Shown piece after piece: positions 1 to 39,844 of a stretch of DNA of 39,844 bases. This DNA is from an uncultured Rickettsiales bacterium (GTDB taxonomy: Bacteria > Pseudomonadota > Alphaproteobacteria > Rickettsiales > UBA1997), in NCBI GenBank assembly GCA_948744995.1, contig CAPZCD010000001.1, positions 1 through 39,844 of the forward strand, given 5' to 3'. Each line of letters opens with the position of its first letter. Positions within the stretch are counted from its first letter, which is position 1. Below the pieces are notes generated by a model. It searched no databases and was not told where the DNA came from. It saw only the letters and a program-made list of their open reading frames with translations. Both the position numbers and the translations under genes were made by a program.

Positions 1-500
1 ATCATAATATAATAAAATGCAAAGAAAGAATAACTGTTAAAGTATTATATAAAGATAAAGATAAAAAAATTAAAAAAAGTTTGTTAAGAGATAAAGATGG
101 TAATATAGTAAGAGATATAAAAAAAGAATATTATCATTATAGTGATAATACTATTAATTATTTAGATTGTAATAAACATATAATAAATAAATCAGAAACT
201 TGTTTAGTAGAATCTTATAATGGTAGTTTAAGAGATACCTTCGCTAGATTTAGAAGAAAAACAAAAGCTTTCTCAAAAAGTATAAAAGCAGTAGAAAATA
301 GTATATTAATATTTACTAACAAAGAACTTTATACCTACAATATAAAAAAGTATTCAAATTTTGGAAAAACAATAGTAAAAACAGTAATAAATGAACCACT
401 AGAAAAAGAAATAGAAGAAAAAGAAACAATAAAAAAAATTAAAGAAATAGAAAAAAAAGAAGAAAAAGGAAGAAAATATTATAGAAATAAAGTTGCTTAG
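1..500 (+). mobile_element. IS1-family transposase, C-terminal part (5' end cut by the window edge)
   Basis: Frame 3 is open from nt 3 to the TAG at 498-500, so the TTG at 81 in the track is not a real start. The block KHIINKSETCLVESYNGSLRDTFARFRRKTKAFSKS parallels the conserved C-terminal block of IS1 InsB ([35 protein letters not shown]), including the catalytic Glu. YSDNTINY matches the upstream D-containing block. An atypical K/E-rich tail of ~70 aa follows. No convincing terminal inverted repeat was seen. Confidence 0.55.
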
Positions 501-649
501 GTGAATATCAAGAAATGGAGACCAGAGCCCCATAACCTAGCAATACCTAGCTTTTTATTTAATTCATATTATAATGTATCCGTTGGCTTACTGCATTTTG
601 AGGCGGTGCCAACTTTAATATTTATTAACAATACTCAGAAGGTTATATT

Positions 650-931
650 ATGACAATTACCAAAGAAAAAAAAAGTCAGTTGATAAATGACTTTGCTACT
701 AATGAGAGTGATACCGGTTCGGTAGAGGTTCAATGTGCTATTTTAACAGAAAGAATCAAAAACCTAACTGAACATTTAAAAACGCATCAAAAAGATTTTT
801 CATCAAGGAATGGTTTGATGATGTTGGTTGCTAGAAGAAAAAGACTTTTAAAATACTTAAGTAAAAAATCGCCGGAAAGATACGCAAAGCTTGTTGAAAC
901 ACTGGGATTAAAAGCAAATAAAAACAATTAG
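650..931 (+). CDS. rpsO: 30S ribosomal protein S15
   Basis: 93 aa. It has typical S15 sequence ([49 protein letters not shown]) and lies immediately upstream of pnp in the canonical rpsO-pnp arrangement. Confidence 0.97.
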
Positions 932-940
932 GAATTTAAG

Positions 941-3058
941 ATGTTTAATATAGTAAAAAAAGAGATTGAATGGGGTGGCAAAACCCTAAGTTTGGAGACC
1001 GGGAAAATAGGCAGACAAGCAAGTAGTGTTATTGCTAGAATGGGAAACACAATGGTTATGGCGAATGTTACAACGGCTAACAAAGAAACAGTTGGAATAG
1101 ATTTCGTTCCTCTAACTATATCCTATATAGAAAAATTTTATGCTGCCGGTCAAGTTCCACCTGGATTTGTTAAGAGGGAGACGAAACCAAGTGATCATGA
1201 AGTTTTAGTATCCAGACTTATAGATAGACCGATAAGACCACTGTTTCCTTCAAACTATCGATATGAGACCAATGTTTTTTGTACTTTATTGTCGTATGAT
1301 GAAGATAGCCCCGCTGAAGTTGTAGCTAGTATAGCAGCTTCTGCAGCTTTAACAATATCAAAAGCTCTTTTTGAAGAACCTACAGCTGCCGCTAAAGTAG
1401 GCTATAGAAATGGTGAATTTATTCTAAATCCAGCACATCCATTTGCAAACGGGGGATTGTTAGAATTGGTAGTAGCTGGTACAGCGGATTCGGTACTAAT
1501 GGTTGAATCGGAAGTTAAGGAGCTTTCGGAAGAAGAAATGTTAAATGCCGTTCAATTCGCGCATGATTCGCTAAAACCAGTAGTATCTCTAATAAAAGAA
1601 TTCGCCTCTGAATGTAATGTGGAAAAACTCATTATGACGGAAGAAGACGATAGTGAGCTTATAAAAAGTATAAATGAATTTATAAGAGATGATGTTTCTA
1701 AAGCTTACGAAATAGTTGAAAAACAGTCTAGGGTTACAACTTTAGAAGCTGCAAGAGACAAATTATTCGAAAAATTTGTGACTGAAGATGCTGATGAAGT
1801 TTATCAAAACAAAGTTGATTATATTTTTAAGGAAATTGAAAAAGATATAGTTAGAAATAAGTTGTTGACCAGCGGTAAGAGGATAGATGGTAGAAATAAA
1901 GACCAAATAAGACCTATAACTGCTGAAATTGATGTTTTACCGTTAGAGGTAGTACATGGCTCTGCACTGTTTACCAGAGGTGAGACACAATCCTTGAGTG
2001 TTCTAACTTTAGGATCAGCCTATGACGAACAAATAGTTGATGGAGTTGGAAAAGATCTGTTTAGAGAAAATTTTATGTTGCACTATAATTTTCCTCCCTA
2101 TGCTGTTGGTGAGTGTGGAAGATTAGGTGCTCCTGGTAGAAGAGAAATAGGTCATGGAAAACTGGCTTGGAGGGCATTAAATAATATAAAAGCCGGTAAA
2201 AATAATTTTCCCTATACAGTTCGTCTTGTTTCCGAAATAACCGAATCAAATGGCTCTTCATCAATGGCTACAGTTTGCGCTGGTTCCATGGCACTCATGG
2301 CAGGTGGTGTTCCAATGAAATCGCCGGTTGCAGGTATTGCTATGGGTCTGGTTAAGGAAGGTGACAACTTCATAGTACTTAGTGATATAATGGGTGATGA
2401 GGACCATCTTGGCGATATGGATTTTAAAGTTGCCGGAACAAAAGAAGCTATAACTGCTTTGCAAATGGATATAAAATGTAAAGGAGTTAACCGTGAGATA
2501 ATGCAAATAGCTTTGGAACAAGCTAGAATTGGCCGTTTACATATTCTAGGTGAAATGGCTAAAGCTATAACCGAATCAAGAAGCCACGTAGCTCCATCAG
2601 CTCCTAAATTAAAGTCTATTATCATACCGGTTGATAAAATTAAGGATGTTATAGGTAGTCAAGGTAAAAATATTAAAAATATTACCGAAACTACTAAAAC
2701 AACTATAGATATAGAGGAGGATGGTAATATTAGAGTTCTCGGAACTTCCTATGAGGATATAGATAGGGCTATTGATATGATAGAAGCTATAACTTTTGAG
2801 CCGGAAGTTGGCAAAATATACAATGGTAAAGTTGTAAAGATAATTGATGTTGGTGCTTTCGTCCAATTGGCGGGAAATTCTGATGGTTTCGTTCATATTA
2901 GTGAATTGGCGGATTATAGGGTCGATTTTGTGGATGATATTTTGACAGAAGGCAAGACCATAAAAGTTAAAGTTATTGGATTTGACAAAAAAGGAAAACC
3001 TAAACTTAGCTATAGGGAAGTTGATCAAAAAACCGGTGCTGATTTAGGTAGGAAATAA
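941..3058 (+). CDS. pnp: polyribonucleotide nucleotidyltransferase (PNPase)
   Basis: 705 aa with two RNase PH-like halves (RIDGR, GHGKLAWRAL, GSSSMATVCAGSMALMAGGVP, DHLGDMDFKVAGT), a KH region (IGSQGKNIKNI) and a C-terminal S1 domain (GKVVKIIDVGAFVQL..GFVHISEL). The start is 9 nt after the rpsO stop. Confidence 0.97.
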   Translation: MFNIVKKEIEWGGKTLSLETGKIGRQASSVIARMGNTMVMANVTTANKETVGIDFVPLTISYIEKFYAAGQVPPGFVKRETKPSDHEVLVSRLIDRPIRPLFPSNYRYETNVFCTLLSYDEDSPAEVVASIAASAALTISKALFEEPTAAAKVGYRNGEFILNPAHPFANGGLLELVVAGTADSVLMVESEVKELSEEEMLNAVQFAHDSLKPVVSLIKEFASECNVEKLIMTEEDDSELIKSINEFIRDDVSKAYEIVEKQSRVTTLEAARDKLFEKFVTEDADEVYQNKVDYIFKEIEKDIVRNKLLTSGKRIDGRNKDQIRPITAEIDVLPLEVVHGSALFTRGETQSLSVLTLGSAYDEQIVDGVGKDLFRENFMLHYNFPPYAVGECGRLGAPGRREIGHGKLAWRALNNIKAGKNNFPYTVRLVSEITESNGSSSMATVCAGSMALMAGGVPMKSPVAGIAMGLVKEGDNFIVLSDIMGDEDHLGDMDFKVAGTKEAITALQMDIKCKGVNREIMQIALEQARIGRLHILGEMAKAITESRSHVAPSAPKLKSIIIPVDKIKDVIGSQGKNIKNITETTKTTIDIEEDGNIRVLGTSYEDIDRAIDMIEAITFEPEVGKIYNGKVVKIIDVGAFVQLAGNSDGFVHISELADYRVDFVDDILTEGKTIKVKVIGFDKKGKPKLSYREVDQKTGADLGRK

Positions 3059-3072
3059 TTATTGTAATATTT

Positions 3073-3099
3073 TAGACAACTTTCCTATAAAGTTGTCTA
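3073..3099 (+). terminator. perfect 11-bp stem-loop downstream of pnp (possible terminator or processing hairpin)
   Basis: TAGACAACTTT-cctat-AAAGTTGTCTA lies 15 nt after the pnp stop. No clear T-tract follows, so intrinsic-terminator status is uncertain. Confidence 0.35.
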
Positions 3100-3144
3100 T
3101 CTCCACAATAATGTTATATAAACTGTAATATTTGGAAAAAAATT

Positions 3145-3507
3145 ATGGGAATACATATTTGTAACAGAAGAAAAATTCTATTAGTTGGTTTCATTATAGT
3201 AGGTATATCTGTACATTTGATAGATAATTGTTACTGTTTTCCAACAACAAAATTAGACGAAAAATCTAAATCTGATTTTAAAAGGTCTGTTACAGAACCT
3301 ACGACAAGAGAACAAGAAGAACAGGAAGATACGAAAGAGATTTTAATGGAATTAAAAAAAATTCGAGCTATTAGAGAAGAAGAATTGGAGATGAAAAAGT
3401 CACTTATGGGAGATTTTAGAGTCATTATTTTTGTAACTTTTTTTGCTGGTCTTCTATATATATTAAAAAATATTAATGCTGCATTGCCGTATCTCCGTCG
3501 TAACTAG
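3145..3507 (+). CDS. small membrane-anchored coiled-coil protein, paralog family member 1 (hypothetical)
   Basis: 120 aa. The N-terminal hydrophobic signal/anchor ends in a CYC motif (ILLVGFIIVGISVHLIDNCYCFPT). A charged E/K-rich middle is followed by a C-proximal TM (FRVIIFVTFFAGLLYIL). The N-terminus and upstream GGA(A/G)AAAAA-N-ATGGGAATA context are shared with the 3686 gene. Confidence 0.6.
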   Translation: MGIHICNRRKILLVGFIIVGISVHLIDNCYCFPTTKLDEKSKSDFKRSVTEPTTREQEEQEDTKEILMELKKIRAIREEELEMKKSLMGDFRVIIFVTFFAGLLYILKNINAALPYLRRN

Positions 3508-3685
3508 TATACTAAGATATATTGTAACATTTTTATGTTAGAAAGTAGATAAATTGGCGAATTATATATTTGTTTATTATAAATAAAAATTTAAACCTTA
3601 AATTTGCTTAATTTTATAATTTGCTTGAATTTAGTATTAATTCCAGTTAAGATGGATTAGATTATTTTATATTCGGAGAAAAAGT

Positions 3686-4015
3686 ATGGGAATATATATT
3701 TACAGCAAAAGAATAAATTGGTTTATTGGTTTCGTTATGTTATATATTTCCATCTGTTTAACAAATGTTTGCTATTGTTCTCCAACAGGAGAGTATCAAG
3801 AAAAATGTCAGGAAGATATTAAGGGAATTCAAAAGGAATTAGAGGAAATTAAAATAAGTTTAAAAGAAATACAAGACGAGATGAGATATGACAGAGTAGC
3901 TTATAAAACTGTCACACTTATGGGCGTTATGTCCTTAATAGGCGCCGTTATTCTTTTTCTGGCAAAAATGAATACAAACTACAATAACAATGTACAAAAT
4001 TTTGATGGTCTTTAG
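3686..4015 (+). CDS. small membrane-anchored coiled-coil protein, paralog family member 2 (hypothetical)
   Basis: 109 aa. MGIYIYSKRINWFIGFVMLYISICLTNVCYCSPT aligns with member 1 (MGIHICNRRKILLVGFIIVGISVHLIDNCYCFPT). It has a charged helical middle, a C-proximal TM (VTLMGVMSLIGAVILFLA) and the SD GGAGAAAAAG upstream. Confidence 0.6.
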   Translation: MGIYIYSKRINWFIGFVMLYISICLTNVCYCSPTGEYQEKCQEDIKGIQKELEEIKISLKEIQDEMRYDRVAYKTVTLMGVMSLIGAVILFLAKMNTNYNNNVQNFDGL

Positions 4016-4142
4016 ATGATATAAATCATATGTAGTATTATTGTGACGACGATTGTTGATTGGTCCTTTTTGTTTTTACCATTAAAAATAGCTATTTTTC
4101 TTTATTTTTATGTAAAATATTAAAAGTTTTGTATTTTTACTA

Positions 4143-4170
4143 TTGAAATTATTTTAAAATTTGGTATAAT
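4143..4170 (+). promoter_or_regulatory. sigma70-like promoter with extended -10 upstream of the 4273 gene
   Basis: TTGAAA (4143-4148), 16-nt spacer ending in TGg, then TATAAT (4165-4170). The predicted ~100-nt leader contains a perfect 8-bp hairpin, CCAATAGA-gcag-TCTATTGG (4196-4215). Confidence 0.4.
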
Positions 4171-4272
4171 GATTGCGAAGATTACTAGTTTAGTACCAAT
4201 AGAGCAGTCTATTGGCTGTAGGTGCTTGATTAGAAAATCTGTGGATTTTAATAATATTTCTTGGAGAAAAAG

Positions 4273-5115
4273 ATGGGAGTTTTTTATAGAAAAAAGAATT
4301 TGTCATTTTATTTTGTCATAGCTAGCCTATTCACATTTTGTCTAGTACAAAAAGGTTATTGTGGTTCTATAAGGGCAATTTTACGGTATACAGAACAACA
4401 AAAAGAATCTAAGGAAACAGAAGCTAGAACTGACGAACAAGAACAACAATCACAGTCTGAAGCACCTATTATATCAGAAAAGAAACAAGATAGTATTAAT
4501 GTAGAAAAAATTAATCATATTGATAATGATATGACCGATATTAAAAATATTCTAAATGGTATCACTAATAATGTATTTAACCTAAATAATAGAATGGTTA
4601 CCCTTGAAAAAAATGTAGATGACTTTACTGAAAGTATTACTAAAATTGTTGAAGAAGAACAAACAGACGATTTTGTTAATGGGATCAATCAACTTGAAAA
4701 TAGTATAAATAATACCAAGAATAGCTTGGCTAGCGTTAGTGCTAGAACAACTGATCTTTATAAAAAAATAGCTATTTTAGAAGAAAATATAACTAAAATT
4801 AGGGTAGATATGAAAGGAATTATATATTATAAGGAAGAGAATGAACGTTTGATTGAAAGAATTAAGACATATGAAAAAAATATGGAGCAAAATGAAAATT
4901 CTAACGGATACGGACTTACTTTTTATACAACAGTGATACCTATAGCTTGTGTAGTTGTTGGTATGACCTATATACTAGATACCTTCTTTATGAGGGATAG
5001 GAGACAAATAGCTATTGTAAATAACATGATAAATAGGAATTTATTACCAGATATTAATGAGATGAGAGAAAATATTAGAGAATTACAAGATGCTATTAAT
5101 GGAATACAAGATTGA
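4273..5115 (+). CDS. signal-peptide / coiled-coil / single-TM protein, paralog family member 3 (hypothetical)
   Basis: The track ORF starts at TTG 4261, which lies inside the SD GGAG (4263-4266). ATG 4273 (MGVFYRKKN) is the likely start and aligns with MRVFYRRN of member 4. Features are a signal region ending GYCGS, an E/Q-rich segment, N-rich heptad-like coiled coil, a TM (FYTTVIPIACVVVGMTYIL) and a short coiled tail. Confidence 0.7.
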   Translation: MGVFYRKKNLSFYFVIASLFTFCLVQKGYCGSIRAILRYTEQQKESKETEARTDEQEQQSQSEAPIISEKKQDSINVEKINHIDNDMTDIKNILNGITNNVFNLNNRMVTLEKNVDDFTESITKIVEEEQTDDFVNGINQLENSINNTKNSLASVSARTTDLYKKIAILEENITKIRVDMKGIIYYKEENERLIERIKTYEKNMEQNENSNGYGLTFYTTVIPIACVVVGMTYILDTFFMRDRRQIAIVNNMINRNLLPDINEMRENIRELQDAINGIQD

Positions 5116-5161
5116 TTTTGATGTAATTTTTTATTTTAAAAATATTTTTTAGGAGAAAGTT

Positions 5162-6658
5162 GTGAGAGTTTTTTATAGAAGAAATTTAAATGTTTTATTT
5201 GTTATCGTTAGTATTGTTACTTGTCTAACAGAGGGGGGTTATTGCTATTCCTCAAGAGCAATATTCCGAGAAAGAAAAGAACTTCAAGAGTTAAAAGAAC
5301 AAAAGTTAAAATCTAAAGAAACAGAAGCTAGAACTGACAAACAGGAACAACAATCACAACCTGAAGCACACATTATACCAGAAGAAGATCAAGGAAATGG
5401 TGATACTGTAAATAATGTAGATAATACTAAAGATATTTTGAATGATATTGCTAATGATATAGCCAATCTTTGTCAGAAGATGATTGTTATTGAAGAGAGT
5501 ATAAATAGTTTTACTGGTAACAATAGTGATAAAGGAACAAAAAAGTTACAGTCTAGAACACTTACTGTTAATACTGCTAAAAGTAAATTAGGAAATAATT
5601 TAGAGGATGATAATTCCACTATAAATGAATCCAAAACAAGACAGCAGTTATTATCTGAACCGTCAAAAGAAAATAGATATAGTAATACCACAGATGAAAC
5701 TGAATATAATAGTAATATTTTTCCTAAGGATATTCCAGCTAAAACTGGTACTGATGATAGTAATAAAATAAAAGTTAATATTAATATAACTTATAATTTT
5801 AGTAAAATTATAAATAATAATATTACTAATATAGTTAATATATCTCATATTAATTCAGATAATTATAAAGAAATCCAAAATGGCTTATGGTATTTTAAAG
5901 AGCCTAATAAACCTTTTGAAAAAGAGGCTGTAATTAACAAAGAAAACGATAAAGTGGTTAATGCTGATTTGTATGATAGAGAGGATATAGCTAAGATTAA
6001 AGAAGAAAATGAATATTTAAGAAGAGAAAATGAGAGGTTTAACAATATTATGAAATCTATAGGAGAGATCCAAGAATTTAATAAAGTGTGGGGAGAATAT
6101 TTTAAAGGAACAATCAATAAAACAGTGGAAGAAGAAGCAAAACAACAGAATGAATATTTTAATTGGTTTGTGTTTGATCCTTATAAAATAGGAATTTTTG
6201 TTGGTTCTATAGGCGGTCTCTTTTTAATTAATTTTGTTATTCGTCCTTTTATAAGAAATAAAAGACAAAGAGATGCTATTAATGATACTAATAAAAAATT
6301 AGCAACATTAATTAGTACCGTCAGTAGGATGAATGGTAATGTTAATAATTTGCTAGAAAATTTTAATCAAATGCAAAATACATTTAATGGATTGGACAAT
6401 AAGGTTAATAGTTTATCAGAAGTTACTAACCAGATGCAAAATAATATTAATGAGATAATTATTGGCGTTAATCAAATGCAGAATGGATTTGAAGAAACAA
6501 AAACCAGTATCACCCTTTTAACAGCAACCTCAATTAATAAGATAAAAGAAACAAGTGAAAAATTGTTAAAATATACTTGTGATTCGTTAATGGAAACAGC
6601 AAAAGCTATAAATACGCTTGTTAAGCATCATTTAAACACTCATCAAACAAACCAGTAA
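5162..6658 (+). CDS. signal-peptide / coiled-coil / single-TM protein, paralog family member 4 (hypothetical)
   Basis: 498 aa with a GTG start preceded by AGGAGAAAG. Its N-terminus is homologous to member 3, including the near-identical SKETEARTD(E/K)QEQQSQ(S/P)EA block. It has a long N/K-rich ectodomain, a TM (IGIFVGSIGGLFLINFVI) and a ~130-aa tail with repeated N-x-MQN-x-(F/I)N coiled-coil motifs. Confidence 0.7.
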   Translation: MRVFYRRNLNVLFVIVSIVTCLTEGGYCYSSRAIFRERKELQELKEQKLKSKETEARTDKQEQQSQPEAHIIPEEDQGNGDTVNNVDNTKDILNDIANDIANLCQKMIVIEESINSFTGNNSDKGTKKLQSRTLTVNTAKSKLGNNLEDDNSTINESKTRQQLLSEPSKENRYSNTTDETEYNSNIFPKDIPAKTGTDDSNKIKVNINITYNFSKIINNNITNIVNISHINSDNYKEIQNGLWYFKEPNKPFEKEAVINKENDKVVNADLYDREDIAKIKEENEYLRRENERFNNIMKSIGEIQEFNKVWGEYFKGTINKTVEEEAKQQNEYFNWFVFDPYKIGIFVGSIGGLFLINFVIRPFIRNKRQRDAINDTNKKLATLISTVSRMNGNVNNLLENFNQMQNTFNGLDNKVNSLSEVTNQMQNNINEIIIGVNQMQNGFEETKTSITLLTATSINKIKETSEKLLKYTCDSLMETAKAINTLVKHHLNTHQTNQ

Positions 6659-6819
6659 ACAAAAGTTAGTCAAAAAATTATTTTAAATAATATTTTGACT
6701 ATACGAGGTTTGTTTATATTTAGCGGTAAATAATAATATCTTAAATACAATTTGTTTTTTTGTTAGATAATTATATTATATAGTCAGTATTTTATTTAAT
6801 TGGTTTTTTGGTTTCAAAA

Positions 6820-7968
6820 ATGAAGGATTATTTTTTTAAGAGAAGTAATATTTTTCTAACATTTTTTGCTATATCTTTAGGTGTGCAAGGTGTGTTTGCA
6901 ATGGATAGTAAAGAAAAAGAAATGAGAAATAAATACGCTTTTGAGATTGAAAGGGGTTTTACCATATTGAATAGATATTCATTTTTTTCTGCTATAGATG
7001 CATATAACGATGGAAATTTTTATTTTTTAGATTTCTATAAAAATGGAGATAGGCAACATATTTCTGTTAATTCGAGCCTTTTAAGCGATGATTTTAAATC
7101 TATAAATGTTGCTGAATATGAAAAAAAAGGTGATTTTAAGTACCAAAACGACCATAGTTATAGCCAAAGGACTCTTGGTGGCAGTTATTCCTATATTTTT
7201 GATTTTGGAAAAAACTCACAATTGTTATTGATACCACATTTAAAATTTAATTTTAATACTACAAGTTTGAATAATTACCTAGACGAAACAAAGGGTAATG
7301 CTAATTTAAATATTTATAATATTAGTGGTGGTTTATACACTCTATTTAATTTTTTTAGATACAGAGATTCATCAATATTTGCAGATGCTTTATTATCCTT
7401 AGATTTTGATTATACGAACAATTCATCCTCTGAAAGAGGGGGTGATTATATCTTATCAAAAAGAGGTATATCAGATTTCAATATAAACTTTATGTTTGGA
7501 TTTGGTTATAAGACTGAATTTACAATGTCAAAATTACTCGGCAATTTATCATTTATATCTAAAATATCTTTTTTAAGAGTTAGCAAAAAAATGGATTCCA
7601 AATATCTTATAGACGAGTGGGATTTAAATGAGTATGGTGGTGATATAGTCGCTAACTACAACAGTATTCACGTAATGCCTTCATTTGATTTGGTGGTGAA
7701 TGATATGTTTAAAGATATATTATTAAGCAGAGCCGTTAATACTTTATTTTTTAGATTTAAGTATCCAATTAATTTAGCGTCTAATTATAGAAATCATTTT
7801 CCTCCCGATAAGGAAGCTATACAATACTACGTTTTATATCCACGGCCACCGGAAGGTGCTGATATAGCTCTAGGTTTTGGTCTTACTAACAAGAATTATT
7901 TTGGTTATAGTATTTCCTATAATTTTAACAGAAAAACAATGGCTTTTGAATTTAATTTAAGCTTCTAG
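6820..7968 (+). CDS. outer-membrane beta-barrel-type protein (hypothetical OMP)
   Basis: The likely start is ATG 6820; the track has TTG 6808. The Sec signal is MKDYFFKRSNIFLTFFAISLGVQGVFA. The body is rich in alternating aromatic/hydrophilic strands, and the C-terminus (AFEFNLSF) ends in Phe like a BAM beta-signal. The family was not identified. Confidence 0.65.
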   Translation: MKDYFFKRSNIFLTFFAISLGVQGVFAMDSKEKEMRNKYAFEIERGFTILNRYSFFSAIDAYNDGNFYFLDFYKNGDRQHISVNSSLLSDDFKSINVAEYEKKGDFKYQNDHSYSQRTLGGSYSYIFDFGKNSQLLLIPHLKFNFNTTSLNNYLDETKGNANLNIYNISGGLYTLFNFFRYRDSSIFADALLSLDFDYTNNSSSERGGDYILSKRGISDFNINFMFGFGYKTEFTMSKLLGNLSFISKISFLRVSKKMDSKYLIDEWDLNEYGGDIVANYNSIHVMPSFDLVVNDMFKDILLSRAVNTLFFRFKYPINLASNYRNHFPPDKEAIQYYVLYPRPPEGADIALGFGLTNKNYFGYSISYNFNRKTMAFEFNLSF

Positions 7969-8040
7969 TTCTAAAAAATATTTAAAATTATTGTAGATTG
8001 GCTAACATCTCGTTAATCATTTTTTATATGGGTATAATTT

Positions 8041-8673
8041 GTGCCTAATTTTGAGATAGAAAATAATTTAGTTGGAACAGTAGCCGGTATAGATGAAGCT
8101 GGTAGAGGGCCACTATGTGGCCCTGTATATGCTGCCTGCGTTTTACTGGATAGAAATAATTTCCCTAAAAATATTAATGATTCTAAGAAAATTTCTGAAG
8201 TAAAAAGAGAAATTATATTTAAAGAAATTACTGAATTTAGTGATAATAATCTCCTGTTTTATGGCGTTGGTTCTGTCGATGCAGTTACTATAGATAACAT
8301 TAATATACGAAATGCTACAAAATTAGCTATGAAGTTAGCTTATGAAAATTTTATAGTTAAATATCATAATTATTACAATAATATTAGTAATATTGATAAT
8401 GTGATCGTAGATGGAGATTTTACTCCAGAAATTAATGCCAAAAACTTGATAGCTGTTGTAAGAGGCGATCAAAAAAGCTATTCTATAGCTTGCGCTTCAA
8501 TAATTGCTAAAGTATCAAGAGATCATGAACTAAAGAAGATGGATCTACTATACCCACAGTATGATTGGTTGAATAATAAAGGATATGGTACAAAAAAACA
8601 TATTGAGGCGATAAAGGAGTATGGACTTGTAGAGAATTATCACAGAAAAACTTTCTGTCATTTTGATAAATAA
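8041..8673 (+). CDS. rnhB: ribonuclease HII
   Basis: 210 aa with a GTG start. It carries the GIDEAGRGPLCGPVYAA catalytic motif, DSKK, ASIIAKVSRD and GYGT..H, which are typical of RNase HII. Confidence 0.93.
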   Translation: MPNFEIENNLVGTVAGIDEAGRGPLCGPVYAACVLLDRNNFPKNINDSKKISEVKREIIFKEITEFSDNNLLFYGVGSVDAVTIDNINIRNATKLAMKLAYENFIVKYHNYYNNISNIDNVIVDGDFTPEINAKNLIAVVRGDQKSYSIACASIIAKVSRDHELKKMDLLYPQYDWLNNKGYGTKKHIEAIKEYGLVENYHRKTFCHFDK

Positions 8674-8686
8674 AAAACAATAAAAA

Positions 8687-8706
8687 AGCTCGTACAACTA
8701 CGAGCT
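8687..8706 (-). terminator. stem-loop between convergent rnhB and rpe (probable rpe terminator)
   Basis: AGCTCGTA-caac-TACGAGCT is a perfect 8-bp stem. On the minus strand it is followed by TTTTTATTGTTTTTT. On the plus strand no T-tract follows. Confidence 0.45.
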
Positions 8707-8852
8707 CTCTCAAAAAAATAAAGGAAAAAAATAAAAAACAAACACTATTTTTGTCTTTCAAAGATTATTATAACTTCTAACTTGATTAATGTCAAGTATA
8801 TAAGTTAAAAAAATTTTTTATGAACAAAATTTATATATTATCTATTAATATC

Positions 8853-9503
8853 TCATAATTCCTCTTTTTTTAGAATATTAATTCTTTTTTTATAATCATC
8901 AGTGTCAAATATATAAGATCCGGCAACGGCAATATCTGCTCCATTAGCAACTACTTTTTTGATCGTTTCCTGATTTATACCACCATCTACTTCCAGTTTT
9001 ATTGTTTTTTTAGTATTTTTAATAAGATTTTTTATTTTGTTTATTTTGGGTAGCTGTGATTCCAAAAATGTTTGTCCGCTAAATCCAGGATTCACTGTCA
9101 TTACCAGTACCAAATCCAATTTATCTATTATATATTCTAAAACATTTTCGTTTGTTGTTGGTACTAGTGCTAAACCAACTTTCGTGTTAGTATCCGATAT
9201 TTTGGCTACAACCCTGTCTAAATGTTTGCATGCTTCGCAGTGAATAGTTAAAAATTCGACGCCAATTTTAGTTATTTCTTCTACATAATTTTCTGGATTT
9301 TCTACCATTAGATGAACATCCAACTTTAGATTGGGATTACTATTTTTTATATCTCTTATAAATCTTGTTCCAAATGTTAGATTTGGTGCAAAATGACCGT
9401 CAATTACATCTACATGGATGTAATCTATCTCTCCCAACTTTGCTATTTCTAGACCAATACTGGCTAAATTGGCAGATAAAATTGAAGCGGAAATCTCTAC
9501 CAA
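8853..9503 (-). CDS. rpe: ribulose-phosphate 3-epimerase
   Basis: 216 aa. The blocks SILSANLA..IHVDVIDGHFAPNLTFG, DVHLMV, MTVNPGFSGQ.F and VDGGIN are hallmarks of Rpe. Confidence 0.95.
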   Translation of the reverse strand: MVEISASILSANLASIGLEIAKLGEIDYIHVDVIDGHFAPNLTFGTRFIRDIKNSNPNLKLDVHLMVENPENYVEEITKIGVEFLTIHCEACKHLDRVVAKISDTNTKVGLALVPTTNENVLEYIIDKLDLVLVMTVNPGFSGQTFLESQLPKINKIKNLIKNTKKTIKLEVDGGINQETIKKVVANGADIAVAGSYIFDTDDYKKRINILKKEEL

Positions 9504-9927
9504 CTAATTTTAAAATTTTTTTTGATTTTAAAAAAAATAATTTTATTTTGCAAGGGTTTTATGTTGTTTATACGTTTTTTATAAAAATATTTGATTTATA
9601 TTCGTTATCATTGCATAAAATTGTATTTATAGTAGAAAATATTAAAATTTAATAGCTTTTCTAAGTAAAAATTTTAAGTATTATCAATTAAACAGTTTAT
9701 TCTAAATCTTTGTATACGTAAAAAGCATACAATTACCTATATATTATAATATAAAGTGTCAGCAATGTTATAGTTATTATATAATATGTCGAAATACATT
9801 GATAGTTATACCTACAAAAGTTTAAGATAAACTGTTTGAGTTACAATGCCTCAAAACCATTAGCCACAATTATTGTAAAAAACAAAATTAAATATAGACT
9901 GACGGCCAGTATTTTTAATTTTTAAGC

Positions 9928-11382
9928 ATGAATTACACCATAAAAGGCAACAAATTTGAATGGGAAGTAGTAATAGGTCTAGAAGTTCATTGCCAGATAA
10001 AGACAAAGAGTAAACTTTTTTCAAGAAGCTCAACAGAATTTGGAGCGAAGCAAAACGAATGCGTATCTTTTTTTGATTGTGCTATGCCAGGGCAATTACC
10101 GGTTACAAATAGACACTCGGTAGAACAGGCTATAAAGACAGGAATAGGACTAAATGCTGAATTCAATATGAAGTCGGAATTTGATCGTAAAAATTATTTT
10201 TATGCCGATTTACCGCAAGGTTATCAGATTACCCAGTTTTTCCATCCAATCATAAAAAGCGGCTGGTTAGAGATAAAACTTGATGATGGTAAAAAGAAAA
10301 TAAGAATACATGAAGCTCATCTGGAACAGGATGCAGGAAAATCAATACACGACCAAAATCCAACCTATAGTTTTATAGATTTAAATAGAGCTGGAACAAC
10401 TCTTTTGGAAATAGTATCTGAACCGGATATGAGAAGTCCAACAGAAGCTATGGAATATTTGAGAGAATTGAGGGCTTTAGTCAGAGCATTAGGTACCTGT
10501 GATGGTAATATGGACGAAGGTAGTATGCGATGTGACGCTAATGTTTCGGTTATGAAATTGGGTTCAAAAGAGTATGGGACAAGATGCGAAATAAAGAATG
10601 TAAATTCCATAAAGAACGTGGGTGATGCTATAGAATATGAAGCTAAAAGACAAATTAATCTTTTAGAACAAGATTCAACTATAGATCAGGAAACTAGAAA
10701 ATACGATGCTTTAACAGGTATAACTAAAACTATGAGAAGTAAAGAGGATGCTATAGATTATAGATACTTTCCTGAACCAGATTTGGCACCTTTGATAATA
10801 ACTCAAGAAATGATAGATAGGATTAAAGCCGATATGCCAGAATTGCCTGAAGCTAAAAAGGAGAGATATATTAACGAATATAAAATAAGTGAATATGATG
10901 CTAATGTTTTAACATCAAGTTCCTATGTTTCGGATTTTTTTGAAAAATTGGCAGAAAAGCACAATCCAAAGTTAGCTTCCAATTGGTTGACTTCTGAATT
11001 GTTTGGTAGATTAAATAAGATGGCGATTCCAATCGAAGAAAGCCTAGTTCAAGCAGACGAATTGTCGGAGTTACTTTTACTGATAGAGGATGAAACCATA
11101 TCCGGTAAAATAGCTAAAGATGTACTGGATTTAATGCTAGAAACCAATAAAAAAGCTTCAGTAATAGTTGAAGAAAAAGGTTTAAAACAAAATACAAATT
11201 CGGATGAGATAATTAAGCTTATAGATGAAGTAATAGCATCTAATCCAAAGCAAGTAGAGCAGTATAAATCTGGTAATGACAGGATTTTTGGATTTTTTGT
11301 AGGTCAACTTATGAAAATGAGCGGAGGCAAAATAAATCCAAAAATGGCGAATGATTTGTTAAAGGATAGATTGGGAAAGTAG
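9928..11382 (+). CDS. gatB: Asp/Glu-tRNA amidotransferase subunit B
   Basis: 484 aa. The blocks WEVVIGLEVHCQ, FDCAMPGQLPV, DRKNYFYADLPQGYQITQ, LEQDAGKS, MRCDANVSV and YRYFPEPDL, plus a C-terminal YqeY-like domain, identify GatB. No gatA or gatC is adjacent. Confidence 0.97.
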   Translation: MNYTIKGNKFEWEVVIGLEVHCQIKTKSKLFSRSSTEFGAKQNECVSFFDCAMPGQLPVTNRHSVEQAIKTGIGLNAEFNMKSEFDRKNYFYADLPQGYQITQFFHPIIKSGWLEIKLDDGKKKIRIHEAHLEQDAGKSIHDQNPTYSFIDLNRAGTTLLEIVSEPDMRSPTEAMEYLRELRALVRALGTCDGNMDEGSMRCDANVSVMKLGSKEYGTRCEIKNVNSIKNVGDAIEYEAKRQINLLEQDSTIDQETRKYDALTGITKTMRSKEDAIDYRYFPEPDLAPLIITQEMIDRIKADMPELPEAKKERYINEYKISEYDANVLTSSSYVSDFFEKLAEKHNPKLASNWLTSELFGRLNKMAIPIEESLVQADELSELLLLIEDETISGKIAKDVLDLMLETNKKASVIVEEKGLKQNTNSDEIIKLIDEVIASNPKQVEQYKSGNDRIFGFFVGQLMKMSGGKINPKMANDLLKDRLGK

Positions 11383-11466
11383 TTTAGTAATTGAACTTAC
11401 ACCAAACCGCTATAGTCAACAATAACATTGTAAAGTACTAAACAATACAAGTGTTGGAATTATAGT

Positions 11467-13320
11467 TTACTCCTCTTCCTCATTCTTAGAATATTTCTTC
11501 CTTTCAGCAGCAGTGAGATATTTTTTCCTCAACCTTAGACTTTTTGGAGTTACTTCCAAAAGTTCATCATCATTTATATATGTAATCATCTGTTCCAAAC
11601 TCATTTTTAGAGGTGGTGTTAATATAACGTTTTCGTCACTACCAGCCGCTCTAACATTCGTCAATTTTTTTGTCTTAAGAACATTTACAACTATATCATT
11701 ATCTCTAGAATGCTCACCAACTATCATACCTTCATAAACTTTATCATGTGGCGCAACAAACATTATTCCTCTATCCTGTATGTTAAACAGAGCATATGGC
11801 ACAGCCTCACCTTGATCTGTAGATATTAAAACGCCTTTACGTAGAGTCTGTATTTCCCCCTTATATTCCTGGTAAGAATGAAATGTTTTGTTAAGTACCC
11901 CAGTCCCTTTTGTATCAGTCATAAACTCACTCTGATAGCCAAGTAAGCCTCTGGATGGGGCCAAAAGTATCAGCCTAGTTTTTCCATGGCCACAAGGTTT
12001 CATTTCCTTAAGCTCAGCCTTTCTTTTACTTAATTTTTCAACAACACAACCACTAAATTCATCATCAACATCGATCACTACCTCTTCGATAGGTTCCAGT
12101 TTCCTACCATTTTCATCTGTATGGAATAATACTTTTGGTCTGCCAACTGACATTTCGTAACCTTCTCTCCTCATGGTTTCTATGAGAACACCCAGCTGTA
12201 ATTCACCCCTGCCACCAACTTCAAAACTATCAGCATCTTTTGTTTCCTTGACCTTTATAGCTACGTTACTTTCCTGCTCTGCTAGTAGTCTATCTCTCAA
12301 TAATCTTGAGGTAACTTTTGTTCCTTCTTTACCAGCCAGTGGTGAATCATTTACACTTATAGTTATAGCCATTGTAGGTGCATCGACCGGAGTTGATTTG
12401 ATTGGCTTATCTACAGTTATATCACAAATGGTGTCGGCAACGTTCGTATTTTCTAATCCAGCTATGGAGATTATATCACCTGCTTCTACTTCTTCTACAG
12501 GAACTTTTTTTATACCTCTAAATACAAACATCTTGGTTAACCTACCTCTTTCAACAAGTTCTCCAGCAAGATTTATAGCTTTTATAGGCATATTTATGGT
12601 TGCTTTACCACTATATACTTTTCCAGTTAAAACTCGTCCCACGTATTGATTATAGTCAAGAATTGTCGCTAGCATTGAAAATGGAGCGTTTTTATCAACT
12701 TCTGGCTCTTTTACATAATCTATTATCAGATCAAAAAGTGGTTTTAAATCTTTATGTTCGTCATTAAGATCTTTGACACACCAACCATCTCTACCAACTG
12801 CGTAAAGTGTTGGAAAATCCAGTTGCTCCTCAGTTGCATTTAGATTTACGAATAAATCAAAAATCTCATTTAGAACTTCATCTGGTCTAGCATCACCTCT
12901 ATCTATCTTATTAATTATTACTATTGGCTTTAGTCCTATAGCTAAGGCTTTTGACAGTACAAATTTAGTTTGTGGCATTGGACCTTCAGCAGCATCAACC
13001 AACAAAATTACACCGTCTACCATAGACAAAACACGTTCAACCTCCCCCCCAAAATCTGCATGTCCAGGTGTATCAACTATGTTTATTCTATTTTCATTAT
13101 ATTCTATGGAAGTACATTTAGCTAATATTGTTATTCCGCGCTCTTTTTCCAAATCACCACTATCCATAACTCTTTCATCTATTTGTTCATGTTGCGAAAA
13201 AGTTCCACTTTGTTTTAGTAATTGGTCTACCATAGTAGTTTTTCCGTGATCGACGTGCGCGATTATGGCTACGTTTCTTATACTCATAATTTTGTTGATA
13301 AATCGGACTATTGCATTCAT
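11467..13320 (-). CDS. typA: translational GTPase TypA/BipA
   Basis: 617 aa with IRNVAIIAHVDHGKTT, DTPGHADFGGEV, NKIDR and EF-G-like domains. The true start may be the internal ATG at 13287 (MSIRNVAII...), which matches the usual BipA N-terminus. Neither start has a clear SD. Confidence 0.95.
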   Translation of the reverse strand: MNAIVRFINKIMSIRNVAIIAHVDHGKTTMVDQLLKQSGTFSQHEQIDERVMDSGDLEKERGITILAKCTSIEYNENRINIVDTPGHADFGGEVERVLSMVDGVILLVDAAEGPMPQTKFVLSKALAIGLKPIVIINKIDRGDARPDEVLNEIFDLFVNLNATEEQLDFPTLYAVGRDGWCVKDLNDEHKDLKPLFDLIIDYVKEPEVDKNAPFSMLATILDYNQYVGRVLTGKVYSGKATINMPIKAINLAGELVERGRLTKMFVFRGIKKVPVEEVEAGDIISIAGLENTNVADTICDITVDKPIKSTPVDAPTMAITISVNDSPLAGKEGTKVTSRLLRDRLLAEQESNVAIKVKETKDADSFEVGGRGELQLGVLIETMRREGYEMSVGRPKVLFHTDENGRKLEPIEEVVIDVDDEFSGCVVEKLSKRKAELKEMKPCGHGKTRLILLAPSRGLLGYQSEFMTDTKGTGVLNKTFHSYQEYKGEIQTLRKGVLISTDQGEAVPYALFNIQDRGIMFVAPHDKVYEGMIVGEHSRDNDIVVNVLKTKKLTNVRAAGSDENVILTPPLKMSLEQMITYINDDELLEVTPKSLRLRKKYLTAAERKKYSKNEEEE

Positions 13321-13465
13321 TATACACTATTTGAAATAAAAAACAACTTGTTGGATGTTTTGAGAACGGTTTTTTGACGATAATTATCTGACTAATTTGA
13401 GAATTATTTCTAAATATTCTATCGTTTAGATAAAAAATGTTGATTTAATTTATTTAGTAATATTT

Positions 13466-13673
13466 CATACCTTCTGAGTTGGGGTAAAAAATAAATTTGT
13501 AGTCATTACAGGCAAACAACTCCGATGCAAGCACGCGAGGTATTATTGGAATAAATTTATAGTCGTTACTAATAAAATTATATAATAAATATATCTAAAC
13601 ATAAATTTTGTATTTAGATCAAACTAATACTTTGTATTAAATGCTCTATATGCTTGCACCAGAATTGTTTGCT
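13466..13673. repeat. intergenic repeat element, copy A (nested inverted repeats)
   Basis: This copy is homologous to 39446-39592. It has a core imperfect palindrome ATCTAAACATAAA-T-TTTGTATTTAGAT (13593-13619). An outer 23-nt inverted pair, GGCAAACAACTCCGATGCAAGCA (13511-13533) and TGCTTGCACCAGAATTGTTTGCT (13651-13673), makes 19 WC pairs plus 1 GT. The AATAAATTT(G/A)TAGTC(A/G)TTAC motif is duplicated. Confidence 0.6.
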
Positions 13674-13702
13674 AGATGGTAATTTCCAAAATATCCTTTA
13701 AA

Positions 13703-14344
13703 TTAGACCCCAACAAAATCCTTAGGTTTTATATTCCAATCGATAACTTTCCAGAATTCGTTATTATGATTTTTTTCAAAGATACATAAAGCAGAAGTCG
13801 ATATTTTTATGTTATAATTTTTACTGAAATTTTTAAAATCGCCAGTCAGATATGGTGCAAACCTTGCTATACCATTACTGGTGAAAACCATAATTATTTT
13901 ATCTGCATATTTATCTTCAATCATTTTGGCAAAATCATGCCAGTTTTGTATGGCTTTTTTAGGATTAAATATCCAGCCTTCCGGTACTATAGCATCCTTA
14001 TCCCATTTTTCCAAAGCATCCTTTCCAATCCTAGCTATGACTTCGTCTTCAGTTTGCGCCTCATCCGGTCCATAATCTATTTCATTAAATATTTTACTTT
14101 TTTCAATGTCGGCTACTATCCCAGCTTCTTTAAATGCTATTTCAGCTGTCTGATATGTTCTTTTTAATTCTGACGCAAAAACCTTGTCGGGTACAATATT
14201 TTTCAATTTTAGGTATTTACCTAATAATACTGCTTGCTCTCTGCCACTACTGGAAAGTGGTAAATCAGTTCTACAACCAACTCTTAAGCATACTTCTCCC
14301 TTGTCAAAAGTATTGCCATGTCTAACTATTATTAATTTAGTCAC
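13703..14344 (-). CDS. histidine phosphatase family protein (phosphoglycerate-mutase-like)
   Basis: 213 aa. It has the N-terminal LIIVRHGNT catalytic RHG motif, LSSSGREQA and SELKRTYQTAE, which are typical of the GpmB/cofactor-dependent PGM superfamily. The substrate is not inferable. Confidence 0.85.
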   Translation of the reverse strand: MTKLIIVRHGNTFDKGEVCLRVGCRTDLPLSSSGREQAVLLGKYLKLKNIVPDKVFASELKRTYQTAEIAFKEAGIVADIEKSKIFNEIDYGPDEAQTEDEVIARIGKDALEKWDKDAIVPEGWIFNPKKAIQNWHDFAKMIEDKYADKIIMVFTSNGIARFAPYLTGDFKNFSKNYNIKISTSALCIFEKNHNNEFWKVIDWNIKPKDFVGV

Positions 14345-14487
14345 TTCTAATTAATTTATGTTTTTTATGTTTGGACAAAGCTTATTAGCTTGTTTTTTAA
14401 ATTAAATAGGTTGATATCAATAATTACATCTTTACTTTCCTTTTTAAAATAGTATAATATAAACCATATAGTTTACCTACCAGTATA

Positions 14488-15033
14488 ATGACTGAACAAC
14501 TTGAAGAAGCAGCGACTTCTATAGATGATAAAATAGAAGGTACAGACGACAATAATCGGGTAGTAGCAGAAGCTACTGACAACAAAGAAATACAAAAAGA
14601 GGAGAAGTCGGAGGTTGAGGATGAAGTTGAAGAGGAAGAAAGAGTTGAACCTAAAAATGATAATGAAACTGATGATGAACCCAAAATTGAAAATGAAACA
14701 GAAATTAAAGCTGAAGATGAAGATGAGAGAGAAACAACAAGCAATTCGGCCATCAATATAGATTTTAGTTCCATAAACTACAAGGATTTTGAGAAGATAG
14801 ATCAGGAGCAGATAGATCTTTACTATATGTTGAATGACAATAAAAATAATGCTGAGTTTTTGAATGAAGATCTCGTAGCTCTAAGTAAAAGAGAAGAAGA
14901 AATTAAAGCATTAAAAGAGAAGGAGAAGGAAGAATTTGATTTTAAAATGGAGGAACTAGTTAGTGACGGAGATGAGGTCAAGGTTGATTTAACCGGAATA
15001 ATTGATGATTTAGAAATAGAAAAAGAGAAATAA
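14488..15033 (+). CDS. highly acidic E/D-rich hypothetical protein upstream of ruvB
   Basis: 181 aa starting at an ATG 30 nt after a TATAAT (14453-14458). It ends 5 nt before ruvB in the position usually held by ruvA, but shows no RuvA-like sequence. Low complexity makes the coding call less certain. Confidence 0.5.
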
Positions 15034-15038
15034 TAAAT

Positions 15039-16076
15039 ATGAATCTGAATGACAATATAGTTAAAGACACTAATAAAAATGAACTTGATGCTGGTCTAGA
15101 AAATTCCTTAAGACCACTAAATCTTAATGATTTTATAGGGCAAGAAGATACAAAGCATAATTTAAAGGTATTTCTAGAAGCGGCTAAAATCAGAAGTGAA
15201 AGTTTAGATCATACATTATTTTACGGTCCTCCAGGTTTAGGAAAAACGACCTTGTCACATATAATCGCAAATGAACTGGGAGTTGGTTTCAAAAGTACAT
15301 CAGGGCCGATTTTGTCTAAAGCAGGGGATTTAGCAGCCATATTAACAAACCTTCAACCTAACGATGTTCTCTTCATAGATGAAATACATAGATTACATAG
15401 CACCGTCGAAGAGATTTTATATTCCGCTATGGAAGATTTTAAACTTGATATAATAATAGGAGAAGGACCTGCTGCTAGGACCATAAAGATTGATCTACCA
15501 AAATTTACACTTGTTGCTGCGACTACTAGGCTTGGACTTTTATCAAATCCGCTAAGGGACAGGTTTGGGATACCACTTAAGTTGAATTTTTATAGGCCAA
15601 ATGAATTGGCTAAGATAATAAATAGAGACGCACAGATACTTAATACAAAAATAGATGATGATGGTGCTCTAGAGATAGCTAAAAGATCAAGGGGAACGGC
15701 GCGAATAGCTATAAGGCTGCTGAAGAGAGTTAGAGATTTCGCGATAGTAGCAGGTAAAAGTGTTATAGATAAAGAAATAGTCAATTTATCTTTGAATAGA
15801 TTAAATATAGATAAAATTGGTTTGGATAGCTCCGATATAAAATATTTGATGTTTATAGTGAATAATTACCGTGGCGGTCCAGTTGGTATTGATACCATAT
15901 CGGCCGGTTTGTCAGAAGAACGTGATTCAATAGAAGATACTATAGAACCATACCTTATCCAGTGTGGCTTTCTAAATAAAACTCCAAAAGGTAGAGTACT
16001 TACAGATGTGGCTTATAATCATCTGGAAATCAAAAGGGATGTTTCTACCGAAGTTAATCCAAATCTATTTGACTAG
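15039..16076 (+). CDS. ruvB: Holliday junction branch migration helicase RuvB
   Basis: 345 aa with LRP..L.DFIGQ, Walker [10 protein letters not shown], Walker [10 protein letters not shown], sensor ATTR and RGTARIA.RLL.RVRD. Confidence 0.97.
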
Positions 16077-16085
16077 TTTCTATTT

Positions 16086-17105
16086 TTATTTTTTATTTTT
16101 ATATATTTTTTGTTTCAACAATTCTATCTGTTTAAGGTGTTCACTGTAGTTACTGGAGAAAGTATGACCACCTTCTCCGTCTTTAACGAAAAATAGGTAT
16201 TTTGTTTCTGTCGGATCAAGTACGGATATTATAGAGTCCCGCCCAGGGTTACATATAGCTGTTTTCGGCAATCCAGTTATTCGATAGGTGTTGAATTCAT
16301 TTTTTTGTTTTATCAGAAGGTTAGTTTTTATCTCTTTTTCTTTTGTTACATCACCTTTAGCATAAGCATAAATAGCTGTTGGATCCGATTGAAGACGCAT
16401 ATTTATTTTTAGCCTATTCAGAAAAACTGATGCTATTAGTTTTCTTTCGGTTGGTATTCCTGTTTCTTTTTCTATTATTGATGCCAATATCACCAAATCC
16501 CGCTTAGTTTTTACATAATTATTATTATATTTACCCCACACTGTGTCCAGAAAACTTTCCATACTTTTCTGCATTCTCGTTATAATTGAATTCCTAGTAT
16601 CACCTCTCTGAAATTTATAGGTATCAGGCATTAATGTTCCCTCTTCAATAAAGTCTTTATCTTTTATTTCTCCACTAAGAAATTCATTTGATTCAAGCAA
16701 ATTAAATATTGAATTATTTGAAAAACCTTCTGGTATAGTTATGGTTCTGTAATAAATATCGTGGTTTTTAAATTTTTTTAGTATACCCAAATATGTACTG
16801 TCTTTTTCAATTTTGTATTCCCCATATTTTATGGTTTTATTCCAAAAGAATAACCTAATCACTATTCTAAATATTTTTGGCTTTTCTATCAGTTTTTCTT
16901 GGTAGAGTTTGTCTGCCACATAATTTAATGATGAATTTTTTCCGATATAAAATATGCTTTCTTTATCAACTTTTGCATCTAAATATTTTGTCGCATATAG
17001 TAATACCACTAATGGTAAGAATAGGATAAATATTATTATTTTCTTCAAAAAAATGAATTTTATGTTAGAATAATTACATATTAGAAATTTTTTGTTAATT
17101 TTCAA
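16086..17105 (-). CDS. mltG: endolytic murein transglycosylase MltG (YceG family)
   Basis: 339 aa. It has an N-terminal TM anchor, TIPEG, LASIIEKETG, VFLNRL...MRLQSDPT and the C-terminal YNTY...GLP..PI.NPG block characteristic of YceG/MltG. Confidence 0.9.
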   Translation of the reverse strand: MKINKKFLICNYSNIKFIFLKKIIIFILFLPLVVLLYATKYLDAKVDKESIFYIGKNSSLNYVADKLYQEKLIEKPKIFRIVIRLFFWNKTIKYGEYKIEKDSTYLGILKKFKNHDIYYRTITIPEGFSNNSIFNLLESNEFLSGEIKDKDFIEEGTLMPDTYKFQRGDTRNSIITRMQKSMESFLDTVWGKYNNNYVKTKRDLVILASIIEKETGIPTERKLIASVFLNRLKINMRLQSDPTAIYAYAKGDVTKEKEIKTNLLIKQKNEFNTYRITGLPKTAICNPGRDSIISVLDPTETKYLFFVKDGEGGHTFSSNYSEHLKQIELLKQKIYKNKK

Positions 17106-17322
17106 TATTATATTAAATATAAAAAGTTTTTAACAAAAACTGGGGCTAAAAAGAAAGGAATTTTTAGGATAAAGTAAATTCTTCTTATTGGATATGTGTC
17201 ATTTATAGTAATATAATGTATAATAGCAGTTATTTTCTGCATATTTATAATATATATAACATCTTGATTTTAATTTTTTTATATATATAATTATACTATA
17301 TAACAACTTCTAACATATCGTT

Positions 17323-19101
17323 ATGCGCCTAAAGAAAAAGTCAATTTTAAAAAGAGCAATCTCTTTCTTCATATCCTATTCCCTAATCTTCAACAATTTG
17401 CTATATGCTTCATTACCTATAGCAGCATCTGGTAATAATAAAGAAGCTAAAGTATATAATCTTGAGAAAGAAGATGAAGAAATAGAAACAAACAGAAATA
17501 GTAGTATAAATTTACCTCGCACATCAGTTGACTCTGAAGAATTTAAATATATACTTTCTTTTATAAGAGAAAATATAATGATTAATAAAATTATAAATAG
17601 TGAAAAATTTAGAAAAAGATTCTACAAAGCGTCTAATTTAAAGTTAGAAGAATTAACCAAACTACTCGAAAAATCAGCAAAGGCAATAATAACACAAGAA
17701 TCAAATAAAACGAAAGAAGAAACAAAAGTTAGAGTTCTTCTATATAATGAGGATAATGATGTGCGAGGCTATTCGTTTAACCCTAGTTCCAATCTGGAAA
17801 CAAGAACAATAGGAATAAACATAAAAAATCATAATATGACAGACTCAGCCGATCTAGTAGAAACTATATTTCATGAATCTTATGATGAAAAGAAACATAC
17901 CAATAATGAACTGTCAGCTATAAGATTCGGCCGATATGCTAGAGGGCTATGGGATATAGTAGTTAGAGTAAATAATTTTACTTATTTGGGAAATAGTTCC
18001 AATTTTACCAATATAAATATTAGTGATCCAAGAATTGAGGATGCTACAAAAGAAACAAAGAAAATATATAAAAAGGTAAAAACATTAGGTTATAAAGCGG
18101 GAATATTCAATGAAGCTAAGATTATGGCGAGAGTTTTGGATTATAAGTGGTTAGAGGAATATTGTAAAAATAATCCAAATAAATGTATAACTAAACCTGA
18201 ACCATCGTTTAGCCTTATTCACTATGAAATCTTTTTTGAAGATGAAAAAGGTGGGCATATAGGATTCTTTGCTGATGGTTTTCCTAAAGGAATTTTTAAG
18301 GAGGGACTGATAAAACCAGATGATGAAATTAATATAGAAAAATACAATCAGGTAATTATGGACAATTTAGATGATAAAATTATGAGAGAAGCAATAGATT
18401 TGGCAATAAAGGAAGGAATTAAAAAATATGGCCTTACTCACCATTGCCAACATTTTGCAATGGATGATGTTATGCCAAGATACAATGAAATTTATAATCA
18501 TAGAAAAATGATTGCCAAACTTGAAGTTAAACTCGGTGATAAAATTGGTGGAATTAAAGATGAATTCGGTGCTGGTCTTGATGCTAGACCTAGAGCAGAA
18601 TTTGATAATAGACCTGGTGGTATTGGTAATGGACTCGGTAATGGAGTTGGTGGATTAGGTGGTAATGGTTTTGGTAACGGATTTGATATAGGTGGTGGTA
18701 TTGGTAACAGACCTGGAGGAATAGGATTTGATAATAGACCTGGCGGGTTTAGGGATGGTTTAGGTGCCAGACCTAGAGCAGAATTTGATAATAGGCCTGG
18801 TGGTATTGGTAATGGAGCTGGTGGACTCGGTGGTATTGGTGGTCTAGGTAACGGACCAGGTGGAGTTAGAGGTGAGCTTGGCGCCGGACTTGGTGCCATG
18901 CTTGATGCTGGGCTTGGTCCCGGTGGTAGATTTGGAGGAGAACCCGGAGGAGTAGGAAATAATAATAGGCCTGGTGGATTTGGTGGAGGTGGATGGAATC
19001 CTGGAGCTGGTGGTTTTGGTGGAGGAGGCTTTGGTAATGGACCTAATGGATTCGGCGGAATGAACTTCGGTGGTGGTCCAGGTGGTTTTGGTAGATTTTA
19101 G
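17323..19101 (+). CDS. secreted protein with unknown ~400-aa N-terminal domain and repetitive Gly-rich (NRPGG / GGFG) C-terminal tail
   Basis: 592 aa with the Sec signal MRLKKKSILKRAISFFISYSLIFNNLLYASLPIAAS. From ~aa 405 (DKIGGIKDEFGAGL) to the end it is almost only G/N/R/P/F/L repeats, ending GGPGGFGRF. The 3' part is duplicated twice downstream. Confidence 0.75.
   Translation: MRLKKKSILKRAISFFISYSLIFNNLLYASLPIAASGNNKEAKVYNLEKEDEEIETNRNSSINLPRTSVDSEEFKYILSFIRENIMINKIINSEKFRKRFYKASNLKLEELTKLLEKSAKAIITQESNKTKEETKVRVLLYNEDNDVRGYSFNPSSNLETRTIGINIKNHNMTDSADLVETIFHESYDEKKHTNNELSAIRFGRYARGLWDIVVRVNNFTYLGNSSNFTNINISDPRIEDATKETKKIYKKVKTLGYKAGIFNEAKIMARVLDYKWLEEYCKNNPNKCITKPEPSFSLIHYEIFFEDEKGGHIGFFADGFPKGIFKEGLIKPDDEINIEKYNQVIMDNLDDKIMREAIDLAIKEGIKKYGLTHHCQHFAMDDVMPRYNEIYNHRKMIAKLEVKLGDKIGGIKDEFGAGLDARPRAEFDNRPGGIGNGLGNGVGGLGGNGFGNGFDIGGGIGNRPGGIGFDNRPGGFRDGLGARPRAEFDNRPGGIGNGAGGLGGIGGLGNGPGGVRGELGAGLGAMLDAGLGPGGRFGGEPGGVGNNNRPGGFGGGGWNPGAGGFGGGGFGNGPNGFGGMNFGGGPGGFGRF
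18583..18816 (+). repeat. in-frame 51-bp direct repeat pair inside the Gly-rich tail
   Basis: 18583-18633 and 18766-18816 (GC(T/C)AGACCTAGAGCAGAATTTGATAATAG(A/G)CCTGGTGGTATTGGTAATGGA) differ at 2 positions. The offset is 183 nt, or 61 codons. Both encode ARPRAEFDNRPGGIGNG. Confidence 0.85.
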
Positions 19102-19282
19102 TATTTTAAGGAGAATATTGTATGTTCAGTGTTATAGTTGAAATGATTAATATTTTTTTAGGTATTTTTTGCTGGGGTGTGATCTATTTTGGTCGGTTTT
19201 TTGATACTTTATATCTGTGGATTTTGATTATAGTTAATGTTATTTCAAATTATTTAACTTTTGGTTTTAAAAATGTAAATGT
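18892..19282 (+). repeat. 391-bp direct repeat, copy 1 (tail 3' end + intergenic + 5' end of membrane-protein gene)
   Basis: It aligns without indels to 20648-21038, with about 15 mismatches by eye, 13 of them in the Gly-rich coding part. Weaker similarity continues to ~19320 and ~21088. Confidence 0.9.
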
Positions 19283-19739
19283 GCATGTATCAAATATGTA
19301 TATTATTTCTATATGTATATTATATTTTATTTGTCTAGAGCACCTTTCAAATATAGATGCACATATATTACTCATGCTAATGCTAATGCTAGTAATATTA
19401 GTATTAAATATGGTATATATAATAAGTAGTATTAATCTAACTAGAAAAGAAAGTAAATTTTATTTATACACCATGTATTTCTTTTTAGTAATGAATATTC
19501 TATATATAATTTCTATCATATATAAAGGCTTTATTCAAGGTGGAGTTCCAGATTTTTTATTACCCTACCTAGTTTTATTAAAATTCGTATTACTCCTAAA
19601 TAATATCTATATACCTTATCATTATCTGGACAATAAATATCTAAAATATACAATAATACTTGTTAGTTTGACATATTTTGCTATAGAAACTTATCATGGT
19701 GTTTTATTTGCTCTAAGCCCAGATGCTGGTTCACTATGA
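19122..19739 (+). CDS. multi-pass integral membrane protein (cassette partner A; immunity-like, hypothetical)
   Basis: 205 aa preceded by AAGGAG 8 nt upstream and starting 20 nt after the Gly-rich gene stop. It is almost entirely hydrophobic, with about 5-6 predicted helices by eye. It is a divergent paralog of 19953-20528, sharing L(Y/F)LW, NYL.FGF(K/R)N, ESK..(L/F)YT and NKYLKY. Confidence 0.7.
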   Translation: MFSVIVEMINIFLGIFCWGVIYFGRFFDTLYLWILIIVNVISNYLTFGFKNVNVHVSNMYIISICILYFICLEHLSNIDAHILLMLMLMLVILVLNMVYIISSINLTRKESKFYLYTMYFFLVMNILYIISIIYKGFIQGGVPDFLLPYLVLLKFVLLLNNIYIPYHYLDNKYLKYTIILVSLTYFAIETYHGVLFALSPDAGSL

Positions 19740-19941
19740 AATTTTGGATGATAAAATTGGTGGAATTAAAAATGAGCTTAGTGCTGGACTTGGTGCCATG
19801 CTTGATGCTGGGCTTGGTCCCGGTGGCAGACTTGGAGGAAGACAAGGAGGAGTAGGAAATAATAATAGGCCTGGTGGACTTGGCGGAGGAGGCTTTGGTA
19901 ACGGAGCTGGTGGTTTTGGTGGTGGTTTTGGTAGATTTTAA
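19723..19941 (+). CDS. 72-aa Gly-rich tail-only ORF (cassette 2; orphan copy of the 17323 gene 3' end)
   Basis: Its sequence is MLVHYEILDDKIGGIKNELSAGLGAMLDAGLGPGG...GGFGGGFGRF. The DNA matches 18535-18585 joined to 18885-19101 of the full gene, as if the internal ~300-bp repeat block were deleted. There is no SD, and the ATG overlaps the end of the upstream membrane gene by 17 nt. Translation is therefore uncertain (coupling, or a silent cassette). Confidence 0.4.
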   Translation: MLVHYEILDDKIGGIKNELSAGLGAMLDAGLGPGGRLGGRQGGVGNNNRPGGLGGGGFGNGAGGFGGGFGRF

Positions 19942-19952
19942 TAACTTTAGGA

Positions 19953-20528
19953 GTGTATATGTTATCTGAGTTTTTGCATTCTATTAAGAATACGATTGGT
20001 CTTATTGCATTTGTAAGTTTATTTATAAATGCCCTGTTTTTATGGCTTCCTATTATCAATAATGCAATTTTAAATTACTTGGTTTTCGGTTTTAGGAATA
20101 TAAAAGCTCATATGCTGAATACGGTAGTTATTTTTTTACAAATATTACTATTTGTTTATACGAATTCAGAGGATATAATTATTGCATATATCATACCGAT
20201 ACCCTGGTTGATCTATATGATTAGCAGTATCCTATATTTTAAGTGGGAAAGTAAGTTAACATTTTATACTATTTGTGTAATCTTAATATTATTTATGATG
20301 TGGATAATCTACCTCATCGTCACTAGTAGTTTGCACAATGACTTTTTTATTATAATAGCATACTGTAACTTTATATTTGGACTAACATTACCGATGTCTA
20401 ATGTACAACTGTTGAAACATCACTCCATCAATAAATATTTAAAATATATTACACTATTGATCAGTATAGCCTATGTTACCACATTAACCTATTTTTGTTT
20501 TAACTTTGCTCTGCATCCACCTAAATAA
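19953..20528 (+). CDS. multi-pass integral membrane protein (cassette partner B; immunity-like, hypothetical)
   Basis: 191 aa with AGGAG upstream, starting 11 nt after the cassette-2 tail stop. It is hydrophobic throughout and a divergent paralog of 19122-19739. Confidence 0.7.
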   Translation: MYMLSEFLHSIKNTIGLIAFVSLFINALFLWLPIINNAILNYLVFGFRNIKAHMLNTVVIFLQILLFVYTNSEDIIIAYIIPIPWLIYMISSILYFKWESKLTFYTICVILILFMMWIIYLIVTSSLHNDFFIIIAYCNFIFGLTLPMSNVQLLKHHSINKYLKYITLLISIAYVTTLTYFCFNFALHPPK

Positions 20529-20546
20529 ATTTTTGAAGATAGAGGA

Positions 20547-20857
20547 ATGTACCCATTGGAATATCTAAATCAGTTTACACCTAATCCAACAAAGAATACT
20601 GTGTTAAATAATCAAAATCCTCAGAATTTGCCAAGAGATTTGGGCTCGGTGCTATGCTTGATGCCGGACTTGGTCCCGGTGGTAGATTTGGAGGAGAACC
20701 CGGAGGAGCAGGAAATAATAATAGGCCTGGTGGGTTTGATGGAGGAGGATGGAATCCCGGAAATGGTAGATTTGGTGGAGGAGGCTTTGGTAATGGACCT
20801 AATGGATTCGGCGGAATGAACTTCGGTGGTGGTCCAGGCGGTTTTGGTAGATTTTAG
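20547..20857 (+). pseudogene. frameshifted Gly-rich tail ORF (cassette 3)
   Basis: The track gives two overlapping frames, 20547-20819 and 20654-20857. A novel 33-aa N-terminus (MYPLEYLNQFTPNPTKNTVLNNQNPQNLPRDLG) runs into tail homology. A 7-nt deletion relative to the main gene (GAGCTTGGCGCCGGACTTGGTGCCATG versus GATTTGGGCTCGGTGCTATG) shifts the frame. The Gly-rich frame itself is closed upstream by TAA at 20606. Confidence 0.5.
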
Positions 20858-21038
20858 TATTTTAAGGAGAATATTGTATGTTCAGTGTTATAGTTGAAAT
20901 GATTAATATTTTTTTAGGTATTTTTTACTGGGGTGTGATCTATTTTGGTCGGTTTTTTGATACTTTATATCTGTGGATTTTGATTATAGTTAATGTTATT
21001 TCAAATTATTCAACTTTTGGTTTTAAAAATGTAAATGT
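20648..21038 (+). repeat. 391-bp direct repeat, copy 2
   Basis: See 18892-19282. Confidence 0.9.
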
Positions 21039-21102
21039 ATATATAAATGTATATATATCAAATGCATGTAGTATTCCTATATGTATAATTCCAGATCCTT
21101 GA
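20878..21102 (+). pseudogene. truncated copy of membrane protein A (cassette 3 partner)
   Basis: The first ~54 codons are almost identical to 19122-19739 (MFSVIVEMINIFLGIF(C/Y)WGVIYFGRFFDTLYLWILIIVNVISNY...). Homology decays after ~21040 and the frame stops at 74 aa, against 205 aa for the full copy. Confidence 0.6.
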
Positions 21103-21212
21103 CAACTTACTAAATTCTTCTTTTACAAAAGGCATAATAATGACAAATCCTAATAACATCTTAATAGATTTAAATTCAAAAAAGTAAAAAATAATTATTA
21201 TCAAAAACTTTA

Positions 21213-21791
21213 TTGAAAATAGTTTTATTATTATTTATATTAGTAATAATTATTCAAATTCACTTTAATATTTTGAAGTTTTTTAGATATTTGATTTTAT
21301 TAGTGGTTGCCACTTTTTTTTGTTTGTCTAGCTGGGCCGAAATCATAGATAGCAAAAAAATTATCAACAAAGATTTTGATGTTTGGAGAGTATCCTGTGA
21401 AGAAGATGAGATGTTGGGTAAGATGAGGTGTAGACTATTTGTTGAAGTAACAGGTGATACAACGTTTTTTGTAATACCAAACGAAAACAATAAAATACTA
21501 ATTATTTCAAAAGATGGTTATTACGGTAAAAGTGTTTTCGTAAAAGTTGATAATAATAAAATATTAGCATCAAAGTCACTGTCGGATTTAAAATATGGAG
21601 CTGTTGAATTTAGTAAAACAGATCTCGATTTAATCTTTAAACAAATGCAGACGGGTAAATTTGTTTATCTGCGATTTTATATAAAAGATAAGGTTTCTGT
21701 TAATGGTTATAAGGAGATGACGGTAAAATTCTCGCTGAATGAATTTAAAAATGCTTTGGACTACTATAATAAGCAGATCAAGAAGTATTAA
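21213..21791 (+). CDS. periplasmic IalB-like (invasion-associated locus B family) protein, tentative
   Basis: 192 aa from TTG 21213. An alternative TTG at 21273 gives a classical signal, MKFFRYLILLVVATFFCLSSWA. WRVSCEEDEMLGKMRCRLFVEV fits the IalB W-x-v-x-C...C-x-l pattern, and the later VKVDNNK...FKQMQTGKFVYLRFY fits its second block. This rests on motif recall only. Confidence 0.5.
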   Translation: MKIVLLLFILVIIIQIHFNILKFFRYLILLVVATFFCLSSWAEIIDSKKIINKDFDVWRVSCEEDEMLGKMRCRLFVEVTGDTTFFVIPNENNKILIISKDGYYGKSVFVKVDNNKILASKSLSDLKYGAVEFSKTDLDLIFKQMQTGKFVYLRFYIKDKVSVNGYKEMTVKFSLNEFKNALDYYNKQIKKY

Positions 21792-21823
21792 CTATAAATA
21801 TTATTAATTAAAATGGAGCTAAT

Positions 21824-22837
21824 ATGGCAGTGAAAGTTGCGATAAATGGTTTTGGAAGGATTGGAAGATGTGTATTTAGAGCATACATGGAGAATTTAAC
21901 AAAATATAAAGATATTGAAATAGTTGCTATAAATGATTTAACACCTATAGAAACAAATGCTTATCTTTTAAAATATGATTCGGTGCATGGTAAGTTTGGT
22001 GGCACTATAGAGATTAAAGGGGGAGATATAGTCGTAAATAATAAGGTGGTTAAGGTATGTTCTGAAAAAGAAGTTAGCGCTCTGCCTTGGAAGGAATTAG
22101 GTATTGATGTGGTGCTGGAATGTACTGGTTTGTTTACAACGAAAGAAACTGCTGGAAAACATCTGGATGCCGGTGCTAAAAAAGTTATAATATCAGCTCC
22201 AACTAAAGGTGATGGTGTAAAAACTGTTGTGGTAGGTGTTAATGATGGTGATTTAACCTCTAGTGATACCATAATTTCAAATGGTTCCTGTACTACAAAT
22301 TGTCTGGCTCCAGTGGCTAAAATATTGGATAGAGAAATAGGAATAGTTAAAGGTCATATGACAACGGTTCATGCCTTTACGAACGATCAAAGAACGGTGG
22401 ACTGCGCACATAAAGATTTAAGAAGGGCTAGGGCTGCAAGTTTGTCAATGATTCCAACAACAACTGGAGCTGCTAAAGCAGTTGCGTTGGTATTGCCACA
22501 ACTTAAAGGTAAACTTGATGGAGTTTCTATAAGGGTTCCAACACCGGATGTATCTTTTGTTGATTTGTCGTTTGAAGCTAAAAGAAATACATCGGTTGAT
22601 GAAATTCACAGTATTGTTACGAAAGCTGTTGGTGGTGAGTTAAAGGGAATTTTGGATTGTACTAATGAGCAGATGGTATCGATAGATTTTACTCATGATT
22701 CACACAGTTCTATATTTGATTTCAGCCAAACGAAGGTTATTGAGGGGAATTTTGTAAGAATTGGTTCCTGGTATGATAATGAGTGGGGTTTTTCCAATAG
22801 AATGTTGGATAATGCTATTAATTGGATGAAGAAATAA
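21824..22837 (+). CDS. gap: glyceraldehyde-3-phosphate dehydrogenase
   Basis: 337 aa with INGFGRIGR, the SCTTNCLAP active site, HAFTNDQ, IPTTTGAAKA and WYDNEWGFSNR. Confidence 0.97.
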   Translation: MAVKVAINGFGRIGRCVFRAYMENLTKYKDIEIVAINDLTPIETNAYLLKYDSVHGKFGGTIEIKGGDIVVNNKVVKVCSEKEVSALPWKELGIDVVLECTGLFTTKETAGKHLDAGAKKVIISAPTKGDGVKTVVVGVNDGDLTSSDTIISNGSCTTNCLAPVAKILDREIGIVKGHMTTVHAFTNDQRTVDCAHKDLRRARAASLSMIPTTTGAAKAVALVLPQLKGKLDGVSIRVPTPDVSFVDLSFEAKRNTSVDEIHSIVTKAVGGELKGILDCTNEQMVSIDFTHDSHSSIFDFSQTKVIEGNFVRIGSWYDNEWGFSNRMLDNAINWMKK

Positions 22838-22856
22838 TTAAAAAAATAATTTTGGC

Positions 22857-22880
22857 AGGTCAGGTATAACCTGACCTTTT
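22857..22880 (+). terminator. rho-independent terminator of gap
   Basis: AGGTCAGG-tataa-CCTGACCT is a perfect 8-bp stem. TTTTGAGTTGATTTTTT follows it, 20 nt after the gap stop. Confidence 0.7.
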
Positions 22881-22941
22881 GAGTTGATTTTTTATATTGA
22901 TTTGCTATTACTATAGTTAGTTATTAAAAGGAGTTTTTGTT

Positions 22942-23142
22942 ATGGTAACAAAAAATAACCCAAGGAATAGGGGTGATTCCGGTAAAAAGGTTGTTTTTAA
23001 TGGTAAGGAAGTAGAACCGGTTATGTTCTATGATACCGATAAAAAAATAAGTTATTTGTCCGCTAAAGTTTCGAAGTCTAATGATGTTATTTGTGATTCG
23101 AATAATGATCCTATTAAGTGGAGTAGTGTTGCTGGTAATTAG
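22942..23142 (+). CDS. small hydrophilic hypothetical protein upstream of the giant gene
   Basis: 66 aa with a strong SD, AAAGGAG, 8 nt before the ATG. It has no signal peptide and no recognisable family. It ends 36 nt before the giant ORF. Confidence 0.5.
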   Translation: MVTKNNPRNRGDSGKKVVFNGKEVEPVMFYDTDKKISYLSAKVSKSNDVICDSNNDPIKWSSVAGN

Positions 23143-23178
23143 AGTTTGATAATTTTTATTTAAGGTAAGGGAATTATA

Positions 23179-26100
23179 ATGAAAAACAAACAGTGTTTTT
23201 TTGGTAAATGTCGTATTTTTTCGTTTTTTAGATGTTTAGCTAGTGTTTTTATAATACTTATTTCTGTTAATGGTGGGATTTTTGGAGTTACATTACCAAA
23301 TTGTAATGTAGATATAAATGGAGTTGATGATAATTTGATACCTGATTTAATACAGTTAGCAACTACCGGTAATAATACAAATAAGCTATTCCTTATCGTA
23401 AAAAAAGATGAATTTGATAAGGGCAATATGTGTTATACAGCAACTGATAGTTATGTTAAGTGTGATAATGCAAGAATAAAAGGAGTGGGTGATTGTACAG
23501 ATAATATTGTTTGTGAAAGTGGCTATAGCGTATCTTGTGAGAGTAATAATAATGTCACCACTTGTAAATGTAAAAAGGGAACTGAAACAAAGGATTTTAC
23601 CGGAAAAGGAAATTGTACTGATTTTAATAACTATATTTCCTGCGAATCAAAAGATACTAGCTTAGATAAGGCTTGCTATCCGGAAAATCATATATGTTTG
23701 AAATATGGAAGTTATTATAAAAATAATGAAATGCTGTATAAGAAAGACGTACAAAATGAGAATGATAAATTTTATGTCTATAAAAAAAACATCATCAATT
23801 CTGGCACTAATAAAAATTGTGAATTTTATGTATTTCCCTGTGATTACAAGATTAGGAATGAATCAGCACCGGCTTTGAATGCCTGGCAAAATCAAGTTAA
23901 TTTAGTTGTTTCAGGGACTGCTAATGATAACAATAAATTATTTGTAAAAAATATATTTGGTAGTTTGGGTAATATGTCATTTTTTATCCAAGCAGGAGAG
24001 TGTGATATTAGTAATGGTACCTGTAGTGGTAACTGTAGTAGAGATAGTGGTGATAATCAATGTTCTACAGCTGAAGTTATAAAGAAAAGTTACTATTATA
24101 AATATTATGATAGTAATAGAAATGTACTGTTTTATTATGAGAAAAACATAGCCACCGGTAAGGAGAATAATATTGGAAGAATTTGTAATAAATATCTTCC
24201 AAATTGTGTTGATTTAAGACCTAATGATTCTATGGTTGTTTTATATCAGAATAAATCAAATATATCTAAACTTGAAAATAACACTAAAGCCAGAATAGAT
24301 TTTTACAAGAATAATATAGGGGATGGTTTTTCGGTCAATGAGGCTAATTTGTATTATTTATCATCTCCAGGCGCAGCTGATGCGTTATGTCTATCTAAGG
24401 AAGGCGCTGGTAATATTGATATTGGTTATTGTTCTGATATTGGTAAGAATGGAAGTTTAAAGTATAGATATGGTTTGACTTTAGCTTATTTTAAAAAAGA
24501 CAATACAGTAAAGCCAAATTGTTATTTGAAAAGTTGTATAGATCTCACTCCAGAAGAATTTGAAGTTATAAAAAGGGAAGGTGCAATTGATAAAAAGTAT
24601 TGTAGTGAATACTATTGGTTGTCTAATAGTAAGAGTTTAAAATATTTTCCGAAAGAGAAACCAATATACTGTTCGGATATTGAAAATGGTCATCTTAAGT
24701 TTTCTTTGCTGCATGAAATGAAAAATTTCTGTACCGACTATGATGATGAAGGAAAATGCAAAAGCGAGAAGGATATAAAATACTACGCCGGCGGTGGTCT
24801 TGATAGAGAAAAAGGTAATTGTTATGTAAAAAATTGTTATTCTTTAACTAAAGATGAAAGAAAATTGGTAGCTGATGCTAAGATTAATAATATAGGGTTG
24901 GAAATAGAAAGAGCTTGCCCCGAAGGAAGTAACTGTGATTATCAAAATAATTTTAAATCTGATAATATACCGGTATATTGTGACAACGGTTTTTTATTTA
25001 ATAAAGATACTCCCGGTTATACGAATTTTGAACCGATAAATCTTAATGTTATTCCATGTTATGAGTTTCAAAAAGAACAGTTAAATAATATTGGTGCCGA
25101 AAGAGTTTTATTGTTTACTGAATTAATCGGAAAAGATGGTAAACATGGTATGGGTGACAAAAAATATAATACAGATTTAGCCTTAAAGAAGGAAGATTCA
25201 GATTCTAGGTTTGTATTTTGTAGAACTCACTACGTACCTTTAAATTTAATAAAAAAAGCTGAAGATAATGGCACAAAAGCATCCTTTTTGAGGACGAGAG
25301 TGATATTGGCTAATGAAGAAGATAAGGCTGGTAATATTAATATTTATAGCTATGAAAATAAAAAAACCTTAGAAGATTTTGGTATAAAATATTTCCATGA
25401 TGATATGGGATATCAAAAGGTAAAATTTACATCGCGTAAACTGGATGAATTTAAGGATGTAAATAATTATATGAATATTTTAAGTTTTGTGGATAATGTA
25501 TTTCCCTACTATAATGCTGATTTAGCCGGTATGCAATCGTCTGATATATTTAATGGCAACGAAATAATCGGTTTTAAAATTAATGCCGTAAAACAAAAAA
25601 ATTCTGTTTTTTTTGACTGTTTAAATGATGAAAATAGAAAAAAACAAAAACAAAGTAAAGATGATGATTTAATAAAAGACGAAAATTGTAAAGATTGTGT
25701 TGGTGGTAAAGACGGAGATAGTCAAGAAAAATGTTTATATAATAAAAAAAATAAAGATAATGAAAAAATTTGTATGAAATATGTTCCTTTAGACTATGAA
25801 TGCAAACGTGAATGTTGTGATGGTAAAGATAGTATTACAGAAAATTACTGTTATATTGAAGACTTTGCTAAAGAAAAAATGTCGAATGCAAATTTTTATA
25901 TAGCTGAAACTGATAATACAGGTTATTTAGATTGTCCTGTGTATGCATACGCTGCTGCTGGTAGTGAAGAATATAAAAAATTTACAAATGGTATTATAGG
26001 TGATTTTTTAGAAGAAGTTGGAAAAGATAAACTTGATATAATAAAAGCTGCTTGTGATGATTTACTACCTATTGTTGATGACAGAAAATTACCAGAGGCT

Positions 26101-29100
26101 AGTATTTTACAACAATTAATAAAACCAAATAAAGTTGATATTAATTTTTCCAATAGTAGTGGTTCCCCTGGTAAACATGATCTAGAACGCTATGGTTGTA
26201 CTAAATTCAATGAAGTAAATCTGTATACTCATGGTTTATATGGTTGTAAATTACCAGATATAGATAGTTCATATTTTAATACCATTCTCAATCCGGTAAA
26301 TTTGTATAATGGTTCTGAAAAACCGACAGAACAAAAAATAACCGACCTTAGTGTATGCTCTAGGTATCAAAATGATGTACTTGGGGAAAGCAGCAAATGT
26401 GGCCAAAGAGAAGGAAGCCAATACAGGGATAAATGTTTAGATTTTAGTTTAGATGTATCAGATCGTAATTCAAATACACTGGATGATTCACCACAAAAAT
26501 CTAAATGGATATTTGAAGAATCAACCGGCGGTTCGAGATTTAGAACTTTTAGAGAGAATAGAGATATATATGCTATAAGAGATTTTCACACCTATCACTA
26601 TTGTTCGGCCACTGAAAATTTTGAAGGTAAAGATGATAAGGGCGCTGCATATGTATACGCCGCGGGATTTACAGCAGGAGCTGCCATAGGTACTGTTGCT
26701 TGTCCAATTGGATGCATCCCGGGGTGTATCTTTGCATTATTTGCAACCGGAGCTTGTATAGCCATTTGTATACCTGTCTGTATTGTTGCTACTGCTGCAG
26801 TAACTGGTGCTATCTATTTAGCTGCCAGATACGATCAGTGGAATTTAAATTTACAAAATGATTTGCAAATAGCCCGTGGTTATAACTTAAATAATTATCA
26901 AAATAAAGGTTTTATAACTCCAACTCTTGTGACAGATAATAACAACTACATCTATAGATTTTATTCTCGTTCGGATGATATAGAGGAAGATTTAGCTAAT
27001 AAGTTGAATGCTAATAGTGAATATTTTAAAGAAAACACTTTAGGTATAGATATATTAAAGAAATGTGGTATTAGTGTTATACCTAAAGATAGTACAGGTG
27101 AAGTTATAAATTTTGGTTTACTTGAATTAACTAAATCCGAACATGATGATAATATGGGATATAATTTTAGTTATAAGATTAAAAAATTTGAAGATGATGG
27201 TAAAGTTTCTATTGATGATTGTGGTGAATCCGATATAAAAAATTGCCTAAATGAAAAACAAAGGAAATGTGTTGAAGGTTATGGTGTGTCATTTTTTGAT
27301 GGAAATTTTATTAAATATATTAATAAAAATTTTATGCTAAACGAAGGCGGATTTTTAAAAAGATACAATAAAGGTGATATAGCAAAAGATGATTGGGGAA
27401 GTTTAGCCAGTCCTTCAAATAAAAATCGTGATTGGTTACCGGTTGACATTATTTATAATACTTTGGATACACAAAGTGAAGATGATATTAAGCAAAATGG
27501 AAATTGTAAAATAGGACTATTTGGCGATCCAATAGGCGATTTATCAAGATGCAGGGGTTTTAGTCTAAATTGCAAAAATGGTTCTGATAAAGATAAAGTT
27601 ATTTGTAATAAATTGGGAACAGAATTTAGTGAAGTACAAACATTTTTTACCGAAAGTCAAGCATTAAAATTGCCATTAGCAGGTCACCCTTTCTTTTTTT
27701 ATACATTACTTACACCAAAAAATACTCCGGAAATGTTTGATCCTTCTATTTTTGTTGAAGAATTTTGTAAATACAGTACTGATGCGTTTAGTTGTAAAGA
27801 AGGAAAAAGTATGACACCCAACGATGGTTTAAATAAGCTAGTACTTAATTTTTTTGAACCTATATTAAAAATTGGTTATGAATATAATGGCGGTATCGCC
27901 AATAACGATTTTAAAAATCATTTTACTCAATATAATAATTTTATTTCCTATATTAGTTCATTAAATAACAGTAGTCCGGATAACTATAGCTATAGCTGTC
28001 CTTATCAGGTAAAATATAAAAGTAACTATATTCAAACCGAAAGACAATATACTTACGTACTACACAGAACTTTCGAACAAGGTGCACATGATGAATATAT
28101 ACCTAAGGTATGTCTCTACAGAATAGTTAATGTTGAAGGTAGCAATAGTGTTAATACAATTTATAATTTTTATATAGATAATAAATGTTCTAAGAAAGAT
28201 GGTGTCTTGCAAAAAAACGGTTATATTATTATAGATAATAATGTTATGTGCTTTCCAAGAGCTCCGCTCAGTTTTGATAATCTAGTATTAGCTGAAAGCC
28301 CGGACATCAATTATAATAGACCATACATAAATTCAAAGATTACTGATAAGAATAGTGGAACTGATTATAAACTTATGCAAAGTGACGGAAGTGATGATAT
28401 AATGGATTTTGGTGAGAGTAGAGATCTTGGGTTTGGTTTAAATTTCACCAGAAGCTACTGCTCTAAGTTGTACTATGATTATTATAAATATGTAGATCAA
28501 TTAGAAAAAGGTGGGGATACTCTTGACCAAGCGACTATTAACCGAATAAATAAATCAATAAATAGTATAGAATCTTATGTGAGAAGTGATTGTGATAAAG
28601 AAAATGGATATGAAAGCGAATTTTTGATAAATGAATCAGAAATGAAATCTAAAATTGATGATGAAAATAAAAATATTCCAGATAGTGAAGTTGTTTTCAA
28701 GGAAACAGTAATAGTAAGAAAAAATAATAGTGCTTATGGTGGTTTTAATGAATTATGCGTTAGCGATTATGATATAGATAATATTTTTAGTATAAATAAG
28801 GAATATGCTATTTCCGATGAATTAACTGATTTTCCTGAAGTTTTTGCTTTTGCGAGTGACAATAATGATGGAGTTGATACAAAATGTTTGCTCAGTGACA
28901 GCAGTAGAGAAGATACTTCCTGTATGGTTACCGATAGGTTTGCTTATCTATATTTAACCAAAGCTGAGGAAGAGAATTATTCAGTTAATTGTGAAGATGG
29001 TAAATGTAAAAAAGGTGTTAGTGGTTGTAATGAAGAGCAATGTAGATTATATGTTAATGTAGATTCGCTTGAAAGAATTCCACTAAAAAAGTATGAATGT

Positions 29101-32100
29101 GTATTAGAAAATGGAAAGGTAAATCCTGAATTACTTACGGACGTAAATAATATAACAGACGAAATAGCAGAAAAGATAAGTGCATGTTATAAAGGTGGTT
29201 TTAATTATGCGGGTATTGTGCACGATTCTATAGATTCCAGCGAAGTAAAAACACAGTGTAAATGTAAAAACGTGACTACAGCGGAATTTTCAACTTATAA
29301 TAATGAAGTCTTAAAAATTAGAAGAATGACTCCGAGAGAATATGGGCTTTGTATTGACCTGAAAAAGCCTATCATATGCCCTGCCGTTAGATACTATGAT
29401 TCTACAAAAACATATGTTGATGACAATTTAGCGCTTGGTAAAACTCAAGAAGAAATGGATGAAAAAAGTGAACAAAAGTATTATGAACAGCATCTATGGC
29501 GAACAGCTGAAAAAATTGCTGGTATTATACCTAGTGTTTTCTATAGTAACACCCTAGGTCATGCGGAATTTCCAGCTAGTCTATATTGTGAAGACGAGAA
29601 AGATTGTTTGGGTGAATCTAAAAATGTGACCGGTTCTTGTTTGGGTTATTGGAAAAATGGTGATGCTATTCCAACCGCTACCTGCGAGGTTAAAACCTAT
29701 AAAAATAAAGAGAATGGAAAAATTAGAAATGTCTATGAATATAAGCTAAAAAATGGTACGGAATGTGTTAGATATAGATGCCCTGGTATTAGTGGCAACG
29801 ACTATTTAGACGAGTTTGAAATAGATAAAAATGCTTCTAATGTTTTTACAGCAGCAGAAATTACAGACTTTAATAATATAAATAGAACTGACTATAGAAG
29901 TTTTATCAATAATGAAGAAATTGATGTTTATTCTGTTGATAAGAGAGGTTTATCTAATGGTTTTGCTGCCTGGAGAGAACTAGAATCTGGTGATTTTGCT
30001 AAGGATAGATATGAAATTGAGGGTGATATTTTTGTAAATTGTCTAACCGGTTATGGTTTAGCTGGTTCAAATAATAGAATTTCGGATGCATTATTAAGTT
30101 TAAATACAGAATTAATAAGAGGTATAATTAAAGGAGAATGTTATTATAAAGTGGATAATAATGTATATCTCAATAATAATTTGCAACAACAACATATCAA
30201 AATATGTGAATCCGTTAGAAATGATATATATAAGTTTATATATAGTAACACTATTAATTTAACTAAAAACGCTTCAGAAACACCAAAAAAAGATAAACCA
30301 AAAAGATATTGTAACCAAAAAGGCGAGTGGATGCCGGTTGAAGATGTTTATAATAAAATGATCTTAGACAGCAGCAGTCTTGATAATAATTTATATCATA
30401 GTGGTGTGACAAATTTATGGCTTGATATCTTTAATAAAGAAAGAACTTATACTATTTCAAATGTTCTTGATGAAAATACTAGTTTAATAGATAAGGTCAG
30501 CCAATATGGTTATTGTGAGAGGTTGGTTTGTAGAGGAATAGAGCAACCGGATGAAAATTATTATATTGATGAATTTTTTAATGAAGAAAATGCAGATAGT
30601 AAAACTAAAGACATATATAAATTTTGGTTGCATTCAGGAGGTGCAAACTGGAAGGTTACTTCAGCCCCAAGAAATTCTTCAAATAAGATTACAAATGATG
30701 CCAATGCAGATCCTAATTCTAGTGAATTTTCTAGTAGAAGTTTAACAAACATATTCTCACTTGTAAGAGATAATGAATTTGATGATTATATTATAGGCAA
30801 TAAGTATAAATATCTAAAAAAGGTAAAAGGTGAATGTAGAAAAGAATTTGGTTATTATAATAGAGGTACAAGTTTTTCATTAACTGAGGTTGCTAAACAA
30901 GTTAGCGCAGTAAATTCCTTAGAAGCTGATGAAAATAGTAAAAAATGTACCTTAGATAAAGAATTATGCAAAAAAAGGTGTATCAATTTAGGTATTGATG
31001 CTAGTGATTGTAGTAAAAGATGCAGCGAGGATAATTTAGCATGTGAAAAATGTGTTGATTCCAGAAAAGCAACGAGTTTTGCTATAAATGGAAACGATGA
31101 ACCATATCGCGTATGTACCAGTGTAGGTGTATGGGGTGAAGTTAATAATAAATGCGTAAGATCGTGCGAGTTACTCCATTTATATAGAACAAATGTTAAT
31201 AGTGATTTGTATTCCTCTAATGAACAAATTAACATTAATGATATAAATAAAAATGAGTTAAAGATAGAAAATCATGATGTTATATCTTTTAATTCAGGAA
31301 ATATTAGTTATGAATATATGGAAGGTAGATTTTTAATGTACGATTTTAGAAATCCAAAATTAAAAAATGAGAGAAAATATACACAAGGAGACTCTATATT
31401 TGGAGGTGCTAACTGGCCAAGAAGTATTGTTAATGTGGATAATCCAGATGGATCTGATTGTGATAGTAACGGAAAATGTTTGAGATATGTAGAAGTTGAA
31501 GGAGTATGTAACAAAGAATATGATAAACAAGATGTAAGTGATCCTACCCAATATGGGAATAGCACAGTTGATTCTTATGGTAATCCAAAAGGACCAACAA
31601 GAAAATGTTATGAAGATGGAACCTGGGGCCCAATTTCTAATAAGTGCTTTTTAGAAAAGACTTGTGCCATATTATTTTTATCTGTTTCAGATATAGCGGA
31701 TCTTATAGCAAAATATAATAATGCAAATACTAATCTAAATGATTTAAACCATGCTATAAGTGATATATATGCCGAACATTTAGGTGAGAAAAATGAAAGA
31801 TCAGGGTTACTAACAATTGATACTAATAATGGTTTAGTTGGTTATCCCATAAGTTGTAATGGTGTTGTAGATAATACTATTAATGGTTTTGAATCTATAA
31901 AAGTGGAAGGTTTAAGACAAACATATTGCAGCTCCCCTGGTTGTTGTGAAAATGCAGTGTCAATGGTTTGCAATAGTTCTGGAGAATCATGTGCTAATGG
32001 TGTTTGTCATATTGCCGGTTGGTCATTTAACACATTGGAATTAGAAAAATACTTTATTCCAAAAACTTGTAATATATCTTTAAAAAGAGATCCGGAAGAT

Positions 32101-35100
32101 AATAATATTTATTATAAAATTTATGGTACACCAAACACTGTTTTTAGCGATAGTAATGATTTGTTTAATAAAATAGATAGACTAAATTTTGGGTTTGCTG
32201 GTAAAATTAGTAATTATCCAATAAAGAATTCAGCTAAACATTACACAAAAGAAAGCCAATTTGATTCAGTTTATAATAAAATAAATAATGCTACAAACAG
32301 TAATTATAAGGTTAAAAAAACGGGTGATACTAGTACTGGTGTTGATATTGCTATTCCTGCTCTATACGATAAGACTGTTAATATTAATGGTTCCATAGGA
32401 GGAAGAAGTGGAAGTAACAAAGTATATTACTCTCACCAAATATATGCAACCTGTGATAATAGATATTTTTATAATGAAGTTTCTGGAAATGATTATTATA
32501 ACAAATTAGCCATTTTCTCTTGTCAGGGAGAAAGTGGTAATCTTAGATTTAAACCAGAATATACAGATGGTGACTATATATTAAAATCTGAAACATCACC
32601 TGCTGATGCCTGCAAGCCAAAAACTTGCGGTAGTAATTCTTATCAAATAGGTTGGTCCTTAAGTCAAGTCAAAGAATTTGTTGATAATAATGCCAAAGAA
32701 TATAATAATGATAAGAATAATAATACTGAGGAATATAACAATAAAAAGTACGAGGGGCTTAATAAATTTTCACAATTAACGTGTCCAGATAAATATGCTT
32801 TTGTCATAAAAAAAGATACAGATAATAAACTTGATGATAGTCTTAATGTTGGAAGTTATTTTTCTTCTAATAATGAAAGTTATGAAGCCGATGGCCTTGT
32901 GAGTTCTTTAAAACTTACCTGTACTGCAAAAAGATCCGAAAATGCATATACTAATACTAATGAACCACAGGAAGTTTGGAATAGTAATTCATCATTTAAG
33001 ATAATAAATGGTAAAACTGCTAATAATGCATATGATGCCAACAGATATGGAGATTTACAGTATAACGATTTACCTAAGACTTTCTGCAAAGATATAGCCA
33101 AAAATGATTGTAAGACAGTAACAGAGACAGAAATTATAAATAATGGTGATATTTTCTCACGTAATGCTGATGATAATACAAATCCTGGATACTGTGTTAG
33201 AATGGGCTGTCCTAGATTAAATTTAAAAATTGTTAAGGATGAAGATACTTTAAAAGCAACACAAGCTGGAAATTCTACTTCCTCTAACACTTTTTCTGAT
33301 ATACCGGGAACTTTTACTTTACCTTTAAAATATGGAAATGATGATACTAATAACTATTATGATTTTGGTGATGTTGTCGTTATTCAGTCGTTGGATGGAG
33401 ACTATAGCGAAAATGACTGTCCATCTGATATATGTGGAGATGATAAATATATTAAAAAATTTGTCCAATATACTAGCGCTGGAGTAGGAAATGGACAAAT
33501 AGGAAGTAGTTTATGCGGATATAATCAAGATATATATAATGATGGAGGTAGCGATAAATTTAGTTATAATTATTATTTTGACCTTAAAAAAAATGAAGAT
33601 AGAAAGGAAGATATTTCAAATTGTTTTAATAATTTATCTTCAAAAGATTCATTAAGTAAGACAAATGTCGGTGGTTATACAAAAATTAATGATTCATTAT
33701 ATGTAAAATATAGAGATGATTATAAAAGTGAAATAAATGTAATTAACAATGTTAAGTCTTTAGCTAACTATACTGTAACAAGAGATAATGATGATATAAA
33801 AGGCAAAGCTAACGACCTTTTCAAGAAATATACTTTTGATAAGATTAGTATCAGTAATGGTGAAATAAATAATAATGTTAGTGAAAAATTAAGTTCATTA
33901 CGAGAATTTGTCGATGGTCAGATTAAAACTATTAATGATTATGCCGTTGGAGAAGCGAAAAAACTATCAAATGGTACTAATACTAACGTTAGCTATCACT
34001 GCTTGTATGATGATGAAGTCACAAGCTTGAATACAGGCAATGGAATTAGATTTACCAGTACAGGACATGGACTATTCAAGTGTGGAACTAGCTCTTGTAA
34101 AGATAAAGAAGTGATTTTTATTAAAAATGGTGATGATAAATGTAAAAAAACTGTTACTAATGGTGATAAACAAGAAACAGTATCTGGTTCATATTATTTG
34201 AATGTCAATGATTTTGAGACAAAATTTAATACTGAAGCCGAAGCAAAACGCAAAAATTTAAGTGATAATTTTAAGGCAAGTGATAGTACTGATGCAACTG
34301 TAAAATCATTGTATACTGAGTATTATGATTTTTATTTAGCTGAAAGTTATTTTAAGGCGGAAGGAAATGCTTGTAGAATAAAATATTACAATAGTTTTAT
34401 ATCCGAAATAATTGGTTCGGTGGCAGAAGAAGATGGAGTAACTGATCCAATAATACAAAAAATATCTAAAATGACTACTCCAAAGGGACAAGTTTATGTA
34501 ATGAAAAGTGATGGTGAAATAATAATGAATTTTGAAGGTACAGAAGATGATATTGATGAAACAACAAACTCTATAGACTGTTCCAAAATTGAGATTAAAG
34601 AAGAAGATAGTATAGTATTTGCATATCCTATTGATGAAAATGGGAATATTTCTTTCGCTAACTATGAAAAATACATTAATAATGATGGTGTGATTTGCAA
34701 AAATTATTCAGTAAACGATGATGGAGTTGAGACTATAAAGGATTGTAATAATTCAATCTCAATTCCAAATGAAGTTATGGAAGAATATGAAAATTACTAT
34801 TTAAATATTTTTGAAAAAATTAAACCAGTTATAAATGATCATAATGAATATTATAAGAAAAAATATCAGGATGAAGAAAATAAATGTAAAGAATTTTATA
34901 GTGATTTTTTAGATGAAAAGTCTAAATTTGGTACAAGTTATACAAATACAATTAAAAATGGTCTGTTTATGGCTATGAAGTGTACTCCTGAAGGCTGGAT
35001 TGTTCAAGGTAAACCTAGTTGTAAGAAGAGATGCAGCAGTCATGCAGATTTTAGAATTGACCCAGATGGTGCTGGAGATTTTGACATTACAATAAAAATT

Positions 35101-35592
35101 GATAATTTAAGACATTCAATAAATACTGGTATGATAGAAGTAGGGGCTCACAGAGGTTTAGCTAATTGTTCTGCAGCATTGAGTAAGGTATATGGTAGAA
35201 ATGGGGCGTCATTTTCATGCAACAATGGAGAAATGACAACAAATTTGCTTACCACAAAAGAGGGTGGCGTTTTAAAAAATGGCTATAAATACCACAGCAA
35301 TGGATTAGCATGGCATATATATTGTAGTGGTACATTTAGTGCCTTTGGAATAACAACCCAAAGAAATGCCGATGTTGGTGGTTTTTTTCATACTGTCGAA
35401 TGTAATAAAAATGATAGCTTCTGTTGGCGAGACCATTATGAAAATGATGTTGCTGTTTTGTGTCCTAATAGTAAGGATGTACATAAACTAGTTCATTCAT
35501 GCGACACATTTTATAATTGTATTAATGATCACAAATGTGATACTAAATTTGATACTGTTACAACTGTAAATTATGAAGCTAATTTTCATTAA
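23179..35592 (+). CDS. giant (4137 aa) cysteine-rich membrane-anchored protein, function unknown
   Basis: This is an uninterrupted 12,414-nt ORF. It has an N-terminal hydrophobic anchor/signal (RIFSFFRCLASVFIILISVNGGIFG). Cys occurs roughly every 15-25 residues along the whole length. A central 62-residue hydrophobic block spans aa 1155-1216. Motifs of the form C-x3-4-G-x-W-x5-8-C-x2-4-C and C-x2-5-C-(D/S/P)-L recur. All antisense ORFs are short. Confidence 0.9.
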   Translation: MKNKQCFFGKCRIFSFFRCLASVFIILISVNGGIFGVTLPNCNVDINGVDDNLIPDLIQLATTGNNTNKLFLIVKKDEFDKGNMCYTATDSYVKCDNARIKGVGDCTDNIVCESGYSVSCESNNNVTTCKCKKGTETKDFTGKGNCTDFNNYISCESKDTSLDKACYPENHICLKYGSYYKNNEMLYKKDVQNENDKFYVYKKNIINSGTNKNCEFYVFPCDYKIRNESAPALNAWQNQVNLVVSGTANDNNKLFVKNIFGSLGNMSFFIQAGECDISNGTCSGNCSRDSGDNQCSTAEVIKKSYYYKYYDSNRNVLFYYEKNIATGKENNIGRICNKYLPNCVDLRPNDSMVVLYQNKSNISKLENNTKARIDFYKNNIGDGFSVNEANLYYLSSPGAADALCLSKEGAGNIDIGYCSDIGKNGSLKYRYGLTLAYFKKDNTVKPNCYLKSCIDLTPEEFEVIKREGAIDKKYCSEYYWLSNSKSLKYFPKEKPIYCSDIENGHLKFSLLHEMKNFCTDYDDEGKCKSEKDIKYYAGGGLDREKGNCYVKNCYSLTKDERKLVADAKINNIGLEIERACPEGSNCDYQNNFKSDNIPVYCDNGFLFNKDTPGYTNFEPINLNVIPCYEFQKEQLNNIGAERVLLFTELIGKDGKHGMGDKKYNTDLALKKEDSDSRFVFCRTHYVPLNLIKKAEDNGTKASFLRTRVILANEEDKAGNINIYSYENKKTLEDFGIKYFHDDMGYQKVKFTSRKLDEFKDVNNYMNILSFVDNVFPYYNADLAGMQSSDIFNGNEIIGFKINAVKQKNSVFFDCLNDENRKKQKQSKDDDLIKDENCKDCVGGKDGDSQEKCLYNKKNKDNEKICMKYVPLDYECKRECCDGKDSITENYCYIEDFAKEKMSNANFYIAETDNTGYLDCPVYAYAAAGSEEYKKFTNGIIGDFLEEVGKDKLDIIKAACDDLLPIVDDRKLPEASILQQLIKPNKVDINFSNSSGSPGKHDLERYGCTKFNEVNLYTHGLYGCKLPDIDSSYFNTILNPVNLYNGSEKPTEQKITDLSVCSRYQNDVLGESSKCGQREGSQYRDKCLDFSLDVSDRNSNTLDDSPQKSKWIFEESTGGSRFRTFRENRDIYAIRDFHTYHYCSATENFEGKDDKGAAYVYAAGFTAGAAIGTVACPIGCIPGCIFALFATGACIAICIPVCIVATAAVTGAIYLAARYDQWNLNLQNDLQIARGYNLNNYQNKGFITPTLVTDNNNYIYRFYSRSDDIEEDLANKLNANSEYFKENTLGIDILKKCGISVIPKDSTGEVINFGLLELTKSEHDDNMGYNFSYKIKKFEDDGKVSIDDCGESDIKNCLNEKQRKCVEGYGVSFFDGNFIKYINKNFMLNEGGFLKRYNKGDIAKDDWGSLASPSNKNRDWLPVDIIYNTLDTQSEDDIKQNGNCKIGLFGDPIGDLSRCRGFSLNCKNGSDKDKVICNKLGTEFSEVQTFFTESQALKLPLAGHPFFFYTLLTPKNTPEMFDPSIFVEEFCKYSTDAFSCKEGKSMTPNDGLNKLVLNFFEPILKIGYEYNGGIANNDFKNHFTQYNNFISYISSLNNSSPDNYSYSCPYQVKYKSNYIQTERQYTYVLHRTFEQGAHDEYIPKVCLYRIVNVEGSNSVNTIYNFYIDNKCSKKDGVLQKNGYIIIDNNVMCFPRAPLSFDNLVLAESPDINYNRPYINSKITDKNSGTDYKLMQSDGSDDIMDFGESRDLGFGLNFTRSYCSKLYYDYYKYVDQLEKGGDTLDQATINRINKSINSIESYVRSDCDKENGYESEFLINESEMKSKIDDENKNIPDSEVVFKETVIVRKNNSAYGGFNELCVSDYDIDNIFSINKEYAISDELTDFPEVFAFASDNNDGVDTKCLLSDSSREDTSCMVTDRFAYLYLTKAEEENYSVNCEDGKCKKGVSGCNEEQCRLYVNVDSLERIPLKKYECVLENGKVNPELLTDVNNITDEIAEKISACYKGGFNYAGIVHDSIDSSEVKTQCKCKNVTTAEFSTYNNEVLKIRRMTPREYGLCIDLKKPIICPAVRYYDSTKTYVDDNLALGKTQEEMDEKSEQKYYEQHLWRTAEKIAGIIPSVFYSNTLGHAEFPASLYCEDEKDCLGESKNVTGSCLGYWKNGDAIPTATCEVKTYKNKENGKIRNVYEYKLKNGTECVRYRCPGISGNDYLDEFEIDKNASNVFTAAEITDFNNINRTDYRSFINNEEIDVYSVDKRGLSNGFAAWRELESGDFAKDRYEIEGDIFVNCLTGYGLAGSNNRISDALLSLNTELIRGIIKGECYYKVDNNVYLNNNLQQQHIKICESVRNDIYKFIYSNTINLTKNASETPKKDKPKRYCNQKGEWMPVEDVYNKMILDSSSLDNNLYHSGVTNLWLDIFNKERTYTISNVLDENTSLIDKVSQYGYCERLVCRGIEQPDENYYIDEFFNEENADSKTKDIYKFWLHSGGANWKVTSAPRNSSNKITNDANADPNSSEFSSRSLTNIFSLVRDNEFDDYIIGNKYKYLKKVKGECRKEFGYYNRGTSFSLTEVAKQVSAVNSLEADENSKKCTLDKELCKKRCINLGIDASDCSKRCSEDNLACEKCVDSRKATSFAINGNDEPYRVCTSVGVWGEVNNKCVRSCELLHLYRTNVNSDLYSSNEQININDINKNELKIENHDVISFNSGNISYEYMEGRFLMYDFRNPKLKNERKYTQGDSIFGGANWPRSIVNVDNPDGSDCDSNGKCLRYVEVEGVCNKEYDKQDVSDPTQYGNSTVDSYGNPKGPTRKCYEDGTWGPISNKCFLEKTCAILFLSVSDIADLIAKYNNANTNLNDLNHAISDIYAEHLGEKNERSGLLTIDTNNGLVGYPISCNGVVDNTINGFESIKVEGLRQTYCSSPGCCENAVSMVCNSSGESCANGVCHIAGWSFNTLELEKYFIPKTCNISLKRDPEDNNIYYKIYGTPNTVFSDSNDLFNKIDRLNFGFAGKISNYPIKNSAKHYTKESQFDSVYNKINNATNSNYKVKKTGDTSTGVDIAIPALYDKTVNINGSIGGRSGSNKVYYSHQIYATCDNRYFYNEVSGNDYYNKLAIFSCQGESGNLRFKPEYTDGDYILKSETSPADACKPKTCGSNSYQIGWSLSQVKEFVDNNAKEYNNDKNNNTEEYNNKKYEGLNKFSQLTCPDKYAFVIKKDTDNKLDDSLNVGSYFSSNNESYEADGLVSSLKLTCTAKRSENAYTNTNEPQEVWNSNSSFKIINGKTANNAYDANRYGDLQYNDLPKTFCKDIAKNDCKTVTETEIINNGDIFSRNADDNTNPGYCVRMGCPRLNLKIVKDEDTLKATQAGNSTSSNTFSDIPGTFTLPLKYGNDDTNNYYDFGDVVVIQSLDGDYSENDCPSDICGDDKYIKKFVQYTSAGVGNGQIGSSLCGYNQDIYNDGGSDKFSYNYYFDLKKNEDRKEDISNCFNNLSSKDSLSKTNVGGYTKINDSLYVKYRDDYKSEINVINNVKSLANYTVTRDNDDIKGKANDLFKKYTFDKISISNGEINNNVSEKLSSLREFVDGQIKTINDYAVGEAKKLSNGTNTNVSYHCLYDDEVTSLNTGNGIRFTSTGHGLFKCGTSSCKDKEVIFIKNGDDKCKKTVTNGDKQETVSGSYYLNVNDFETKFNTEAEAKRKNLSDNFKASDSTDATVKSLYTEYYDFYLAESYFKAEGNACRIKYYNSFISEIIGSVAEEDGVTDPIIQKISKMTTPKGQVYVMKSDGEIIMNFEGTEDDIDETTNSIDCSKIEIKEEDSIVFAYPIDENGNISFANYEKYINNDGVICKNYSVNDDGVETIKDCNNSISIPNEVMEEYENYYLNIFEKIKPVINDHNEYYKKKYQDEENKCKEFYSDFLDEKSKFGTSYTNTIKNGLFMAMKCTPEGWIVQGKPSCKKRCSSHADFRIDPDGAGDFDITIKIDNLRHSINTGMIEVGAHRGLANCSAALSKVYGRNGASFSCNNGEMTTNLLTTKEGGVLKNGYKYHSNGLAWHIYCSGTFSAFGITTQRNADVGGFFHTVECNKNDSFCWRDHYENDVAVLCPNSKDVHKLVHSCDTFYNCINDHKCDTKFDTVTTVNYEANFH

Positions 35593-35612
35593 TAAAAGTA
35601 TATGGTTAATTT

Positions 35613-36293
35613 ATGTCCCCCACAAACCACCGCCAGAACCTCAGAAAAAGATTTTCAATCTCAAAAGAATCATTACCAGATTATGAGTTGCTAGAGATGC
35701 TACTATTTCTAGCAATTCCACGCAAAGACACCAAACCACTAGCCAAGATGCTTTTGAAAAAATTTTGTAGCCTAGATGGCGTAATAAATGCCGATAAGGA
35801 TCAACTTTTAAGTATTGACGGAATAGGAGAAGCTACAGTGAATCTCCTGCAACTTATACACGAAATATTAGTTCGCATAGCTGTTAGTGATCTGAAGAAA
35901 AATAGACTAACACTTGATAATTTTGTTAAAGTTGAAAAATATTGCAGAACTAGGATCGGAGGCATGGTTAAGGAGGAGATGCTAGTCCTATTTTTTAATG
36001 GCAGGATGGAACTCGTAAATGAGGAAATCATAAATACCGGTAACCACAGTGAAGTCAAGGTCTATAAGAATATGATAATAGCTAAAGCTACACAAAATGG
36101 TGCCTGCGGAATTATATTGGTTCATAATCATCCATCCGGTAATTGTGAGCCGTCACTTGCAGATATAAAAGTTACAAAAGAGCTTAAGGAAATATTGGAT
36201 CAACTTGAGTTGAAGCTTTTTGACCATATAATTGTTTCTAGTAAAGGTAGTTATAGCTTCCACAAAAATAGACTTGTGATTGATAATTTTTAG
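35613..36293 (+). CDS. radC: RadC-family JAB/MPN domain protein
   Basis: 226 aa with an N-terminal HhH-like region (YELLEMLL..LL..F.SL..V..A....L..I.GIGE) and the C-terminal JAMM motif ILVHNHPSGNCEPSLADIKVTKEL. It starts 20 nt after the giant ORF stop. Confidence 0.9.
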   Translation: MSPTNHRQNLRKRFSISKESLPDYELLEMLLFLAIPRKDTKPLAKMLLKKFCSLDGVINADKDQLLSIDGIGEATVNLLQLIHEILVRIAVSDLKKNRLTLDNFVKVEKYCRTRIGGMVKEEMLVLFFNGRMELVNEEIINTGNHSEVKVYKNMIIAKATQNGACGIILVHNHPSGNCEPSLADIKVTKELKEILDQLELKLFDHIIVSSKGSYSFHKNRLVIDNF

Positions 36294-36310
36294 TTATAAA
36301 TATCCCAAAA
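36258..36310. repeat. direct repeat, left copy (3' end of radC)
   Basis: TTCCACAAAAATAGACTTGTGATTGATAATTTTTAGTTATAAATATCCCAAAA matches 37031-37084 at about 45 of 54 positions by eye. The two copies bracket the fic gene. Confidence 0.8.
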
Positions 36311-36320
36311 CATATTTTAC

Positions 36321-36932
36321 TTATTTTTTAATATTATCAATTTCAAAATTACTATAACCTTCAAAAAAATAACTAATATCAATACCTTTCATATAAATCT
36401 CTCTGCTGTCTACGTCAGATGTTAGCGCATTTTTTAACAAACATTTTAGTTCTATATCTTTTATAACACTTCTTTCCATTGCAGACAAATACTCCTCTTT
36501 ATCAACCAAACTCCAATTAATAACTTTTTTTATTTCCTTTTTTAAAATTAAATCAAGCCAAATCCTTGTGCTTCTGCCGTTCCCTTCTCTAAAAGGATGT
36601 GCTACGTTCATTTCTACATATTTTTCAATTATTTGGTCATAATTATTTTGTGGCATTTTTTCAATATTTTCTAAGGATTGTTCCAGATACATTATAGGAG
36701 CAAAGCGAAAATTACTTTTTGAGATATTTACATCCCTTATTTTCCCGGCAAAATAATATATATCTTCAAATAAATACTTATGTATTTGTGATAAACCTTT
36801 AAATGTCCTTATTTCAATTTTATTTATATCCCCACTATCAAATAATTTTTTTGCTTTTTGTTTTGTAATTTCTTCTTCAACTTTATTCAATTTAATTTGA
36901 TTTGCTATATTTAATTTATTTTCTAAAACCAT
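36321..36932 (-). CDS. fic: Fic-domain protein (AMPylase type) with C-terminal auto-inhibitory motif (class III-like)
   Basis: 203 aa with the canonical Fic motif [12 protein letters not shown] (HxFx(D/E)GNGRxxR). The C-terminal ..DISYFFEGY.. fits the (S/T)xxxE(G/N) inhibitory helix motif at S187-E191-G192. Confidence 0.9.
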
Positions 36933-37030
36933 AAATATATTTGGCTGGATTAATTACTTTTAGTATATAAAGTTGGCTAATAAGGTCAAGATATTAGTTT
37001 TGCTTTATTAGACTTTCTATATAAAAAAAT

Positions 37031-37084
37031 TTCCATAAAAACAAACTTATGGTTGATAATTTTTAGTCATAAATATCTCAAAAA
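37031..37084. repeat. direct repeat, right copy (relic radC 3' end)
   Basis: TTCCATAAAAACAAACTTATGGTTGATAATTTTTAGTCATAAATATCTCAAAA would encode FHKNKLMVDNF*. The radC tail is FHKNRLVIDNF*. Confidence 0.8.
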
Positions 37085-37232
37085 TAACTATATAAATACT
37101 AAAAATAAGCTTATTTTTAGCCATGTTGAAAAATCAACCTGCTTTTATGTCAATATACTTTTATTAATATAATTTAATTTTATGTTCTTGTAATGAATTA
37201 TTTTATAGCTTATCATGTACTCATGAGTATTT

Positions 37233-39365
37233 ATGTTTTTTGTTATGAATAAAATGTCTATTTTACCATCCATAAGAGACAAAGTTGCTACAGCTTTCAA
37301 AAAGTCTGGTGAGGGATCTTTGTCAAGTTTTTACAAAAGTCTGGAGAAAGTTAAATTTGAAAATGAAAGCGATTTTGCTGAGATGGAGGAGAAAATAAAG
37401 GATATTTTGGCTAAAAATGGTTTGATGAAGGTATTGGAAGAATTTATAAAGTTATCCATAGATAAGAAGATTGAGCGAGATACTAAAGTTAGTTCTAAAA
37501 TATCTATTCAGGAATATATTGATAAAGAGGATTGGCGTATAAATGCTAACGCTAATACCGGTTATAGTAATGCTGGGATGATTAATAATATCTCCGGTAA
37601 GCTTGTTGCTAACTATTGGTTGGATAATGTCTATTCGGAAGAAGAGGGTTCAGCTCATAGAGATGGTGACTATCATATACATGATTTGGATTGCTTAACA
37701 GGCTACTGTGCCGGTTGGTCTCTTAGGGCTTTGTTAGATGAAGGTTTTAATGGTGTAAGAGGAAGAGTTTCAGCTAAAGCTCCCAGACATTTTAGGACAG
37801 CGTTAGGTCAAATGGCAAATTTTTTAGGTATTCTACAGTCTGAATGGGCTGGAGCACAAGCATTTTCTTCATTCGACACTTATTTGGCTCCGTATGTTTT
37901 TAAGGATAATTTAACAGCTAAAGAGGTTAAAGAGGCTATAACTAGTTTTATCTATAATCTTAATGTTCCGGCCAGATGGGGTCAATCTCCATTTACGAAC
38001 GTTACGATGGATTTTACGGTACCGGAAGATTTAAAAAATCAAATTCCTACCTGTAATGGAGCTCATTTGTTTAAGAATGTAAATAATGAAAATTTGTTGA
38101 AGAAGGCTAAGGAAAGAGGCGTTGATTCTTTGGAGGATTTAACCTATAAACATTTCCAAAAGGAGCTGGAAATCATTGATGTGGCGTACTATGAGGTTAT
38201 GACGCATGGTGATGAAGAAGGTCAACCATTTACTTTCCCTATACCAACTGTAAATATAACTGAGGATTTTGATTGGAACACTCCGGCAGCGGATGCTTTA
38301 TTTGAAAATACTGCTAAAGTTGGAAGTTCGTACTTTCAAAATTTTATAGGCAGTCAGTATATGAAAAATGAAAAAGGGGAATTGGTACCTAATCCTGAGG
38401 CTTATAAACCTAATGCAGTTAGAAGTATGTGTTGTAGATTACAGCTGGATTTGAGGGAACTTCTTAAAAGAGGAAATGGACTTTTTGGTTCGGCTGAAAT
38501 GACCGGTTCTATAGGTGTTGTGACTATAAATATGGCCAGACTTGGTTATCTTTGCAAAGATAATAAGGATGCACTGTTTTTCAGATTAACCAGGTTAATG
38601 GATTTGGCTAAATCAACTTTGGAAAAGAAGCGAGTTTTTGTGCAGGAGCTTTATGATAGAGGTTTTTATCCTTATACAAAAAGGTATTTGAAGGGTTTTA
38701 AAAATCATTTTAGTACCATAGGTGTGAATGGGATTAATGAAATGATAAGAAATTTTACCCATGATCGAGAAGATGTGACAAGTGAAAGCGGCATGAAGTT
38801 TGCTATAGAAATTCTGGAATTTATAAGAAATAGGTTGAGAAAATACCAGGAAGAGACGGGTAATTTGTATAATTTGGAAGCTACTCCAGCCGAGGGTACA
38901 ACCTATCGATTTGCTAAAATAGATAAAAATAGATTTCCAGATATAATTCAGGCTGGTTTTGGTAAAAATATATACTATACCAATAGTAGCCAAGTTCCTG
39001 CTAACTTTACGGATGATCCTTTTGAGGCTCTGGATCTTCAAAATGATTTACAGTGTAAATATACGGGTGGAACTGTTTTACATCTGTATATGAGCGAAAG
39101 ATTACCGGATGGTGAGTCAGCTAAAAATCTTGTTAAGAAGGTTTTAACTAACTATAAGCTGCCATATATAACGGTAACTCCGGTTTTCTCGGTATGTACT
39201 AGCCATGGCTATTTGAATGGTGAGCAGCCGCTTTGCCCTAAATGTAGTAAAAAAACGCAGGTTTGGACGAGGGTTATGGGCTATCATAGGCCATTTGATA
39301 GCTTTAATATTGGTAAAAAAGGCGAACATAGTGAGAGGGTTCTGTTTAAAAATGATAAGTGCTAG
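37233..39365 (+). CDS. nrdD: anaerobic ribonucleoside-triphosphate reductase (class III RNR)
   Basis: 710 aa. It has the SMCCRL active-site block, a C-terminal Zn-ribbon-like C..H....CPKC and the glycyl-radical motif TRVMGYHRP. The start could also be ATG 37245 or 37254. No nrdG follows within the remaining 480 nt. Confidence 0.95.
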   Translation: MFFVMNKMSILPSIRDKVATAFKKSGEGSLSSFYKSLEKVKFENESDFAEMEEKIKDILAKNGLMKVLEEFIKLSIDKKIERDTKVSSKISIQEYIDKEDWRINANANTGYSNAGMINNISGKLVANYWLDNVYSEEEGSAHRDGDYHIHDLDCLTGYCAGWSLRALLDEGFNGVRGRVSAKAPRHFRTALGQMANFLGILQSEWAGAQAFSSFDTYLAPYVFKDNLTAKEVKEAITSFIYNLNVPARWGQSPFTNVTMDFTVPEDLKNQIPTCNGAHLFKNVNNENLLKKAKERGVDSLEDLTYKHFQKELEIIDVAYYEVMTHGDEEGQPFTFPIPTVNITEDFDWNTPAADALFENTAKVGSSYFQNFIGSQYMKNEKGELVPNPEAYKPNAVRSMCCRLQLDLRELLKRGNGLFGSAEMTGSIGVVTINMARLGYLCKDNKDALFFRLTRLMDLAKSTLEKKRVFVQELYDRGFYPYTKRYLKGFKNHFSTIGVNGINEMIRNFTHDREDVTSESGMKFAIEILEFIRNRLRKYQEETGNLYNLEATPAEGTTYRFAKIDKNRFPDIIQAGFGKNIYYTNSSQVPANFTDDPFEALDLQNDLQCKYTGGTVLHLYMSERLPDGESAKNLVKKVLTNYKLPYITVTPVFSVCTSHGYLNGEQPLCPKCSKKTQVWTRVMGYHRPFDSFNIGKKGEHSERVLFKNDKC

Positions 39366-39445
39366 TTGCTGTTTTGGTGTAAGCGGTTTGAGATAACCTT
39401 TTGTGTGAAGGGTTTTTATATTAGGGATACTCGTTCAATAATACT

Positions 39446-39592
39446 CCGTATCTTCTTGGTCGGAGTAAAAAATAAGCTCATAGTCATTACTTATAAAGTT
39501 ATATGAATAAGTAAATCTAAACACAAATTTGTGTTTAGATTTAGGTTAGACTAAATACTTCATATGCTTATGTTATAGCTGTTTCTTCCAAG
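39446..39592. repeat. intergenic repeat element, copy B
   Basis: This copy is homologous to 13466-13673 but lacks the ~50-bp segment 13511-13560. It contains a perfect 26-nt palindrome, ATCTAAACACAAATTTGTGTTTAGAT (39515-39540), and a 6-bp hairpin ACTCCG...CGGAGT (39443-39466) at its left edge. Confidence 0.6.
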
Positions 39593-39844
39593 AATACCTA
39601 CCCTATGTAATTTTGTATAGGGGATATTTTTTGTAGCCAAATATAAGTTGAAGTCATCCTTTTTACAATATATAAGATCTGCAGTGAATTATGTAAATCT
39701 AAAAAAGTCTGAAAAACATAGGGAAAAGATTAAAAATACAGAGAATATAGTCTATTAAGAATATTAATTCTAGTATAAGAATGTTTACGCGGGACATCTC
39801 TCTATTTCTTGATTACCTCAATTGATCCCATAATCACCATAATA

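Follow-up and report, generated by a model that had tools for sequence, protein, structure and literature searches.

A probable toxin gene with putative membrane antidote genes and leftover glycine-rich tails in an uncultured Rickettsiales bacterium

What kind of locus carries one secreted protein with a glycine-rich tail, followed by two further copies of that tail without the rest of the gene, each beside a gene for a membrane protein? We analyzed this arrangement at positions 17,323–21,102 of a 39,844-nt stretch of DNA (the window) from an uncultured Rickettsiales bacterium; all features described here are on the forward strand. Our preferred reading, to which we assign a probability of about 0.6, is a toxin gene and a membrane antidote gene followed by two leftover copies of toxin tail plus antidote. 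The array would then belong with known loci of bacterial warfare, as a variant whose unusual part is the glycine-rich toxin tail.

Gene order and assembly support

An ORF check of the window recovered every reading frame of the layout described in the initial annotation, in the order toxin gene, first membrane gene (memA), tail-only ORF, second membrane gene (memB), third tail and truncated memA copy. As proposed there, all tail copies end in GGFGRF and a stop codon, followed by AGGAG and the start codon of a membrane protein. The underlying repeats are far beyond chance (94.5% identity over 418 nt between 18,886–19,303 and 20,642–21,056; 86% between 18,859–19,025 and 19,759–19,925). The layout was reproduced in three independent assemblies, with variants in two related genomes: contigs from ERZ17962068 and ERZ781212 carry it identically at 99.98–99.99% identity, and GCA_948754625.1 carries it on two contigs. 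Together, these data indicate that the layout is real.

The initial annotation had itself raised the concern that the duplications might have arisen in assembly, through collapse or expansion of a repeat. Two observations fit such an origin, namely that the GCA_948754625.1 assembly is broken within the repeat and that the variant in a sister strain (L004) is known from one short-read contig, but we give it almost no credence. Separate assemblies, made from different samples with different assemblers, yielded the same layout, and the repeat copies diverge by 5–15% and have unique sequence on either side. At the L004 junction, SNPs found nowhere else and a shared stretch of just ~20 nt argue against k-mer collapse of the haplotype seen in the window.

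The putative toxin gene and its domains

The putative toxin gene (17,323–19,101) is identical in four contigs from several samples and encodes 592 aa, comprising a signal peptide, a pre-toxin domain, a His/Cys domain and the glycine-rich tail. Residues 1–35 (MRLKKKSILKRAISFFISYSLIFNNLLYASLPIAAS; 17,323–17,427), read by eye, show a basic N-terminus, a hydrophobic core and A-x-S, a residue pattern from which we infer a Sec signal; neither a lipobox Cys nor a double-glycine leader is present in the N-terminal sequence. Scanning 1.84 billion proteins with HMMER yielded 25 matches, which fell into two blocks. Region 1, the pre-toxin domain (residues ~120–240; 17,680–18,042), has invariant H184, E185 and H192 (matches P0007–P0025, alignment A9) and elsewhere stands before unrelated C-terminal domains; at one locus (L010) it is common to two modules that diverge after GERDN, and four of its 12 members match SprT-like weakly. 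Region 2, the toxin domain (residues ~294–400; 18,202–18,522), has invariant His300 and Cys375 (HYEIFFED ... LDDKIMREA ... HHCQHF; alignment A3).

Residues ~87–400 share homology with the toxin modules at the C-termini of TpsA/CdiA-type and Rhs-type polymorphic toxins, including the TpsA module at L010 (BLASTP, E = 5e-14 over residues 87–390), which bears out the suggested likeness to CDI/Rhs loci with displaced tips. Region-2 homologues sit after VENN-like, DUF637 or Rhs DPxGL motifs or at TpsA C-termini. For example, P0021 combines a DUF637 pre-toxin with a region-2 domain, P0010 and P0022 have a VENN-like motif (AENN/LNNAY) immediately N-terminal to it, the C-terminus of a 1,918-aa protein with TPS and Fil_haemagg_2 (P0026) aligns with toxin residues ~80–394, and L009 encodes an Rhs-type YDPFGL fusion. 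In the initial annotation the tail was the probable active tip and the N-terminal portion had no assigned role; these homologies place the toxin domain in that portion.

Region 2 is probably a circularly permuted papain-like enzyme of the PPPDE/LRAT/NlpC-P60 type. PPPDE, LRAT or RTE1 were matched by six of nine region-2 members, with E-values down to 3e-5 and all below the Pfam gathering score. The order of His before Cys, which the domain shares with the permuted NlpC/P60-like PPPDE (Peptidase_C97), LRAT and C92 enzymes, counts toward this fold, and the AlphaFold2 model places the Cys at the start of a long helix. We take the region-2 motif Y-x-L-x-x-(N/H)(N/H)-C-Q-x-F to resemble NCNHF and NCEHF of the PPPDE/LRAT families. 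The window toxin itself matches no papain-like family in Pfam, and neither PDB sequence searches nor a Foldseek search of the PDB with the pLDDT-67 model found a match. Such a domain would act in the periplasm or at the membrane surface; LRATs act at the membrane–water interface (PMC10318531).

Tail 1 (residues 405–592; 18,535–19,098) is a low-complexity sequence with six NRPGG units and the GGFGRF end. AlphaFold2 gave it no structure, and a search of the tail for a hydrophobic segment found none. It is missing from the region-2 homologues examined outside memA/B-linked lineages and from all other proteins of the window.

Membrane genes, orphan tails and exchange between strains

The gene memA (19,122–19,739; 205 aa, ~6 TM segments) has a Shine–Dalgarno AGGAG (19,109–19,113) 8 nt 5' of its ATG. 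Its divergent, intact counterpart memB (19,959–20,528; AGGAG at 19,949–19,953) encodes 189 aa from the ATG at 19,959, a likelier start than 19,953 because it lies 5 nt after the AGGAG. MemA is 33% identical to MemB (E = 4e-18) and 32% identical to a homologue in a second lineage (L012 mem1; E = 2e-20). Pfam and NCBIfam hold no family for MemA, and neither it nor the tail is claimed by a known, functionally unrelated family, a membership that the initial annotation had listed as evidence against its proposal.

MemA and MemB are most likely immunity proteins, because the toxin domain is followed by a polytopic membrane protein gene at four of seven other loci (L006, L007, L010 and L018, with 6, 9, 8 and 6 TM segments), mostly overlapping the toxin stop codon; at L009 and L015 the next gene encodes a single-TM protein. 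With hhalign, neither MemA nor MemB could be matched to the membrane proteins 3' of homologous toxins (probability 0.1%), so it is position and type that support the immunity assignment. Between memB and its L004 allele (memB*), dN is 0.14 and dS 0.55; the ratio of 0.25 shows purifying selection and points to a functional gene. Flanking genes of the two strains have dS values of 0.03–0.18.

The orphan cassettes are 5'-truncated remnants of the toxin gene that retain only the glycine-rich tail, together with immunity-type genes. Tail 2 (19,744–19,941) consists of the linker LDDKIGGIK and a shortened tail, with 86% nucleotide identity to tail 1 and a dN/dS of 0.73 against it. The ORF annotated there (19,723–19,941, 72 aa) had been taken to open the tail with MLVHY, which is an alternative frame of the memA 3' end; toxin homology begins at ~19,744. 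A unique spacer (20,529–20,641), without homology to the toxin gene and absent in L004, separates memB from tail 3 (20,642–20,857). By sequence comparison, tail 3 corresponds to the last 71 codons of tail 1 at 93% nucleotide identity (9.5 synonymous and 5.5 non-synonymous differences), and its frame is open from ~20,630, with an ATG at 20,654 and a stop at 20,855–20,857. We rejected the frameshifted tail ORF reported at 20,547–20,819, which is an out-of-frame reading of tail 3; the tail is 5'-truncated, not frameshifted. The truncated memA copy that follows (20,878–21,102; 74 aa) matches memA exactly in 52 of its first 54 codons before a 12-nt tandem duplication (21,032–21,057) disrupts it, and has the same truncation point in L004. 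Neither orphan tail ORF has a Shine–Dalgarno sequence, and dN/dS values of 0.57–0.73 suggest relaxed constraint. Another locus, L006, has a 72-aa orphan toxin fragment 3' of its immunity gene.

Comparison with relatives revealed which parts are exchanged. The L004 toxin is a 97.6% identical orthologue (dS 0.04) with a shorter tail, a 40-aa mosaic joined at an NRPGG repeat; memA is gone, and the recombined tail leads straight to memB*, whose product is 35% identical to MemA. In a second lineage (L012/L011), a tail ending in SRFGGF and a stop codon is followed by a memA/B homologue and the array is repeated, with tails ~88% alike, membrane proteins 27% alike and orphans that begin at a homologous MEDLDD motif or within the tail. 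Tail and membrane genes thus occur together in relatives, a co-occurrence whose absence would have spoken against the original proposal. Across both lineages, membrane proteins only 27–35% alike in amino acids stand beside tails 86–95% alike in nucleotides, which requires recombination at the tail/membrane-gene boundary. A conserved LDDKI-coding island inside the toxin domain (18,361–18,381), matching 19,738–19,758 at 18 of 21 nt (direct repeat D12), is a candidate junction. The echo of LDDKI/GDKIGGIK between cassette 2 and the toxin gene, noted earlier, is present at the DNA level (D12, D4), and its proposed role as recombination junction is plausible given the MEDLDD starts and the recombined L004 tail. 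In this locus the toxin domain is constant and tail plus membrane gene are exchanged, the reverse of the usual polymorphic-toxin logic. Allele-specific immunity directed at the toxin domain would leave L004 unprotected, which implies that the membrane proteins cross-protect or that specificity lies in the tail.

Homology, gene order, cassette limits, strain differences and selection patterns are observed here; toxicity, immunity, the site of action and the role of the tail are proposed. We propose that the 592-aa protein is a Sec-exported toxin that stands alone and descends from the module at the C-terminus of TpsA/CdiA-type effectors. With a Shine–Dalgarno sequence of its own, memA would encode an inner-membrane immunity protein guarding the producer once toxin enters that cell's periplasm, and memB a second functional allele kept against variant toxins from neighbours. 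No partner for crossing the outer membrane is encoded in the 39.8-kb window. We see the tail chiefly as a disordered extension that has a function of its own and also serves as a recombination handle, a clade-specific add-on with possible roles in outer-membrane passage, uptake or surface retention. In the expressed copy it is probably functional, since two lineages share the same kind of end, rich in Gly and Phe and closing with Phe; in the orphans it would survive because no part of the toxin gene lies further 3' or is more repetitive. Tail homology would let immunity cassettes duplicate, delete and swap, and one such exchange may have produced the L004 arrangement.

Alternative roles of the tail and comparison with known systems

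The exchange data also suggest a different division of labour, clearly less probable than the preferred reading, in which tail and membrane gene form the real unit of function and exchange: the tail would be a membrane-active or translocating tip, similar to Gly-rich bacteriocins, glycine-zipper toxins or the disordered translocation domain of colicins, the membrane protein its specific partner and the His/Cys domain a constant carrier or releasing peptidase. Duplicated and swapped units start from the linker between toxin and tail and exclude the toxin domain, L004 retains its toxin and changes tail end and membrane gene together, and the membrane protein family (alignment A7) occurs only beside such tails. 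Tail-end and membrane-gene types pair in five of five cases (...MNFGGGPGGFGRF with memA twice, ...AGGFGGGFGRF with memB or memB* twice, plus the L012 pairs), but physical linkage explains this pairing equally well. The end shared by two lineages with otherwise differing tails, and the mostly synonymous differences between tails 1 and 3, would also fit, yet the orphans' dN/dS, their lack of Shine–Dalgarno sequences and functional tail lengths of ~40 to 188 aa speak against this reading. The tails also differ much less from one another than do the partners for which they would be specific, and they have no hydrophobic segment or predicted structure. Homologues without a tail end in region 2 and are still followed by membrane proteins.

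Two further readings were weighed. It is improbable that the protein is a host-directed effector of a symbiont or parasite, a deubiquitinase or deSUMOylase of the PPPDE type whose eukaryote-like FG/RGG low-complexity domain would target condensates or nuclear pores of the host, the membrane proteins being otherwise employed, even though eukaryotic PPPDE members have those activities (PMC10318531), the genome is AT-rich (~30% GC), has numerous orphan genes and encodes a giant 4,137-aa protein, the nearest genome identified codes for an FG-repeat protein and the L012/L011 tails are Q/N-rich and prion-like. Orphan arrays and a close, recurrent linkage to divergent polytopic genes are typical of toxin/immunity conflict and not of host effectors, the closest domain contexts are TpsA/CdiA and Rhs loci from diverse metagenomes, and the protein has a Sec signal only, with no host-delivery system nearby. 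Still less likely, in our judgement, is that the C-terminal tail marks the protein for sorting or processing by dedicated membrane enzymes or exporters resembling exosortases or rhombosortases. The conserved FGRF or RFGGF end and the polytopic protein always directly next to it would suit such a role; known sorting signals, however, have a TM helix and basic cluster after the motif, which are absent here, and A7 lacks the invariant Cys, His, Ser, Asp or Glu that a catalytic site would be expected to show. A processing enzyme at 27–35% identity is not expected for substrates 86–95% identical, one truncated membrane gene is tolerated and no other window protein carries the tail.

Several known systems share parts of the toxin/immunity array that we favour. 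Colicin-type unstructured translocation domains resemble the tail in composition and immunity pairing, but the tail here is C-terminal rather than N-terminal and no Tol/Ton box was identified in it. Gly-rich bacteriocins and glycine-zipper proteins such as Caulobacter CdzC/D (PMC5380434) resemble it in being Gly/Asn/aromatic-rich, disordered, antibacterial and paired with membrane immunity; the window encodes no lysis gene, double-glycine leader, T1SS or C39 exporter. In the EC93 ionophore family of CdiA-CTs, immunity is conferred by small, very hydrophobic, allele-polymorphic polytopic inner-membrane proteins (PMC11630599), although those toxins are helical bundles, whereas the window toxin has a His/Cys domain without hydrophobic helices and no sequence similarity to them. 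CDI orphans are partial genes that lack initiation signals, precede an immunity gene and carry varying lengths of upstream sequence (PMC3150448, 2011). Orphan cdiA-CT/cdiI arrays differ from our locus in that the window has no TpsA/CdiA body, CdiB, VENN motif or Rhs core, the toxin is a 592-aa protein with a predicted Sec signal, and the orphans keep the low-complexity tail only, without the toxin domain. The plan is otherwise the same: a full toxin and immunity gene, then 5'-truncated fragments without initiation signals, an immunity gene with its own Shine–Dalgarno sequence after each fragment, differing extents of homology between fragment and main gene, and modules that differ between strains. 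The earlier statement that no described system has this combination holds for the glycine-rich tail, the new element here, and not for the rest, which is a polymorphic toxin/immunity array.

Layout of the cassette array

The array lies on the forward strand and opens with the 592-aa putative toxin ORF (17323-19101), followed by memA (19122-19739; hydrophobic, 205 aa), a 72-aa Gly-rich ORF (tail 2, 19723-19941), memB (19953 or 19959 to 20528; hydrophobic, 191 or 189 aa), a third Gly-rich reading frame (tail 3, stop at 20857) and, at 20878-21102, 74 aa that repeat the beginning of memA. The ORFs and repeats described in the initial annotation were thus all recovered. Comparing the window with itself, we found that 18886-19303 matches 20642-21056 at 94.5% over 418 nt and that 18859-19025 matches 19759-19925 at 86%. 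All three tails, including tail 1 at the toxin C-terminus, close with GGFGRF and a stop, after which come AGGAG and a start codon. A Shine-Dalgarno (SD) sequence precedes each membrane-protein gene, and orphan tails 2 and 3 have none.

Orphan 2 starts a few bases from the memA stop. Its linker, LDDKIGGIK, is 85% identical to 18537-18584 in the toxin gene over 48 nt and shares 18/21 nt with the LDDKI island (18361-18381), a match at the DNA level that bears out the recombination-type echo suspected earlier; a shortened tail and then the intact memB follow. The MLVHY start of the 72-aa ORF had also been taken for an echo of the toxin, but it is an alternative frame of the memA 3' end, and toxin homology begins at ~19744 with LDDKIGGIK. 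For the same stretch, we rejected 'HYEI' as a remnant of a catalytic-His motif, its bases being memA's own 3' end. A unique spacer of 113 nt precedes orphan 3, which starts in the middle of the tail and continues into the memA copy, near-identical for 54 codons and then disrupted and cut off; what had been described as a frameshifted tail ORF (20547-20819) is an out-of-frame reading of this 5'-truncated tail. The memA remnant is old, because the sister strain has the same truncated end. A 12-nt tandem duplication (TAAATGTATATA, 2.2 copies, 21032-21057) sits exactly where the truncated copy departs from memA.

A Pro-rich antisense ORF of 133 aa (18498-18899, reverse strand) was rejected as a gene, being the reverse-complement reading of Gly codons. 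Scans for promoters and terminators gave no excess over shuffled expectation in this AT-rich DNA, and the window, scanned for Rfam families and tRNAs, gave no match. The best promoter match of the region, in a scan that overall did not exceed shuffled expectation, was a sigma-70-like TTGACA-18-TATCAT (11/12; 19668-19697, forward strand) in the memA 3' end, just 5' of orphan 2, which could be a candidate for an independent memB promoter.

Homology of the putative toxin and its membrane partners

No Pfam or NCBIfam matches were found for the toxin, memA, memB or the downstream 192-aa protein, and when 5.8 billion proteins were searched by a word index, the sole match to the N-terminal part of the toxin was a 98% identical sister-strain orthologue. 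With residues 35-415 as the query, HMMER was run against all of 1.84 billion cluster representatives and returned 25 matches at E < 1e-3, which fell into two blocks (residues ~120-240 and ~294-400). The second block carries the pattern H-x-x-I-F-F-E-D ... G-F-F ... D-D-x-I-M-R-x-A ... N-N-C-Q-x-F, with His300 and Cys375 invariant in the family alignment (A3). Among the HMMER hits, it lies behind a DUF637 pre-toxin domain in P0021 and immediately after an AENN/LNNAY (VENN-like) motif in P0010, P0021 and P0022, and at a related locus, L009, it comes after a Rhs-type YDPFGL motif. Both blocks are covered by the last 320 residues of P0026, a 1918-aa TPS and haemagglutinin-repeat protein whose gene adjoins one for a ShlB-type transporter, and P0016 is an orphan module downstream of a 2415-aa TpsA. 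Using BLASTP, window residues 1-420 matched a module of another related locus, L010, over residues 87-390 (E 5e-14). The N-terminal part of the protein, which the initial annotation had left unassigned, therefore contains a region homologous to the tips of polymorphic toxins.

The first block (17680-18042, forward strand) has invariant H184, E185 and H192 (HE-x6-H). It is widespread (P0007-P0025); in TpsA-type proteins it stands upstream of unrelated C-terminal domains (lipase-like, ParB_N, LysM and Ntox10), and in L010 it is common to two adjacent modules that diverge directly after GERDN, and on both counts this homology identifies it as a conserved pre-toxin domain. Weak SprT-like matches in 4 of 12 members suggest that it may be a zincin-like pre-toxin domain or a releasing peptidase. 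The second L010 module (2371-4508) joins the same pre-toxin domain to a tip of the alpha/beta-hydrolase type (lipase-like, HSHGGN); the polytopic membrane protein after it is a different one, of 226 aa. Based on the two-block homology and the L010 match, the 592-aa protein is, as judged from its sequence, a complete C-terminal toxin module of the TpsA/CdiA type, to which a predicted Sec-type signal peptide at the N-terminus and the Gly-rich tail at the C-terminus would have been added.

Several observations make a permuted papain-like fold of the PPPDE/LRAT type probable for the second block. Six of nine family members gave sub-threshold Pfam matches to Peptidase_C97/PPPDE (best 3e-5), LRAT and RTE1, the best of them at 21.8 bits, below the cut-off of 29.2. 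In these papain-like families, which are circularly permuted, His comes before Cys; LRATs have their site of action at the interface of membrane and water, and the C92 family comprises lipid amidases (PMC10318531). Such enzymes have an invariant catalytic His that is part of a strand, and their Cys opens a helix. Here, too, the invariant His300 precedes Cys375, which an AlphaFold2 model of the region (9 sequences, pLDDT 67) places at the start of a long helix (89-115). On the other side, no family matched above its curated threshold, and Foldseek found no match to the model in the PDB (E > 4). PDB sequence searches with profiles of both regions and with P0010 had no matches either, and a whole-protein AlphaFold2 prediction made without an alignment was uninformative (pLDDT 32).

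memA and memB are homologous (33% identity, E 4e-18), with about six hydrophobic segments each. The family corresponds to no Pfam family; a word-indexed protein search with memA found only itself, and a memA/B profile found no relatives in a scan of GTDB genomes and no matches in viral contigs. A polytopic membrane protein is encoded directly downstream of the second-block toxin domain in 4 of the 7 other loci, often overlapping the toxin stop (L006, 182 aa, 6 TM; L007, 276 aa, 9 TM; L010, 262 aa, 8 TM; L018, 216 aa, 6 TM). The gene in this place encodes 152 aa in L009 and 65 aa in L015, each with a single TM or signal, and L016 has none adjacent. memA and memB agree with the four loci in position, SD and type of membrane protein but not in sequence, and hhalign of their family against the membrane proteins of TpsA loci gave no similarity. 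Membrane-acting CDI toxins are paired with integral-membrane CdiI proteins (PMC11630599). Because of this precedent and of their expected position and protein type, we infer from context that memA and memB are probably immunity proteins, directed at a toxin whose site of action would be the periplasm or the membrane.

Recombination and selection in related strains

In the sister strain (L004, from SRR30592878), flanking genes differ from those of the window by a dS of 0.03-0.18 and the first 425 toxin codons by a dS of 0.04 (97.6% amino acid identity). Its tail of ~40 aa first resembles tail 1 and then tail 2, the two parts of this mosaic meeting at an NRPGG repeat, and leads directly into a memB-type gene (memB*); memA and tail 3 are missing, and the same truncated memA remnant is present downstream. 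The junction is not a k-mer collapse, since only ~20 nt of sequence is shared and it has its own SNPs. Between memB and memB*, dN is 0.14 and dS 0.55 (ratio 0.25), which marks them as old functional alleles and not as orthologues that diverged recently; recombination has therefore exchanged or re-sorted the cassette.

The nearest homologues of the toxin C-terminal half (54% identity, HHCQHFAMDD(I/V)MPRY) are found in a second lineage, which two further metagenomes represent (L012 and L011). Its array starts with a tail ending ...GGGSGGFNSGFGSRFGGF and a stop, then a 189-aa memA homologue (32% identity, E 2e-20), and continues with an orphan starting MEDLDD, whose tail ends ...GGSGSRFGGF and a stop, a divergent 199-aa membrane protein and another tail-only fragment. 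MEDLDD is homologous to window M346-D351 and to YEILDD of orphan 2. The tails, Q/N-rich with a Gly/Phe-rich end, are 88% identical to each other at the nucleotide level compared to 27% for the two membrane proteins. Both lineages thus combine similar tails with ancient, divergent membrane-protein alleles. To the proposed search of related genomes for further cassettes, L004 contributes its recombinant and L012 at least three modules. With MltG as the query, a scan of GTDB genomes picked up a single alphaproteobacterial MAG (76% identity), non-syntenic and lacking a cassette locus. The nearest genome found ('uncultured Alphaproteobacteria bacterium Batch6_idba_bin.52', L005) encodes a 270-aa protein (5059-5871, reverse strand) with repeated SFGT/QSFGT units resembling FG-nucleoporin repeats, another low-complexity Gly/Phe protein in the group.

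We compared selection on tails with that on membrane-protein genes. dN/dS was 0.73 between tails 1 and 2, 0.57 between tails 2 and 3 and 0.63 between the two L012 tails; for tails 1 and 3 it was about 0.2, from only 15 changes, and for memB and memB* 0.25. In the orphans, this pattern fits better with an immunity gene being kept while a toxin remnant decays or is converted than with the tail as the selected product. A Phe-terminated, Gly/Phe-rich end is nonetheless common to two lineages whose tails otherwise differ, which argues that the tail matters in the expressed copy.

Other parts of the window also vary between the two strains. A giant Cys-rich ORF (23179-35592, forward strand; 4137 aa, 4242 aa in the sister strain) has a hydrophobic segment at its N-terminus and matches nothing in Pfam; in places only 87-92% identical at the nucleotide level, compared to 96-99% for housekeeping neighbours, it has the look of a hypervariable surface protein. 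At 14488-15033 (forward strand), an ORF of 181 aa, very acidic and without a family match, stops 5 nt before ruvB, in the slot that ruvA usually occupies, and shows only 92% amino acid identity. The window also contains an IS1-type transposase fragment at its start (81-500), RadC and Fic-domain genes back to back (35613-36932) and the anaerobic ribonucleotide reductase NrdD (37233-39365), which is unusual in alphaproteobacteria and hints at an anoxic habitat.

Proposed mechanism and comparison with known systems

We propose that the toxin would be exported by Sec into the periplasm, where memA and probably memB would neutralise it from the inner membrane, and would then reach competitors; the 39.8-kb window contains no exporter. 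The disordered tail may aid crossing of, or sticking to, outer membranes, by analogy with the translocation domains of colicins. Cdz proteins offer a second comparison for this role (PMC5380434). Being terminal and repetitive, the tail would also serve as a recombination site; together with the conserved islands (LDDKI, GDKIGGIK, NRPGG), it could create, delete and swap tail-membrane-protein cassettes. The weak point of this mechanism is that the sister strain retains the same toxin domain yet carries memB* alone, so either the membrane proteins cross-protect or specificity is borne by the tail.

That second option leads to the strongest rival, in which the toxin domain is a constant scaffold and the exchanged unit is a disordered Gly/aromatic-rich tail with its own six-TM partner, the tail being the element that sets specificity, is membrane-active or threads through porins, and the membrane protein its cognate neutraliser. 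If true, this would be a polymorphic system resting on a low-complexity domain, not on a folded toxin tip. The retained toxin domain of L004 speaks for it, but the dN/dS of the orphan tails better matches a decaying toxin remnant, and we consider it unlikely. Less probable again are a PPPDE effector that is directed at a host and bears a eukaryote-like low-complexity domain, and a tail acting as a sorting signal recognised by a membrane enzyme; the membrane-protein family alignment has no invariant catalytic-type residues. The worry that the cassette repeats are an assembly artefact also ranks below the tail-specificity reading and can be set aside: contigs of ERZ17962068 and ERZ781212 match the window at 99.98-99.99% identity through the entire array, and GCA_948754625.1 has the same order, split over two contigs broken within the repeat.

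The toxin-immunity reading gives two hitherto uncharacterised domain families a context, a pre-toxin HE...H domain and a His/Cys toxin usually paired with membrane immunity proteins, and suggests a route from a CdiA-type C-terminal module to a standalone Sec-exported toxin. In addition, the tail marks where strains recombine. If it functions in uptake, surface retention or toxicity, low-complexity sequence would have a new role in bacterial antagonism; if it has no role, the locus is still a clean natural case of repeat-mediated shuffling of immunity cassettes.

Compared to known systems, the locus appears to function as a polymorphic toxin/immunity array does, orphan modules included. As in such systems, its toxin domain is also the tip of other scaffolds (after DUF637/VENN-like sequences, at TpsA C-termini and after Rhs YDPFGL) and its orphan arrays vary by strain (two orphans in the window, the L004 recombinant, at least three L012 modules); unlike in them, the toxin domain is constant (97.6% identical in two strains) and the tail and membrane-protein gene vary. 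[quoted passage not shown] The likeness to CDI/Rhs loci seen by the initial annotation thus holds for toxin-module homology and orphan modules but not for a TpsA body, CdiB, VENN motif or Rhs core. CDI has a TpsB transporter and a TpsA that combines a TPS domain and FHA repeats with a C-terminal region demarcated by VENN, whereas neither the 592-aa protein nor the rest of the 39.8-kb window has TPS, Fil_haemagg, DUF637 or ShlB domains. Class II microcins and Gly-rich bacteriocins of the Cdz type are made as a small precursor with a double-glycine leader and leave the cell through a C39-ABC/T1SS exporter of their own; the window protein has 592 aa, a predicted Sec-type signal and no such leader, and the window contains no ABC or C39 exporter. 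In colicins, translocation, receptor-binding and cytotoxic domains follow in that order, with immunity and lysis genes, whereas here the toxin domain precedes the disordered region, with no lysis gene and no colicin domains. As judged from the window, the locus is neither a CDI/Rhs system nor a microcin or colicin locus. What is new is a standalone CdiA-type module with a predicted signal for Sec export, two domain families and one immunity family outside Pfam, and a low-complexity tail that lies C-terminal to the toxin domain and is the sole toxin sequence retained in the orphans.

What the first reader, a model, noticed from the sequence alone, without database searches (positions are those of the whole stretch)
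23179..35592. A 12.4-kb gene encodes a 4137-aa cysteine-rich giant protein with no obvious family
One ORF fills about 31% of the window in a genome that otherwise looks compact. It is not built like the usual bacterial giants. I see no long tandem nucleotide repeats of the RTX, Big, cadherin or Rhs/YD type, and no NRPS/PKS or enzyme motifs. Instead Cys occurs every ~15-25 residues over the whole length, embedded in N/K/D/Y-rich sequence. The N-terminus has a signal/anchor, and the first 150 aa show EGF-like runs (CESGYSVSCESNNNVTTCKCKKG). Such a density of Cys implies an extensively disulfide-bonded extracytoplasmic structure, which is unusual for bacteria and reminiscent of eukaryotic surface proteins. 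It could be a surface or host-interaction scaffold. The tight flanking by a small SD-bearing ORF (22942) and radC (20-nt gap) suggests co-transcription.
Basis: partly seen in the sequence, partly recalled or inferred. Interest (0 to 1): 0.85.

Follow-up and report, generated by a model that had tools for sequence, protein, structure and literature searches.

The report
Orphan giant cysteine-rich Rickettsiales envelope protein
This 12.4-kb gene is real and encodes a 468-kDa exported, membrane-anchored protein held together by about 100 conserved cysteines; it belongs to a small undescribed family found only in uncultured Rickettsiales-like bacteria and matches no known domain or fold, so its function can only be inferred.

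Summary
ORF 23179-35592 (+) encodes 4137 aa with 162 Cys (3.9%; neighbours 0-2%) and has no DNA or protein tandem repeats. It is not an artefact: the identical protein lies on 5 public contigs, and intact 3.9-4.5 k-aa orthologues exist in at least 10 species-level MAGs labelled Rickettsiales or Alphaproteobacteria (termite, deer and other guts).

The family is tiny: 39 hits among 1.84 billion representative proteins. No member matches Pfam or NCBIfam, and PDB sequence profiles found nothing. AlphaFold models of the conserved core (pLDDT 80-93) find nothing in PDB or BFVD.

Architecture:
- a cleavable signal peptide;
- a 127-kDa N-domain;
- a conserved core (aa 1217-2900) with three weakly sushi-like modules;
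- a C-terminal ~700 aa that varies between strains.

Cys and Trp are the best-conserved residues (94-106 conserved Cys). A 66-aa basic protein gene lies directly upstream in every locus examined; radC linkage is not conserved.

Best reading (inferred): a Sec-exported, hairpin-anchored, disulfide-stabilised envelope or surface scaffold with a variable distal end, probably for contact with a host or partner cell. The EGF-like claim is not supported.

The parts
22857..22877 (+). Terminator-like hairpin plus T-run after gap (GAPDH). It marks the likely start of a new transcription unit.
   Evidence: 9-bp stem, 5 GC pairs, then TTTGAGTT; 0.2 such sites expected in shuffles.
22942..23142 (+). Gene for a 66-aa basic protein (7.3 kDa, pI 9.2) with no signal peptide. 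It is the conserved upstream partner of the giant gene and belongs to a wider small-protein family (N-terminus MGTKNNPKNR).
   Evidence: It lies directly upstream in all giant-bearing loci examined. It also occurs without a giant gene in 82 metagenome loci. No Pfam, NCBIfam or PDB match.
23166..23172 (+). Shine-Dalgarno-like TAAGGGA, 6 nt before the ATG of the giant gene.
   Evidence: Similar AGGGAG or AAGGT motifs precede the orthologues.
23179..35592 (+). Giant gene: 4137 aa, 468 kDa, pI 5.1, 162 Cys.
   Evidence: Orthologues.
23179..23289 (+). Signal peptide (aa 1 to about 37): basic n-region, hydrophobic core, small-residue c-region before the first invariant Cys (C42).
   Evidence: Hydropathy. 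Orthologues show AxA-type sites just before (E/D)YxxC. The cleavage site is inferred; SignalP was not available.
23290..26634 (+). N-terminal ectodomain (aa 38-1152, 127 kDa, 52 Cys of which 35 are conserved). It contains a duplicated ~80-aa module 'YCSD...NCYLKSC.LT..E' at about aa 417-467 and 497-567.
   Evidence: hhalign gives probability 96.9 for the duplication.
26635..26826 (+). Hydrophobic hairpin (aa 1153-1216): two long helices joined by a tight uncharged turn, each carrying a CxxxCxxxC stripe. Present in almost all giant members and absent from the 2.4-2.6 k-aa subfamily.
   Evidence: Hydropathy. AF2 helices at tile residues 4-38 and 44-67. Partial Cys conservation.
26827..31878 (+). 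Conserved core (aa 1217-2900), shared by all family members including the short subfamily (window aa ~1410-2850). aa 1519-2109 is modelled with confidence as mostly beta structure.
29779..31665 (+). Three large modules (aa 2201-2446, 2451-2659, 2663-2823). Each is bounded by a Cys-x3-5-Cys junction and carries GGAxW, (E)GxC and P.R.C...G.W...C motifs. The C-terminal half of each is weakly sushi/CCP-like.
   Evidence: Invariant columns. hhalign probabilities 80 and 61. Sub-threshold sushi-type signals.
33496..35589 (+). C-terminal ~700 aa (aa ~3440-4137): the least conserved part between species and the strain-variable part in a sister lineage.
35613..36293 (+). radC, 20 nt downstream with no terminator between. 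It is probably co-transcribed here, but the linkage is lineage-specific.
   Evidence: Downstream genes differ in other lineages.

Best explanation
The gene encodes the founding member seen here of an undescribed, vertically inherited protein family restricted to uncultured Rickettsiales-like bacteria from anoxic guts and some aquatic habitats.

Proposed mechanism; everything after the sequence features themselves is inferred:
1. The protein is exported through Sec by a cleavable signal peptide.
2. The 64-residue two-helix hairpin (aa 1153-1216) stays in the cytoplasmic membrane as the only anchor. Both the 127-kDa N-domain and the 331-kDa C-domain therefore lie on the oxidising, extracytoplasmic side.
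3. About 50 conserved disulfides lock both domains into a rigid, protease-resistant scaffold.
4. The conserved core (aa 1217-2900, including three sushi-like modules) acts as a stalk or framework.
5. The fast-evolving, recombining C-terminal ~700 aa is the distal, exposed end, which contacts a host or partner-cell surface or is under immune, phage or receptor pressure.

The gene is expressed from the promoter of a conserved small-protein gene directly upstream. It is dispensable in at least one strain.
For: Real and conserved:
- The identical protein is on 5 contigs.
- Intact 3879-4529-aa orthologues occur in the genome-scan loci. The family has 39 members among 1.84e9 representative proteins, about 23 of them 3.4-4.9 k aa.

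Export and anchoring:
- Signal-peptide-like N-termini occur throughout the family.
- The internal hydrophobic region sits at the same relative position in nearly all giants and is modelled as two long helices.

Disulfide scaffold:
- Cys and Trp are the most conserved residues. 106/162 Cys are at least 80% conserved, and 94 remain conserved in a wider alignment, on both sides of the hairpin.
- Only 2 of 156 Cys columns vary among strains.
- A DsbA-family gene lies 2.5 kb from the cassette in a relative.

Native core gene:
- G+C and skew match the flanks.
- The gene sits among housekeeping genes, next to gap or pgk in several lineages.

Exposed, fast-evolving end:
- Window versus L001: the giant protein is 48-63% identical, against GAPDH 90%, NrdD 94% and RadC 81%.
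- The tail is the least conserved region.
- Among 9 strains at least 98% identical, 73% of variable sites lie in the last 17% of the protein.
- DNA divergence is 53 differences/kb in the last 2 kb against 0-7/kb elsewhere, and it falls to 0-1/kb right after the stop codon. Both dS and dN are raised there.

Rickettsiales affiliation: record titles, plus VirD4, a 1339-aa TrbL/VirB6, Surface_Ag_2 and Ank genes near family members.
Against: - Nothing shows localisation or expression.
- No outer-membrane translocation device (autotransporter barrel, TpsB, T1SS genes) is in or next to the gene, so exposure beyond the periplasm is unexplained.
- The hairpin loop carries no charge, so topology is not fixed by the positive-inside rule.
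- Window Cys parity is uninformative (52 in the N-domain, 101 in the C-domain).
- The short subfamily lacks the hairpin, so anchoring is not universal.
- Raised dS in the variable tail points to recombination rather than proven positive selection (omega 0.47). Another divergence patch lies nearby in an unrelated gene.
- One strain carries 2 nonsense and 3 frameshift lesions, so the protein is not essential.
- Only about 40% of the protein was modelled, and only about half of that with confidence.
Confidence: 0.5

Rival explanations
1. A purely periplasmic or envelope structural protein. It would form a disulfide cross-linked lattice or periplasm-filling scaffold that stiffens the envelope, functionally like the chlamydial cysteine-rich outer-membrane complex or the periplasmic proteins of Holospora infectious forms, without exposure to the outside.
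For: - A signal peptide plus an inner-membrane hairpin, and no outer-membrane export module in or beside the gene.
- The C-terminal 280 aa are Cys-rich, so they are not a beta-barrel.
- The disulfide framework is conserved along the whole length.
- The lineages are host-associated.
Against: - A strain-variable, recombining C-terminus and an evolutionary rate far above the neighbouring genes are more typical of exposed proteins.
- No similarity to OmcB/OmcA models.
- The gene is dispensable in one strain.
Confidence: 0.25
2. A secreted toxin or effector whose hydrophobic hairpin inserts into a target (host) membrane, as in the translocation regions of large toxins or the bilobed hydrophobic domains of chlamydial Inc proteins. 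The variable C-terminus would be the receptor-binding part.
For: - A bilobed ~60-aa hydrophobic domain in the middle of the protein.
- A variable C-terminus.
- T4SS genes near some loci.
- A subfamily without the hairpin shows that the rest of the protein can exist as a soluble exported protein.
Against: - A Sec signal peptide and about 100 conserved, presumably oxidised cysteines do not fit T4SS or T3SS delivery.
- No catalytic or toxin domain was found in 12 members.
- No immunity-like gene is conserved downstream.
- The gene sits in a core housekeeping context.
Confidence: 0.1
3. A divergent member of a known giant adhesin, toxin or repeat family (RTX/Big/cadherin adhesins, Rhs/YD, FHA/TPS, autotransporters), or a horizontally acquired eukaryotic EGF/sushi protein.
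For: Only sub-threshold sushi-type signals:
- Foldseek top hits are EphA4/EphA2 ectodomains (probability 0.47 and 0.30).
- Pfam Ephrin_CRD matches 5 of 16 module copies at E>=0.067.
- The GABA-B1a sushi domain matches at E 0.69 with C, G, W and C aligned.
Against: - No Pfam or NCBIfam hit in the window protein or in 11 homologues.
- Seven tile profiles find nothing in PDB sequences.
- No tandem repeats.
- The phmmer scan of 1.84e9 proteins returned 39 proteins, none matched to any known family here; the four shortest and weakest hits were not examined.
- Base composition matches the flanks.
Confidence: 0.03
4. An assembly chimera, a pseudogene or a non-coding open frame.
For: - A sister species carries broken copies (L001/L002).
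- L004 has an A9 run where A10 would restore the frame.
Against: - The exact protein is on 5 independent contigs.
- Intact orthologues in many species show purifying selection on Cys and Trp and omega of 0.26 over codons 1-3600.
Confidence: 0.01

Closest known systems
Giant bacterial surface adhesins (RTX/T1SS adhesins such as LapA, SiiE, MpIBP; Ebh/Bap-type)
   Same: Size class (over 400 kDa) and an extracytoplasmic location. A membrane-proximal anchor is followed by a long scaffold and a distal, variable, presumably ligand-binding end. Such proteins are often dispensable or variable between strains.
   Different: No tandem Ig, cadherin or RTX repeats, and essentially non-repetitive. Cys-rich rather than Cys-free. 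Has an N-terminal Sec signal instead of a C-terminal T1SS signal. No adjacent ABC/MFP genes. Anchored by an internal two-helix hairpin. No sequence or fold similarity.
Rickettsial Sca autotransporters and the Anaplasmataceae Msp2/OMP-1 (Surface_Ag_2) surface proteins
   Same: Surface or host-interaction proteins of the same bacterial order. A Surface_Ag_2 gene lies near one family member.
   Different: No autotransporter beta-barrel or passenger domains. The C-terminus is Cys-rich. No homology was detected.
Chlamydial cysteine-rich envelope proteins (OmcB/OmcA, the disulfide cross-linked outer-membrane complex)
   Same: Host-associated Gram-negative bacteria that use densely disulfide-bonded exported proteins as envelope material (comparison from general knowledge).
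   Different: OmcB is about 60 kDa, seven-fold or more smaller. No Pfam match to its family in any of 12 members. The hairpin anchor and modular giant architecture are absent from OmcB.
Eukaryotic sushi/CCP-type modules (e.g. the Eph receptor cysteine-rich region and the GABA-B1a sushi domain)
   Same: Modules end in P.(K/R).C...G.W(G)......C followed 3-5 residues later by the next Cys, like CCP junctions. The best, though non-significant, fold and profile hits are to sushi-containing ectodomains.
   Different: The modules are 165-250 aa rather than ~60 aa and carry an extra GGAxW(P)RS element. The Pfam Sushi model does not match. All signals are below significance.
Chlamydial Inc proteins and toxin translocation hairpins
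   Same: A bilobed ~60-residue hydrophobic domain made of two helices with a short turn.
   Different: Here the hairpin sits between two huge Cys-rich exported domains behind a Sec signal peptide. No T3SS is involved and there is no sequence similarity.

Membership tests
RTX / T1SS giant adhesins | Tandem Ig-like, cadherin or Big repeats and GGxGxD nonapeptide repeats | tested here: not met
   No Pfam hit. No tandem DNA repeats. No self-BLASTP hits.
RTX / T1SS giant adhesins | C-terminal T1SS signal, no Sec signal peptide, and adjacent ABC/MFP export genes | tested here: not met
   A hydrophobic N-terminal signal is present. The flanking genes are housekeeping genes that differ between lineages; the one ABC-type gene seen upstream (L009, minus strand) is not conserved, and no MFP gene was found.
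Type V autotransporters (incl. rickettsial Sca) | C-terminal 12-16-strand beta-barrel domain, Cys-poor, ending in an aromatic residue | tested here: not met
   No Autotransporter Pfam hit. The last 137 aa contain 8 Cys and the protein ends in ...ANFH.
Rhs/YD and other polymorphic toxins | YD/RHS repeats, a C-terminal toxin domain and a downstream immunity gene | tested here: not met
   No Pfam hit in 12 members. Downstream genes are not conserved.
EGF-like domains | Six-Cys ~40-aa module matching the EGF profiles and conserved in orthologues | tested here: not met
   No EGF model at E<=1. The cited run (aa 112-134) is a lineage-specific insertion; C112, C120, C129 and C131 are present in only about 2 sequences.
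Sushi / CCP domains | Four Cys (1-3, 2-4), an invariant Trp, ~60 aa, and a match to the Sushi profile or fold | tested here: inconclusive
   The pattern C...(E)GxC...C...G.W...C recurs three times. The Pfam Sushi model gives no hit. Ephrin_CRD matches 5/16 copies at E>=0.067. GABA-B1a sushi matches at E 0.69 with C, G, W and C aligned. Foldseek gives the EphA4 ectodomain at probability 0.47. The modules are 3-4 times longer than a CCP.
Chlamydial cysteine-rich OMPs (OmcB family) | Sequence match to the family profile | tested here: not met
   No Pfam hit in 12 members at E<=0.01.
Sec-exported membrane-anchored proteins (general class) | N-terminal signal peptide with an AxA-type cleavage site | tested here: met
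   Hydropathy and N-terminal sequences of the window protein and orthologues. Cleavage is inferred; no SignalP was run.
Sec-exported membrane-anchored proteins (general class) | Hydrophobic transmembrane segment(s) conserved in position | tested here: met
   aa 1153-1216. Present in nearly all giants at aa ~1050-1230 (P0027 at aa ~1570-1620). AF2 models two helices.
Disulfide-bonded extracytoplasmic proteins (general class) | Cysteines actually oxidised, and a Dsb system present in the genome | not testable with these tools
   Only the conservation pattern is available. A DsbA-family gene lies near the cassette in relatives L015/L016. The window's own genome beyond 39.8 kb was not available.

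The most novel reading that the evidence does not exclude
The family is a previously unrecognised kind of bacterial cell-surface apparatus. It would be a single ~0.5-MDa, non-repetitive polypeptide built from new folds and stabilised by about 50 disulfides, anchored by an internal helical hairpin, with eukaryote-like sushi-type modules and a recombining distal tip. Uncultured anaerobic Rickettsiales would use it to attach to, or be recognised by, their still unknown gut eukaryotic or animal hosts. That would make it a lineage-defining host-contact organelle with no counterpart in the studied Rickettsiales.
Probability: 0.3. Interest if true: 0.85.

Novelty: new variant of a known kind. Interest (0 to 1): 0.66.

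Why it matters
Rickettsiales are the classic obligate associates of eukaryotic cells, yet the gut and anoxic lineages that carry this gene are known only from metagenomes. How they meet their hosts is unknown. In the window the gene takes 31% of a 40-kb contig, and it stays intact across at least ten species. That makes it a strong candidate for a lifestyle determinant.

For protein science it offers over 4000 residues with no detectable homology or fold match, and a density of conserved disulfides that is rare in bacteria. It is therefore a source of new folds and a test case for how a Gram-negative cell exports, oxidises and places a 468-kDa protein.

The strain-variable C-terminus and the natural pseudogene strain give ready-made contrasts for population-genomic and imaging studies.

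Tried and rejected
- Whole-protein search of the 5.8-billion-cluster database timed out. Three sub-queries gave only 5 partial proteins, so that index holds the family poorly. The index-free scan was needed.
- Pfam and NCBIfam on the whole protein, on 12 homologues and on 16 copies of one module gave only noise: HP1454-like_C at E 0.002 below its cut-off, PIN_8, EutH and CIMIP3.
- PDB sequence profiles for seven tiles covering nearly the whole protein (all but the hairpin, aa 1166-1216): the best hits were YjeQ at E 0.0045 over a Cys-rich stretch, mS29, crystallin and a bunyavirus glycoprotein. All were judged to be chance.
- Foldseek of both AF2 models against PDB, and of the better one against BFVD, gave no hit at E<=0.001 (best 0.047) and no probability above 0.5. 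The beta-propeller-like hits have TM scores below 0.1 and were rejected.
- The small protein gave weak bL31-type-B and bS16 hits (E 0.11-0.27). These were rejected because the bL31 HPFYTG end and start motifs are absent.
- I first read the small ORF as a dedicated partner or chaperone of the giant protein. I weakened this after finding it without any giant gene in 82 metagenome loci.
- Cys-parity counting per domain was uninformative.
- Literature searches for a described giant Cys-rich Rickettsiales protein, or for the host lineage, found nothing relevant. The Hepatincolaceae idea was not pursued because it could not be tested here.
- Rfam finds no RNA genes in the window.
Full report
**1. 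The observation**

A TAAGGGA Shine-Dalgarno-like motif lies 6 nt upstream.

- It has 162 Cys (3.92%), with a median spacing of 15 residues, a mean of 25.6 and a maximum of 133. Eleven other ORFs in the window have 0-2.1% Cys.
- N, K, D and Y are enriched, as expected for 30% G+C DNA.
- No meaningful tandem or direct DNA repeats exist, and there is no self-similarity by BLASTP.
- G+C content and GC skew match the flanks. The gene therefore looks native, not recently acquired.

**2. It is a real, conserved gene**

- The identical 4137-aa sequence is recorded on 5 contigs in NCBI, ENA and Logan assemblies, for example GCA_948754625.1 contig CAQANF010000014.1, with the same neighbours.
- A scan of one genome per GTDB species found 10 loci. 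All are MAGs titled 'Rickettsiales bacterium' or 'uncultured Alphaproteobacteria', from termite guts, a water-deer colon and other metagenome bins.
- Six of these loci carry single intact ORFs of 3879-4529 aa with 3.0-3.5% Cys. A seventh, L004, is broken only at one poly-A run.
- An index-free phmmer scan with aa 1801-3000 against 1.84 billion representative proteins returned only 39 proteins at E<=1e-3. About 23 are giants of 3.4-4.9 k aa. Four form a shorter subfamily (2436-2577 aa, 3.9-4.7% Cys) and the rest are fragments.
- Nothing outside the family was hit. The only names attached anywhere are 'hypothetical protein'.
- Genes near family members fit the Rickettsiales label: VirD4, a 1339-aa TrbL/VirB6, a Surface_Ag_2 (Msp2/OMP-1) protein and an ankyrin-repeat protein. 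NrdD, PFOR and FTHFS point to anaerobic habitats.

**3. Architecture**

- *Signal peptide.* Family members examined with a complete N-terminus start with a basic and then hydrophobic segment. It ends in a small-residue (often AxA) site just before the first invariant Cys. I read this as a cleavable Sec signal peptide; this is an inference, since SignalP was not available.
- *N-domain.* It spans aa 38-1152 (127 kDa). It contains a duplicated ~80-aa module, YCSD...NCYLKSC.LT..E, with hhalign probability 96.9.
It sits at the same relative position in nearly all giants. AlphaFold models it as two long helices joined by a tight turn. Each helix carries a partly conserved CxxxCxxxC stripe.
- *C-domain.* It spans aa 1217-4137 (331 kDa). 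The core shared by all members, including the short subfamily, is window aa ~1410-2850.
- *Internal modules.* Within aa 2201-2829 three large modules recur. Each begins after a Cys-x3-5-Cys junction and contains GGAxW, (E)GxC and P.R.C...G.W......C.

**4. The cysteines are the point of the protein**

- In an 11-sequence alignment at about 30-40% identity, Trp (0.87) and Cys (0.86) are by far the most conserved residue types. 106 of 162 Cys are at least 80% conserved.
- 94 Cys stay conserved when more distant members are added: 35 in the N-domain and 59 in the C-domain.
- Cysteines specific to single lineages occur in clusters inside insertions, for example aa 112-131 and 2590-2625.
- Among nine strain variants of a sister species, only 2 of 156 Cys columns vary.

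This is the signature of a disulfide framework on the oxidising side of the membrane, on both sides of the hairpin. It fixes the most economical topology: signal peptide cleaved, both large domains outside, hairpin as the sole anchor. The actual oxidation state could not be tested. A DsbA-family gene lies 2.5 kb from the cassette in one relative.

**5. No known family or fold**

- Pfam and NCBIfam give nothing above threshold for the window protein. Pfam gives nothing for eleven other members.
- Profiles of seven tiles covering nearly the whole protein find nothing credible among PDB sequences.
- Two AlphaFold2 models were built with 18- and 21-sequence alignments.
  - Tile aa 2100-2900: mean pLDDT 57, with aa ~2549-2869 at 70-93.
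  - Tile aa 1150-2140: mean pLDDT 67.9, with aa ~1519-2109 mostly at 80-93 and largely beta structure.
- Foldseek found no match with E<=0.001 in the PDB or in BFVD.
- AlphaFold DB could not be searched, and the models could not be cut into domains. 'No known fold' is therefore provisional.

**6. The sushi lead**

Three independent signals, all below significance, point the same way for the aa 2201-2829 modules:

- the top Foldseek hits are Eph-receptor ectodomains, at probabilities 0.47 and 0.30; the Eph cysteine-rich region is sushi-like (general knowledge, not tested here);
- Pfam Ephrin_CRD appears for 5 of 16 copies of module D, best E 0.067;
- the best PDB profile hit is the GABA-B1a sushi domain, E 0.69. 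The alignment places PK.RKC...G.W....RC in register.

However, the modules are 165-250 aa rather than ~60 aa, and the Sushi model itself does not match. I file this as inconclusive.

**7. Context**

- A terminator-like hairpin follows gap.
- Next comes a 66-aa basic protein gene (22942-23142), then the giant gene 36 nt later, then radC 20 nt after the stop codon with no terminator between.
- The small gene (48-84% identical across the genome-scan loci) lies 20-63 nt upstream of the giant gene in the ten loci where the gap was measured, and directly upstream in the other family loci examined. These include the short subfamily and the most distant members, despite at least six different upstream contexts.
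- In several lineages a GC-rich hairpin sits between the two genes.
- The small protein is not specific to the giant gene. 82 metagenome loci, mostly freshwater, encode homologues. In the three such loci whose flanking genes were scanned against Pfam, the gene sits beside pgk and is followed by a ~255-aa alpha/beta hydrolase.
- The simplest reading is that the giant gene sits in, and is retained behind, the transcription unit of a widespread small housekeeping-type gene near gap/pgk.
- radC linkage is confined to the window's own lineage.
- No secretion, usher or immunity genes are conserved nearby.

**8. Evolutionary behaviour**

- Between the window and its sister species (L001), GAPDH is 90% identical, NrdD 94%, RadC 81% and the small protein 84%. 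The giant protein is only 48-63% identical.
- The last ~700 aa are the least conserved part in most comparisons, at 19-27%.
- In another species (P0007 lineage), nine strain variants are at least 98% identical overall. Yet 122 of 168 variable columns fall in the last 17% of the protein.
- At the DNA level two of those strains differ by 0-7 sites/kb along the locus. They differ by 53 sites/kb in each of the last two kilobases of the gene, and this falls to 0-1 sites/kb immediately after the stop codon.
- Both dS (0.081 versus 0.009) and dN (0.038 versus 0.0023) are raised there, with omega 0.47. This indicates a mosaic or imported allele rather than simple positive selection.
- That segment corresponds to window aa ~3440-4137.
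- A population of the sister species carries two nonsense mutations and three 1-nt deletions relative to a 99.3%-identical strain. Two of the deletions are in poly-A runs. The same lesions appear in two separate assemblies. The gene can therefore be lost.

**9. Interpretation**

- Shown: the gene is real. The family is orphan and restricted to these lineages. The signal-like N-terminus, the hairpin and the Cys/Trp framework are conserved. The protein evolves fast, has a mosaic C-terminus, and is always preceded by the small gene.
- Inferred: Sec export, hairpin anchoring in the inner membrane, extensive disulfide bonding, and a role as a rigid envelope or surface scaffold whose distal C-terminus contacts something outside the cell (confidence about 0.5).
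- Main rival: a strictly periplasmic, envelope-stiffening role (0.25). This is favoured by the absence of any outer-membrane export device.
- A membrane-inserting secreted effector is less likely (0.1), because it fits poorly with a Sec signal and oxidised cysteines.
- Membership of a known adhesin or toxin family (0.03) and an artefact (0.01) are essentially excluded.

**10. Novelty and limits**

As a giant exported bacterial protein it belongs to a known general kind. Its non-repetitive, disulfide-dense build, its internal hairpin anchor and its lack of any detectable homologue or fold make it a clearly new variant, and possibly something more.

The limits are:
- no localisation or expression data;
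- no full genome for Dsb or secretion inventories;
- only about 40% of the protein modelled, and only about half of that with confidence;
- no HHpred or AFDB search;
- taxonomy taken from record titles and marker genes only.

Noticed in passing
window 22942-23142; loci L017-L096: The 66-aa protein (N-terminus MGTKNNPKNR, then GKE.EP, AK, P..W) belongs to a widespread uncharacterised small-protein family. 82 metagenome loci, mostly freshwater and including a 1.09-Mb contig, carry it. In the three loci whose neighbours were scanned, it lies next to a divergently transcribed pgk and upstream of a ~255-aa alpha/beta hydrolase. It has no Pfam, NCBIfam or PDB match.
   Followed up: partly
L001:4000-16166 and L002, compared with L004:3444-15628: Two assemblies of one strain population carry the giant gene as a pseudogene. 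The lesions are CAA>TAA at L001:6828, GAA>TAA at L001:13943, and 1-nt deletions at 5509, 9982 and 15131, two of them A9>A8. The 99.3%-identical L004 is intact except for an A9 run where A10 would restore the frame. This could be slipped-strand (phase) variation or homopolymer assembly error.
   Followed up: partly
L100:14001-16035 vs L101 (P0007 lineage); corresponds to window ~33496-35589: Between-strain DNA divergence jumps from 0-7 to 53 differences per kb in the last 2 kb of the giant gene and stops at the stop codon. A second patch of 37 differences/kb lies at L100:18001-19000, in or next to an rlmN-like gene.
   Followed up: partly
L003:3351-3394, L006:1187-1230, L007:1930-1992, L009:4249-4302, L011:5979-6021: In several lineages the short gap between the small gene and the giant gene holds a GC-rich inverted repeat, for example GTAACCCCCTATGGGGGTTAT. 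It may be an attenuator or a processing site. The window's own gap has none.
   Followed up: no
window 26701-26781 (aa 1175-1201): The two hairpin helices each carry a CxxxCxxxC stripe (CPIGCIPGC and CIAICIPVC), which would place the cysteines on one helical face. The stripes are partly conserved in close relatives only. Their purpose is unknown; possibilities include a metal site, an inter-helix link or acylation.
   Followed up: no
P0031-P0034; loci L015/L016 and L098/L099: A shorter subfamily (2436-2577 aa, 3.9-4.7% Cys) has the signal peptide and the conserved core but lacks the internal hairpin. It keeps the small upstream gene. L015 also has pgk, a DsbA-family gene and a 1339-aa TrbL/VirB6 nearby.
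   Followed up: partly
window 17323-21791 and 3145-7968: Two blocks of consecutive ORFs have no Pfam or NCBIfam match: 592, 205, 191, 90 and 192 aa in the first block, and 120, 109, 284, 498 and 386 aa in the second. The 192-aa ORF before gap is syntenic and 71% identical in the sister species.
   Followed up: no
window 81-500 and 36321-36932 (-): An IS1-type transposase fragment sits at the contig start. A Fic protein adenylyltransferase gene on the opposite strand lies between radC and nrdD; it is present in the window lineage but absent from the same spot in L001.
   Followed up: no
window 30946-31053 (aa 2590-2625) and 23512-23571 (aa 112-131): Cys-dense insertions specific to the window's lineage and its closest relatives. 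One reads CTLDKELCKKRCINLGIDASDCSKRCSEDNLACEKC. New cysteines appear to be added in clusters.
   Followed up: partly
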